Below are positions 1-64,000 of a stretch of DNA of 64,000 nt, one piece after another. Made by a program: the position numbers and the translations under genes. Source of the stretch: Naegleria gruberi (Eukaryota); NCBI GenBank assembly GCA_000004985.1, contig GG738900.1. One strand, given 5' to 3'. Below the pieces are notes generated by a model, which saw nothing but the letters and a program-made list of their open reading frames with translations, searched no databases and was not told where the DNA came from. The number at the start of each line of letters is the position of its first letter. Within the stretch, counting starts at the first letter, position 1.

Positions 1-186
1 ATAAATTTGGCGTATTCGGTGATATTTCATAAATTTCTGGCGTTCCAAAATTTACAGTTTTCGTCTTGGTATGCTCCCGAGCTGTTGTTGGTATTTCTAA
101 TGTTTGTTTAGTTTCGTTTTGTTTCGTTTCATCCAATATGATGATGTTTTCTTCGTCTGCATGTACGATTGCTGTACGTCGACGAG

Positions 187-474
187 TCATGGATGATTGC
201 TCCACATCTCGCCTTGTATTTGAAGATTCGTCCATATTATTTCAGTTTCTAATAGAGACGATTTTTTTAAAGTTTGTAATACACTTACATTTTCATTAGA
301 ATAGCATGCAAATGCTCCCAAAAGTGCATCCACAAGAACATTTTCTCTGACAGTAACGTTTTTTACCTCATGATAGGAACCTTTAATGTCAACTGTCAAG
401 CCATTTTCTTTCATTTTTGCCAAGTTGCAATGTAATTGGATATAATGCCGCACCATACAACAGGAAATGAACAA
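187..474 (-). CDS. Hypothetical protein fragment near the window edge. It has a possible internal ATG (MKENGLTVDIKGSYHEVKNVTVRENVLVDALLGAF...). No family recognised.
   Basis: 95-aa ORF on the minus strand with coding-like composition. A possible short GTAAGT intron lies inside it. There are no recognisable motifs. Confidence 0.2.
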   Translation of the reverse strand: MFISCCMVRHYIQLHCNLAKMKENGLTVDIKGSYHEVKNVTVRENVLVDALLGAFACYSNENVSVLQTLKKSSLLETEIIWTNLQIQGEMWSNHP

Positions 475-1130
475 ACATTAATAAAATTTACCTTACATTC
501 ATGAAAGTCACATTAGAAATCATTAGTTTACTTTAGTTTTGCAAGTAAAAGAAAAGTTTACAAAAAATTTTACAATTTATTAAAGTACATTCAAGGCAAT
601 AAACTCTTAAATAATTCGTTGCATTGGCCAAATACATAAACAACCCGGTTTTGACCTTTCGTCAGTGAAAAAACTCTTTCTTGACTATGAATCGTCCACT
701 TTCTAATTTTCATTCGAATAGCCTTCATTGGAAAGCAATCGAATTTGATGAGAAATGCATTTTACAATTTTCGCAGTATTTCAACTACAGTTTTTGAAAG
801 GTCCTGAAAAAAATACAAACTCTCAAAAAGAGAAAGATAATTCACCAAATAGAAATTTTTTTTTTATTTCTTTATTTGGTAACATTAGGTATGTGGATAA
901 TGAATTTATTCTAAACTTGTCGAATATTCATCAATTCTTTAATAATTTTTGAAATTCCATTTTCGAATCAAAAATGATTCATCAAATCAGAAAAGTATAT
1001 CGGGCGGAAAAGTAACACTGAACAACTGGTTGTAGTTACGGCTGCACTTGTAGACAACTCGAATATTCATCAATTTTACGCAAAATTATTTGCGTCCTTA
1101 TTAAAGCAAGCAAAAGCAAGGGAAGAAGAT

Positions 1131-2273
1131 TTGGATTTTGGCGGGAAAAATGTGGTTTGCTCACCTGTTTCTGTGGTTGTGGCCCTTTCGATGGTTTTGG
1201 TGGGTGCGAGTGGAAAAACATTTATAGAGATGGTGAGAGGCATGTTTGGAAGTGAATTGGAAGAGCAGGGATTGGATTACTTTGGAATCATTGAGAAAGA
1301 TGTCAAGCCAATGATGGAACAAATGATGAAGAGTTTCAATATTGAGAATGATGATGATTGTGGAACGACCCTTAGTATGGTGAATTCTATTTTCCTATCT
1401 GATCAATTTACGTTGTTAGAGAGCTATCACTCATTGGTCAATCAAACGTTTAATGCTAAAGTTGATTCGTGTGATTTTGTGAATAATCAAGAAGGAGAAA
1501 TTGCAAAGATTAATAAGTTTGTTTCAGATTTTACAAAGGGAATGATTCAAAACATTGTAGATTGTAATTTCATTCAGAAAACAACTCGAATTGTTTCACT
1601 GAATGGGATTTATTTTGCAGCTCAATGGAAAGATCAGTTTGATCCATCCGAAACTAAAAAGAAACCATTCTTCACTTGTGATGGCTCAGATTCCGTTTCA
1701 ATAGAAATGATGATCAAGAAGGATACAAGAGTTCTCTACGGTAATGATGATCCTGATGAGGATGAAAATCCTCAATATCACTGGATTAAACTTCCCTACA
1801 GAAGTGAACATTCAATGATAATCATCATGCCAATGGACAAAACTGAAGAAAATGATGTGTTTGACAAGTGGATTGTGGAAAAATTGGAAAGAATGTATTA
1901 CTTCTCAACTGAAAGTATTACCATGGACAGACTTTCACTTCCCAAAATGAAAATCAAGGAAAAGGTCAACCTGAACGATGTCTTTAAATCTGAACCATTC
2001 AATATGAAAAGCATGTTTTCAGAGAATGCCAACTTTGAAAGAATGATTCAAAATGATCATCTTCCAATCACTGATATTTTCCACGAATGTGTTATTGAAA
2101 TCAATGAAGAGGGAACCAAAGCGTCTGCCATCACTATCAAAGGAAGAGGAAAATCAGCTAAAAGCAAATTCTACTTTGATGTGAATCGACCTTTTGTAAT
2201 GCTCATTACAGAAAATTGCACTCAACAAGTTCTATTCATATCGAAAATTAACAATCTTTCCAGTAGTGAATAA
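1131..2273 (+). CDS. Serpin (serine protease inhibitor). The reading frame stays open upstream to about 978 without an in-frame ATG, so a 5' exon is probably missing.
   Basis: Serpin N-terminal core (NVVCSPVSVVVALSMVLVGASGKT), hinge EEGTKASAIT, and C-terminal FDVNRPFVMLI. The track start at 1131 is TTG, not ATG. Confidence 0.8.
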   Translation: MDFGGKNVVCSPVSVVVALSMVLVGASGKTFIEMVRGMFGSELEEQGLDYFGIIEKDVKPMMEQMMKSFNIENDDDCGTTLSMVNSIFLSDQFTLLESYHSLVNQTFNAKVDSCDFVNNQEGEIAKINKFVSDFTKGMIQNIVDCNFIQKTTRIVSLNGIYFAAQWKDQFDPSETKKKPFFTCDGSDSVSIEMMIKKDTRVLYGNDDPDEDENPQYHWIKLPYRSEHSMIIIMPMDKTEENDVFDKWIVEKLERMYYFSTESITMDRLSLPKMKIKEKVNLNDVFKSEPFNMKSMFSENANFERMIQNDHLPITDIFHECVIEINEEGTKASAITIKGRGKSAKSKFYFDVNRPFVMLITENCTQQVLFISKINNLSSSE

Positions 2274-2338
2274 TAACTAACACCAACAATTTTATTAATT
2301 GTTTCTTCAATTTTGTAACGATTACCAAGTTCCAAAAA

Positions 2339-3911
2339 ATGTTAACAAATCATCAGGCAAAAAGTTAGTTTTCTTCAATGTTGCGAATTTTTATAAGAAT
2401 AATAATAATTGCTTGTTTATGATCATTACCATCATCATGATGAACGAATACTGATACTAATAATAATAATAATAATAATTTAATTTTTATATTACTGAAT
2501 TGATTGATGAACAATTGATGAATAATTAATTATAGGGAAGGGAGAAAATAATTCCTTGTGCAACCGATCAAGATCGGGTCGTGAATTTGAAGGTTGTACA
2601 GTGAATCGTATCTTTGCAAGCTTTTCTCATACATTTTCCAGTACAAATCCAAAGTTTCAAGACAATTATACTCCTCTCGATCATAGTAAATATGAATTAT
2701 ACGAGTGGAAAATGTCGACCAATCAGCCACAAATTGTCATTAAGGAAGTTAGTACTGGAAAGGACTATATGACATTATTAACCATGGATGGTCGATTGTT
2801 GTTTATGGGACAAAATACATTTGCATTGGGTTCTGTATTGAGTGGAGAAAAGCTTCCTGATTATGTAACATGTCTGGAGGAGGCTTGTGTAAAGGTAGTC
2901 AGTGGGAGAGGTGATAATGGTGTAGGAGAAACCTTTTTAGAATTGGGTAAGAAGGAGACGAGGAATTTTCTTCATGTTGGAAGTGGAATGTACTTTATGG
3001 TAGTTCTTACGTCAGATTATAGATTGATTTCTTCTGGATCTAATGAGTGTGGACAGACAGGTGTTGGTCAAAATGCTAGTAGCATGGGAGGTTTTTCTGA
3101 ATGTGTTTTCAATAAGGATTTACAAGATTCAAAGAATGAAATATTGAGAGGAATTGTTAAAATTGCATGTGGATACCAACATTGTATGATATTGACTAGA
3201 GATGGAACAATGATTGGAACTGGGTGTTCCTACCAACGTCAATTAGGTCCAATTGAAAATGATATATCCTATGAATTTACAAAATTAGTATCTCCTGAAA
3301 CGACTACTCCAATAGTAGATATTCAATGTGGATACTTTAGTAGTTCATGTATTGACGCTAATGGAATGGTATATGTAGTTGGACAAGAGAGTTACACTCG
3401 ACTCGTCGCTGCAGAGAAATGGACCAAATTACAAACTTTTATTTATGATCCAGTTCAATACATGACAATGAGTTGTTCCAATTCATTCTTTCGAACAACA
3501 AGTGGATTAGTCTATCACAATTGGGGAAGTAATGATGACAATGAAAACAAACCATTTGAGAATTTGCAAAAATTAAGTGAGATACCTAATGTGGAATATA
3601 TATTTGGAAAGGAAAATTTCTTAGCTGTAACGGAATCTAAGGATATCTATCTCTCCACAAACTCTTCTTGTTCTGGAATTATTAAACCACCAACATCTGA
3701 TACTCGTTGGTTTGAATACAATGGCCTCAAACAACACATTCCTAAAAATGGAAGATATCAACTATTCATCGCCGATGCATTCAGCTTTTACATGTACTTT
3801 ATTCTATCCTCCAATAAGGAAGGTCACTTGAAGGATAATCTGAAAATTACACTCCAAAAAGGACAAACAGATTTTGAAAAGAATTATTTCATGGACATTA
3901 TCATCAAGTAG
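2339..3911 (+). CDS. RCC1-like repeat (beta-propeller) protein, paralogue A. Structure is join(2339..2363,2536..3911).
   Basis: RCC1-type repeats (IACGYQHCMILTRDG, GTGCSYQRQLG, SSGSNECGQTGVGQ). ATG at 2339, then a 25-nt first exon (MLTNHQAK), GTTAGT donor, AG acceptor at 2535 and a phase-1 junction. About 35% identity with the gene at 36230-37651 over the full length. Confidence 0.7.
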
Positions 3912-4116
3912 TAATCATACGAATTATTATACTTGTAAATATTAAACTTGTTAAAGATCATCCTTCACCATATATGATTACTACTACTTCAAAACCAAGT
4001 ACAGACCTCATGACCATATACCATCACATTTACAAATAAATTCAGTGAAAATCCTGCAACTGTAACTCTTTAAAAAAAAACGGCGCACTATTTTTTGTGA
4101 ATATTTTAAAAAAAAA

Positions 4117-4722
4117 ATGAAAAATTCCTTTACTGCCTCCGTCGTGATGACCATTTTCATGGTTGTTGTGTTGATGAGTTTATTGGCGCTTGATGTTGTT
4201 GAAGGTATTATGGAATCTCGTGTTCGTTTAATTGACTCCAACTCACAATTAAATCGTTTCCTCTTCCGTGGTAATACTCCAATTGAACATGGAAATTTTG
4301 CGATTGGAAAGTTGAGAGATTTAGTCAGAGAGGTTGGAAAGAATAATAATGTTCAAGTGCCTGATGAATTCTATTTGATTGATGTATCATTCTTGAATAT
4401 GTTTGAAGAAGATTTGAAGGATGAAACAGAATATTTCAAAGCTAATCCACATATTGGTGAATTGGTTCATTGGACTATTATTGGTAATCCAATCAATGGT
4501 ACTGATTTACCTGAATGGTTGAGAAAGGATCTTGCTATTTATGAAAAGAAATGGGATAGAGAAGATAAATTGATCGATAGAGTCGATCAGCTCTATAACT
4601 GGATTCACACTCAAGATAGCATTCATAATTTGAATCAAGATGCTCAATCTGCCAAAGCTTTGGTTTTCTACATCCATTGTGAGGCTGGAATGGATAGGTA
4701 TGTAGAGTTTCATATTATTTAA
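4117..4722 (+). CDS. Secreted PTP-superfamily phosphatase with an HCxxGxxR P-loop; possibly the PTP-like phytase family. A 3' exon probably lies at about 4786-4942 and ends at the TGA at 4940.
   Basis: N-terminal signal peptide (MKNSFTASVVMTIFMVVVLMSLLA). CX5R catalytic motif IHCEAGMDR at the end of the ORF, followed by a GTATGT donor. The downstream frame WTYMQTLEYDYHVENRPIEF...SRNK* looks coding. The exact splice was not resolved. Confidence 0.55.
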   Translation: MKNSFTASVVMTIFMVVVLMSLLALDVVEGIMESRVRLIDSNSQLNRFLFRGNTPIEHGNFAIGKLRDLVREVGKNNNVQVPDEFYLIDVSFLNMFEEDLKDETEYFKANPHIGELVHWTIIGNPINGTDLPEWLRKDLAIYEKKWDREDKLIDRVDQLYNWIHTQDSIHNLNQDAQSAKALVFYIHCEAGMDRYVEFHII

Positions 4723-4985
4723 AGTTGTTAACAAGTGGAATAGAACTGGTGAAGTTTCAGGTTCATATTATTTAAAGTATAACAAGTGGACATATATGCA
4801 GACTTTGGAATATGATTATCATGTCGAAAATAGACCAATTGAGTTCATGTCACAAAATGCATTGAACTGGTTCTGTTGGCATCAATTTTACACTCTTGGT
4901 TATCCAACTGATTGTAACTTGTCACCAAGCAGAAACAAATGAATTTAATTTTTTGTGTCAATTTTGTTTATTAATATGAGGAGGA

Positions 4986-5606
4986 TTATTCAAGACTTTG
5001 AATCAGATCATAATGTTGTTTCTTTTCATCGTAGGATAACCAAACTTCCTTATTCACATTTTTCACATGTTCTGGATTGACTTCAATCACTTCAGATTGA
5101 ATAATCTTCCCAGAGACAATCAAAATTCTAAAGGCAACATTCGGATACACTCTACTAGCTGCCACAACACTTGTAAAATCACCAAAAGTTCCACTCTTAC
5201 TCAAACTATTCAAATATTCATCAAAACTTTGTCCTTCCTCAACAAATAGAGCATGTTTCAACTCTAATCCATCAATTTTAGTTTCCAAATTATTTCGCAT
5301 CCAACCAACAATTTCCTCTCTCAATTTTTGATGATTCTTTCCATTATTAATTCCTTTCGAAAGACTATCATAGAGACAATTGCCATCCGATACGGAGGGA
5401 ATAATTTTGAAATGATCAGTTAGTAATTTTCCTCGGAGTGATGATGATGATGAAATATTGTTATCAGCAAAAGAAAATCTTGATGCAGAGAAATTACGCA
5501 AATAATTAATTTTTCTATTATTACTTGAAAAATTGGTGAATTGTTTTCTGCTTATAGATTTAATCATTTTTTTTTGATTTTTAAAAATTGTAATGGAATT
5601 GAGCAT
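4986..5606 (-). CDS. OTU-domain cysteine protease (deubiquitinase-like).
   Basis: True ATG at 5604-5606 (minus strand). OTU catalytic motif SDGNCLYDSL and a C-terminal His region (KKQHYDLI). N-terminus is Asn/Ser-rich. Confidence 0.75.
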   Translation of the reverse strand: MLNSITIFKNQKKMIKSISRKQFTNFSSNNRKINYLRNFSASRFSFADNNISSSSSLRGKLLTDHFKIIPSVSDGNCLYDSLSKGINNGKNHQKLREEIVGWMRNNLETKIDGLELKHALFVEEGQSFDEYLNSLSKSGTFGDFTSVVAASRVYPNVAFRILIVSGKIIQSEVIEVNPEHVKNVNKEVWLSYDEKKQHYDLIQSLE

Positions 5607-5646
5607 ATTTGGTAATTGTTAATAAATTGTTAATAATAAATTCATT

Positions 5647-7209
5647 TTACTGTATTCCAGCAAGTTGTTTCAATGTAGCATCATTGATTCCCTCCTTTCG
5701 AATATCTTCTCTGCATTTCATATCGGTGGCTGATAAGTTCCATAAGGATTTGGCTGCGAATGAGCTCACTTGCTTATCCTTTCCATTGGCAAATCGAATT
5801 AGTTGTGGAACAATTGCATGAGAGAGGAGAATCTTTTGATTTTCTGCATTCTTGGTCATGTTAAATAAGGCAGCATTATACGATTCCAAATTTGGTTGTG
5901 GAATTGGACATGGAGATTTGGAAAACCATTCAGCAATGAGTTTTACAAAACCACTCTCTCTAAATGCCTCAATATTTTCTCTCATATTGGTCAATTTGAC
6001 CAACAAACTTGTGGCCATATTGAAACAAGATGGTTTTTGAGAGGCAATGCTAATTTCATCTCTCAAAAAATTGGTCAAAATAATTAAACCTCCCTTAGAT
6101 TGTGAAAATTCGAGGCACATTTCTGGACTAGCATAGCATAGGGAAACTACTGAGGAGAGGACATGTTCGAGAGCTGTCTTGTTTTTTGAAGAGAACTTTT
6201 TGAAGGCCGACACCAAATTGGACATGATGAATGTGTGTTCGTGGAGTTGAGCGGAAATTTCTGGATTTTGGACAATGTTTCCAACTGCTCCTGCAGCACT
6301 TTGAGCAATTGAATCAACTGCATGAGTGAGGAAATTGCTTACCACTTTCAATGCCCTAACAAGTTGAATTTCAGAACATTGTCCCTTCTTTTCACATACA
6401 AATGAGAGTGACATTAGACAGTTAGCAAGTCATTCATTATTTTCACTGTTTGGATTCTCTAAAACGGAAACCATCTTTTCCACAAATCCTTCCTTTACCA
6501 ATAATTTCTGAATGGAACCACTCTCATCATCACTGACAATTAAATTGTAAACACAAAAGACAGTTTTCGATCTGATTTGTTCCAATTGTGTTAAATCTAT
6601 TTGTTTCACTAAAATCCTGAGAAGTGATTGATCATTGGCTGAGTTTTGTAATTTCTGAGCCATGTATTTTCCAGTGGTTGCACTTGTAGAGCTAGTTGTG
6701 GTGGAATTTGAACTTGCTTTTACAATTTTTGTAATAAATGTTGGTTCCAAACTCAGGAATGAAATCAGTGATAACACATTTCGTTTCATTTCTTCTGTAA
6801 ATTTGGCATCTTTCAATATTTCTGAAAAAACTTTGATTGAATTTTCCTGATTGACCATTTCTTTTCGTATTGAGGCATCATTATCCTCACATAAATTAAC
6901 CAATGCACCAATTCCATACTCTATAATCGCCAACTCACTTGAATGATTCTCCAAAACCTTGAAAATCATTGAAATTCCACTCTTAATTTCATTTCTACAT
7001 TTATCCAACGTTGCCAAATTCAGTAAAATTCCCAAAACATTCTTTACAATTCTCTTATCATTCTGTTGATCATTTAATAATGAAATTATTATCGGAATCC
7101 CTCCCAATCTATGAATTTCAAACAAATTGGCATCTTCACTTGTCATGTTAAAAACATCTCCAATGGCGGACAATTTAACTAACGAATTTCCTGTTTTGAT
7201 CTTGTTCAA
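5647..7209 (-). CDS. Armadillo (ARM)-repeat protein. The two ORFs 6430..7209 and 5647..6414 are in the same frame and are separated only by an in-frame TGA at 6430-6432. A probable 5' micro-exon (MSNMSR) lies at about 7290-7307.
   Basis: ARM/HEAT-like repeats on both sides (GGIPIIISLLND..., LVNLCEDNDASIRKEMV, QLIRFANGKDKQVSSFAAKSLWNLS). No canonical intron removes the TGA. Confidence 0.6.
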
Positions 7210-7494
7210 TAATTGACCTAAATCTTGTGGTTGGGAAGGAGTAGCTTGTGCTGTGAAAAGTTGGTGTTGTGATCTAATAAAACCGCACAGAAAAAGTACC
7301 TACTCATGTTTGACATTTTTTTTTAATATTTATTTTGAATAGTGACATGACAACCATTACAAATCATCACATTATTGACTTCCTTTTAGAGACATTATGC
7401 AGTAGTATTTACAGTTTTTCACCTTCACAATTCTTCATCATTTTCAACTTCCTTACAAAATTTTAAATATTGAATTTAATCTTTACAAAAAAAA

Positions 7495-8682
7495 ATGTCT
7501 CAACATCAAGATGATGAATTTACAGAACAAGATACCGTTCCGGATTGCTCTTTAGAATCCCTCTCCATTGTCTTTAATTATGATCAATTAATAAAAGATC
7601 GGAGTAAGATGCACAAAATAACCAGAAAATCAAACTCTAAATTTAATAATAATAATAATCGTGATGATCATGATGATCGTGATGATAACAATTCGAGTAA
7701 TGGAGAGAATCATTCTGATGAAACGTACTATGTTGGTGCTTCCAATAATTTTGTTCGTGTTTTTACGTTGAATGGAAGAAAATACTGGATAGCCCAAGCC
7801 TTGTGTTATCATAGAGCACCCGATATGAAGATTCACTTCTCTGTAAAGAGGAAGGATGTCCCGAAGGCTTTTAATGTGATTGGAAAGTACTTTTTCGAGA
7901 GTGGTATGAAATTTGGAATGAAATCTATAATGATTGATGAAGAGACTGAGGTGAAGAGCAAGAATTCTGGAAAGTTGGATTTGAATTGGAATACGGAGGG
8001 TGGAAGAGAAGGTAATGATCGATCATTTACATTGGAATGGCCTGATTCAATGAGAGGTAGAGAGATTACAGTGTATATTTACAGATATTTTCACATGGAT
8101 CAAATGAAATCGGTTTGCGAGTATGATTGTAATGATCATGAATGGATGAAGGAATATTCAATTTTTGACAAGGGAGGAAAGTATGATTGTGATCAATTTA
8201 CAGAACTCGATTCGAAACCCTTCCAACAATTTGAATTGGTGCCAGAGATGGAAGAACCTTTGAGAATGTTTAGGAAATGGATTAGACACGTTGAATACTT
8301 GTTGGAGAAGGAGAATATTGAACCAAATGGATGCGCAGATGGTGATTTACCACTCGGTGGAAAGTATGCTTCATTCAGAAATGAAACATTCATTCCAATA
8401 ATGAATGCACACGTAGAAGAGCCAATTTTGCATAATTCTACACAACAGAAGGAAGCTGTAACATCTAATAACGATTCGAAAAGTGTTAATGACATGTTCT
8501 TTTATCCTCCCAATTTCACAGGATGGAATGCAGCCAACAATCCACAAGCCATTACAATGTATAACAATCTCCATCTAACAAGAAATGCATCTTGGGATCA
8601 TTTCCTGGATCATCTTCCATTAATTTCCATTGTACTAGCACCAATAATTATTGGTCTATTATTCGCCAACCAGACTCCATAA
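7495..8682 (+). CDS. Hypothetical protein of 395 aa with a single C-terminal transmembrane segment (tail-anchored topology). Family not recognised.
   Basis: ATG at 7495 in an A-rich context. Asn/Asp-rich N-terminus and a C-terminal hydrophobic helix LPLISIVLAPIIIGLLF followed by ANQTP. Confidence 0.5.
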   Translation: MSQHQDDEFTEQDTVPDCSLESLSIVFNYDQLIKDRSKMHKITRKSNSKFNNNNNRDDHDDRDDNNSSNGENHSDETYYVGASNNFVRVFTLNGRKYWIAQALCYHRAPDMKIHFSVKRKDVPKAFNVIGKYFFESGMKFGMKSIMIDEETEVKSKNSGKLDLNWNTEGGREGNDRSFTLEWPDSMRGREITVYIYRYFHMDQMKSVCEYDCNDHEWMKEYSIFDKGGKYDCDQFTELDSKPFQQFELVPEMEEPLRMFRKWIRHVEYLLEKENIEPNGCADGDLPLGGKYASFRNETFIPIMNAHVEEPILHNSTQQKEAVTSNNDSKSVNDMFFYPPNFTGWNAANNPQAITMYNNLHLTRNASWDHFLDHLPLISIVLAPIIIGLLFANQTP

Positions 8683-8941
8683 ATATATTGGATCTCAATC
8701 TCTAATTTTTTGAGAAGATATTTTTAAGGGGTATTAATCAGTTTTTTCATATTATAATAATAGTAGGACGATATTTAAATGTATTAGATATTGATTGTAA
8801 TATTTCGATCAATTTTCCAATTGTTTAGCCATTAATCTTCCAACTAAAGACATTTTGAAATTTGGTCACCCAATTTGGAAGGAATCTTTGTGAGAATTTA
8901 CTTGGGTTGACCTGTCAGTGGCATTAGATAAATCAAAAAAA

Positions 8942-9870
8942 ATGGTCTTCTCATCCAAGATATCCATCACTGGTTTAGGCGCTCCATCACTCACAGAAAT
9001 ACCAATCAACCGATGGACGACAGAGAATGTAAAACAATGGCTTTCGGAAGAAGGTCTCGATAAGAAAGTGGTAAAAGGTAAATTAATAATTTTTAACTAT
9101 TCGAAACAATTTATTCTAATTTTAACTATTCGAAAGTATTTAAAAAGAAGAATGTTACAGGTGCCATGCTCATCGATCAAAGTCAAAGTGATTTGTCGAC
9201 ACTTGGCGTGCCTGACAAGTATTGTGAAGCAGTTTATCATAAAATCCAACAAGTTAAACATCGACAAGTAAAATCAGGAATTTTACTTCCACCAGAAAGT
9301 GGCATGACCATTGTACAGAAACCAACATCTTCAGAATCAAACTTTGGAGATCGATTGACCATTTCAGGAGCAAGTACTGAAATAATTATCACACCATCAT
9401 CGTCAGCTCAAGAAGTTTATGATGATGAAGGAGTAGCCAAGACACCTCCTAGAAAGACAACCACCACCAGTAGTGCCATTAATATTAATAGACAAGGGAT
9501 GGCAGGAGGAGATGAACAATTGGTGGATAATACATATTTTAAGAAGAGTACATTTGATGAAATTCATTCATTTTTGCAAGAACATGATAGAGCAAGGGAG
9601 ATGGAACCACTTACACCTGAAAAGAAAAAACCGATTGATGTGGTGTTTGATGAGACCAAGTTTAAAAAGGAATATTTGATTAGTGACTCGGATTTAAAGC
9701 AATTGACGTTTGGCAAGGACCAAACAGTTCAAGAAATGGAGAATGAACAAAAATTTATTCTGGATTTGGAAACTGGATTGTTAGTGTTGAAAGCTAGTAA
9801 GAAGGAAAGATGTAAAGATATTCCATTGTGGACGAATGAGTTTTCTGAAAAGCAAACCGAAAGTATGTAG
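8942..9870 (+). CDS. SAM (sterile alpha motif) domain protein. Structure is join(8942..9077,9161..9870).
   Basis: ATG at 8942. SAM-like sequence WTTENVKQWLSEEGLDKKVVKG joined across a GTAAAT..TTACAG intron (phase 1) to AMLIDQSQSDLSTLGVPDKYCEAVYHKIQ. Rest of the protein is Ser/Thr-rich with a charged C-terminus. Confidence 0.6.
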
Positions 9871-11007
9871 TTTATTGAATTTTATTCGAAACTTGCAAGT
9901 GTTTGCATTCTGCCATAAAAAGTTGGAATTTTTAATCCCAAGAATTGGAGAGGATAAAGTGACAACCATTGTTCAAGATTTGATATTCCCTGAAAGATTC
10001 AGATACAAGTACCTGAATCCTCTTAAAATGCAAAAAGCAAAGAGAGGATCAATCTTTGGAGAAGATCCATGCACTCTGAAAGTGAAATTGGTGATTGCAG
10101 AAATTAGTGATGGAACTGTTCATGCAAGAGTGAGAAAATTTGGTGGTGCTCATGCAGATCCAGCTCGTCAATATGGAGTTGTAAGTCTTTCTAATTTGTT
10201 TTTATTTGAAAAATGATTAATGTTTAATTGTAATTTATCATCGAAACTATTCCAATATAATAGTATTCAAGTGGATTAATGTTTGGACCTTGGTATATTG
10301 CATGGGATGAGAATTCAATTGCCACTGTGAGAAATGCTCTTCCAAAGGCAGCCATCTCTCTCAATCTTACTACTATAAAGGGAAAGCATAATGTTGGACA
10401 TTTGCTTGGAAAATTGTGTTCTATCACTTCTCACTACAATTACTCCAAGACTTTTGATTTTAAGTCATGTAATTCTCAGACATTTGTTGAGAGTGTCATT
10501 TCATATTTGGAATTGAAGAATGAATATGAAGAATCCATACCTAAGGGACCAGTCAGAAATTTACTTGGAGTTATTAGAAAGAAGGGAGTTGCTGGAATGC
10601 ACTATTCTGTTGAACATGATGAGAAGATGCTTTTAGTTTCAACAGATTGCAATACTGATTTGAAAATGGAAGTTTTATCCAAGACGAGTATAACATTCTC
10701 TTCACATTCAGATTTGGATGAATTTGTATTGTGTGTTAATCATGCCAATCCAGAATATTTCAAAACTGAACCAGGCTTACAAAATTTACAATTACTTTGT
10801 TTATTTGATCAATCATTCTCTGGCTCAAATGTTCACAATAGAGACAAGCCTTTTGCTTATAAGACACCTTTTGGAGAGGAAGTAAAATGTCCTTTCAGAG
10901 CTTTCGGTTTCTGCAAGCACCAATACGAAACCTTTCAACCAAAGAAGGGAATTGACTATGATTTCTACTCATTGGAGTGGCCACAACCTGTTTTCAAAAA
11001 GAAATAA
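9836..11007 (+). CDS. Hypothetical protein with at least two exons, join(9836..10190,10264..11007). It may be a frame-shifted or spliced continuation of the SAM gene, because its ATG overlaps the SAM gene stop by 33 nt.
   Basis: GTAAGT donor at 10191 and ATAG acceptor at 10263, phase 0, joining ...ARQYGV to YSSGLMFGPWYIAWDEN... Composition is coding-like. No known domain recognised. Confidence 0.4.
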
Positions 11008-11019
11008 ATCATCATTTTC

Positions 11020-12522
11020 TTATTTTTCATACAGTGGAATGTTTTGGTGTTTGCTGAAATGGCCTGTTGGCTTGAATATCTTAGTTTCATGTGTTTTGCC
11101 TTCCAATTTCAATTTAGATGCTTTGGCTCTTTGAATTTCCTCAATTTCGTGTTTACAATCAAAGGCCTTATCCTTATTGTCATGTAAGATATTGTAAGTA
11201 ACCTCGTGCCAAACTCTTCTTGATTCGTATTCTTTTTGTTCATGGAGTGGCTTTACTACAAGCTCATTAGAGAATGGCAATGATTTGCAAAATGCTGCCT
11301 CAAAGAATGGCAAGTCTGATTTGAAAATCAATGGCAATAAAGTGGAAGGATACAGGTCAGAGCTGTTACCTTTGGTAATATTAATCTTTCCACAAATATT
11401 TCCTTTGAGATTGAGCAATGTTTTGCCCTTTCTATCAGTCAAGCTTCCCGACACATCATTTCCACTTCCAAAATTCAATTTGACAGTAAGGCCTGACTTT
11501 TTACACTTCACCTTGAGATACTCTCCATTTGTAATGGTAGAAGAACCCCAGAACAGACCATTGGCATACACATGAGGCAATGTAAAGTCGTATTCTTCAG
11601 TTTCTCCATTTTTCAAATCGACTTGAAGTAAATGCTTTCCAGCAATATTCAAATCAACATAATTCATCTTGAGTTTGGCCAGAATTTGGAAAGTTGATTT
11701 CATGGACCAACCACACTTTTCATTTTCCATCAAGAAGGCACTAATTGGAGGATGGTGCGAAACTTGTTCTGCTGTAACCTTGGTCTTGCATTCTTTGAGC
11801 ATTTCTTGCATTCTTTCTTGGTCTTGTGAAGTTTGATTGGAGAGCCAATTTTCCAACCACATGGCTGTTTTCTTTTCTCCTGATTTTTCCTCTTGTTGTT
11901 GTTCATTGACTGAAGAATGCCACTCTGCATGAAACTCCTCTCCAAGAATTGGATTGTATGGTTTTAAACCTTCAAAGCTATCTCCAAAAGTATTTGAACA
12001 CGAAATGAGTGAAAAGAGTAAGCAACATAACATTCTATCTAGCTCACTATCCATTTCCCTCAACACCTTCAAAGCCAGTGTTGGTTCTGTATAGTAGGTA
12101 TACAATTCAAGTGTTGAAATTGGTCTCATAATGAAAATAGGTGAACACATTCTCAAAAGGTCAACCTGAGGTTGTAACTGTTTGATAAATTGCCACAGAA
12201 TTGACGAAGACGACGAATCATTACTCTTCATCTTGTGAATCATTCCCCGATGAGAAAAGTCAGGGTGATGATAAATGTCATCTTGTCGTCCCTCAAAGGA
12301 ACCATCATCATCAGACGATGATACCATCGAAGATCTATCATCACCATTCGATTCTACCAATGATGAACAGGCACTTGTTCCATTATTGGTGTGTATACTA
12401 TTAGTATTGTTGTTATTGTTGATTATCTTTTGGAGTTCCTCTTCATTAACACTACTACTATTGTTGTTGTTATTAATACTCTTATCGTCTTCCAACATTG
12501 TATTTGAAGCCATCATCATCAC
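11020..12522 (-). CDS. Oxysterol-binding protein (OSBP/ORP) family member, single exon.
   Basis: OSBP fingerprint EQVSHHPPISAF. ATG MMMMASNT at 12520-12522. Asn-rich N-terminus. Confidence 0.85.
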   Translation of the reverse strand: MMMMASNTMLEDDKSINNNNNSSSVNEEELQKIINNNNNTNSIHTNNGTSACSSLVESNGDDRSSMVSSSDDDGSFEGRQDDIYHHPDFSHRGMIHKMKSNDSSSSSILWQFIKQLQPQVDLLRMCSPIFIMRPISTLELYTYYTEPTLALKVLREMDSELDRMLCCLLFSLISCSNTFGDSFEGLKPYNPILGEEFHAEWHSSVNEQQQEEKSGEKKTAMWLENWLSNQTSQDQERMQEMLKECKTKVTAEQVSHHPPISAFLMENEKCGWSMKSTFQILAKLKMNYVDLNIAGKHLLQVDLKNGETEEYDFTLPHVYANGLFWGSSTITNGEYLKVKCKKSGLTVKLNFGSGNDVSGSLTDRKGKTLLNLKGNICGKINITKGNSSDLYPSTLLPLIFKSDLPFFEAAFCKSLPFSNELVVKPLHEQKEYESRRVWHEVTYNILHDNKDKAFDCKHEIEEIQRAKASKLKLEGKTHETKIFKPTGHFSKHQNIPLYEK

Positions 12523-12944
12523 GAAGAAGTTAAATTATTATTATTTGGGTAATATAAATTCTTCAAGTTGGAATACTGTCTGTTTTTTTCTGATTATGTA
12601 ATCACCAAGGATTTCCAACCTCAACTACTTGAGAACCACAACAAGATACCATCACAAGAATCACCTCATGACTTGAGATTTTAATGTGGACATTCGCAGT
12701 TGTCTCTCCTTGTTTTCATGTTCAAGTTGTGTAATGGATTTTTTTTAAGCTTTAAAATTTACTGGTTTTTGGGCGCCAATCGCAACAAGCGCATGAATTT
12801 ATAGTTGAGCTAAGTTGAATTTCTTTGAGATCAATTGAAAATTTGAATACAACAAAACCAAAGTGAAAGGCTTGATCTATTTGAAAAACCAAATTAAGCT
12901 TTTTTTGTTTTTCAATGAATTTCAAATTTTAAATTGCAAAATTC

Positions 12945-13025
12945 TCTATCAATTACCACAAGAAATTCTTCAGTAATTACAAACAAAAAAATGCTCAATC
13001 AATTACCACAAGAAATTCTTCTCAA
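12945..13025 (+). repeat. Direct repeat of about 22 bp (CAATTACCACAAGAAATTCTTC) at the 5' end of the F-box gene. The upstream copy is out of frame.
   Basis: Copies at about 12947-12968 and 13002-13023, identical over about 22 nt. The second copy encodes QLPQEIL of the F-box. Confidence 0.6.
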
Positions 13026-14054
13026 GATTTTGGAGTACGAATATGAGCAAGTTCCTTCCCGAATATTTTTGAAAACATCAAATCACAAAATAATCAAATT
13101 CCGATGGATAGGAGGAAATTATTTAATAATGTTAATTTATTTAATAATTTGGAATTTACTTGTAAATATATTAGGAATGTTGTAAATATTGATCAAGAAT
13201 TTTGGAAGGAATTAGTCATGCATTTGATTGTAAATTATTTTGTGTTTGGATCAGAGTTGGATTTGATTAGGATGGAAATTCAAAAATTGATTCCGAACAA
13301 ATCAATTTCTTTCAAGAGACTATTTGCTATATTGAACATGTATAGGAAACAGATGAGAACCAAGTTTTTAAAAAGGAGCAAACAAAGTAAGAATCGAGAT
13401 GTGGTCAAAACTAGGAAAATTCTATTGCTTGGTATTGGTGGTGTTGGAAAATCGACAATTTGTTTTACCTATTCACAGAGAACAACAGATCAAACACTAT
13501 TTGATCCTACAATAGAAGATGCATTTAGGAGAACTATTTCATTGAATGGAAAGCAAGTAACTATGGAGTTAATTGATGCCATGTTTGGATGTGATGATTT
13601 TTCATTTTCAACACTGATTAAAAAACAGGCAATAATAGATGCTGATGGAATAATGCTTGTCTGCTCTGTGAATGATAGGAACAGTTTTGAATATTGTGAA
13701 ACGGAATTGGATTTTATTCTTTCAGCAAAGAATTTTCTTAATATACCAATCGCGTTTGTGATAAACAAGATTGACTTGGTGAATAATAACTCAAACAGAC
13801 GAGAGGTGGCATTTAATGAATCTAAAGCCCTTTTAGAATCTAAAGGTTTTGTAAATTATTCCATCTTTGAATCAAGTGCTTTGAAATTTGTAAATATTGA
13901 TGAAGCTTTTGAGGATTTGGCAAGAAAATGTGATAGAATTACTGAAGTCGATACACTTGCTCTGGTTAGGAAGATCATCAAGAAAGATTCCAAGGTACTG
14001 ATTGAAGATTTTGAAGGTTCTGAAAGCTCTCAAAACTCTTGCAACCTAATGTAA
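12991..14054 (+). CDS. F-box domain fused to a Ras-family small GTPase domain with a degenerate G3 motif. One short 5' intron or frameshift lies at about 13037-13115.
   Basis: F-box is split between two frames: MLNQLPQEILLKILE in one and LFNNVNLFNNLEFTCKYIRNVVNIDQEFWKEL in the other. GTPase motifs present: G1 LLLGIGGVGKST, G4 INKID, G5 ESSALK. The position of DTAGQE is occupied by IDAMFGCDDF, so the catalytic Gln is absent. Confidence 0.6.
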
Positions 14055-14116
14055 ACATTATTTTCATTTATTTAGAATAAGAATGAAATACAAGGGTGTA
14101 CCCCAATGGTAGAGTA

Positions 14117-15313
14117 TTAGAATAAGAATGAAATTAAAACAAGCAAGCAAACAATTAGGAAAGAAGCTTGCTTAATATTGGAGGAACCACTTGTTTTAAC
14201 AGCTCTTCCACTGCATTGAGTTGCTTTTTGATTGACAACAGTCAATTCATTTCCATTTCTTGTCAAGATGAAAGGATTGTTAAAGATTATTGCACTCAAA
14301 GTGGTGTCAGAATTAATGTTTGAAACTTGAGCAGACATGCTTGTTGAAGAGCCACATTGACCATTCACTGGACCAGTCAAAAAGACAGTATTAGTGTTGG
14401 ACTTGGTGACAGAAACACTTCCTGTCAAACAACAACATGAATTGACATCGCATGTGTCTTGAACTTTCCATGTGCCAACCCAAGCAGATGTATAATCCAC
14501 TGGGTTAGATCCAGTTTGAACATCAACACCACGACTTTGTGAATAGGTATTTCCACCAGTAGTGTAGGTTGCTTTCAATTTAGCTGAAACTGAGGATGAA
14601 ACTGTGATAGAATTTGAGAATGTAGCAACACCATTAGAAGTTGTTGCAGTTGTTGAACCTCCCAGTGTACCACTTCCTTCCCAACTCAAAGAAATACTTT
14701 CTCCAGAAGTAGAAACTGTGTTTCCACTGGTGTCAAGTAATCTGACTGTTGTGGTGAAGGTTTGACCGCTGTTAACAGTTGTTGGAGCAGAAAGATCCAA
14801 ACCAACAACAGTACCTGTAGGAGTAGTACAACCATAAGAAACACTATACTTCAATGGACAACTCATGATTGCGTTGGTGCACTCAACAAAAAATTTGGCA
14901 TTTTGTTGATCTAATCTGTATGTACCAGCATAAACGCAAGTAACAGAGCTTGCTGAAGAAGGACCATTGTAGTAACTGAAAGGAAGACCTTGTTTATATT
15001 TTTCAAAATCAGCTTCAGAAACAGTGTAGTATTTGAAGGAGCTTCCATCAGTTGACTGAACATTAACGCTATAGGAAGATACAACTTGGCCGGTAGGACA
15101 GGTTAGAGAGAAACTAGTATAGGCATGGGCAGCAACACTTTGAGGACAAGTGCCACCCCCACATGTACATGCAATACATGAGCAGCTTTGTCTTGGGCTT
15201 CTGAACAAGTTTTGTTCCACAGCCTTGAGAGAAAGTTGAGAAGAAACTTGTTGAGCACAAGCCATTAATACAAAAAGCATAATAGCAGCTAGAATAGATT
15301 TGGTGTGAAACAT
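14117..15313 (-). CDS. Secreted, predicted GPI-anchored Ser/Thr/Gly-rich surface protein, paralogue A.
   Basis: Signal peptide MFHTKSILAAIMLFVLMACAQQ. Hydrophobic C-terminal tail ASFLIVCLLVLISFLF. Cys-rich C-terminal domain DYTSAWVGTWKVQDTCDVNSCCCLTGS... that is nearly identical to gene B. Repeats of TSG/GGS type. Confidence 0.7.
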   Translation of the reverse strand: MFHTKSILAAIMLFVLMACAQQVSSQLSLKAVEQNLFRSPRQSCSCIACTCGGGTCPQSVAAHAYTSFSLTCPTGQVVSSYSVNVQSTDGSSFKYYTVSEADFEKYKQGLPFSYYNGPSSASSVTCVYAGTYRLDQQNAKFFVECTNAIMSCPLKYSVSYGCTTPTGTVVGLDLSAPTTVNSGQTFTTTVRLLDTSGNTVSTSGESISLSWEGSGTLGGSTTATTSNGVATFSNSITVSSSVSAKLKATYTTGGNTYSQSRGVDVQTGSNPVDYTSAWVGTWKVQDTCDVNSCCCLTGSVSVTKSNTNTVFLTGPVNGQCGSSTSMSAQVSNINSDTTLSAIIFNNPFILTRNGNELTVVNQKATQCSGRAVKTSGSSNIKQASFLIVCLLVLISFLF

Positions 15314-15382
15314 TTTTTTGTCAATGAGAGTCACTGTTCAGTTTTACTAGCTGTCACTTAATACCTTTTGGGAATTCATAAC

Positions 15383-15404
15383 TTACAATGACAGGACCAA
15401 TCAA
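15383..15404 (-). promoter_or_regulatory. Conserved upstream element TTACAATGACAGGACCAATCAA (contains CCAAT), 70-91 nt upstream of the paralogue A ATG.
   Basis: The identical 22-mer sits at the same spacing upstream of paralogue B (16457-16478). Confidence 0.5.
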
Positions 15405-15616
15405 ATTCAACTGACGTACCATTTACAATGAAACGCAGAGTCCAAAAAGAAGAGAAAGTGTCAATCCATTGTAAAAGCGTCCTACTCTAGAATTTCCAAA
15501 TGTGTAGTTAACCAAGTTATGTACCAAAAGAATTTAGCCACATTATTGTGAGATGCATTATTTTCAAGATTCAATAGTTTTGTGAATAACTTGTCAAGCT
15601 TTTATTGTTAAACATG

Positions 15617-16387
15617 TTAAACGAAGAGGAGAGAAATCACAACAAGCAAACAAATCAAGAAGGAAGACTTTGTGGTGAGAGAAGTATCACTTGTTTTAAC
15701 AGCTCTTCCACTGCATTGAGTTGCTCTTTGATTGACAACAGTCAATTCATTTCCATTTCTTGTCAAGACGAAAGGATTGTTAAAGATTATTGCACTCAAA
15801 GTAGTGTCAGAATTAATGTTTGAAACTTGAGCAGACATGCTTGTTGAAGAGCCGCATTGACCCTTCACTGGACCAGTCAAAAAGACAGCATTGGTATTTG
15901 ACTTGGTGACAGAAACACTTCCTGTCAAACAACAACATGAATTGACATCACATGTGTCTTGAACTTTCCATGTGCCAACCCAAGCAGATGTATAATCACC
16001 TGATGGATTATTAGAACCAATTTGGACATCAACACTGAGAGATTGTGAATAGGTTGATCCACCAGAAGTATAGGTTGCTTTCAACATGCCAGAAGTAGCA
16101 GCTGAAACTGTGATGGAAACTGAGAAGGCAGCAACACCATTAGAGAATGAAGCAACCGTTGAGCCACCCAAAGTACCACTTCCTTCCCAACTCAAAACAA
16201 CAGAACCAGAAGCTGCCATGGTGTTTCCACTAGAATCTAACATTTTGGCACTTGCAGAGAAAGTTTGGCCACTAGTAACAGTGTTTGGAACTGTCAAGCT
16301 CAAAAAAGCCAATGTGGCAGCTTGGCAGGTGCCAACAAAAGCGAGCAATGCGAGTATGACAACAAGGAATTGTTTAGTATTGAACAT
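15617..16387 (-). CDS. Secreted, predicted GPI-anchored Ser/Thr/Gly-rich surface protein, paralogue B (tandem duplicate of 14117-15313).
   Basis: Signal peptide MFNTKQFLVVILALLAFVGTCQA and hydrophobic C-terminus. The 3' ~330 nt are about 97% identical at DNA level to 14161-14470. Confidence 0.7.
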   Translation of the reverse strand: MFNTKQFLVVILALLAFVGTCQAATLAFLSLTVPNTVTSGQTFSASAKMLDSSGNTMAASGSVVLSWEGSGTLGGSTVASFSNGVAAFSVSITVSAATSGMLKATYTSGGSTYSQSLSVDVQIGSNNPSGDYTSAWVGTWKVQDTCDVNSCCCLTGSVSVTKSNTNAVFLTGPVKGQCGSSTSMSAQVSNINSDTTLSAIIFNNPFVLTRNGNELTVVNQRATQCSGRAVKTSDTSLTTKSSFLICLLVVISLLFV

Positions 16388-16456
16388 TTTTTTGAATGAT
16401 AATTAGAATTAGTTACATTCGTCAATGACGTTTCATACACGAAGGGAATTCAAAAG

Positions 16457-16478
16457 TTACAATGACAGGACCAATCAA
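16457..16478 (-). promoter_or_regulatory. Conserved upstream element TTACAATGACAGGACCAATCAA, 70-91 nt upstream of the paralogue B ATG.
   Basis: Identical to 15383-15404. The surrounding 5' UTR (AACATTTTTTTG) is also shared. Confidence 0.5.
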
Positions 16479-17386
16479 GTGCTACCATTTGTGTATTTTA
16501 CAATAGAAGAGGTAGAAAGGTATCCTCCTAGCCAGCTGAAGGTAGTCACCAGTTTTTAATTGTTTCGACCTAACGATTTTGTTTACTGTAATCATTTTCT
16601 GATGTTATATTATATTCAAGTTAACCATAAACAATGAAGTTAACTAATTCCGAAAGAAACTAGATCATACGACTCATCTGCAAATATTCAATTTTTCGTT
16701 ATTAAGGGAGGTTTTATTGTTGAGCCTTTCGCCTCCCTTATTGCTTAAATCTTTCCTTTTATGAATTGTAAACGGAGAGGATTAATAATATGGCAATAGA
16801 TTGTGCTCATGGGTCTTCGTAAAAACAACCCTCCACTACAACTATTATCTAAACACTACCAATGCAAATCAGTCAAATCAATCTCAGTGAGATACCCTTT
16901 TTGCAAGTTTATATTAAAAAACAAGAAAAGCGAAGCAATATGAATATTATATCTGTTCTAAATTTGTTTGTTGTGTTCATTGTGTTTGACTACCTGTCCA
17001 TCATGCTCAACATGAACCTCTGCATCTGAGAGCGTTTCTTGATGATTTACAAACAGAGTATAATAAATTAACTTTCTGTTGATTGTTGTAGAAAGATCCC
17101 AACCATGACCACTGTTTGGAATTCTTCCATCTAACAAAGAATTGGTGGCAACAACAACTAACGGAGCTACCCTTTCTGGATTTGGTTGTGGAACAAACTT
17201 ATTGCGTTAACTCTACATAATATTAGTATTTACATGTAGACAAGTTATAATTATGTTTTTGTAATAAGTACTGAACCACTTTTCCAGCCAATATCGTACA
17301 CAAGTTTCACTAGACTTGTTTGGCAACAATATCGGAATAAACCTGTCCTCTCTCCAACGAATATGTCACTAGTCATTTGAAAAAAA

Positions 17387-20300
17387 ATGACACAATCACC
17401 TTCATCAAATCAGGGTGGTAATGACAAGAGCAAAAACTTTCCCAGCCGTATCAAAAGCTTTTTCATCAAGTCATCTTCTCCAACTAGTCCCAACAATTCC
17501 TTACAACCGAGAATTTCATCACCCAACTCTCCAAATCTTCCCAAAACTGCAAGTTCCAACACTCTTCCTATTCATATTCATAATAATAACAATAATATCG
17601 AGAACTCTCCATCATTCACCAGAAAGAGTAGTGCTAGCAATGAAATATCATCAGTATTATCTTCCTCTCCACTTGTTAATTCCCCATCATTAAATTCATC
17701 GTCGAATATCAATAATATTCGGCATAGTAACAATCAATTTTTGATGGTTTCTCCATCATTGAATAATAATAATAATATTTCTCCACCTAATAATAATAAT
17801 AATTCTAATAATTATTATTCAACAACAACGGGAACAACAACTTCAAACACTACATCATCTAACGAGGCAATTTCCCCAAATACCAATAATGGTGGTAGTG
17901 CTGCTGCTACTAGTGGAGGAGGACAACAACAAAACGACAACAACAACAACAATATTCAGCAGCATCAACTCGAGCCAATTGTTTTTGATTCGCCAAACTC
18001 ACCTCCAAATCACAGTAAAAACAACGGGTCGTTTTTGGCGGGAGAATTTGATAAGAAAAAAAATCATCATGAGCCTACAGTTTCATCCTCATCCAATTAT
18101 ACGACCACTTCGACATCAAATTCTATCGGAAGTGGTGGAGGTGGTAGTAGAAGAATGGATAGTACAGTATCGGATATTGTTGTTGGAGGACATATTTTGT
18201 CAAGTTCAGTGATGAATAGTGATTTGATGCAATATGATTTGAATTTTAATGAGGGAGGATCAAGAAAAACATTTGATTTTCATAACATGACAGCAAATTC
18301 GACACTGGGTAGCCTTCCTCCTGGAGGATTTTTACATGGTGCTTCGAATAGTCAAACTAATTTTGGAAGTGTAAGAGATTCTAATGCAATACTTTCGGAG
18401 AGTATGTTGGATAGACATCTATTGGATGTCCATCATCAAGATGGTATGTTCATCAATTATCTTACTTGATAATAATTGATTAACTCATTTATATTCTAAT
18501 AGATTCTATTTCTCAATCATCAATGGACTCAGCGAGGTCAACTCCTCATGTTAATATTGCCCGTTTGGGTCATCATCAAAAAGATACACATTCACAATTT
18601 AATGACATCACAGTTTCGGATGAAGGAACAACAGCTGAGGATACCTTGTCTGTTAATGGAGTTCCAATGAATGTAGATGAAATATTTCATGTTTATTCTG
18701 TAGAAAATAATCCAACCATATCCATGACAGGTTATGCTGACACTTACATGTCATCTTTTTCTAACATTAAAAATTCAACGAGTGAAGATAAGAATTTATT
18801 TGGATTACAATGTTTACCAAATATTTTCCAACCACTTTACTACAAAGATAATGATAATTCAGCCTATGGATTTTCAGAAATCAAGAAAGTTCCTCTATTG
18901 TCTCAACTGTCAGAACAGGAAGTTTCAGACTTGCCTGTACATGCACGCAAGACAATCAAAAACAAATATGAATCACCATTCCTTGTACTTTTATCAAATT
19001 CTAAGAAACAACATCATCTCTCTAGGAGCACTCTCAAAAAATTCTCTGTCAGTCAAACTAAAAAGCAATTAATTGAGGATACTAAATGGAGAATGTTTGA
19101 AGATGCCATGCTTTCAAAGGAAGTTAGATTTCACAATGATCCTAACACTTCATCCAGTAATCCAGTTTCGGATTACATTTTACCATCTGGAAAGAACGAC
19201 AAAACCAGAAACAGGTCAGACTCTGGAGGCTTACTGACATTGAAAACACTTTCGGATTTTGGTGGGAAACCTTCAACCAGTCCATCAACCAGTCCGACCG
19301 TTGGAAGTCCTCTAACACTCGAATCCATGTTTAAAAGAAAACAATCAGATTATGCAAGCTCACCAAATACTGATGATACATCTAGCCTTTCTTCAATGAA
19401 AGGGTACGATTCCAGTTCTGAGGAGGAAGAAAGCTTTCAAATTGCCAATTTTTCTCCTAGAATAATTCAAGAAATACCACATGGTTTCTTGGCTACTAGA
19501 TTGGACCTACTTAAAGATTATATGAAAGAATCATGTGAGGAAAACACTAATGTTTCACTGAAGAAGAATGTTGCTGAATACAAAGTTTGGAAGAAGGAAC
19601 ATTCTCTCCTCGAATTTTTATCTGACGATTTGATGAATACACACGAACTGAAAACAAAACTGTTTCCATTCATGTATGCACCAAACGAAAATCTGAAGGA
19701 TGGATCATCTGACATTTTACTTCAAAACTTTTATGTCAACAAGCAAGACGTTGATAATAGAGCCAAACTAATTATTGATATAGAAAAATTCAAGCTGGAT
19801 TTTGTTGAAGAGCACTTGAATGGAGTACCATTGGAGAATTTTTATGCCAGTTTAACCTTGTACTCTGTCAAGCTAACAGAATCTCAAAATCCATCCATCT
19901 CTGCAGTTAAAAGATATAGCGAAACATTTTCCTTCAATCTTTCGTCTTCATCCAATAATAGTAAGAGAGCTCTCTTCTACTTGTCAAGCCAAAATTTGCC
20001 TAACAGCACAGCACCAAACACTGAAAAGGTGTTTGTCTTGGTGAGAATATTTAGAAACTTTAAGGGAACTTATGCGGAACACTTTAACGAGCTCTATATC
20101 AAAGGAAAAAATACGCCAAAGAGTTCCTCTGATAAACCATTCAATGTCAATGACTCTAAAGATTACAAGGCAATCAAGGCTGTTAAACCAGCATTCTTTG
20201 AGTCTCTTAAGGATGTTTACTCTGCTTTTGCATGGTCTATTGTAGAACTCAATCCAATGCTCAACAGTCTTCCTGCTCTCCAATTCCCTAGTTTGTACAT

Positions 20301-23300
20301 GAATGGTGAAGGACTTTCAAACGATTTTTATGTGAAGAATATTTATTGTATACCAGACAAACTGGTTGGAAACGTTTCAGATGACAAGCTTTTCGAAGTT
20401 TATTTTGCCAATGGATTGAATCTCATCCCTAACGTTGCCGAAGTATCTGCAGGAGAAAGTGGAATTTCTGGAGGTCTTTCAACAAGCGAAAAAACCCTTG
20501 TTGTCAACAGTGGTAAGGATATCATCAAACAGCTGTCGAAGACAATGCTTAGAAGTATTCCTAGCAAGCTTACCTTCAAACTAATGCTGTTGCCTCCATC
20601 AAAATCTAATCAAACTCTTAGAGCTTCCCTATTTGAAAATGAAAAGCAATATCAATATGTACAGAGAAAATACTTACCGGAAAATAATATGTTAGTCATT
20701 CAAAAGGAATCTGTCACCGATCAAGTTGAAAAGAAAAAGAAGAATAGAGATGATAGCAAGGAGACCTTGCAGGCTGATTTACCTGTTACTGAAATGGAAC
20801 AGTTCTATTCTTCCAATACCATGCCAGAATCTACTACAAGACAAACAAATTTGAGAAATGAGCTTTACATTTATCCACAAAGTGCCAACTTTTCCAAATT
20901 TGCAGTCAAAAATAAGAATATTCAAATAACAGTGTCTTACAATGATACAGACCAAAACTTCTCACTCAATAATATGGAACAAAGAAACAAAGGACTTTTC
21001 TACAAACCTTTCACTAGTAATAATTCAAGTGACCGTATTAATGAGGGTGAATGTGTTAGTGTAGCTTTGAAGAACGAGAAACCAGAATTTAGTGATGAAA
21101 TCAAATGTATTATTCCGTGCCGTTATCCAACTGAGGATGAAGATTGTAGACAACACTTAGTTTTCAAGTTTTACAATGTTTCACACAAAGAGACAATTCA
21201 AAAGAAAGCTAGTGATGTAGAACTTTCTCAATCTAGAACTCTTATTGGTGTATCATTTTTGAAAGTATACAAGAAGGTAACAACAACAATTGATAAGAGA
21301 AAAATCATCCTCAAAGATCTAATTAATGGAGATTTTGAGTTGCCAGTTTATCCAGTTCTTAACATTCCAAACGCAAACTATTTGAGATTATGCGACCAAA
21401 TTATGGATCCTTCTCTAGTACATATCAAACCATCGGCTACTTTTAAAGTTAAAATTATTCCATATAGCTTTATTTTACCAAATATTGCTCTCACTTTCCC
21501 ATACTCAACCTCCAACATTATCAATTTGTTCCTTCTCAAGTTTTTCAGATTGGTTAACAATACAGTTTCTGTCACTCCAACATTTGAAGAAATTGCAGAT
21601 GTTTACAAGACTTTGATTCAAACTTACGAGTATGAAAAACAAGTTGTATCCAACACCATTTGGTTTGAAATGCATGCTTTATATTTACCAATGATATTGA
21701 ACACTTGTTTTGACTGGATTATTGACACCTTTGGTAAAGACAAGAATTACACAACAGAATTATGGAAAATTATCCTCTTCTTCATTGAAAAGTATAACCA
21801 ACATTCGGCATCTTCTTCAACTGTTCTCAAAATCTACCAAAAATATCATTTCAGATTCTCCAAGAGTGGGGATGATGTTATTTTCAAGTTGATCTCATCA
21901 TTTATTGACTCAATCAAAATTGAGAATTCCAAACTGAGTCCTAAAGGAAACGTATTTGAGGAACTCTTCTTGAGAAACAACCAAACAATATTTGGGTTAT
22001 TTTTGAAGAGTATTGTTTGTTCAATGAGTTATAATACTGTGGAACCATTCCAAGTCGATAATGAGTTTGATAATCTTCATATTATGACTAAGTCAAGTTT
22101 GAACGCCATAGAACAATTTACTGTAATGGTTTTGGAAATGGTGGAAAGAGTTTCATTCAAGAATGAAAAGCATACAATCCTCAAATCATTCTTGAAGAGT
22201 TTTGCTGCTTTTTATTCCCATCTAATTGCTATTTATTCGATAAAGGCAGAAAAGCGGTTTGAACTTGCAGGACTCATCTCCAAACAAGAAATTATCCAAT
22301 ACCTCCTTAAATTTATAGAGTCGATGGGTTATTTACCTTCTCTATACAAGTTGAAGAATAATGATAACGACTCTAAGAAATCCAAGGAAATCTCTACACT
22401 GGTATCAGAATCACAATTATTGATGATTAGTGAACTTTTACTTCATTTCCCTTCATTTGAACTTTCTCTACCTCCACCAATTTCTCTCCTTGATAGTATC
22501 ATTGCTCAAAGTCAAAATGCAGAAGCACCAATATCAAACTTTAGAGATATTCATCACTTTGTTTTCTCTTCATTTGCCGAATATTTCGTAAGAACAATTT
22601 ACTTGGCTGAAGAGAAAGAAGTTAGACTTAAGGCAATTTTACTATTCAAAGAATATGTAGAAAAGATCAGTAGAGAAAGTAGTACTGTTCAATTATCAGA
22701 AGAAAGTCAACCTGATGAACAAAAGGCCGAAGTTCGATCTAGAATATTCACTTCCCAATTACTTCTTGAATTCTTTGCCAAACATATGATTGAGATTTTC
22801 CCAGAGTGGAAGAGAAACGCAGAGTCTAATCAAAAGAAAATTACAACTGCTATTGAGGAGTTGAGAAGAAAAATATCACAAGTGGAAAGAGATATTCTTG
22901 CAGCCCAAGACAGTCTTAACCAGGCAAAGCAAAATAAGACAAAGAAGTCAACGGAACCAGAAAAGAAGTTGAACCACTTGGATGTTCAATTAACAACTTT
23001 GAAACAGTTATTGCTTACAAAAGAAAAGCAATTATTGGAGGAATTTGAAACAACCAAAACTGAAAAACGTATGCTTCTTTCTGTGTTTGTCCAAATAACA
23101 ACAAATTGTGATGAGAACTCGCTTAGATCTCTATGGAAGATTAAACCAGCTTCAGAAGATTCTAACATGTATCACGATGACGGTCTTCATTTCAGTTCTA
23201 AACTCTTGATGATATTCCAAATGTGTGTACAGAGTTTTGAGTATGGCGGCTATTCTCCTTTATATCACTACTTTGATAGACTCTACCAAAAGCTTCCACA

Positions 23301-26300
23301 GAATCAAACTGTGAAACACTCCACACCTCTCAATGAAAAATTCTCTCCAGCTAAATCAAACCCTTCAATTTCTAGGTCAGCAAGTGACAGGAAGAAAGGT
23401 GACGATAAACCACTCACCAAAATGAGTTTAGATGGACCTATGGATGTTGATTCTCCAGTGAGATCTTCTCCTAGCCAAGGAGCAAACAGTGGAATTTCTA
23501 AATCTGATTATATTGAGAAAAAGATAACCATTGAGAGATTGATTTCCAACGAGACAAGTTCAACCATTTTTCAACTCTTCTTAAAATTCATGGAAGACAA
23601 TGCCGAGTTTATTCAAAATATTGTTCGTCCAGGAGCATACATTGATCCAAAACATTTACCACCGATTTTGGAAAATATTGTCAGAACACTTTTGAATTTA
23701 TTGAGATCAAACCTAAGCGAATGCTTGACAATATCCGTATTGTTGTATTTGAGACATGTTTTATCTCAACATCCTTTCACTGCCATATTCTATAATCCAC
23801 AATCAGAATATGGTTTGCTATTCTCTGAAGAACTACTTCGTTTGAGTCACTCCAAGCTTGGTTCGATTAGAAAACACGCTGCTGCCTGTTTCTACTTGTG
23901 GATTCGTTTTTGCTTTGAAGAAAACAAAGGTATGACTGTTCCACAAATAATGGTAACTCTCTCCCTTTCAAGAAGATTGCAAAGTTATACCAAAATTACC
24001 CACAACTTTTTATCAGACAATACTATAGGTGATGAATCGTTTGATGATTCTGAAGGTATTAATGCTCTGGCTCACATTGAAGAATGTATTAAATTGTTGC
24101 CTTACTTTGCCATCAAGGATGAGGCAGCTCCAGGTTCAAAATTCTTCAAAATTAGAAACAAGTACGGAGCTCAAAAGGGTGATGTTACGGATAGAGAAGT
24201 CCAAGCCGAAGATAATAATGGAAAACAGAAAGGAGAAAGATTCCACACTGCTATGGTGTTCTTTAAAAAGATTGAAAACAAGGCAGATCAAAAGAAATTT
24301 GGACAGAAAGTTCTCGAAGTGTTAGACCAATTCCACGATTTATTGTCTGATCTTTCTAAAAAGTTACTCAGTCTTGTTCAAGATACCATGTCAATTAGGG
24401 CCACAATGATCAAGCGAAAGCAAAGTGAAACTAGCACTGTAACTTATGATCCATTCAAAACTGAAGAATTATTGTATAGAATATCTGACAATTATTCAAA
24501 ACTTCCTGAACTCAGACTTGCATGGCTGGAACAACTTGCCTCCTATCACAAAGGATTGGCCCAATATGAGGAGTCTGCACATTGCTATTTGAGAATTCTC
24601 TCTCTAGTATTCGATTATTTGGATCATCAAGCTACAAAGAAATTCACTCCCAACAGTATCAAAACGGAAACGTCTGTATTGGAAATTCTTCCACTCTCTC
24701 AATTCTACAGCATTTCTCCAATGTTGATAGAATTCAAGGTGAATCAAACAGGCATTCAAACTCAATCACTTTTAGGAGGAGGAAATTCCAAGTATGATTA
24801 CATGTCCGATCAGTCCATTGTGAATTACATACTCAAAACTATTGACTCTTTAGAGTTGGCTGAATGTTTCGAACACTGTATCATGTTATACAAGCTACTG
24901 ATTCCTATTTTCGAATCTAAATATGCTAACTTTACACAATTGCATATTATTTACGACAGATTGACACAACTCTATAAGAAATGCTCCTCCTTCCAATCAA
25001 CATCTAATAGCAAAGTTCCAACCTCTCCTAGTGATAATGAAACTACTAATGCCCTATCCCTCTCCAATATCTCTTCACTCTCAGCTTCAAAGACAACAGA
25101 AAACGAAACCGACAGTAGAGTATATAGCTTTTATTATCGTGTCAAATTTGTTGGAAGAGCATTTGGTGAATTGGATGGCAAAGTTTACATTTACAAAATG
25201 CCAAAACTATTCAAACTTTTTAAGATGAAGAACAAAATGTTGGAAATTTATGGAAAGGATGTAGAAGTTGTTTCTAAAGATGAAGCTGGAGTAGTTACCG
25301 CTGATGATGAGCTTTCAACTGGTTCTGAATCAAATAAGAAGGTCATTCAAATTAACCATGTCAAGCCATTCCTTCCAACTGTAGATCAAATGAAAATTTT
25401 AAGAAAGAAATTTGATGATCTCAATAGATTGAGTAATATTAGTACAAGTGTTAATAGTGCTCCTAGTACGAGAGGATCCGATAGAAATTACAAGACTATT
25501 CTCAAAAAGAGTCCAATGACCTCCAGTACTAGCAAATTACCAACAATGAGCAGTGATAGTCTCAGTCCTAGAAATCGTTCTAATTCAAACTCTCAACCTC
25601 CTCTTCCAACTCTCAGATCAAATATCAAATTCAAGAGTGACGAGAATTTGTCAGTTTACAATATGGAAGGAGTTGCTTCACCACTATCACCAAGAGATGG
25701 CATCCTATCGCCAAGTTCTCCTTCTAAAGTTTCCATTCCAAAACTTAATCTATCCAAGAATAAGAAGGAAAATTCAGGTAACCAAAGTGAATCCAACCAA
25801 AATGCCTTCCAAGATATGGAACGATTTTTATATGATAAGATTTTATCACTCAACTACTTTATTACCAGAGACTCTGAATTCCAAAGAAATATGAACCTCA
25901 ACCATTTCTTTTATGAATATTCTGTTGCTGCCAAAGGAGCAGACATTACTCAAACTTACAAGAAGAAGATTTTAATCACCACTGAAGAGTACTTCCCTAA
26001 TGTCATGACTCGTTTGGAAGTAGCTGAGGAAAAGGAATTTACACTCTCTCCAATTGAAAATTCAATTGAAATGATTGATACACAAGTTAAAAAATTAGAG
26101 ACTGCCATGAATTCAGTATTATCAACAGCTCTGGGTGACGTGGCGAATTATAGCGTTCTTGGAAATATGTTCAATCACTCTGTCCACACATCTAGTCACA
26201 GCAATAATACTGGAACACCTGGCTACAACAAACGTCACTCCATCAAAGGTGGTTCCAATTTGGTGATCAATTTGAACATGACCAATTCTCTAGGTACTGT

Positions 26301-27084
26301 TCCATACTTTAACGATCTGAACATTAATCCTCACACTGTCTCCACTCTACAAATGATCTTGCAAGGAAGCGTTCAAGCAAGGGTTGGTGAAGGACCTAAA
26401 AAAGTTGTGGAAATCTTTTTAAATAGAGAATTCAGAGAAAGATGGAAAGTTCAACAAGGAAACTCTGACCTTATCACCAAGCTTAATGAGAGATGTTTCA
26501 GATTTTTGTTATTGTGTGATAGAGGAGTCAAGTTGCATTCTCTCATAATCCACTCTCAAACACCAACAGCTACCAACAATAAGGATAGAATTTTACATGC
26601 AGAATTGGAGAAGGGTTTCCATGAAGTCAAGTCATTATTCGAAGCCTACCTAGAAATTCCAACTGTGAGAACCTTTGTACCAGTTGTTAATGGATCTATT
26701 GTACCAGAGAGAGTAACCAACATGAAGAAGGGACAAGAAACTGTAGAAACATTTATTACTGTCACTGTTCAAGATGTTTTGAATTATCCAGATTTATTCT
26801 ACAAGCACAATAATATTTCTTACAATACTCTGCAAAATCTTAAACTTGGCAAACAACAATTAACCGACCCATTCAAACAAATTTCAACACCATCAGAATC
26901 GCCAAGAAATGCAGACCTCCTCAATGCAATCAGAAACAACAATAGACTTTCAATTCCATCAACTAAAATGAAGGAATATTTGGAACAATTAAGTATTCCC
27001 TCAGGAAGATCTCTCAACTTGGATTCTGATAACCATCTAGTTCACGACTTACTCCTTCGTCAGTCCTCAGCTGATCTTCAATAA
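17387..27084 (+). CDS. DOCK-family (dedicator of cytokinesis) Rac/Cdc42 GEF of about 3200 aa. Structure is join(17387..18443,18503..27084).
   Basis: Exon 1 is a low-complexity Asn/Ser-rich N-terminus. GTATGT donor at 18444, TAATAG acceptor at 18502, phase 1. DHR-2 signature SKLPELRLAWLEQLASYHKGLAQYEESAHCYLRILSLVFDYL at about nt 24470-24620. Size and architecture match DOCK/Zizimin proteins. Confidence 0.8.
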
Positions 27085-27326
27085 TAAAAACCATGTATGT
27101 CCATATATTAGTATTATTAGTGATAAACCCAATTCACACACACTAATGGCTCAAAGTTTCACTTTAGGTACCCACCAGCGTTACAAAAGGGAAACGTACT
27201 CCTCAAATTAGGTCATCAGAGAATCCATATCGATTGTTATCGTCATTAAAGAGAATATTTTTCCACACAACAGCCAACTACTCAATAGAATATCCATCAT
27301 CAAAACACACATCTCTCTTTAAAAAA

Positions 27327-29181
27327 ATGCACCGTACACAGATCGAGCAACAATACGGCATTAGCTTTCATGTTCCTGAGCGGTATCAGGATTTGAATGT
27401 TATTGGTAAAGGTAAGAAGAAGAAGATTGGTAGATTGTATTTATGCTAATAATATCCGATCATATGATGATTTTTAAAATTTTGTATTTTTGAATAATCA
27501 ACTGATTTTATGTAATCTATTGTACATTGTTGAAACTATTTGATAATGGATATATTTCTTCATCATGATTAATCAAATTAACATTTCATTAATAACAACA
27601 ACAACAAAATCTATTACGATCATCATCAAATTTTATATTCTCTCCACTTCTTGTATTACTAATACAATAATAATTTTAGGATCATATGGTATTGTTTGTG
27701 CTGCAAAGGATACATTAACCAATTCCAAAGTAGCCATCAAGAAAGTCATCCGATGTTTTGATCATCATGTTTTTGCTGTTAGATTATTAAGAGAAGTTAA
27801 AATTCTTGGCTTTTTAAATCATCCAAACGTTATTGATTTAAAGCATGTACAATTACCATTCCCCGATAGAGATAATTTTACAGAATTATACATGTATACA
27901 GATTTGATGGATACGGACTTGAAAACTATTATACAATCATCTCAAGAATTGACTAATGACCATATCCAATTCTTCATGTATCAAATACTTAAAGCTGTAC
28001 ATTATATACATAGTGGAAATGTTATTCACAGAGATTTGGTAAGTGTTTTTCTTATTATTTGAATATTAAATGTTTATGAATAATAATATATCTTTAATAA
28101 CATCATCATAACAATATCATTTGATTAATAACAACAACAACAACAACAGAAACCTAGTAATATACTTATTAATAGTGATTGTAATATTAAAATTTGTGAT
28201 TTAGGATTGGCTAGAGGATACAATGATGGAACAAATGCTAACGAGTCAGTACTTAAAGGATTATTAAAAGGACAAAAACAAATGAAGCCAAAACTTACTG
28301 AATACGTAGTGACACGTTGGTATAGAGCTCCAGAGTTACTTCTTCAATCGAATGCCTATGGTAAACAAGTGGACGTGTGGAGTGTTGGATGTATATTTGC
28401 AGAATTGTTAGGAAGAGAACCACTGTTTAGAGGAAGTTCACATTATGATCAACTTGTTAAAATTTTTGATGTTATTGGAACTCCAAAGGATAAGACAGAC
28501 TTTGAAGGAATTGAATTGACAGATTCTAGTTACAATATCCTTCAACAGATTAAAGTGAAACCTAAACGAGATTTTACCAGCATTTTCCCTAATGCTACAA
28601 ATGATGCTGTTGATTTACTAGAAAAATTACTTTGTTTTTCACCAAAGCAAAGAATTAGTGCTTCTGAAGCTCTAGAACATCCATATTTTGAAGATATCCA
28701 TACATTTAATGATTATGATTTTGCTTCATCATCATTTGACTATAGTTTTGAAGCTGATGCAACTAGTATTCCAGCAATAAGGCACATGCTCTATGACGAA
28801 ATTGCTAGAAAGTATGACCACTCAAATGATAGAGAAGATGTCATGACTAGATATGAATTACAGACCTCTATGAAACCTCCAGTTTCAACTGCTGTACAGC
28901 AAAATAATGTACAACAAACCACAAACAATTATCAACCTCAATCTCAACATTACAATCATCAACAACAACAATATGATGAGGATGACGAGAGTGATGAAGG
29001 GGACGATGAGGAAGTAGAAGATATGGACTTTGTGGGCGATAAAAAGTCAGAACAACAACATCAACAACAATACCACCATCAAATGCATCACAGAAATCTC
29101 AGTAATGCCGGTGATGATAGCATCCTCACCACCGATGAAGCATCAGATTATATGGAAGAATCAGATTCTGATTTTCTTTAA
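27327..29181 (+). CDS. ERK-type MAP kinase with TEY activation loop. Structure is join(27327..27411,27680..28038,28150..29181). Closest resemblance is to Dictyostelium ErkA.
   Basis: PERYQDLNVIGKG/SYGIVCAAKD (glycine loop across intron 1), VAIKK, HRDL/KPSNILI (across intron 2), DLGLARG, LTEYVVTRWYRAPE, Gln/acidic C-terminal tail. Donors GTAAGA and GTAAGT. The track start 27234 is TTG; the true ATG is at 27327. Confidence 0.85.
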
Positions 29182-29316
29182 TTAAATATTTCGAGTTTCT
29201 GAAATAATTTTGGAATTTAATCTAGTTCAGTTTTCTGTGGATCTATCTTTTTTGAAGCTGTGGCTCTCCTTCATTTGTAGTTCTAATATTGATTTCTGGC
29301 AAATAGGTCAAACAAA

Positions 29317-31433
29317 TCAATCAAAAACCAAACACCGTTTCAAATCAAATTTAGAACATGGCTTGGTTAAAATACCATCTATTATTCCAATTTCATCCAG
29401 TTCAGTAAGGGAGATTGTAACGTTTCCTGTTAAGAGGTATATTTGGAATGCCTGTCCATATTTTTGTCTCAATTCTTTAGCTGCTTCTAATCCATTCAAT
29501 TCTGGCATATTCTTTAAATAAGATTAGTTTACGAGTATTAGAATTTAAAAACTTACCATATCAGTAATTACAACTTTGTGAATATCTGGATTAAATTTCT
29601 CTACCAATTCCTTTCCATCGCAAACATAATCTGTTTCATACCCCAAACTGTTAATCATTTTGATGAGAACCTTTCGATTGATTGGATTATCCTCAGCAAT
29701 AATGATTTTTGCCTTCATTGTTGTTTGTTGCGGCTCTTCCTCCTTTTTCTCTGCTCGTTCATAATTGGACATCATGGAAAGATAATCCTTGTGAACATTC
29801 AAGTGCAGTTTCTCTTATCTTCTCCCTCAACTTTCTCTGACTGGGCAGGTACTTCATCATGAACCAATTTAAATGGTAAATCAACAGTGAATGTACTGCC
29901 TTTTCCAAGTTGTGATTCAACATTGATTGTACCTTCGAGTGACTTGATTAAATGAGAGACGGTTGTCAAACCAAGTCCTGTGCTGGGAACTTTGGATTGT
30001 GAATTATTTTGCAATTGGACAAATGGTTCAAAAATGGAAGGAATCAAATGTTGTGGAATTCCACAACCAAAATCTTGACAAACAAATCTAATATTTGCTT
30101 TTTCACCAGTCTCCTCCAACACTTCACATTTCAGTCTAACTTCACCATCTTGTTTTGATGCCTTTACTGCGTTGGTCATTAAATTGGACAATATTTGATG
30201 AAGCTTGGAAGAATCAGATCTTACAATCATTTGCTTAATTCTCTCATCAATATTGAAATTCAAATTAACCTTAAAATTAGATGCGTATCCTTGAATGATT
30301 CCTTTCATTGATTTTAGAGATTCGAACAAGTTAAAGGTTTTCAAATTTGAATCCTCCTTCTTTTGTTCCTTATTATTGTGCTCCAACTTTACAATTTGAA
30401 GAATATCTTCAATTAACAAGAGGAGAATCCCATTTGATGATACAATGGTATCAACCAAATCATTTTGCTTATCATTCAGTTCAGTCTCCTTCAATAATTC
30501 TAAACAACCTAAACTAGACATGATTGGACATCTAAACTCGTGTGAAACATGGGCCATGAATCTGGATCTGGCTTCGATTGCTGTCTCTAGCTGTTTCCTG
30601 GTTTCTTGTAATTTGTCCACTTTGTGTTTTAAAAAACCAGTCACATTGATCCAATAATAAGAAAACATCCAAATGCAAGCCAAAAGCACACAATGCTCTA
30701 TGAGAATATCCAATAGTTTTACGTTGTATCCATTTGCCATATATTCAAAATATCCAAGATAACCAATCGTTCCAATATAAAGACATGACATGTAATAGGT
30801 TGGCAACAGTCCCATAAATGTGGAATAATGATATAGCTTATTAGAGCCTGCAAACCACATAAATGTTACGGGAAGGAACAATATTTTGTGATGTGGAATA
30901 AGCAAATACCTAGTTGTGTAAAGTAGTATTGAAACCAATGCCCTTTTTCTTTCATTACCATCAAGCTTACGAAAGGCATCTCCATAGGACATGGCCAAAT
31001 CAATATTTCGTCTATTATTTATCATTTGAGCCAAGAAGAGAACAATATTAAGAACATTCTCCCCCCACGACATGGTCTCAAAACAGTACAATGTACCAAG
31101 CAAGTACAATCCCCCAATAACCATCATGACATTCATTCGATTAGCCACCAAGTACAACATTCCCCTCTCTAAATCATTATTGCAGTAAATGTCCAGTTTT
31201 GCCTCCATAGCCAAAACCTCATTGAGTGAGGAGCTCTTCTTCAAACGGAAAGACAATGAGGGTGAAGAAGATGTCTTGATAAATGATCGAGGTGGTGGAG
31301 GTAGGTTCCGTTGTTTCGGTGGTGATTCCTGTTGTTGATTTGGTGTATCGTTTTCTTCTTCTCCCGATGAGAGGCAAAGAGAGGACAGTCTCTTCTTTCC
31401 TTCATGTTGTTGTTGTTGAGGTTGGAAAGTCAT
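29317..31433 (-). CDS. Transmembrane hybrid histidine kinase with a C-terminal receiver domain. Structure is approximately join(29317..29511,29557..29787,29853..31433).
   Basis: About six N-terminal transmembrane helices. H-box AHVSHEFRCPIMS, N-box LMTNAVKAS, G1 DFGCGIP, G2 GLGLTTV. Receiver domain IIIAEDNPINRKV...VVITDM/NMPELNGLEAAKELR...LTG...TKP is split by a 45-nt GTAAGT intron and joined to the kinase by a ~65-nt GTACCT intron. Confidence 0.8.
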
Positions 31434-32059
31434 CTTTGTAAGGTGTTTTTTTTTGATGTGTTGTGATGCGGAACTTTCCTCTCAACAGACAATTCAACGT
31501 CCTTTTTGAGAATTGAATATTGACTTTTCGAGCATTAAGGAAAATTATGAAGTTGTAAGGGACCAAAATTCTAAGATCTCTCAACCTCAAGGATCGATAA
31601 GAATACAAGTATGGACAATTTATGTTTTAATAGAAGTTTATTCGGCAGAATTTTTTTGAGATAGGCTTACATAAATATCGTTGGGTCTTCTTAATCGAGT
31701 GCTGTTCCTCTTTTTGATCATCAGTGTTCATTGCAATAGAATTAAAAGATTTTTTCAATGAATAACTCTGAGGAGGAGAAGGAGGAGCTTAATAATTAAT
31801 GATGTGAAATTAAGGTTTGCAGGTTGCACCATGAGTTCACCTACAAGTGTAAGAAACTACAAAATGTTCCAACCACAACAATCTAACAATCTGTTATTAG
31901 AAACTCACAGTAAATTTGAAATTGTCAGTTATGGATATTTTAGTCACAATATTTCAAAACAAGCCATCTTAATCTTAGGATTTTATTAGATTACGATATT
32001 TCAGAAACGTCACGTCAAATGTCTTATCACGTTTTCTCATTGATCAACACAAGAAAAAA

Positions 32060-32915
32060 GTGACCATGCACACATTCGTTTCCTTCTTGGTTTTGTTTCT
32101 GTTGCTTGTTATTCATCAACATGTGCAAGCCAGTTATTTAGATCTAGTTGTTTCGTCTCCTTTACTTTCGAATATTAAATCAAATGACGAAATTGTTGGT
32201 GTGAAAACATTTCTCACACTCTTTGCCATCAAGAATGAAAAGAGCAAACTGGCGAATTATCTGACAGAACTTTCTAATAATTCTTCTTTCACATCTAATT
32301 TTGCTCATGATTCGAATAGAAAATTATTAATGGAATGGCTCAAGACAAATTACATTTCAATTGGTGTAATGTCAAACCAAGTAAATTATTTAACTTCCAC
32401 ATTTTCACAATTCAACGTTTCCATCTATGAAGGTACAACAGTTTCGAATAATTCTCCACTGACATCTAATCATATATTTTAAAATATTTCCATCTTTCGA
32501 TTCATGTCAGAAGCGAAATTACTTGGAGAAATACGATGCTGTCTTGTTAGATCCGTATGCATTTGCGTTCTTTGTGAGGTTTTACAGAGATTCGTCTAGT
32601 TTAGGTTCTTCAATGATGCAAAGTAAGAATTTTGAACCAATTCCATTGATTCCATACGAAGTGTACACTAGGAGAATGATGGAAGCAAATCCATCAGAAC
32701 CAATGCAGGAATTGTTTGGTTATCAAAAATTATTGACATGTGAAAATCAACCAGATGTGTCAGATGCTCAATATTTTAGATTGCTGACAGGATACTCTAA
32801 TTATTCATCCCTATATGTTGCAATTATTGAAAGAATTACTGGAAAATCATCATTATTAGCTAATTACACACTCATCAATTCGAATATTCCAGCAATACTT
32901 TCGTACTTTGGATAA
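32060..32915 (+). CDS. Secreted N-terminal region, probably the extracellular part of the downstream 7TM-RGS gene. It is two ORFs with a small intron at about 32440-32505. An in-frame TAA at 32916-32918 separates it from the downstream ORF.
   Basis: Signal peptide MTMHTFVSFLVLFLLLVIHQHVQA. The ORF 32523..32915 is in the same frame as 32979..33593, with only one stop and 60 nt between them. Confidence 0.4.
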
Positions 32916-32978
32916 TCCGAAACTAATGGATTTTCTTCATCTTCTCTGGAAACTGTTTTACTCTCATCATCATGCTAC

Positions 32979-34233
32979 ATGTGCAAAACTTCCACATGCG
33001 CAGGAGAAAACTTTGATCCAACCTTAGATTTTTGGATAATCCCTCAATTCGTCATTATTTTCGGCTACTTTATACTATTGTTCTCTTTTGGATTATTCAA
33101 AAAACCATCCATGAGAAGAAGAATTGCCCTTCCCTACTGCCCAATTCTCATTCTAACCATCATGGTCATGTTCACATCTCTCTCAAGAATTTGTGTTTGC
33201 ATATTTTACAATATTTCAACTTTTGTAATGATTTGGTGGGTCTTTATTTATTCAGCCACAGTGATTAGATTCTATTTCTTGAGAAATTTATATTCCCTGA
33301 TTACTAGATTCCCTACTCGTGAGAAATTGATGAAAATTCTGGCATCTGAAAAGAGTGGTTTCGTTCTGACAGTTGTCTTGACATTTTTATTGGCATTGAC
33401 ATTCAATTCGGCTGGAATTTACTTCTTTTTTTTAGAGAATAAGTCCACTATTGATATTTACAGAGCTGCATGGATTGTTGGTTTTATTATTTTGGGTGGA
33501 TTGTTAGGTTTTCGTTGCAGTTTTGTGGGATATGATAATCCATGGAAAAACTATTCGAAAGTTTGGACTGAAACGATTCTTCTTTTTCGATGATCCATTG
33601 TATGTTAGAGTAGACATGTTACTTTTACTCTTTCCCATTGTTATTTGCATTCTAGTTGCTGTTGGAACTGCCTCGCTCGACGTTCAACAAAAAGAATATC
33701 AAAATGTTGGTGGAATTTTCAACACAATTTTGTGTTTCGTATTTTTGACAATGAATGGAGGAGGTGTAGTGCTGATTGAAATATACAAAAGAATTAGGTA
33801 TGCAAAATCTCAAAAGACCAATTCAGCAGATGATTTGGAAAATATTTTGAAAAACGAAGATTTGTTCAATTTATTTAGAGAATATTCTGAAAAGGAGTTT
33901 AGTTTGGAGAATATTGAATTCTATTCAGTCATGTTGAAATTGAAAGTGCAGAAAGTGGTGAGTGAGAAAGAGTTGGATGAAATTGATGATACTTTCATTA
34001 AGAATTATTCGAAATATGAAGTGAACTTACCTTCAAGTTGTAAACGAGAATTTTACAAACTCAAAGAACAAGCACAAGAGAAAACACACCAAGTTGAATA
34101 CTCTGCCTTGTGGCAAGTTTTTGGAAATGATTTGGTGTTGAACATGATGGATACCTTCAGAAGATTGCAAGAAACTTCAAACTATAGTCAATGGGAATCC
34201 GTTTCTAAATATCAGAAACACATTCATCCTTAA
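32979..34233 (+). CDS. Seven-transmembrane protein with a C-terminal RGS (regulator of G-protein signalling) domain. This is the same architecture as plant AtRGS1. A frame switch at 33525-33590 is either a 37-nt intron or a 1-nt error in a T5 run.
   Basis: Seven hydrophobic helices, the first being WIIPQFVIIFGYFILLFSFGLF and the last IFNTILCFVFLTMNGGGVVLIEIY. RGS signature LFNLFREYSEKEFSLENIEFYSVMLKLK. Confidence 0.6.
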
Positions 34234-34308
34234 ATTAACTTGTATAAATTAATATTTAATTGTAATATTCGTTTGACTCATATATATATGTACAAAATTT
34301 CATATCCA

Positions 34309-34647
34309 CTAAGCTAAATAACTTGCTTCTGCTTCGTTTTCACACGGAGTACTTTCATTTGCAGATTCTTTACAGTCACAAGCAACTTGACAACCATTTT
34401 CATCTACCTTGTATCCGTGTGGACATGCTACAAGACAATTGTATACTCTACATGGTGCTGGATTGCAATCACAAGCTATTTGGCAACCGAATCGATCAAC
34501 CTTGTATCCATATCTACAAGGAATGAGGCAGTAAATATTTCTACACGAGCTTGTTCTATGATTTGGTGGTTTGATTGGAAAGGCAGATATCTGATGAAAC
34601 CAAACAGAAAGAATGCACAGTATGAGGAGGGTTTGAAAGATTTTCAT
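34309..34647 (-). CDS. Small secreted Cys-rich protein (112 aa) with two antistasin-like domains; a putative protease inhibitor.
   Basis: Signal peptide MKIFQTLLILCILSVWFHQISA. Two repeats of C-x3-C-x2-GYKVD-x2-GCQ[IV]ACDC, which matches the antistasin/hirustasin cysteine pattern. ATG at 34645-34647. Confidence 0.55.
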   Translation of the reverse strand: MKIFQTLLILCILSVWFHQISAFPIKPPNHRTSSCRNIYCLIPCRYGYKVDRFGCQIACDCNPAPCRVYNCLVACPHGYKVDENGCQVACDCKESANESTPCENEAEASYLA

Positions 34648-34760
34648 TTTGTTTAGTGCTGTGGAGAAACAGTTGAGTATTATTTGTTACAACAAGTGTA
34701 TTTCCTAGTTTGGTGCCTTTCTTGGAGTGTCAACAGTACATATTTAGAAATGGGATAGAA

Positions 34761-35735
34761 TTAGTGTTGGGGAGAAGAAATAACGTCAGAAAATCCTCGT
34801 TGTTCCTTCATTTGCCTCATATGTTTAAAGAATTTGAGATTAGATTTCTTCATTATTATACATCTTTCCAAATCAAAGTTCTTAATCATTTGGTGCAGGT
34901 TGGTGAACTGCAATCTTTCAGCTGCCTGTTCAGAATTCAACATAATTCTCTGTCTGACAATTCCACTATATTCTGAAACCATTATTACATCATCACTGAA
35001 TAGACAATCAATCTTTTTACAAGCTCCACATTCCAATAGAATCCTTGCAATTTGACATTTTCCTTTCAAACAAGCAATGAATAATGGTGTTCGATTCTGT
35101 TAGAATTCAAGAGTTAAAAAGAATTAATAATATGAATGACAACTTACTCCTGGTGAACCAAATCCATCAACATTGCATCTCAATCTATACAATAACCAAT
35201 AAACTAAATCAACTTGTCCCTTTGCAACAGCAACATGTAAAGCAGAAACATTTCCATTTGGTGTATTCGTATTGATAAACTCTTTAATCTTGAGTGTCAT
35301 CCAATCTCTCATTGTCTGATAACAACTATTACTCTGAACTTCTAGCAAACATTTGTAATTATTGACAAGTAAATGTGGAAGTGGATGAAAATCACCATAC
35401 TGATTCTCTATCATGGTTTGTAAATGCTCTTGAATCCATTTAGAAACAGTCTGATAAGAAGCACATTGATCATTCTTTGGAAATTCAATCCAGTACAATC
35501 TATTGAGGTATTGCTCCAATAATTGAGTTAAACTTTTGAAAAGATTTGAATCGAATCTAATCATGGAAACTTCATCCATTGAATGTTGTTGTTGTTCTGC
35601 TTGCTGTTCCTTACTCTCAATTGCTTCTTCTTCCTCTTTCAAATCTTGAATAATGGAAATGAAATGTTTGTTGTATTCCCTCAGCAAACTTGATCGAGTT
35701 GTGATGGTATTTGGATGAATGAGTTGTAGGGCCAT
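34761..35735 (-). CDS. Ankyrin-repeat protein. Structure is join(34761..35096,35148..35735).
   Basis: ANK repeats GNVSALHVAVAKGQVDLVYWLL and NRTPLFIACLKGKCQIARILLECGA are joined by a 51-nt GTAAGT..AACAG intron (phase 0). ATG at 35733-35735. Confidence 0.65.
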
Positions 35736-36229
35736 TTCGTGTATTTGTTCTTCTTTTTCTTTTTTGAAAATTTATGTAACATCATCTTCCAATGAGAGAT
35801 TTTAAATTCAACCACCGAATATTCGTGATGATTTGTAATTAAATTAGAAAAAAAGGAAATTGGATATTGGAGAGTTATCTATTGAACATGTTTGCGTAGA
35901 GTGATTGATGATGGAGATTGGTTGTGTACGTATTAATTGTTGTTCTTTTGATGCTCGTGTGGTTTTTTCGCATTCCTTGGCTTTGGTTCATCCGAAGGAA
36001 ATGATGAAGGAATTTGCTTCCATTTTGTTGTTGTTTTATTTTTTTTTATGGTTGAAGTTAAATTGTTTAACGGTTTGTGGTGGCGGGAAAATTTTTGATG
36101 TTGCTTGATGTAGATTCGAACAATATTTCCAATAGGACACAAAAAGCAACCTTAGTGTTTCCTTTCCTAGACTTTCTAGATTGAATGTCGAATCACAAAG
36201 AAAAGTTAAACAGCAAGTAAATCAAAAAA

Positions 36230-37651
36230 ATGGGCCAAAGTGGATCAAGAAAAGGTTTGTGTTTATTATTAGAAACTAAACTGATCATTCAATCGAAAAA
36301 CAGCAACAAAATCAACCAACTCCGGTTATAGACCATCACGTTCTGCTCCTTCACTTCTAGGAAGACAAGAAGTACTTTTAACTTTTGATACAGAATTTCA
36401 TTCCTTCTCTCAAGATAGTTTAGAACAAGTTTCTCAACTTGATCCGAAAGATGCTGCCACTCGAATTTTTAGATTTAAACATTTAACAGACAAAATGACG
36501 ATAAAATCAGTGAGTTCCGGAAAGAGCTTTGCTGCTCTCCTTGCAAATGATGGAAGGTAAGTGACAAATTTACAAAAAACTTTGAATTTTCGAATAACAA
36601 AAGATTATTTGTTTGTGGAAAGTGTCCATTCCCAACCACTGGACCAGAAACAACCTCCATAACCGATACAACCGATGAAAACCTTACACGTATTTCAATT
36701 GAACTTTCTAATAAGCAAGTTGTGGATAAATTTTCGAATATTGCTTGTGGAATGTATTTCATGATGGCTATGAGTGATGATCGTTCAAATATCTTCTCTG
36801 CAGGGCAGAATGAATGTGGTCAGAGAGCAATTGGTCGAGGAGGTTCTCTCAATTTTAAAGAATGTATTTTTGAGACCACTGAAATCAAAACCAAATTACT
36901 GAGTGGATTGGAAAAGATTTCATGTGGATATCAACATGCTATTGCCTATTCGAAAGATGGAAATCTGTATGGAACTGGATGTTCCTTTCAAAATCAATTG
37001 GGAACAATAGATAGTGGAATTTGTTACGAGTTTAGGAAAATATCGAGACCAAAAACTGATAATCAAATAATTGATGTACAAGCTGGATTTTTCTTTAGTG
37101 TTTGTTTGGATTCTGAAGGAATGGTCTATGTGACAGGAATAAGAGCTCACTCAAATATGATTGATGCTCAAGAATGGACGAAAATGAATACCTTCATCAA
37201 TCATCCAGTTTCTTCCATGTGGATTTCATGTTCCAACGCTTTCTTCCTAACTCAAGATGGACAAGTCTATCACAATTTGAATCTAACCTCAGAGATGGCC
37301 AATGATGAAAATCTCATTACTCTTCCAATACCTTCAGTCAAATCTATTTATGGTAAAGAATCTTACATGGCAGTCGATCAGTGGAATACAATCCATGTGT
37401 CAGCTTCGAATGGTTCTCAAGGAGTTTCAAACACATCGAAAAATTGGTTTGAACACGAAGGTATGCGAAGACTCATCGGAAGCAAGGATGAATTGCAAAT
37501 TCTTGATGCCTTTACTTTTTGTATTTTCATCAAATCATCCAATGAGGGAGTATTGAAGAATAACTTGTGTACTATTCTCAAAAAACAATTCAATAGTGAT
37601 TTGCATGAAAAGTCGTACTTGTATGATATCCGATTTACATCCATGCATTAA
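36230..37651 (+). CDS. RCC1-like repeat protein, paralogue B, with a predicted N-myristoylation start. Structure is join(36230..36254,36304..36556,36604..37651).
   Basis: The 25-nt first exon MGQSGSRK has Gly2 and Ser6, the N-myristoylation consensus. The phase-1 intron is at the same position as in paralogue A. A second GTAAGT intron lies at 36557-36603. RCC1 motifs ISCGYQHAIAYSKDG and GTGCSFQNQLG. Confidence 0.7.
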
Positions 37652-37721
37652 ATTATCGATAATAATAATTAAAATTTCATCCTTTTTAAAATAATCAAAT
37701 AATATTATTATTTAAGGGGTA

Positions 37722-37736
37722 CCTCTGGTCGTTACG
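37722..37736 (+). repeat. Left terminal inverted repeat of the transposon, including TTAA.
   Basis: TTAAGGGGTACCTCT; its reverse complement is at 40339-40353. Confidence 0.7.
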
Positions 37737-37857
37737 ACTGTTAGGAAACGCCAAAACTTTTAAATTTTTAATGTTTCTAAAAATAAAAAAAAATATCACA
37801 ACTTCCTAGGTGAATCATCATCATCATGGGCATCATCAATAAATTATTAATTTTAAT

Positions 37858-39690
37858 TCATTTTCCACCATCATCTCCTTCTTGTTCTTGTGTTAGAGTG
37901 ACACAACATTTGCACATCGGATCTCCATTACATTCTGCACATACCTCAACAGTACAATAGGGACACTTTTCTAAGTGAGTAAAGTAACTTCCGCAATTAG
38001 AACAACATTTCGTCTTCCTTGAGGTGGGAATAATGGAACCAACATAATGTGTTTTCTTCTTCTTGATGGGTATTGTGGATTGGGTAGTGTGTTGGTTTTG
38101 TTTGTTGTTACAGTTAATACATCTGCAAGCTGTAGAACACACCATCTTACTCTTCTTGCAAGCACAAGTATTTGAATCACACCCCAAACTGCAATCACAC
38201 GATAGTCCATAAGTGGCCTCGCTCTGGGGCATAGTTTGAGATAATTCCTTGAATTTCCTCTTGTTGTTAGCTTTTTGCTTTTTGGCTTCTTCAGTATGAT
38301 GATGTTTCAATACTTTAGATCTTTTTTCATTCAACTTATTCATATTGCTCTTCCATATTTCTTCTTCTGGAATATCCAATAAATCAAATAACCTTATAAT
38401 CCAAGTTTTACCTGCATTCTTATCCAAAACTGCTTGTTGAACACGAGTTCGGAAATATCTTGTCCCTTTGATATTCTTTGAGACATATTTAATTCTCATT
38501 CTGTGAAATGATTCACACGGATTTGATGAGTAATGGTGAAAAATTGCTTTTCCTTTCAGAACCAAGTTGTTTAACTTTTCTTTTAAATACTTAATCACAA
38601 ATGAATGGCGTTTTTCAGATAGCCATAGCTTATTGGGAGTTTTATGGTTTGGATCTTTAAACGGGCATCCCTGTGAGCAACCATCATGTTTGTTGCATAA
38701 ATGATTTGGAATGTTCTTTAACCAAGATTGTAATTCATCAAGAGAAGTTGCTTTAGAAATAAATTTGCTAACATATGCATTAATTCTAGGAGCCAATCTC
38801 TTCAATAATGCTTTGTCACCACGACGAAACAAACCTGATGGTTTCATTAATGATTTGTAGAGGTTTTTTCTAATATGATTAATATCCAAATAGGATGTTA
38901 CATTCGGATATTGATCAACAATATGTTTCAATGTACTACTATCCTCATCATGAATGACACATGAGATATTAATGTTATTGCTCTTCATATCTGAACAAAA
39001 CTGTTTCACTGACTCTCCTTCCATTGTCTTTGAACTTCCATGAAACATCCCAGTTTTGCAATTAATAATATCACTTGAATCTCTACAAGAACGACACTTC
39101 TCAATCACTTTGTAATAAACAATTTTAGAAGTAGTGGCATCAATAACAACAAGAGCACCATTTGATGATTCTCGCTTATGTCCCCATCCAAAGTCTATCA
39201 TTATTATTAATCCATTTTGTGATTTCTTTGCAGCTTCTTGCAAATCATCAGCTACCTGCTTTACGGAGAGTATTTCTATGGCAATAGAAAATGTTTCTAG
39301 GATATTGTAGAATGCAGATAATGAAAATGGTTTGATATTATTCAATAAAAGAAGTTGGCTGTATGTATCATAATTATGTCCAAGTATTAAACATGATAAA
39401 ACAAATCGGAAGGCTGTAAAATTGGGCATATTAGAAACTCCACCACTGTCCCATTTGATTTCCTTATGACAATTACTACATGTTATTGTTGCAATTAGTT
39501 GTCCACCAATAGTATGATGTGATGAAATTGTCAGTGATGATTTTGAGCAATTTGAGCAAGCAGCGTTCTCCAAAAGTAAGCTCAGATTGTTTGTATTACA
39601 TAAAAAAGCTTTTTTAAATTTAATTTTTTTTTTAGATTTTGATGACTTACAACAATCATTTGGTTGGAATTTTGCACTACTTCTCAACAC
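37858..39690 (-). CDS. Transposase main exon (610 aa). It has an N-terminal zinc ribbon, an IS1595/ISXO2-like DDE core and a C-terminal Cys-rich CxC-type domain.
   Basis: DDE-core blocks IIMIDFGWGHKRESSNGALVVIDATTSKIVYYKV and GMFHGSSKTMEGES. N-terminal CSNCS...CSNCHKEIKW. C-terminal SCDCSLGCDSNTCACKKSKMVCSTACRCINC and CSNCGSYFTHLEKCPYCTVEVCAECNG. Confidence 0.6.
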   Translation of the reverse strand: MLRSSAKFQPNDCCKSSKSKKKIKFKKAFLCNTNNLSLLLENAACSNCSKSSLTISSHHTIGGQLIATITCSNCHKEIKWDSGGVSNMPNFTAFRFVLSCLILGHNYDTYSQLLLLNNIKPFSLSAFYNILETFSIAIEILSVKQVADDLQEAAKKSQNGLIIMIDFGWGHKRESSNGALVVIDATTSKIVYYKVIEKCRSCRDSSDIINCKTGMFHGSSKTMEGESVKQFCSDMKSNNINISCVIHDEDSSTLKHIVDQYPNVTSYLDINHIRKNLYKSLMKPSGLFRRGDKALLKRLAPRINAYVSKFISKATSLDELQSWLKNIPNHLCNKHDGCSQGCPFKDPNHKTPNKLWLSEKRHSFVIKYLKEKLNNLVLKGKAIFHHYSSNPCESFHRMRIKYVSKNIKGTRYFRTRVQQAVLDKNAGKTWIIRLFDLLDIPEEEIWKSNMNKLNEKRSKVLKHHHTEEAKKQKANNKRKFKELSQTMPQSEATYGLSCDCSLGCDSNTCACKKSKMVCSTACRCINCNNKQNQHTTQSTIPIKKKKTHYVGSIIPTSRKTKCCSNCGSYFTHLEKCPYCTVEVCAECNGDPMCKCCVTLTQEQEGDDGGK

Positions 39691-39787
39691 AGTTTCATTA
39701 TTAATTATCTAATTAATCCACATACCAACAGGATATCAATTACATACGTTACAACATATCTCATAAGTAATATGTATTTACAATTAT

Positions 39788-40300
39788 TTAACTTACATCT
39801 ATCTGTCTTGCGTTCATTCTCTTCATCATGTTTTGACTATTGACACAGAAGTTATTAGAAAAACGAAGGTTGAACGAGAAACAATTTTGATAGTACAAAG
39901 AAGCATCACTCTTACTAATTACCATTCTCTCGAAGTTTTGTTTATTGGAATGTCTTTCTAAACAGCAATCACAAAACTGAGACAGGTCTACTTTGCTCAT
40001 ATCATACTAACACACACATGAAAATATGATCATTAGCATTCAGTAATAGGACATTCATGAAGAGGGTTAGTACAAGGAATGTAAATACCTACACAACAAT
40101 GGCCAGTTATAAACTTATTACGGGATGACAAAACATTATAACAATCCAAGCACACTTGATCATTCTTCACTAATCGGTGAGATTTTAGAATATATTGAAA
40201 TTGCTCCACATCATGATGACTAATAGTTTTATATTGTTTTCCGAACCAAGAAGAACCACACAATGAGCACTGCTTCTGTGATGATGAGATCATGATATTT
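39788..40300 (-). CDS. Probable 5' exons of the transposase gene (two ORFs, 40033..40300 and 39788..40000). They encode a Cys/His zinc-finger-like N-terminus and start at MISSSQKQCSLCG.
   Basis: ATG at about 40298-40300 just inside the right TIR. C-x2-C ... C-x2-C spacing. GTATTT and GTAAG-like donors precede the main exon. The exact splicing was not resolved. Confidence 0.4.
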
Positions 40301-40338
40301 ATTTTTTTGAAAAATGTCAAGAAATTTGATTGGCGGGA

Positions 40339-40353
40339 AGAGGTACCCCTTAA
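40339..40353 (-). repeat. Right terminal inverted repeat of the transposon, including TTAA.
   Basis: AGAGGTACCCCTTAA is the reverse complement of the left TIR, 15/15 identical. Confidence 0.7.
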
Positions 40354-40510
40354 TCAACTCAATAGAAACCCAAACCGAATGAACATGTTACAAAACTAGT
40401 TCCGAGTGTTTTTAGAATCAAAATCATCACCGATCATGAAACTTTGTTTTAATTTTTTTAATCAAAAAAAATTAAAGTTTCTGATCATCAATTTGTAATT
40501 TAATTCTAGA

Positions 40511-41241
40511 ATGCGTAAATTCTTTTCTGGTTCTTATCCATCTCATCATTGGGTACAACAGGTTTATTCTGCAAATGATCCGAGATTGATTGCCATTGCC
40601 TTTTACAAACCACCATCTTCATCAAAGCCTTCATTATCGAGTGATTCTAATAGTAATCATCATCATCAGACAGTTTCAGAATATTATATTTATTTAAATC
40701 CAACAGATAAGAGAGGTTATCGATGTATTGTTCGATTGGTAAACTCCTCCGATATGGCTTCAACATTTAATAGAGAATATACGAGAAGTGAAAGAGTTGG
40801 GTTGGGTATTCTGCTTCAATTCATGTCTGATTGCTATTCCAAGGTAATGCCAATTAGTCAGATATCCATTGCTGGAAATAATTCTCATCAATTTAATGAA
40901 AGCTTAGGTGAAACAATTTTGGGTAGAGAGGAAGAACCTTCCTTTCTTCATGGACATGTGTATGGAAGAGGCAATCCTGAAGAATGTTATCTTGCCAATG
41001 TTAAATTGGATGGACCAGTTCCTGGTGTATTGTTTGACATGATGGGAAAATCAAAAGAAAAAGGTAATTATTAATATTTGGATAATAATTTATAATTTAT
41101 AATTTATTAGGAAATGAAGGATACGTATTGTGGAAAGAAGGAGATTTGGAAAAGGTAACAATTGAATTAAAAATGATTGTGGAAGAAATGAAAAAGGAAT
41201 ATCAGGAAGAATATGGATTGGAAATTATTACAAATCAATAG
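40511..41241 (+). CDS. Hypothetical protein, join(40511..41063,41111..41241). Family not recognised.
   Basis: ATG at 40511. A 47-nt GTAATT..TTATTAG intron (phase 1) joins ...KSKEKG to NEGYVLWKEGDLEKVT...ITNQ*. Composition is coding-like. Confidence 0.45.
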
Positions 41242-42688
41242 ATTCAGTTTCAATTAAATTATCTAACCATGGAATTGCAAAGCTTTGCAAGAAACCTCTA
41301 CAATGCTTGACATTTCTTGCTACATTCAAATACGAAAGATTACTTAGGAATGGACTCTCTGCAATATGTTTCAATCCTTCCTTACTAATTCCACTTGCTG
41401 TCAATTCAAGTCTTTTCAGATTTCTTATCAGATAACTCTTTGATATGTGCTCGGCTCCTTCATTCTCAATATAATTATTATTAAGATTGAGTACTTGGAG
41501 ATTGCTGATAATTTTGCTTGATACTAGAGTAGAAACACCCTTTCCAGTTATATCATTATTAGAAAGGTTCAAATTGGTCAATTGGGAAAATACAGCAGAT
41601 GTTGTAATGTGCCTGACTCCTTTATCACTTATTCCATTATTGGAAAGATCCAGCTCGGTAATTCTCAATGTAGATTTGGACAAACTCTGCAAACCACCAT
41701 CAAGTACCAGGTTTCTAGTAAGAATTAGAGACTTGACTTTTTGCAAGTTAGTGCTAGATGCTAGAAAAGACATGCCTTTTTCAGTAATCTGAGAACCTTT
41801 TACATTCAAGCTGGTCAAATTGTTGAGGATATTACTTTCTGCTAAATATTGCATTCCACCTTCACCAATATCTATCTTTTCAAGGGTGAGTTTTTTCAAT
41901 CCACACATGTTGGAACTGTTACACATTGTAGAGATACCAGCTAGCTTGATTCCACTTCCACTCAAGTCAAGATAGGTCAATTTGGTAATATAAATACTAT
42001 TGCAAAGAATTTGAATTCCTTCTAAAAGTAATGAATTATGAGCCAAATTTAAATCTCTCAAATTGGACATGTTTTGACTCTCTGAAAGATGTTTGATTCC
42101 TGCAATTTCCAAACCATTTCCTTCAAGATTTAAACGAGTTAAATTTTTCATGTAGATACTTTCAGAAATAATTCTACTTCCTTCATCTCCAATTGAATTT
42201 CCATACAGATCTAAATCTGTGAGTTGACTCATTACAGGACTTGTGGCAATCAAGGTAATTCTTTCTGCATCTATTTCAGACCATTGTAAAGAAAGTGTTT
42301 TCAATTTTGCCATCATTTCATGTGAAGCAACAAGTTTAACACCTTCAAGGCCAATCCTACAAAAATTCAAATCCAATCCTGTCAAATTTCTAAGAAATGG
42401 TGATCTAACCAATCTTTTCACTCGACCATTTCCATAATGCTTTTTGAAATGCCAAAATATTGGAACACTTTTCATAACAACTCTCATCCACTGTACGGAA
42501 ACAAGCATATATTTATGTAAAATATCTTGAAAAGGAAGGAATGTAAGAATTTCATGTAATTCATCGTCTGTGAAAGTTTGATTGCTTTGAGTAAATTCGC
42601 CTCTCAGTTCCAGTTGTCCAAAAAGCTTTTCCGATTCACCTTCAAATATGTGATTAGTGAGTGATACTAACTCATCTCTTTGACGCAT
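41228..42688 (-). CDS. F-box / leucine-rich-repeat protein of the RNI-like LRR type.
   Basis: First ATG at 42686-42688 (MRQRDELVS...). The track start is GTG and there is an in-frame TGA just upstream. F-box-like LHEILTFLPFQDILHKYMLVSVQWMRVV. About 14 tandem RNI-type LRRs (LTxLdLsxNxIgdeG...). Confidence 0.75.
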   Translation of the reverse strand: MRQRDELVSLTNHIFEGESEKLFGQLELRGEFTQSNQTFTDDELHEILTFLPFQDILHKYMLVSVQWMRVVMKSVPIFWHFKKHYGNGRVKRLVRSPFLRNLTGLDLNFCRIGLEGVKLVASHEMMAKLKTLSLQWSEIDAERITLIATSPVMSQLTDLDLYGNSIGDEGSRIISESIYMKNLTRLNLEGNGLEIAGIKHLSESQNMSNLRDLNLAHNSLLLEGIQILCNSIYITKLTYLDLSGSGIKLAGISTMCNSSNMCGLKKLTLEKIDIGEGGMQYLAESNILNNLTSLNVKGSQITEKGMSFLASSTNLQKVKSLILTRNLVLDGGLQSLSKSTLRITELDLSNNGISDKGVRHITTSAVFSQLTNLNLSNNDITGKGVSTLVSSKIISNLQVLNLNNNYIENEGAEHISKSYLIRNLKRLELTASGISKEGLKHIAESPFLSNLSYLNVARNVKHCRGFLQSFAIPWLDNLIETESIDL

Positions 42689-42777
42689 TTTTTTTGTTAA
42701 ATACTTCAAATCTAAAAGTAAATCTCCAACTGCCACAACGGATTTATTACAATATTGTATTTGTGGCACAAAAGGTG

Positions 42778-44073
42778 TTAAATCTTCTTTTCAGAGACGA
42801 GTGAAACCACTTCGAAAGTGTTATTTACCAAATCGACCGAATCTGCAGGAACGTAGGCAAAACTCATCTTGTCTGTATTATGTGAAACTGCATATTTTCC
42901 ATCTTTGGATAAGACAATCAATCCACCAAGTCCATTCACTTTTTCTTGTAAATATTCAATAACTCTTTGAGTTGCTAAATTAACTTGTTCGAGTGGTTCT
43001 TGTTTTTCCTGGAATGATTGGTGAGTGTAGACTGTTGCTGTGGTATTTTCCTTTCTTTGAGGAACGTTATTAAACTCGAGCCATCTAATCAACGTTCCTG
43101 TCATTTGAATGGTCATTATACTTTCTCCCCAACCAGTCGAGGAAGCTCCTGCAACAGAAGAATCAGCAAATGTGCCTGATCCAATGAGACCAGTATCTCC
43201 ACTTCTTCCAGGAACTATTTTGAAATATTAACAATCCAAATAAAAGTTAAATATTACCTTTTTTAGGAGTTCCACCAGTTGATGTGGCTGCACAAATATT
43301 TCCATTTCTATCTAACACAACTACTCCAACAGTTCCTCTCTTTGAAGGTGGTGGTTGAGTATCCTTAGCTTCAAAAACAGTTCTACTCGTAAATTCCTCA
43401 TTATTCCTAATTCTATCCAAAAATTCCAATTCTCTCTTTGTCAATAATTCTTCCACACTTTCAATTAGTAATTCCTTCCTTTCTTCATCTGTTTTCAAAT
43501 TTGATTTGGCAAATTCCAATGCATTCTCTCCAACCAACAAATTATGTTCAGTTCTATTCATGACCATTCTGGCAACACAAATTGGATTCCTCACTCCTTG
43601 AATTCCACAAACAGCTCCAGATTTCAAACTAGTTCCATTCATGATACTTGCATCCATTTCCACTTGTCCTTTCAAATTCAAAAAAGATCCCTTCCCGGCA
43701 TCAAATGTTTCATCATTTTCCAAAATTTTAATCTATTTCCTCATCCACATTTATCATCATCATTTGATCATCAATTAAATATAATAATATTTAAATATTC
43801 AAATATTTCATCATCGGAATGATATGCTCAAAAAGGATAAATAACAAAGATGAACACCTACAGCTCTCACAGCAGCTTCCTCAGCATCAATTTCACCCTT
43901 CAAAAGTGCTGGATAAACATTAGCAATGGCACTCCTCGTACCATCAATGTGATCTTGTTCCAAATCTTTAGGAATGGACCAAGCACCTCCATGAACAATC
44001 TGTTGTTATTAGAGGTTCAATAAATTATTGATCAACGTACCATGAGTGGCTTTACTGATGTTAGATTTTCCAT
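42778..44073 (-). CDS. Ntn-hydrolase asparaginase / isoaspartyl peptidase (plant-type asparaginase family). Structure is approximately join(42778..43214,43258..43731,43862..43999,44041..44073).
   Basis: MENLTSVKPLM / IVHGGAWSIP... / GTVGVVVLDRNGNICAATSTGG with Thr nucleophile / VPGRSGDTGLIGSGTFAD. Introns of 43-120 nt with GTAATA, GTAGGT and GTACGT donors. Confidence 0.75.
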
Positions 44074-44263
44074 TTTTTTTGAAAATTAATTTTTCTGTAT
44101 AGATAATTTAAATAGTTTACAAAAAACTACCAACATTTCAAATGTAAACATATTGTGTTGATAAAACTCAATTATTTCTATTTGGAAATTTTATTTATTA
44201 AAATTAGTAATTCAATTTCCCTAACAAGCTCGGAATTATTTTTAATTTCATTATTTTCAATGA

Positions 44264-46047
44264 TTAGTCAAAGAGGTGCTTTACGTGATCTCTTGGATGG
44301 AAGTACAATGGATATTTCTTAGTACTAATATAGAAGGTAATTTGGTCTGTTTCCATTTTAGGGAATTCAGCATGTTCCTTAGTTAACTTGAAATTTCTAA
44401 CAGCATTAATAATTGAAAAGTGGAACTCTGCATTAGCAATACGACTTCCAGGACATTTTCTGGCACCAACCTATAAATATCAATATAACAAATTAACAAA
44501 TATGGAAAGAATTAAATTAATCCAAAATTAGAAAATTAACAACTTACACCAAATGGAAGTGATGAAAACATTGACTTTGGAGCGAGTGGACTCTTCTTAT
44601 CATGTCTCTCTGGAATGAATTCCAAAGCATTTGGAACATATTCATCCTTCATACTTGGGAAATAATTCATGAAAATGACAACAGTTTCCTTTGGAAGATT
44701 GAATCCACCAATTTCCAAATCAGTATTCAATTGTCTACCGAATGTAATGTAGGCAAATGAGTTGAATCTCGTAACTTCTTCAACGAATTGTTTGGTTAGT
44801 TTGAGTTTCTTATATTGTTCTGGTGTGATTTCTAATCCATTTTCGGAAAGGATTTCATTTTCAGTTGGTTCACCGAAAATTTCCAAACATTCCTGATAAA
44901 TCTTTTCCTGGTATTCTGGATGATGAGCTAATCTATAAAGGATAAAATTGGAAATTCTTGACGTCAAGTCAACTCCACCTTGTAAGAAAGTTGACAATAC
45001 AGTAGTGACCTTATCCTGAGCATTCTCAATTCCTTCTGATCTTTGTGTAAGAATTTCCAAAAATCTTGGTTTAGAACCTTCTGGTAATGGTTGACCAAAT
45101 CGATCAACACAATATCTAGTATTAGCAATTACACTATCATACATATTCTCAATAATTCCATACTCCTTAGTTTTGAAATACTTGTAAATTGGAAGTTTGT
45201 AATCTAATCTTGAACACAAATCGAGAACTGTCATGGCTTGCTTTGAAAAATCATCAAGTTTGAATGGTAGACCTCTTTCTAATTCTTCAGTCATCTTGAC
45301 ACCAAAGAAAACTTTCATAATTGCATCGAAGGCATATCTGGAAGTTGCTTCCATACCATTATTCAGTCTATATTTGTTTTCACCAACTTTGGTAAAGTTC
45401 TTTCTCAATTGTCTAATATAATCACTATTCATTTCTGTCAATTGAGGAACAACAATACGATCAAGGAATTCAGGTTTCATTGCAAGATTGAAAATTTGAC
45501 GAATATCATTCCAATTTTCTTCAATTTTCATTTCTACTGGAACCAACTCTAATCCACGAGTTTGTTTGTAATATCTTGATGGACCCAAAATTGTTCTACG
45601 TTCTTCTACTCTTGCTACGTCAGCTATCAGACTAGGATCTGAAAGAATAACCAAATTGACTCCAAAAGCAGTCAACTTGACCATTTCTCCGTATTCTTTA
45701 CATAAATCAAGGAAGAATTCTTGAGTATTTGTGGCATTCTTCTTAATATCTAGATAATTACCAAGCAATGGTAAAGGTTTAGGTCCAGGAATTTCAGAGA
45801 AAGGTTTAACTTTTGGTTTCTCATCGGCGGTGGAAGCTGTTACACTTCCATATCCGTATGGACATTTGGCACCTCCTGAGGATGGGATTGTTGTTGCTAA
45901 GGATTCTTTTGTTGTGTCTTTATGATAGTATCTTCCAACACCTTTCATAGTTGAAGTGTTTGCTAATTGATGAGTAGTGGCAGATGACTTGAGAAGGAGA
46001 CCTGTATTGTTCCATCTTCTCTTTAGTGGAGCGGCAAGTAATGACAT
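44264..46047 (-). CDS. Cytochrome P450, join(44264..44460,44548..46047), with a basic, mitochondrial-presequence-like N-terminus.
   Basis: EIPGPKPLPLLGN proline-rich hinge. Heme-binding loop PFG/VGARKCPG is split by an 87-nt GTAAGT..TATAG intron. N-terminus MSLLAAPLKRRWNNTGLLLK is Arg/Lys-rich with no acidic residues. Confidence 0.85.
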
Positions 46048-48126
46048 TTTTTAGGTAATGAATTGGAATGTAAATTTGCAAAGAGCTGTTTATTTTTAAT
46101 GATTCTTCGCAATTGGTGCTCACTATTCGAAAGTGGGAATTAGCATTCAAAATAGGAAGTACGATAGGGTTTTTATTACAATTTCGTAAAAATTATTGCA
46201 TTAGAGGATGTCACCTACTATTCTGGTATCAAATTTAAATTGCCAAACTTGTTGCATTGTGCACTAAACCATTGGAAAATTCAAACTAAAGGATAAAATG
46301 TTGGCACTTTCGGTTAAAGTAAAGACCATGAAGTTGTAATTCACAGTAAGAAGGTGCCACCAAATGTTAATTCAAAATTACTGGAAAAATAAATTGTAAA
46401 CCAATTCAAAGCGAGAGTGAAGTATGCACTTGAACTGTAGATGAAAACTGTAGAGCGAAAAATTGTCATGATGAGGTTGAAGGTGAAGAGTAGTTACAGT
46501 TCATCATTTGAATTCTATTATTATTCTATGGGAAAGAATTGAGTTGTTCTTGCTTGGTTGTTATCATCCAAGAGTTTAAATTATATTTTGGAATTTTCTG
46601 TTGTTTGATTTGTTGTTGAGGCATGAATCAACTAGATATGATAACTTGGTCAAAATACACTGTACAATTTTCATTAATACAATATTTTGACATGTAGAAC
46701 AATCCTACATTAATAGTTTTCCAAATTATCCAGTGGAAAAAGCAGTACATCATCAAGATGAATTTAATTGAAAAAGTACTCTTTGGCATTCCCAAATATT
46801 CCACAATTATAAATAATAATATATTGTTTTGATGAGAATTGTCCATTACTGATGTTAGTGTTTGTTCCAATGATTAGGTTTCATCTTAGATTTTCCTGCC
46901 TACTGGTAAAAATGTTTCCGACTTGATGATGGTGCTCCAGTCAAATAACAATATTAATCTACTATGATAGAGTGATGATGTGAGGTCATTCCAAGAACCA
47001 TCACTTTTCCCCGAAGCATGTGTGTTGTTCCTATTTTTTGAATTTAATAATTTTTCAAAAAATTAAACAACATCAGTACTTGCGGAATGGTTGAAACAAA
47101 TAACATCAGGCTGTACATAATGGCCAAAAACAAATAATCCTTTGTGACTATTGCATCATCTCAACATGATCTTTTCTAGTAATTTATTAGTGGATTATTA
47201 TTAAAACGGAATTTATTTTTCAAAAGTTGTGGATCATCTTATCATATTCTTTCCATCAATATAATTAAATATAATGGTATTTGTGGAAATTAATATTTAG
47301 TAGTAAATTAATTTTAATTTTGATATTTAAAGTCAAACAGCATCTATGCATCGGAATTTACTTGATGAGTCGAAAAACCATCAGTTGGATTGTTGAAAAA
47401 GTATATACAAACCTAACATGTACTCCACCTTAATTACTATCATATTTATTATCAGATTTTCATCACGTTGTCAATTTACCAAGTTTCGACATTTTTCAGC
47501 AATAACAAATAATGCACAGAGGCTTGAATCATAATTTGTGAAAATCATGATGGATATCTAATAATTAAGAAATGGAAGAAGTAATCAAACTAGACTGAGT
47601 TGTTTCCTTAGGTGCTGAGAAAGATTCTGTTTTTCAAATATTTGAGGCACTTCCAGTCCATCTAACTGTTCCACATTCAAATCTTCATGCTAATCATAGC
47701 ACATATTTGAGTAATAAATTTTCTTGTTCTATTGAGATATTCTTGTTATCCCAATCATGCTTCAATTGTTCAATTTGTGATTTGGAGTTGGATGCTTCAA
47801 TTTCTGACTTTCTCTTCAAACCAGGCCTTCTGAATTTAACAACCTTAATTAAATGATAATGTTACTATGTTGAAGATTCAATATGGAAAATTACTTTACT
47901 GGGTCATTTCATTGGTGGGAATACCTTGATTTCAATCCACCTGTTATCTTTCTATTTATATCCAACTAATTGTAATTATTTATTGATTACAATAACATGT
48001 GAAATGCACATCTGTTCAGTCCCTGTTCATTTGATTGTAAAAATGATTTGAATTGGTTTCATTGGATATAAAACCTTTTCACAACTCTCAACAAAAGTGA
48101 ATAACTCAACCAAAAAAACAAATAAC

Positions 48127-49334
48127 ATGAAACCAACATCACAATTGGCGATTCTTTTAGTTTGTGCCCTCCTTGTTTCCTTATCTCATGCAGCTGATGA
48201 CTGTTTAGATAATAGCTATGCCATTCCAACAGCAAGCTTAATCACAGTAAATGGCATTCCTTCAACTGTGGATGAAGGTTTCTCCATCCTCTGGAACACT
48301 GGTCTTAAAATCAAATCACCATACTTTGTCAATATTTACTATGGATTGAACAATGGCAATTTCTTCTTGTTGAAGAATTGTAAATCCACTGCTAACAATG
48401 GTAATGCTTATTGTGGAACTAATAATTTCTTGGCCTACATTAGACACTCTTCAAATGGACACAATAAGAGAGTCATTCATCAAGTTTATTCAAATGGTAC
48501 TTTGGCCGAAAGGATTGGTTTGGAATCAGATGATTACAACACTGTTTCTAAAGGTTGGTATGTTAAGGCTGATAACTGGACTGATGTTTATCAATTCGCT
48601 TCAGGTGGTTCTGGTAGAACATTCTGCAAATCATTCAGTAATGGTGTTATTGCTGTTGACAGAGATGCTAGAGAACCATGTTCAGCATGTTTGGAAAATT
48701 CATACTCTGTACCAGCTTCTAGAGTTTTGCAATGCCTGAATTGAATCAATTTTCAGCAATTACAACTAAGGCTGGTTTGGTTGCTCCTATTCAAAAGATT
48801 TTGAGCTTGTTGAAACAAGTCAATGTTGGTTACGCCATTAACATGTACATCGGTTTTGATAATAATGATTTCTATGGAGTTTTGAACTGTGGAGTTGATG
48901 TCAACAAGAATATTGAAGTCTGTACTAAAGCTGGTTCTGCATATGTTGCCTTGATTAGAAATCAAGCTGTTCTCCAATCAACTGCTAGAAAGACCTTTGC
49001 TTTGACTGCTGATGGAGTCATGTCTGAAACTGCTTTAGATATTACCTCTGCAACCACTGAATATGCAACAACTGGTAGAGCATGGTATACCAATGGCAAT
49101 GGTTTCTCTGATTACTATCTCTTTGCTGCTCAAGGTGTCTATGGAAGAACTTATTCATTGAGTTTCATGGGTGGTGTTGCTGGTTCTGATACTTTGAATG
49201 AACCATGTAAGAGAGTTTCATGTGATAATATCATTACCCCTTCTACTTCTGTAAAGGTTGTTAATGGTGTTAATTCATTGAAATCAACTTTAATTGTTGC
49301 TTTGATTTTGGCCATTATTGTTTTGCTTTTTTAA
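48127..49334 (+). CDS. Secreted, predicted GPI-anchored protein made of two homologous ~190-aa Cys-containing repeats. Structure is join(48127..48723,48771..49334). Family not recognised.
   Basis: Signal peptide MKPTSQLAILLVCALLVSLSHA. Repeat starts CLDNSYAIPTAS and CLENSYSVPASR. Hydrophobic C-terminus STLIVALILAIIVLLF. A 47-nt GTTTTG..CTAAG intron (phase 0) is inferred from the repeat alignment. Confidence 0.5.
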
Positions 49335-49622
49335 ATATTTATATAAATTTCTATCTTCAAATTACCAAGTTATTTTCTCCTCATCAATGAGCATGTTGTG
49401 TCATACAAAATCGCTTTTTGGAAAAAACAAAACCTTGCAAACTGGTCAGATAAAAAACTAACAACCATTACTTTGGTACATGAATTCAAATCAAATTCTT
49501 TCAATTTCGAATAAGGGGCAAGCGTTATAGAGCCATCATAGAGCCTCCTCTTCTCATTTTGCTTATAGATGATGACAAATATTTTCTTTCCATATACCAG
49601 AGGTATACTGTCCTACACATAT

Positions 49623-51626
49623 TTATTGAATGAAACATTTTTTCTTTACATCATCAATTTCCAAATCAGCACCGCCACTCTTTGATTGTTTCTTCTTCAA
49701 TTTCTTCCTATATTTTTCCCTCTTTTTTTTATATTCCTCAACTTTTTTATAGTATGAATCTGGTGGCCATTTGTTTTCAGTAACATGTTTCAGATTTTCA
49801 CCTGTTAAAAGTTCCCATTCCCTTCTTGCTTTCATTGGACCATAATTTGTAGAGATGAAATGGAGACAAAAGTTGGGCAATTAATTGGCTTCATAAGTTT
49901 GAGCTAGTAATAGTAGACCTATAGTGTCAATGTCAGCATTTTCAATTCCTTGAGCAACTGATTTGTCAATATTTTTCGAGATGAAAATTTCACACAATGA
50001 GATTGCCATATTCGTTGGCCAAACTCAACAATCCAACAGCATTTCTTTCATTGATGGTAGAGTGAGCAGAGTATAGATATTCGAATAGGGCATGGAATTC
50101 ACTTATTCTATTCTCGTTCTCACCAATTTCACCACTCAAATCTACTTGCCTTGATGAGTGCTCTACGAAATTAGCTTCAAACATTGTTCTGAATACATCA
50201 CAATTAGCAGAGAGGAATAGCTTGTGTCCATGGAAATTCTTGGAAGAATCAGTTGTGGAAAAGACAATTTCGACATCGGAGTGAGTTTTCTTATCAAAGT
50301 ACTTTTTCTTAATTTCACTACCCAATAAATCATTAAGATATGTTTCAATGCTTTCATTGAACACATCTTCCTCTACTATCTGGTAATTACTGACTATATT
50401 GTTAGTGTATTCACATTCAAGGATGGTAGATGCAGTCTTGACCTTATTGAGAAATTGATCTTTTTTACACCTTTTCCGCATTGTTTCCGATCCTCCATAA
50501 TATTGAATTTCTAATAGGGATTTGAAAGCCCTATGATGAATAGTGTTGGAGAGTCTGAATTTCAATATATTTGGCTCATTCTCATCAATAGAGACAGATG
50601 AGAAACCACTCACTCTACCTCCATTAATTTTGGCACTCAACTTTTCAAATGCTTCATGTGAATAGCTATTCATTCCAGCATCTCTAGAAACCAATACTTC
50701 ATCGAATAATTTTCCAATAACTTTGGAGGGAACACAAGCCAACACCAATGAATGGGCCTTAATTTCCACATCAATGTCCTTCTTGGAATTGTAAATTACA
50801 AACTTGGTATCACAGCAAAAATCACTATCCAAAAGGTTTTTAAAACCCTTGCCATAATTTGAGCTTTCCACATAAATCCTAGGAGCTTTTCTAGCTGGAG
50901 GCACTATAGGAGGAGTTGGTTCAATATCTTCAGGGTTTCCAATCACTACCTTCTTTCTTCCTTTTTTTGAAGATTTGGACACGTAAATTGTTTCTGAAAT
51001 TGCCAATTTGAAGAGTTTATCAATATTGTACATGGCTCTAGAGCTTGTAATAATGCATAGTGAAGCAAGTGAATTCTGTAACTTTTGCTCAATCATTTCC
51101 TTAGTGACTATTGAGTCACAATCAGCATTTGAGACAAGGTCACTCTTACACCCAACCAAAATGATCTATTTGAATAGAAAGGGAATATTCAATGAATTCA
51201 TTGGCATGGAATGGTCAACTTACTGGAATATCAGGACAGTGATGAATCAATTCTGGAATCCATTTTGATTCGACATTCTCAAAGGAAATACGATCGACCA
51301 TTGAAAAACTTAATCATTACGTTAGAGGAAGAATTCAACCACCGAAAAACATACCAAACAAAGAAGACATCAGTTCTCAGATATGAAAGAGCTCTCAATC
51401 TATCATAATCTAGTCAATTGTCAAATTGTCACAATTTTTATAATTCCAACATACCAGTATCCCACAATCCAACATTATAATTTCTATTTCCATATATCAC
51501 ATTAACACTATCAAAAACTGTTGGAGCATAATCTTCGGGAAATGAATTTGTGGTGGAGGCAATCAAAAGACAACTCTTTCCGACTTTGCTATCACCAACA
51601 ACTACCAATTTCAAGCTGTTCTCCAT
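49623..51626 (-). CDS. RhoBTB-type protein with an atypical Rho GTPase domain, two BTB/POZ domains, a polybasic tail and a CAAX box (CFIQ). It has at least five exons; resolved exons are 51438..51626, about 51372-51406, about 51164-51246, and 49990 to about 51106, with a C-terminal exon inside 49623..49880. Comparable to Dictyostelium RacA.
   Basis: [21 protein letters not shown]...LWDTG / [10 protein letters not shown] / [35 protein letters not shown] / [13 protein letters not shown] domains at [11 protein letters not shown]...[13 protein letters not shown] and HSDVEIVF...[22 protein letters not shown]-terminus [23 protein letters not shown]...CFIQ*. The G3 motif lacks AGQE. Confidence 0.7.
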
Positions 51627-53619
51627 TATTTACAGGTTGATGTGTTTGTTATTTTTTTTGTGGTTTTTAAATCTCTTGATATCAAACATAAAAACGCGGT
51701 ATAAAGTTAAAAATAGATTCTTATAGATGTGAAAATAGCTCACAATCGAAAGGATGAACAAAGCTTATTACAAAAGTGGAAGTGAAAGTGGTATTTATCA
51801 TGAATTTTATCACAGAAATCACTCTTGAAACATGAATTGTACTAGAATGTTCGAATTGATCAATTTAAGGTGGCACTGTAGCTCGCAATAAAAGACGAAG
51901 TAAACTGTTAATGTTTGAGAAGCTCTCCCACGGAATGCTACCACTCTGGAGATACAATTCGAAGAGAGTATATCCTATCAGATGTATATATTACAATCCT
52001 GCATTACATTTCTTTACAAATCGCTAGATATTGAATAAATAATAAAATCCTCTGTTGATCGAACTTGTAATCAGAAATGTGACGGTAAAAAAATTAAAGT
52101 TTCAACCCTCTTGCACGCAACAGCAACAAAATAAAACCCAGAGAAGAACAACATATGTTCTAGAGATGTTGTTCTATTTGTTCCTGCATTACATTGTTGT
52201 GATGTTGTTATGCGCCAATATTAATCACACAGTAGCCATTCCAATTTTAATTCTTGGCAGTGAAGGTCCATTCCAATTTTCACCACTTGCCTTTTTTGAA
52301 AAATTAAAGGACTTGGAAATATTTCTTAACAATATTGGGTCAACATCAGGTATATCATGCCTGTGTTGATTCTTGGTGTAATTTCACATCTATTAACTCC
52401 AAGAATTTCACCACATCATCTCATCATCATTTAAATAATATTATTAATAGTAATTTTTGGAATTCAATCCTTCATCATGATTTGGCAATAATTTTATTAT
52501 TTGGAAAAATTCAAGTTGGTACATCATCATCGGAACAACTACCAACCATCATTGTTATTTATCATCATTATAATAGTAATATTTGTGGAAATAAATCTGA
52601 TAATAGTATTATTTTAGTGAAATATTTTCACTAAAATCATCATCACTGCCAGATTTATATGATAATTTGGAAAACTTTCAATCTAGTATTGTTCAGCATG
52701 GTCGATTCCATCAGGTAAAATCACTTCCGAACGTTTTCCTATTGTTTATCATGATGATAGGTACATGTATATTTTCAACATGTACATGGACCATATCTCA
52801 ACATGTACTTCACCAACTTGGAAAATGTCTTTCATCACTACTATTCAAATACATAATAAACAATATATTTATCAGATTTTCATCATTTTGTGTTTTTGCC
52901 AACTTCGGGTTATTCATGGTCCCAATCATGATTCATGCCAAAAGTACAGTCAATCTTCTTGAAACATTAATAAACTTTTATTAGTACAATATTGTAGATG
53001 TACCATATCAATTATTTCGTCTTGTTTCGTTGAAATCATGAAGGGTTTGGAAACGTGTTGTTTTGATTTGTTTCTTCTGTGGCTCCATGGTCTTTATGAT
53101 CTGATATTGGGTTATTAAGCGCCGTTTGGGTATTTTGTTGGTTTTTTTAGTAAAGTTTTAAAAAAAGTATATAGTTCTTATCTAGTTATCGAGTTGTGGT
53201 GTAAATGTGTTGTTTTCAAGCTATTCGAAAGTAGTAACGATTTCGATATTCCGTTACTTTGCGTCACTTTGCGGACGGACTTACATTCAATCAATTTGGT
53301 TGTCATTCATATTGATGCGTAGAATTTTTGAGAGTATTTTTGAATGTACGTTATTTTTATCTACGCATGAATGAAAAGTACAACAATGATCAAGAGGAAT
53401 TGAGTCATGAGTATGATACTTTCTCAGATTGTTCTACGCATCAAGAGTATTCGATTCAGGATTCTATTCATATATGATATTTGTAATACATATATTGAAT
53501 TGGATGAGATGGAGTGCCATCTTGTTTTAAAAGTTGAGTCGACATTAAGGTATTCAGTAAATTGATACCACATGACTAATTAGAGTGATTATATGTCATT
53601 ATATCAATTTCTTTGAAAA

Positions 53620-53744
53620 CAGACTTGCTTCTGGACCTTTCAGATTTCTAGCCACTTTGACAGATCACCAAGTACTATCTACTGGATGCATTTCTTGAAA
53701 TAAAAGTATTTAATTTGAATAAAGTCCACTTTATTTGAGATGGT
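53620..53744 (+). repeat. Subtelomeric junction element, copy 1 of about 125 bp, directly preceding the first (GGGTTT)n array.
   Basis: About 85% identical to 57790-57915 (TTCTGGACCYTTCAGATTTCYAGCCA...CTATCTACTGGATGYATTTCTTGAAAT...ACTTTATTTGAGATG). Confidence 0.6.
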
Positions 53745-54105
53745 GTTGGGTTTGGGTTTGGGTTTGGGTTTGGGTTTGGGTTTGGGTTTGGGTTTGGGTT
53801 TGGGTTTGGGTTTGGTTTTGGGTTTGGGTTTGGGTTTGGGTTTGGGTTTGGGTTTGGGTTTGGGTTTGGGTTTGGGTTTGGGTTTGGGTTTGGGTTTGGG
53901 TTTGGGTTTGGGTTTGGGTTTGGGTTTGGGTTTGGGTTTGGGTTTGGGTTTGGGTTTGGGTTTGGGTTTGGGTTTGGGTTTGGGTTGGGTTTGGGTTTGG
54001 GTTTGGGTTTGGGTTTGGGTTTGGGTTTGGGTTTGGGTTTGGGTTTGGGTTTGGGTTTGGGTTTGGGTTTGGGTTTGGGTTTGGGTTTGGGTTTGGGTTT
54101 GGGTT
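53745..54105 (+). repeat. (GGGTTT)n telomere-like hexamer array of about 60 units with a few GGTTTT/GGGTT variants. It abuts an N gap.
   Basis: Perfect tandem hexamers starting right after a unique junction (...TTTGAGATGGTGTT|GGGTTTGGG). The six-frame ORFs here ([12 protein letters not shown]) are artifacts. Confidence 0.8.
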
Positions 54106-57004
54106 NNNNNNNNNNNNNNNNNNNNNNNNNNNNNNNNNNNNNNNNNNNNNNNNNNNNNNNNNNNNNNNNNNNNNNNNNNNNNNNNNNNNNNNNNNNNNNN
54201 NNNNNNNNNNNNNNNNNNNNNNNNNNNNNNNNNNNNNNNNNNNNNNNNNNNNNNNNNNNNNNNNNNNNNNNNNNNNNNNNNNNNNNNNNNNNNNNNNNNN
54301 NNNNNNNNNNNNNNNNNNNNNNNNNNNNNNNNNNNNNNNNNNNNNNNNNNNNNNNNNNNNNNNNNNNNNNNNNNNNNNNNNNNNNNNNNNNNNNNNNNNN
54401 NNNNNNNNNNNNNNNNNNNNNNNNNNNNNNNNNNNNNNNNNNNNNNNNNNNNNNNNNNNNNNNNNNNNNNNNNNNNNNNNNNNNNNNNNNNNNNNNNNNN
54501 NNNNNNNNNNNNNNNNNNNNNNNNNNNNNNNNNNNNNNNNNNNNNNNNNNNNNNNNNNNNNNNNNNNNNNNNNNNNNNNNNNNNNNNNNNNNNNNNNNNN
54601 NNNNNNNNNNNNNNNNNNNNNNNNNNNNNNNNNNNNNNNNNNNNNNNNNNNNNNNNNNNNNNNNNNNNNNNNNNNNNNNNNNNNNNNNNNNNNNNNNNNN
54701 NNNNNNNNNNNNNNNNNNNNNNNNNNNNNNNNNNNNNNNNNNNNNNNNNNNNNNNNNNNNNNNNNNNNNNNNNNNNNNNNNNNNNNNNNNNNNNNNNNNN
54801 NNNNNNNNNNNNNNNNNNNNNNNNNNNNNNNNNNNNNNNNNNNNNNNNNNNNNNNNNNNNNNNNNNNNNNNNNNNNNNNNNNNNNNNNNNNNNNNNNNNN
54901 NNNNNNNNNNNNNNNNNNNNNNNNNNNNNNNNNNNNNNNNNNNNNNNNNNNNNNNNNNNNNNNNNNNNNNNNNNNNNNNNNNNNNNNNNNNNNNNNNNNN
55001 NNNNNNNNNNNNNNNNNNNNNNNNNNNNNNNNNNNNNNNNNNNNNNNNNNNNNNNNNNNNNNNNNNNNNNNNNNNNNNNNNNNNNNNNNNNNNNNNNNNN
55101 NNNNNNNNNNNNNNNNNNNNNNNNNNNNNNNNNNNNNNNNNNNNNNNNNNNNNNNNNNNNNNNNNNNNNNNNNNNNNNNNNNNNNNNNNNNNNNNNNNNN
55201 NNNNNNNNNNNNNNNNNNNNNNNNNNNNNNNNNNNNNNNNNNNNNNNNNNNNNNNNNNNNNNNNNNNNNNNNNNNNNNNNNNNNNNNNNNNNNNNNNNNN
55301 NNNNNNNNNNNNNNNNNNNNNNNNNNNNNNNNNNNNNNNNNNNNNNNNNNNNNNNNNNNNNNNNNNNNNNNNNNNNNNNNNNNNNNNNNNNNNNNNNNNN
55401 NNNNNNNNNNNNNNNNNNNNNNNNNNNNNNNNNNNNNNNNNNNNNNNNNNNNNNNNNNNNNNNNNNNNNNNNNNNNNNNNNNNNNNNNNNNNNNNNNNNN
55501 NNNNNNNNNNNNNNNNNNNNNNNNNNNNNNNNNNNNNNNNNNNNNNNNNNNNNNNNNNNNNNNNNNNNNNNNNNNNNNNNNNNNNNNNNNNNNNNNNNNN
55601 NNNNNNNNNNNNNNNNNNNNNNNNNNNNNNNNNNNNNNNNNNNNNNNNNNNNNNNNNNNNNNNNNNNNNNNNNNNNNNNNNNNNNNNNNNNNNNNNNNNN
55701 NNNNNNNNNNNNNNNNNNNNNNNNNNNNNNNNNNNNNNNNNNNNNNNNNNNNNNNNNNNNNNNNNNNNNNNNNNNNNNNNNNNNNNNNNNNNNNNNNNNN
55801 NNNNNNNNNNNNNNNNNNNNNNNNNNNNNNNNNNNNNNNNNNNNNNNNNNNNNNNNNNNNNNNNNNNNNNNNNNNNNNNNNNNNNNNNNNNNNNNNNNNN
55901 NNNNNNNNNNNNNNNNNNNNNNNNNNNNNNNNNNNNNNNNNNNNNNNNNNNNNNNNNNNNNNNNNNNNNNNNNNNNNNNNNNNNNNNNNNNNNNNNNNNN
56001 NNNNNNNNNNNNNNNNNNNNNNNNNNNNNNNNNNNNNNNNNNNNNNNNNNNNNNNNNNNNNNNNNNNNNNNNNNNNNNNNNNNNNNNNNNNNNNNNNNNN
56101 NNNNNNNNNNNNNNNNNNNNNNNNNNNNNNNNNNNNNNNNNNNNNNNNNNNNNNNNNNNNNNNNNNNNNNNNNNNNNNNNNNNNNNNNNNNNNNNNNNNN
56201 NNNNNNNNNNNNNNNNNNNNNNNNNNNNNNNNNNNNNNNNNNNNNNNNNNNNNNNNNNNNNNNNNNNNNNNNNNNNNNNNNNNNNNNNNNNNNNNNNNNN
56301 NNNNNNNNNNNNNNNNNNNNNNNNNNNNNNNNNNNNNNNNNNNNNNNNNNNNNNNNNNNNNNNNNNNNNNNNNNNNNNNNNNNNNNNNNNNNNNNNNNNN
56401 NNNNNNNNNNNNNNNNNNNNNNNNNNNNNNNNNNNNNNNNNNNNNNNNNNNNNNNNNNNNNNNNNNNNNNNNNNNNNNNNNNNNNNNNNNNNNNNNNNNN
56501 NNNNNNNNNNNNNNNNNNNNNNNNNNNNNNNNNNNNNNNNNNNNNNNNNNNNNNNNNNNNNNNNNNNNNNNNNNNNNNNNNNNNNNNNNNNNNNNNNNNN
56601 NNNNNNNNNNNNNNNNNNNNNNNNNNNNNNNNNNNNNNNNNNNNNNNNNNNNNNNNNNNNNNNNNNNNNNNNNNNNNNNNNNNNNNNNNNNNNNNNNNNN
56701 NNNNNNNNNNNNNNNNNNNNNNNNNNNNNNNNNNNNNNNNNNNNNNNNNNNNNNNNNNNNNNNNNNNNNNNNNNNNNNNNNNNNNNNNNNNNNNNNNNNN
56801 NNNNNNNNNNNNNNNNNNNNNNNNNNNNNNNNNNNNNNNNNNNNNNNNNNNNNNNNNNNNNNNNNNNNNNNNNNNNNNNNNNNNNNNNNNNNNNNNNNNN
56901 NNNNNNNNNNNNNNNNNNNNNNNNNNNNNNNNNNNNNNNNNNNNNNNNNNNNNNNNNNNNNNNNNNNNNNNNNNNNNNNNNNNNNNNNNNNNNNNNNNNN
57001 NNNN
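54106..57004. other. Assembly gap (N run, 2899 nt).
   Basis: Continuous N. The ORFs translated across it are artifacts. Confidence 0.95.
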
Positions 57005-57789
57005 TTTCATTGAGATGGAATGTTCACAAAGATATATTAAGTGTCGACATTGAACATTTACTGATTAATTTTATGATAATAGTTTGAAATGTTTCTAAAC
57101 CATTGTAGATGTATTTAATTGATGTATAGACTATGTGATATCAATTCTAGACTTATTGTACGTAAAATGAATGAGTTGGAGTATAATCTATGATACCATG
57201 TAAAAGTCTATAGTAAATTGATAGAGTTGACATCTCAACATCTACTTAACCAATATCTGTGGTCAGGTTCTCGGCGCATTTTTGTGATGCTCCCAAAAAA
57301 CATGGAATGCTCCCAAAGCTGATTTACCTGTAGGGGTAATTGGATGCGCCAATAACACCGATTTATTACTTAAGCAAATTCACTCAACTTCAACAAAGCA
57401 TATCTCAATAACAACACTGGATGTTAGAGAAACATACCGTATGGTCATTATTAATTATGTTAACAATCATAATATCAAGTTTGTTACGGATTTGGCTCTT
57501 TACTTATCGAGAAAAGTGATTTCAAAATTTTCATATGTTGTAGTAAGACGAGCATGTTTTCTTGGTTAATACAAATAACTGATATTCAATAAAACAGAAT
57601 CTTGTAGAAAACATCAATTAGAACATGAATAATAAATAATATTTTTATTTCACTAAGTATTAAATTTAATATTTCCTTTTTTGTAAGGAGCATTGTAAAA
57701 ATACGGGAAAAACATTTCCACAGATATTCATGAAATTGATACCATATGTTAATAAGAGTGTCTACATATCATGGTATTAATTTCAGTGA

Positions 57790-57915
57790 AAATGGAGTTG
57801 TTTCTGGACCCTTCAGATTTCCAGCCATTCCATTGAAATATCACCATGTGCTATCTACTGGATGTATTTCTTGAAATGAAAACATATAATTTATGAAAGT
57901 ACACTTTATTTGAGA
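57790..57915 (+). repeat. Subtelomeric junction element, copy 2; internal, not followed by telomere repeats.
   Basis: Aligns with 53620-53744 up to ...TTTGAGATG, then diverges (TGGAACACGATATT) where copy 1 enters GGGTTT repeats. Confidence 0.6.
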
Positions 57916-59703
57916 TGTGGAACACGATATTATCATTTATTATGAGATTGGTAATTTTCCTATAGTATCTTCCTTAATTATCTTAATTGACCAAATTAGG
58001 TCAAGGAGAGATTTCAAAACATAAAATAAATTATATTTTCGAGATGTAGTAATGATTTCCAATCGATTGATATGTATTTTATAGATTGAGGATGTGGTTC
58101 TCTATATTCAAGATTTCCTCCTGATCTTCCCAACTCAACCTTGATATTTCACCCTTTACCTCCCGAATGGCGGTTTTTCCACCCCTCAGTTTTAGCCTTC
58201 AGTCAGAATAAAAAACACNNNNNNNNNNNNNNNNNNNNNNNNNNNNNNNNNNNNNNNNNNNNNNNNNNCATCTACTACTAACAACAACTAGTGAATGACC
58301 ACTTGACGAGTTGAATGAACAATGTCAACCACTAATCCATCTACTACTACTAACAACAACTATTGAACAAGTTTCTAATCAACATGATTGTAATGTGAGA
58401 GGTTGGAATGTACTACTTACATTGACAATAATTCAATATAGTTATAGTATTCTACAATAGAGTTTGTCTATTTACAATAGAACTATTACAAAGCTTATGA
58501 AATCCTTACTTGTAATTCAATCTGCTAAGGTTCGATTGGGTTGATAAATGATACTAGTTACTCGGATTGAAAGTATTATTACAAACAATCATAATAGAGA
58601 TGAATCTCACTCATTCAATATTGAGTTAGAGTTTCCAATTGTTCCTACAATAGAGAGATTTTATACCAATAGAGAGAGGATTAAACATCATGATCAATAT
58701 TATAACATACCCAACATACACAGGCTTTAATCTCTTCAATGAATCCAACTAGGGTTTTTATAGGATTATTCATCAATACTACTACTACTACTACCTACTT
58801 ACCTTAAACAATAACCCACAATAATAATGGACAAGTGAAAGTGTAACATTAGCAAACTAATGAAATTGTAACAATATAACCTACATTGTGGATGAATCAT
58901 GTTAGTGTATATATTCATATTGTTTAAATTGATGGACTCAAGATATTAATCATGTTAGTAATACGATTCCTACTAATACTTACTATTGTAGAGTAGTTAC
59001 ATGAAGTAACCTATGATCATCTAACCTATTGATAATGATGGAAATACAGAGAGATACCAATCAATCATAAAGAGTTGAAATAATTACTTACTGAAGAGTT
59101 GTTCCTTTGATTATTCGAGTACAACAATGACTTCCGAAGGAGGAATGTGAAAGCCTTTGATGGTTGAACTTAGTGTAGTGGAGAAATAGGATGATTATTA
59201 ATTACTAACACAGCACTTACCTGAGATGAATCGATTCGTGAGAAGATCTATTCAGTTGTGATTTTACTTTGAATTGGCTGATCGTCATTAGGCTTGATAC
59301 AGTCCTTGAATATTTAAAAGCGAGTTGATGAATGAGTACAAAGAAGTATTACTACAACACTTACCAAAACTAATTCCTAAATGATTAATGGATTGGTAAG
59401 GAGGAAGAGCTTTTCTTAAATTATAAAATCATTGCAACAACTTACTTGATTTCTTTCACATGATAAATCCTCTTCCTACCTCTTCCCACTCACAATCAGG
59501 CTAGTTATCATTAATATCCAAATAAACTACTACTTACTAGAAGAGTTTCAAATAAAGCTTTAATAGGGTTTAAATTGAAATTAACAATCAATAAACTTAT
59601 TAAGCAACCACTTGTTGTATGATGAATTATTTCTTGATGAAAACTGTAAAGATGGGTAGATAATGGTAGAGGTATTTTTTATTAATATACAAGAGGAATT
59701 ATC

Positions 59704-62700
59704 NNNNNNNNNNNNNNNNNNNNNNNNNNNNNNNNNNNNNNNNNNNNNNNNNNNNNNNNNNNNNNNNNNNNNNNNNNNNNNNNNNNNNNNNNNNNNNNNN
59801 NNNNNNNNNNNNNNNNNNNNNNNNNNNNNNNNNNNNNNNNNNNNNNNNNNNNNNNNNNNNNNNNNNNNNNNNNNNNNNNNNNNNNNNNNNNNNNNNNNNN
59901 NNNNNNNNNNNNNNNNNNNNNNNNNNNNNNNNNNNNNNNNNNNNNNNNNNNNNNNNNNNNNNNNNNNNNNNNNNNNNNNNNNNNNNNNNNNNNNNNNNNN
60001 NNNNNNNNNNNNNNNNNNNNNNNNNNNNNNNNNNNNNNNNNNNNNNNNNNNNNNNNNNNNNNNNNNNNNNNNNNNNNNNNNNNNNNNNNNNNNNNNNNNN
60101 NNNNNNNNNNNNNNNNNNNNNNNNNNNNNNNNNNNNNNNNNNNNNNNNNNNNNNNNNNNNNNNNNNNNNNNNNNNNNNNNNNNNNNNNNNNNNNNNNNNN
60201 NNNNNNNNNNNNNNNNNNNNNNNNNNNNNNNNNNNNNNNNNNNNNNNNNNNNNNNNNNNNNNNNNNNNNNNNNNNNNNNNNNNNNNNNNNNNNNNNNNNN
60301 NNNNNNNNNNNNNNNNNNNNNNNNNNNNNNNNNNNNNNNNNNNNNNNNNNNNNNNNNNNNNNNNNNNNNNNNNNNNNNNNNNNNNNNNNNNNNNNNNNNN
60401 NNNNNNNNNNNNNNNNNNNNNNNNNNNNNNNNNNNNNNNNNNNNNNNNNNNNNNNNNNNNNNNNNNNNNNNNNNNNNNNNNNNNNNNNNNNNNNNNNNNN
60501 NNNNNNNNNNNNNNNNNNNNNNNNNNNNNNNNNNNNNNNNNNNNNNNNNNNNNNNNNNNNNNNNNNNNNNNNNNNNNNNNNNNNNNNNNNNNNNNNNNNN
60601 NNNNNNNNNNNNNNNNNNNNNNNNNNNNNNNNNNNNNNNNNNNNNNNNNNNNNNNNNNNNNNNNNNNNNNNNNNNNNNNNNNNNNNNNNNNNNNNNNNNN
60701 NNNNNNNNNNNNNNNNNNNNNNNNNNNNNNNNNNNNNNNNNNNNNNNNNNNNNNNNNNNNNNNNNNNNNNNNNNNNNNNNNNNNNNNNNNNNNNNNNNNN
60801 NNNNNNNNNNNNNNNNNNNNNNNNNNNNNNNNNNNNNNNNNNNNNNNNNNNNNNNNNNNNNNNNNNNNNNNNNNNNNNNNNNNNNNNNNNNNNNNNNNNN
60901 NNNNNNNNNNNNNNNNNNNNNNNNNNNNNNNNNNNNNNNNNNNNNNNNNNNNNNNNNNNNNNNNNNNNNNNNNNNNNNNNNNNNNNNNNNNNNNNNNNNN
61001 NNNNNNNNNNNNNNNNNNNNNNNNNNNNNNNNNNNNNNNNNNNNNNNNNNNNNNNNNNNNNNNNNNNNNNNNNNNNNNNNNNNNNNNNNNNNNNNNNNNN
61101 NNNNNNNNNNNNNNNNNNNNNNNNNNNNNNNNNNNNNNNNNNNNNNNNNNNNNNNNNNNNNNNNNNNNNNNNNNNNNNNNNNNNNNNNNNNNNNNNNNNN
61201 NNNNNNNNNNNNNNNNNNNNNNNNNNNNNNNNNNNNNNNNNNNNNNNNNNNNNNNNNNNNNNNNNNNNNNNNNNNNNNNNNNNNNNNNNNNNNNNNNNNN
61301 NNNNNNNNNNNNNNNNNNNNNNNNNNNNNNNNNNNNNNNNNNNNNNNNNNNNNNNNNNNNNNNNNNNNNNNNNNNNNNNNNNNNNNNNNNNNNNNNNNNN
61401 NNNNNNNNNNNNNNNNNNNNNNNNNNNNNNNNNNNNNNNNNNNNNNNNNNNNNNNNNNNNNNNNNNNNNNNNNNNNNNNNNNNNNNNNNNNNNNNNNNNN
61501 NNNNNNNNNNNNNNNNNNNNNNNNNNNNNNNNNNNNNNNNNNNNNNNNNNNNNNNNNNNNNNNNNNNNNNNNNNNNNNNNNNNNNNNNNNNNNNNNNNNN
61601 NNNNNNNNNNNNNNNNNNNNNNNNNNNNNNNNNNNNNNNNNNNNNNNNNNNNNNNNNNNNNNNNNNNNNNNNNNNNNNNNNNNNNNNNNNNNNNNNNNNN
61701 NNNNNNNNNNNNNNNNNNNNNNNNNNNNNNNNNNNNNNNNNNNNNNNNNNNNNNNNNNNNNNNNNNNNNNNNNNNNNNNNNNNNNNNNNNNNNNNNNNNN
61801 NNNNNNNNNNNNNNNNNNNNNNNNNNNNNNNNNNNNNNNNNNNNNNNNNNNNNNNNNNNNNNNNNNNNNNNNNNNNNNNNNNNNNNNNNNNNNNNNNNNN
61901 NNNNNNNNNNNNNNNNNNNNNNNNNNNNNNNNNNNNNNNNNNNNNNNNNNNNNNNNNNNNNNNNNNNNNNNNNNNNNNNNNNNNNNNNNNNNNNNNNNNN
62001 NNNNNNNNNNNNNNNNNNNNNNNNNNNNNNNNNNNNNNNNNNNNNNNNNNNNNNNNNNNNNNNNNNNNNNNNNNNNNNNNNNNNNNNNNNNNNNNNNNNN
62101 NNNNNNNNNNNNNNNNNNNNNNNNNNNNNNNNNNNNNNNNNNNNNNNNNNNNNNNNNNNNNNNNNNNNNNNNNNNNNNNNNNNNNNNNNNNNNNNNNNNN
62201 NNNNNNNNNNNNNNNNNNNNNNNNNNNNNNNNNNNNNNNNNNNNNNNNNNNNNNNNNNNNNNNNNNNNNNNNNNNNNNNNNNNNNNNNNNNNNNNNNNNN
62301 NNNNNNNNNNNNNNNNNNNNNNNNNNNNNNNNNNNNNNNNNNNNNNNNNNNNNNNNNNNNNNNNNNNNNNNNNNNNNNNNNNNNNNNNNNNNNNNNNNNN
62401 NNNNNNNNNNNNNNNNNNNNNNNNNNNNNNNNNNNNNNNNNNNNNNNNNNNNNNNNNNNNNNNNNNNNNNNNNNNNNNNNNNNNNNNNNNNNNNNNNNNN
62501 NNNNNNNNNNNNNNNNNNNNNNNNNNNNNNNNNNNNNNNNNNNNNNNNNNNNNNNNNNNNNNNNNNNNNNNNNNNNNNNNNNNNNNNNNNNNNNNNNNNN
62601 NNNNNNNNNNNNNNNNNNNNNNNNNNNNNNNNNNNNNNNNNNNNNNNNNNNNNNNNNNNNNNNNNNNNNNNNNNNNNNNNNNNNNNNNNNNNNNNNNNNN

Positions 62701-63095
62701 NNNNNNNNNNNNNNNNNNNNNNNNNNNNNNNNNNNNNNNNNNNNNNNNNNNNNNNNNNNNNNNNNNNNNNNNNNNNNNNNNNNNNNNNNNNNNNNNNNNN
62801 NNNNNNNNNNNNNNNNNNNNNNNNNNNNNNNNNNNNNNNNNNNNNNNNNNNNNNNNNNNNNNNNNNNNNNNNNNNNNNNNNNNNNNNNNNNNNNNNNNNN
62901 NNNNNNNNNNNNNNNNNNNNNNNNNNNNNNNNNNNNNNNNNNNNNNNNNNNNNNNNNNNNNNNNNNNNNNNNNNNNNNNNNNNNNNNNNNNNNNNNNNNN
63001 NNNNNNNNNNNNNNNNNNNNNNNNNNNNNNNNNNNNNNNNNNNNNNNNNNNNNNNNNNNNNNNNNNNNNNNNNNNNNNNNNNNNNNNNNNNNNNN
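59704..63095. other. Assembly gap (N run, 3392 nt). A further 50-nt gap lies at 58219-58268.
   Basis: Continuous N. Confidence 0.95.
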
Positions 63096-63574
63096 CTTTT
63101 ATATCTACAGACTTGAACTTTTGAAATTTGATATGAAAGTGATTATAGATGTTGTTAATGATGATATATATACTATATAATCTCATTAAAGGATTTGAAA
63201 TTATCATTCTTCCTATAGTTTCATTTTACAAATTTTAATCTGCCACTATTTACAAAGTTAATATTTTATAAATTGAAAAACTAAATATAACACGTTGTTC
63301 TACTCATCATTTCCAATCGAATGATATAAAATTTAATGATATTTGAATAAGTTTATAATTTTGGGCTAGGGTTTGAAGGTTGGGTTTAGAAGAGTGTTGG
63401 GTTTGGTACCTGTCATTATCTCTCTGGTTTGGGATCCGCACATGCTCAGATCTTATAGCTTATCAATGTGATGTATAATAGTCTGATCTACATGTGGTAA
63501 AAACACGAAGGTGTAATATTCTATATTTATTGAGATAATCAATAAAGTTTAGTATTTGTCAGAAAAACTTGCCT

Positions 63575-64000
63575 TGGGTTGGGTTTGGGTTTGGGTTTGG
63601 GTTTGGGTTTGGGTTTGGGTTTGGGTTTGGGTTTGGGTTTGGGTTTGGGTTTGGGTTTGGGTTTGGGTTTGGGTTTGGGTTTGGGTTTGGGTTTGGGTTT
63701 GGGTTTGGGTTTGGGTTTGGGTTTGGGTTTGGGTTTGGGTTTGGGTTTGGGTTTGGGTTTGGGTTTGGGTTTGGGTTTGGGTTTGGGTTTGGGTTTGGGT
63801 TTGGGTTTGGGTTTGGGTTTGGGTTTGGGTTTGGGTTTGGGTTTGGGTTTGGGTTTGGGTTTGGGTTTGGGTTTGGGTTTGGGTTTGGGTTTGGGTTTGG
63901 GTTTGGGTTTGGGTTTGGGTTTGGGTTTGGGTTTGGGTTTGGTTTGGGTTTGGGTTTGGGTTTGGGTTTGGGTTTGGGTTTGGGTTTGGGTTTGGGTTTG
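63575..64000 (+). repeat. (GGGTTT)n telomere-like array of about 70 units running to the window end, G-rich strand 5'->3' toward the end. A degenerate copy lies at 63362-63410.
   Basis: Perfect hexamer repeats with one GGTTT variant near 63940. Same orientation as the array at 53745. Confidence 0.8.

What the first reader, a model, noticed from the sequence alone, without database searches (positions are those of the whole stretch)
53620..64000. Chromosome-end-like region: two same-orientation (GGGTTT)n arrays with a duplicated junction element
Two long perfect (GGGTTT)n arrays (53745-54105 and 63575-64000) lie in the same orientation, and the distal one reaches the window end with the G-rich strand pointing outward. 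Three N gaps split the region into small contigs. The ~125 bp before the first array recurs at 57790-57915, where it continues into unique sequence instead of repeats. A degenerate TTGGGTTT/TTAGGG-like stretch sits at 63362-63410. This looks like a telomere plus subtelomeric repeats, with either an interstitial telomeric array or a mis-scaffolded second chromosome end. The D. discoideum chromosome termini I know of are rDNA-derived A/G-rich repeats, so a simple GGGTTT telomere in a dictyostelid-like genome would be notable. GGGTTT is otherwise familiar from ciliates.
Basis: seen in the sequence. Interest (0 to 1): 0.7.

Follow-up and report, generated by a model that had tools for sequence, protein, structure and literature searches.

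The report
Naegleria gruberi telomere and subtelomere
The region is a chromosome end of the amoeboflagellate Naegleria gruberi (not a slime mould), and its TTTGGG telomere repeat was already proposed for this species from this same genome assembly in 2013, so the finding is real but largely ordinary.

Summary
Two near-perfect (TTTGGG)n arrays lie at 53746-54105 and 63574-64000, both with the G-rich strand pointing toward the window end. Three N gaps, a duplicated junction element and a degenerate telomere-like tract are also present.

The organism was misjudged. A 2853-aa ORF in the window is 100% identical to a Naegleria gruberi protein on a 312,004-bp scaffold. TTTGGG was already published as the candidate N. 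gruberi telomere repeat, found in silico at scaffold ends (Fulneckova et al. 2013).

New supporting evidence found here:
- A N. fowleri long-read contig starts with 1.35 kb of (CCCAAA)n, so the motif is shared within the genus.
- Homology of junction copy 1 to its intact paralog stops exactly where array 1 begins. This is the signature of a broken end healed by telomere addition.
- An independent public contig links the small contigs c2 and c4 in the same order and orientation, with no arrays. It shows a patchwork subtelomere with a conserved relic telomere tract.

Whether array 1 is now internal or is a second end merged by scaffolding cannot be decided, because it abuts a gap.

Verdict: a real feature of a known kind, of low interest.

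The parts
49990..51626 (-). Last recognisable gene before the chromosome end. It is RhoBTB-like, with a Ras-family GTPase exon at 51438-51626 and a BTB-containing exon at 49990-51159. About 2.1 kb of apparently non-coding, 31% GC DNA follows.
   Evidence: Pfam gives Ras at 2e-12 and BTB at 2.4e-17. Only short ORFs lie beyond it. GC content.
53043..53125 (+). Weak cluster of telomere-like G/T motifs (GGGTTTGG, TTGGGTT, GTTTGGGT), 620-700 bp proximal to array 1 and in the same orientation.
   Evidence: Five telomeric 7-mers fall within 83 bp, against a background of about 1 per 2.8 kb. Sequence read.
53401..53445 (+). Short subtelomeric module 'A', shared with the independent contig L006.
   Evidence: 86.7% identity over 45 bp to the far end of L006, E=3.5e-9.
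53520..53742 (+). Junction element copy 1 (J1). It is truncated at its 3' end exactly where the telomere repeats start (...CACTTTATTTGAGATG | GTGTTGGGTTTGGG...).
   Evidence: BLAST 80% over 198 bp, E=2e-44. Pairwise alignment. nhmmer. 83.6% identity to L006.
53746..54105 (+). Array 1: (TTTGGG) about 60 copies, G strand pointing to the window end. It abuts the 2899-bp N gap, so its true length and its distal flank are unknown.
54106..57004 (.). Scaffold gap (2899 N).
57005..58218 (+). Small contig c2 (30% GC, no ORF over 46 aa). It contains module P (57140-57256), an intact junction element copy 2 (57674-57917) and module B (57918-58161). Copy 2 continues ...GAGATG | TGGAACACG... into non-telomeric DNA.
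   Evidence: Collinear with L006 at 85-92% identity.
58269..59703 (.). Small contig c3. It is non-coding, has 30% GC and has no counterpart in L006 or elsewhere in the window. Gaps of 50 and 3392 N flank it.
63096..63340 (+). Module C at the start of the terminal contig c4.
   Evidence: 93.5% identity over 246 bp to L006, E=1.5e-102. Alignment.
63362..63427 (+). Degenerate telomere-like tract (TTTGGGCTAGGGTTTGAAGGTTGGGTTTAGAAGAGTGTTGGGTTTGG...). It is partly conserved in L006, and homology to L006 ends right after it. It is probably a relic of an older telomere or telomere-derived boundary.
   Evidence: Nine telomeric 7-mers within 60 bp. Alignment.
63574..64000 (+). Array 2: (TTTGGG) about 71 copies, G strand outward, running to the last base of the window. 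The junction reads ...AAAACTTGCC | TTGGGTTGGGTTTGGG...

Best explanation
This is the end region of a Naegleria gruberi NEG-M draft scaffold. It consists of canonical short-repeat telomere DNA, (TTTGGG)n with the G-rich strand running 5'->3' toward the end, joined to a gene-free, AT-rich, patchwork subtelomere.

Shown here:
- The organism.
- The arrays and their polarity.
- The same repeat at the physical start of a N. fowleri long-read contig.
- The modular subtelomere, shared with an independent contig.
- The exact coincidence between the start of array 1 and the point where junction copy 1 loses homology to its intact paralog.

Inferred:
- The repeats are made by telomerase using a CCCAAA-type RNA template.
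- Array 1 arose when a chromosome broke inside the junction element, at a T/G-rich GAGATG(TGG) site, and was healed by de novo telomere addition.
- The degenerate tract at 63362-63427 is the relic of an older such event.

Still open: whether array 1 is currently internal, in a yeast X-ITS-Y'-like layout with array 2 as the real terminus, or is a current end merged into the scaffold. In the second case it would belong to a shorter homolog or to another chromosome. I rate these two about equally.
For: - Organism: the DOCK ORF is 100% identical to the N. gruberi protein on a 312,004-bp contig. The P450 ORF has its best named hits in Naegleria and Willaertia.
- Arrays and polarity.
- Prior report: TTTGGG is the candidate N. 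gruberi telomere, found by inspecting scaffold ends (PMC3622300).
- N. fowleri: contig VFQX01000041.1 positions 1-1347 are (CCCAAA) about 223 copies, followed by unique DNA and genes.
- Healing signature: homology stops exactly at the repeat start.
- Independent contig: L006 is collinear with c2 and c4 and carries no arrays.
- Relic tract: telomeric 7-mers are enriched, and the tract is conserved in L006.
- No genes lie distal to 51.6 kb.
Against: - No experiment (Bal31, terminal restriction fragments, telomerase assay) for Naegleria telomeres was found in the held literature.
- I could not show that base 64000 is the scaffold end.
- Array 1 abuts a gap, so no continuous sequence shows what lies beyond it.
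- For array 2, homology to L006 ends about 165 bp before the array, so the healing signature is clean only for array 1.
- TERT and the telomerase RNA were not examined.
Confidence: 0.9

Rival explanations
1. Variant (a) of the open sub-question. The scaffold order is correct and array 1 is a genuine large interstitial telomeric array. An old chromosome end was extended by capture or duplication of about 9.5 kb of subtelomeric modules carrying their own telomere, as in yeast X-(TG1-3)-Y' ends.
For: - Both arrays have the same orientation.
- The gaps have specific sizes (2899, 50, 3392), which in Sanger-era scaffolds usually come from clone-pair links (inference).
- Placing contigs distal to a G-strand array requires clones with sequence beyond such an array (inference).
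- The c2-to-c4 order and orientation are confirmed independently by L006.
- Relic telomere-like tracts inside the subtelomere show that telomere DNA has been internalised here before.
- The 2013 survey notes internal blocks in most genomes it examined.
Against: - No read-level sequence crosses array 1.
- Contig c2 does not begin with TTTGGG, as the distal edge of an internal array should.
- Array 1 is as homogeneous (98%) as the terminal array, which is unusual for an old internal tract.
- In L006, c2 and c4 are 0.6 kb apart, against 4.9 kb in the scaffold. The scaffold interior may therefore be unreliable.
Confidence: 0.45
2. Variant (b) of the open sub-question. Array 1 is a present-day chromosome terminus. 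It belongs either to a shorter, broken-and-healed homolog of a heterozygous strain or to a different chromosome end. Contigs c2-c4 with array 2 belong to the longer homolog or to another end and were joined to it by scaffolding through repetitive subtelomeric DNA.
For: - Array 1 is near-perfect and runs into a gap.
- The junction has a clean break-and-heal signature relative to the intact copy.
- The two telomere-adjacent sequences are unrelated.
- The distal contigs are tiny islands (0.9-1.4 kb) separated by large gaps, typical of poorly resolved repeats.
- The spacing disagrees with L006.
Against: - A false join on the distal side of a G-strand array is not easily produced by misplaced telomeric reads (inference from mate-pair geometry).
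- Junction copy 2 is only 80% identical to copy 1, so it is not the allele of copy 1.
- No contig in the window represents the expected allelic continuation.
Confidence: 0.45
3. The arrays are ordinary internal microsatellites or satellites unrelated to chromosome ends.
For: Neither array is proven terminal with the tools available.
Against: - The motif is of the TnGm telomere type, and both arrays point outward.
- There is no other array in 57 kb of sequence.
- Genes stop before the arrays.
- The same repeat forms the first 1347 bp of a N. fowleri long-read contig in the correct polarity.
- The motif was reported at N. gruberi scaffold ends.
Confidence: 0.03
4. A dictyostelid genome with a novel simple-repeat telomere.
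For: AT-rich DNA and proteins with poly-N and poly-Q tracts superficially resemble Dictyostelium.
Against: There is a 100% protein match to N. gruberi. The next best hits are N. lovaniensis and N. fowleri at 56-59%. The P450 hits are all heterolobosean.
Confidence: 0.01

Closest known systems
Candidate TTTGGG telomere of Naegleria gruberi (Fulneckova et al. 2013, Genome Biol Evol, PMC3622300)
   Same: Same organism, same assembly, same hexamer. That study identified it by position and orientation at scaffold ends.
   Different: Nothing differs in kind. This window adds anatomical detail: two arrays, a truncated junction element and a relic tract. It also adds a matching terminal array in N. 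fowleri. The 2013 report was in silico only and called for experimental confirmation.
Paramecium telomeres, TTGGG(T/G) (my own knowledge, not tested here)
   Different: Paramecium mixes TTGGGG and TTGGGT units. The Naegleria arrays are almost pure TTTGGG. The organisms are unrelated.
Saccharomyces cerevisiae X-(TG1-3)-Y' subtelomeres and human subtelomeric duplicons bounded by degenerate (TTAGGG)n islands (established knowledge)
   Same: Modular, patchwork subtelomere. Telomere-derived tracts in the same orientation as the terminal array mark module boundaries. Homology between copies ends at such tracts.
   Different: Internal tracts in yeast are short (tens of bp to about 130 bp). Array 1 is at least 360 bp, nearly perfect, and not shown to be internal. 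No Y'-like helicase ORF or any other ORF is present.
Chromosome healing by de novo telomere addition (ciliates, Plasmodium, yeast, human terminal deletions; established knowledge)
   Same: Homology to an intact copy stops at the first telomeric repeat, at a T/G-rich site.
   Different: The event is inferred from a paralog that is 80% identical, not from an allele or a parental chromosome. It was not observed.
Dictyostelium discoideum chromosome ends capped by rDNA-derived sequence
   Same: Only AT-richness of the genome.
   Different: Different supergroup. The window is from Naegleria, and Naegleria rDNA sits on a circular plasmid (PMC13182076).

Membership tests
Telomerase-type eukaryotic telomere repeat (N. 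gruberi TTTGGG) | Long homogeneous tandem array of a short TnGm unit | tested here: met
   60 and 71.5 copies at 98-99% matches. 127 matches against 0.27 expected. Unit composition.
Telomerase-type eukaryotic telomere repeat (N. gruberi TTTGGG) | G-rich strand runs 5'->3' toward the chromosome end | tested here: met
   Both arrays are G-rich on the + strand and array 2 reaches the window's last base. The N. fowleri contig begins with the complementary CCCAAA strand.
Telomerase-type eukaryotic telomere repeat (N. gruberi TTTGGG) | Array lies at the physical terminus of the DNA molecule | not testable with these tools
   Scaffold coordinates of the window could not be retrieved. Raw reads, Bal31 digestion or a terminal-restriction-fragment Southern blot are needed. 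The indirect support is the N. fowleri long-read contig, which starts with the array at position 1.
Telomerase-type eukaryotic telomere repeat (N. gruberi TTTGGG) | Same repeat at many or all chromosome ends of the genome and in relatives | tested here: inconclusive
   There are two arrays in this window and one N. fowleri contig end, and the literature reports the repeat at N. gruberi scaffold ends. One N. lovaniensis contig end lacked it, probably because the contig is incomplete. No genome-wide survey was possible.
Telomerase-type eukaryotic telomere repeat (N. gruberi TTTGGG) | Synthesised by telomerase (TERT plus an RNA with a CCCAAA-type template) | not tested
   Neither gene is in the window. 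Rfam found nothing in the window. No paper in the held library addresses Naegleria telomerase.
Interstitial telomeric sequence / yeast X-ITS-Y'-like subtelomere | Telomere-repeat tract flanked on both sides by non-telomeric DNA in continuous sequence | tested here: inconclusive
   Array 1 has a sequenced proximal flank, but its distal side is a 2899-N gap. The short degenerate tract at 63362-63427 does meet this criterion.
Interstitial telomeric sequence / yeast X-ITS-Y'-like subtelomere | Distal element is a repeated module shared among ends or genomes | tested here: met
   Modules P, J, B, C and A recur in the independent contig L006 at 84-93% identity. J occurs twice in the window.
De novo telomere addition (chromosome healing) | Homology to an intact copy ends precisely at the first telomeric repeat | tested here: met
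   Array 1: copies 1 and 2 are identical through ...CACTTTATTTGAGATG and then diverge into GTGTTGGGTTT against TGGAACACG. Array 2 does not meet this cleanly, because homology to L006 ends about 165 bp earlier.
Dictyostelid chromosome end | Host genome is a dictyostelid | tested here: not met
   100% protein identity to N. gruberi, with the nearest relatives N. lovaniensis, N. fowleri and Willaertia.

The most novel reading that the evidence does not exclude
Naegleria chromosome ends may be dynamic structures. Subtelomeres would be assembled from short shuffled modules by repeated cycles of breakage, telomerase healing and re-extension. These cycles would leave large, near-perfect TTTGGG arrays inside the chromosome (array 1) and older degenerate relics (63362-63427, 53043-53125). 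This would be the first description of subtelomere architecture and turnover in a heterolobosean. It might differ between the homologs of the heterozygous NEG-M strain.
Probability: 0.4. Interest if true: 0.35.

Novelty: already known. Interest (0 to 1): 0.2.

Why it matters
The value is modest.

- It confirms that the in-silico candidate TTTGGG repeat behaves like a telomere in this scaffold.
- It shows that the same repeat caps a long-read contig of the brain-eating pathogen N. fowleri. The N. fowleri genome paper checked here (Liechti et al. 2019) does not mention telomeres.
- It gives a ready criterion for judging the completeness of Naegleria assemblies, and a probe sequence for FISH, terminal-restriction-fragment and telomerase assays.
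- The truncated junction element and the relic tracts offer a small entry point into subtelomere dynamics in Heterolobosea, a lineage where telomere biology has not been studied experimentally.

It does not reveal a new kind of chromosome end.

Tried and rejected
1. Dictyostelid origin: rejected by protein homology.
2. Placing the window within the 312,004-bp scaffold and surveying other N. gruberi scaffold ends: not possible. N. gruberi proteins and window ORFs are not on record in the contig index.
3. More telomeres from relatives:
   - The N. lovaniensis contig end next to a P450 paralog has no repeat.
   - The N. lovaniensis DOCK ortholog lies more than 12 kb from the part of its contig that could be fetched.
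   - The N. fowleri and Willaertia P450 loci are internal.
   - Only the N. fowleri DOCK locus was informative.
4. Extra copies of the junction element in the window: none found by nhmmer with --max.
5. Shared subtelomeric modules between N. fowleri and N. gruberi: none. Only the repeat itself is shared.
6. Structured RNAs and tRNAs in the window or in L006: none.
7. Coding potential of contigs c2 and c3 and of the tail of c1: only short ORFs. Contig c4 (63096-63573) was not scanned separately.
8. Experimental literature on Naegleria telomeres or telomerase, and the identity of the accession prefix VFQN: nothing found. The 2010 N. gruberi genome paper is not held.
Full report
**What is in the sequence.**
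Tandem Repeats Finder reports only two long arrays in the 64-kb window: 53746-54105 (period 6, 60.2 copies, 98% matches) and 63574-64000 (71.5 copies, 99%). A 12-mer of the repeat, allowing one mismatch, occurs 127 times against 0.27 expected from shuffles. Every match but one lies in these two arrays, always on the + strand.

The arrays are near-perfect rather than perfect. Array 1 has 56 TTTGGG, two TTGGG units and one G-to-T change. Array 2 has 68 TTTGGG, two TTGGG and one TTTGG.

N runs occupy 54106-57004, 58219-58268 and 59704-63095. They leave three small contigs: c2 at 57005-58218, c3 at 58269-59703 and c4 at 63096-64000. Array 1 runs directly into the first gap. Array 2 runs to the last base of the window.

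**Which organism.**
Homology says otherwise.
- The cytochrome P450 ORF (44536-46047, minus strand) has its named hits in Naegleria gruberi, N. lovaniensis, N. fowleri and Willaertia magna.
- The 2853-aa DOCK-family (dedicator of cytokinesis) ORF (18523-27084) is 100% identical over its full length to 'dedicator of cytokinesis [Naegleria gruberi]'. That protein is encoded on a 312,004-bp contig. The next best hits are N. lovaniensis at 59% and N. fowleri at 56%.

The window is therefore part of the N. gruberi draft assembly. Its size-estimated N gaps fit a Sanger-era scaffold (inference).

**What was already known.**
Fulneckova et al. 2013 (PMC3622300) searched 143 genome assemblies. Where standard motifs failed, they inspected scaffold ends by eye. 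[quoted passage not shown] They stressed that experiments are still needed, and that most genomes also show internal blocks.

The central point of the finding is therefore a rediscovery, in the same assembly. I found no later paper in the held library that tests Naegleria telomeres or telomerase experimentally. The N. fowleri nanopore genome paper does not mention telomeres at all.

**New support from a relative.**
The N. fowleri ortholog of the DOCK gene lies 4.3 kb from the start of contig VFQX01000041.1 (603,647 bp, GCA_008403515.1). That contig begins at position 1 with about 223 copies of CCCAAA (bases 8-1347, 99% matches), followed by unique sequence and genes. This is the polarity expected of a left-hand telomere whose G strand, TTTGGG, points outward.

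The motif is therefore shared across the genus and sits at a physical contig terminus in a long-read assembly. The N. fowleri subtelomere shares nothing else with the window.

Other attempts were uninformative. One N. lovaniensis contig end has no repeat. The other fetched loci are internal.

**Anatomy of the junctions.**
BLAST aligns 53548-53742 with 57722-57917 at 80% identity over 198 bp, E=2e-44. A profile built from the pair extends this to 53520-53742 and 57674-57917 and finds no third copy in the window.

In the pairwise alignment the two copies are identical through ...CACTTTATTTGAGATG and then part abruptly. Copy 1 continues GTGTTGGGTTTGGG... into array 1. Copy 2 continues TGGAACACGATATT... 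into ordinary sequence. Homology to an intact copy that ends at the first telomeric repeat, at a T/G-rich site, is the classical footprint of a break healed by de novo telomere addition. The event itself is inferred, not observed.

**An independent contig.**
A scan of the metagenome collection with a conserved 24-mer of the junction element returned one contig, L006 (VFQN01031297.1, 2627 bp, source organism unknown). Read on its minus strand, its matches to the window are collinear:

| L006 (minus strand) | Window | Identity | Window feature |
|---|---|---|---|
| 1-118 | 57140-57256 | 85% | module P in c2 |
| 115-554 | 57724-58161 | 91.6% | junction copy 2 plus downstream (module B) |
| 116-309 | 53551-53742 | 83.6% | junction copy 1 |
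| 1167-1410 | 63096-63340 | 93.5% | module C in c4 |
| 2582-2626 | 53401-53445 | 86.7% | module A, just upstream of copy 1 |

Three things follow.
- First, c2 and c4 are linked in the same order and orientation in an independent assembly, so that part of the scaffold is not a random join. They are 0.6 kb apart in L006 but 4.9 kb apart in the scaffold, and c3 has no counterpart.
- Second, L006 has no TTTGGG array. It reads straight through the position where array 1 interrupts junction copy 1.
- Third, the subtelomere is a patchwork of short modules that recur in different combinations.

**The degenerate tract.**
Nine of the 29 plus-strand telomeric 7-mers found outside the arrays fall within 63369-63427, against a background of roughly one per 2.8 kb. 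The tract (TTTGGGCTAGGGTTTGAAGG TTGGGTTTAG...GTGTTGGGTTTGG) is partly conserved in L006, and the 93% homology between c4 and L006 ends right after it. This looks like a relic of older telomeric DNA now marking a module boundary, as degenerate telomere islands do in yeast and human subtelomeres (established knowledge).

A weaker cluster in the same orientation lies at 53043-53125. For array 2 the junction is less clean than for array 1, because about 165 bp of sequence unrelated to L006 separates the end of homology from the array.

**Context.**
The last recognisable gene is a RhoBTB-like gene on the minus strand (Ras-family exon 51438-51626, BTB exon 49990-51159). Beyond it, the tail of c1 and contigs c2 and c3 carry only short ORFs, and GC falls to 28-31% across the subtelomeric contigs. 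Rfam and tRNA scans are empty.

**How it most likely works.**
The arrays are telomere DNA of the ordinary kind. Presumably they are extended by telomerase from a CCCAAA-type template and bound by end-protection proteins. This is inferred from the repeat type, its polarity and its terminal position in N. fowleri. TERT and the telomerase RNA were not examined.

Array 1 was born as a true end, by breakage inside the junction element followed by healing. What it is today remains open.
- Variant (a): it is now internal, and the 9.5 kb distal to it, with array 2, was added later. Supporting points are the shared orientation, the sized gaps that imply clone links, the c2-c4 linkage in L006, and evidence that telomere DNA has been internalised here before.
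- Variant (b): it is still an end, of a shorter homolog or of another chromosome, and scaffolding merged two ends. Supporting points are that the array is as pure as the terminal one, that it abuts a gap, that c2 does not begin with TTTGGG, that the distal contigs are tiny islands, and that the spacing disagrees with L006.

I cannot separate the two variants with the available tools and rate them about equal.

**Limits.**
I could not retrieve N. gruberi scaffold coordinates. That base 64000 is the scaffold end is therefore only a reasonable inference, based on the window ending inside the array. The source organism of L006 is unknown. Its 84-93% identity to the window points to a member of the N. 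gruberi complex or a paralogous end.

**Verdict.**
The chromosome-end interpretation is supported. The taxonomic framing, and hence the claimed notability, is wrong. The telomere motif is already in the literature as a candidate for this species. The junction and subtelomere details and the N. fowleri match are small increments. Interest is low (0.2) and novelty is 'already known'.

Noticed in passing
L002 1-14310 (N. fowleri VFQX01000041.1), L003 (N. lovaniensis PYSW02000027.1, 548803-578935), window 11020-27084: The DOCK ortholog is 4.3 kb from a telomere in N. fowleri, with the telomere on its 5' side. In N. lovaniensis it lies about 22 kb from the far end of a 591-kb contig, with an oxysterol-binding-protein gene upstream. 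N. gruberi has the same arrangement (OSBP ORF at 11020-12522). This suggests a chromosome break or rearrangement near this gene in the N. fowleri lineage.
   Followed up: partly
window 43761-46734 and L001: An ENA metagenome contig (sample ERZ929261, run ERR1078381) is 98.0% identical in DNA to the window, and its P450 product is 100% identical. A very close N. gruberi-complex strain is therefore present in that public metagenome.
   Followed up: partly
window 44536-46047 (-): The P450 ORF has no 100% match among NCBI N. gruberi proteins. The best N. gruberi hit is 71%, although the window is from that genome. The gene seems to be missing from the deposited gene set, or modelled differently.
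   Followed up: no
window 37858-39690 (-): A 610-aa ORF with cysteine-rich ends has no Pfam match. It may be a transposon-derived or lineage-specific gene, about 14 kb from the telomere array.
   Followed up: no
window 2556-3911 (+) and 36722-37651 (+): Two RCC1-repeat ORFs with clearly related sequences (paralogs) lie 33 kb apart in the same window.
   Followed up: no
window 57257-57723: About 465 bp are present in contig c2 between module P and junction copy 2 but absent from the otherwise collinear contig L006. This is an insertion/deletion polymorphism within the subtelomere.
   Followed up: no
window 40366-40377 (-): An isolated CGGTTTGGGTTT 12-mer lies on the minus strand, far from the arrays. 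It is probably chance.
   Followed up: no
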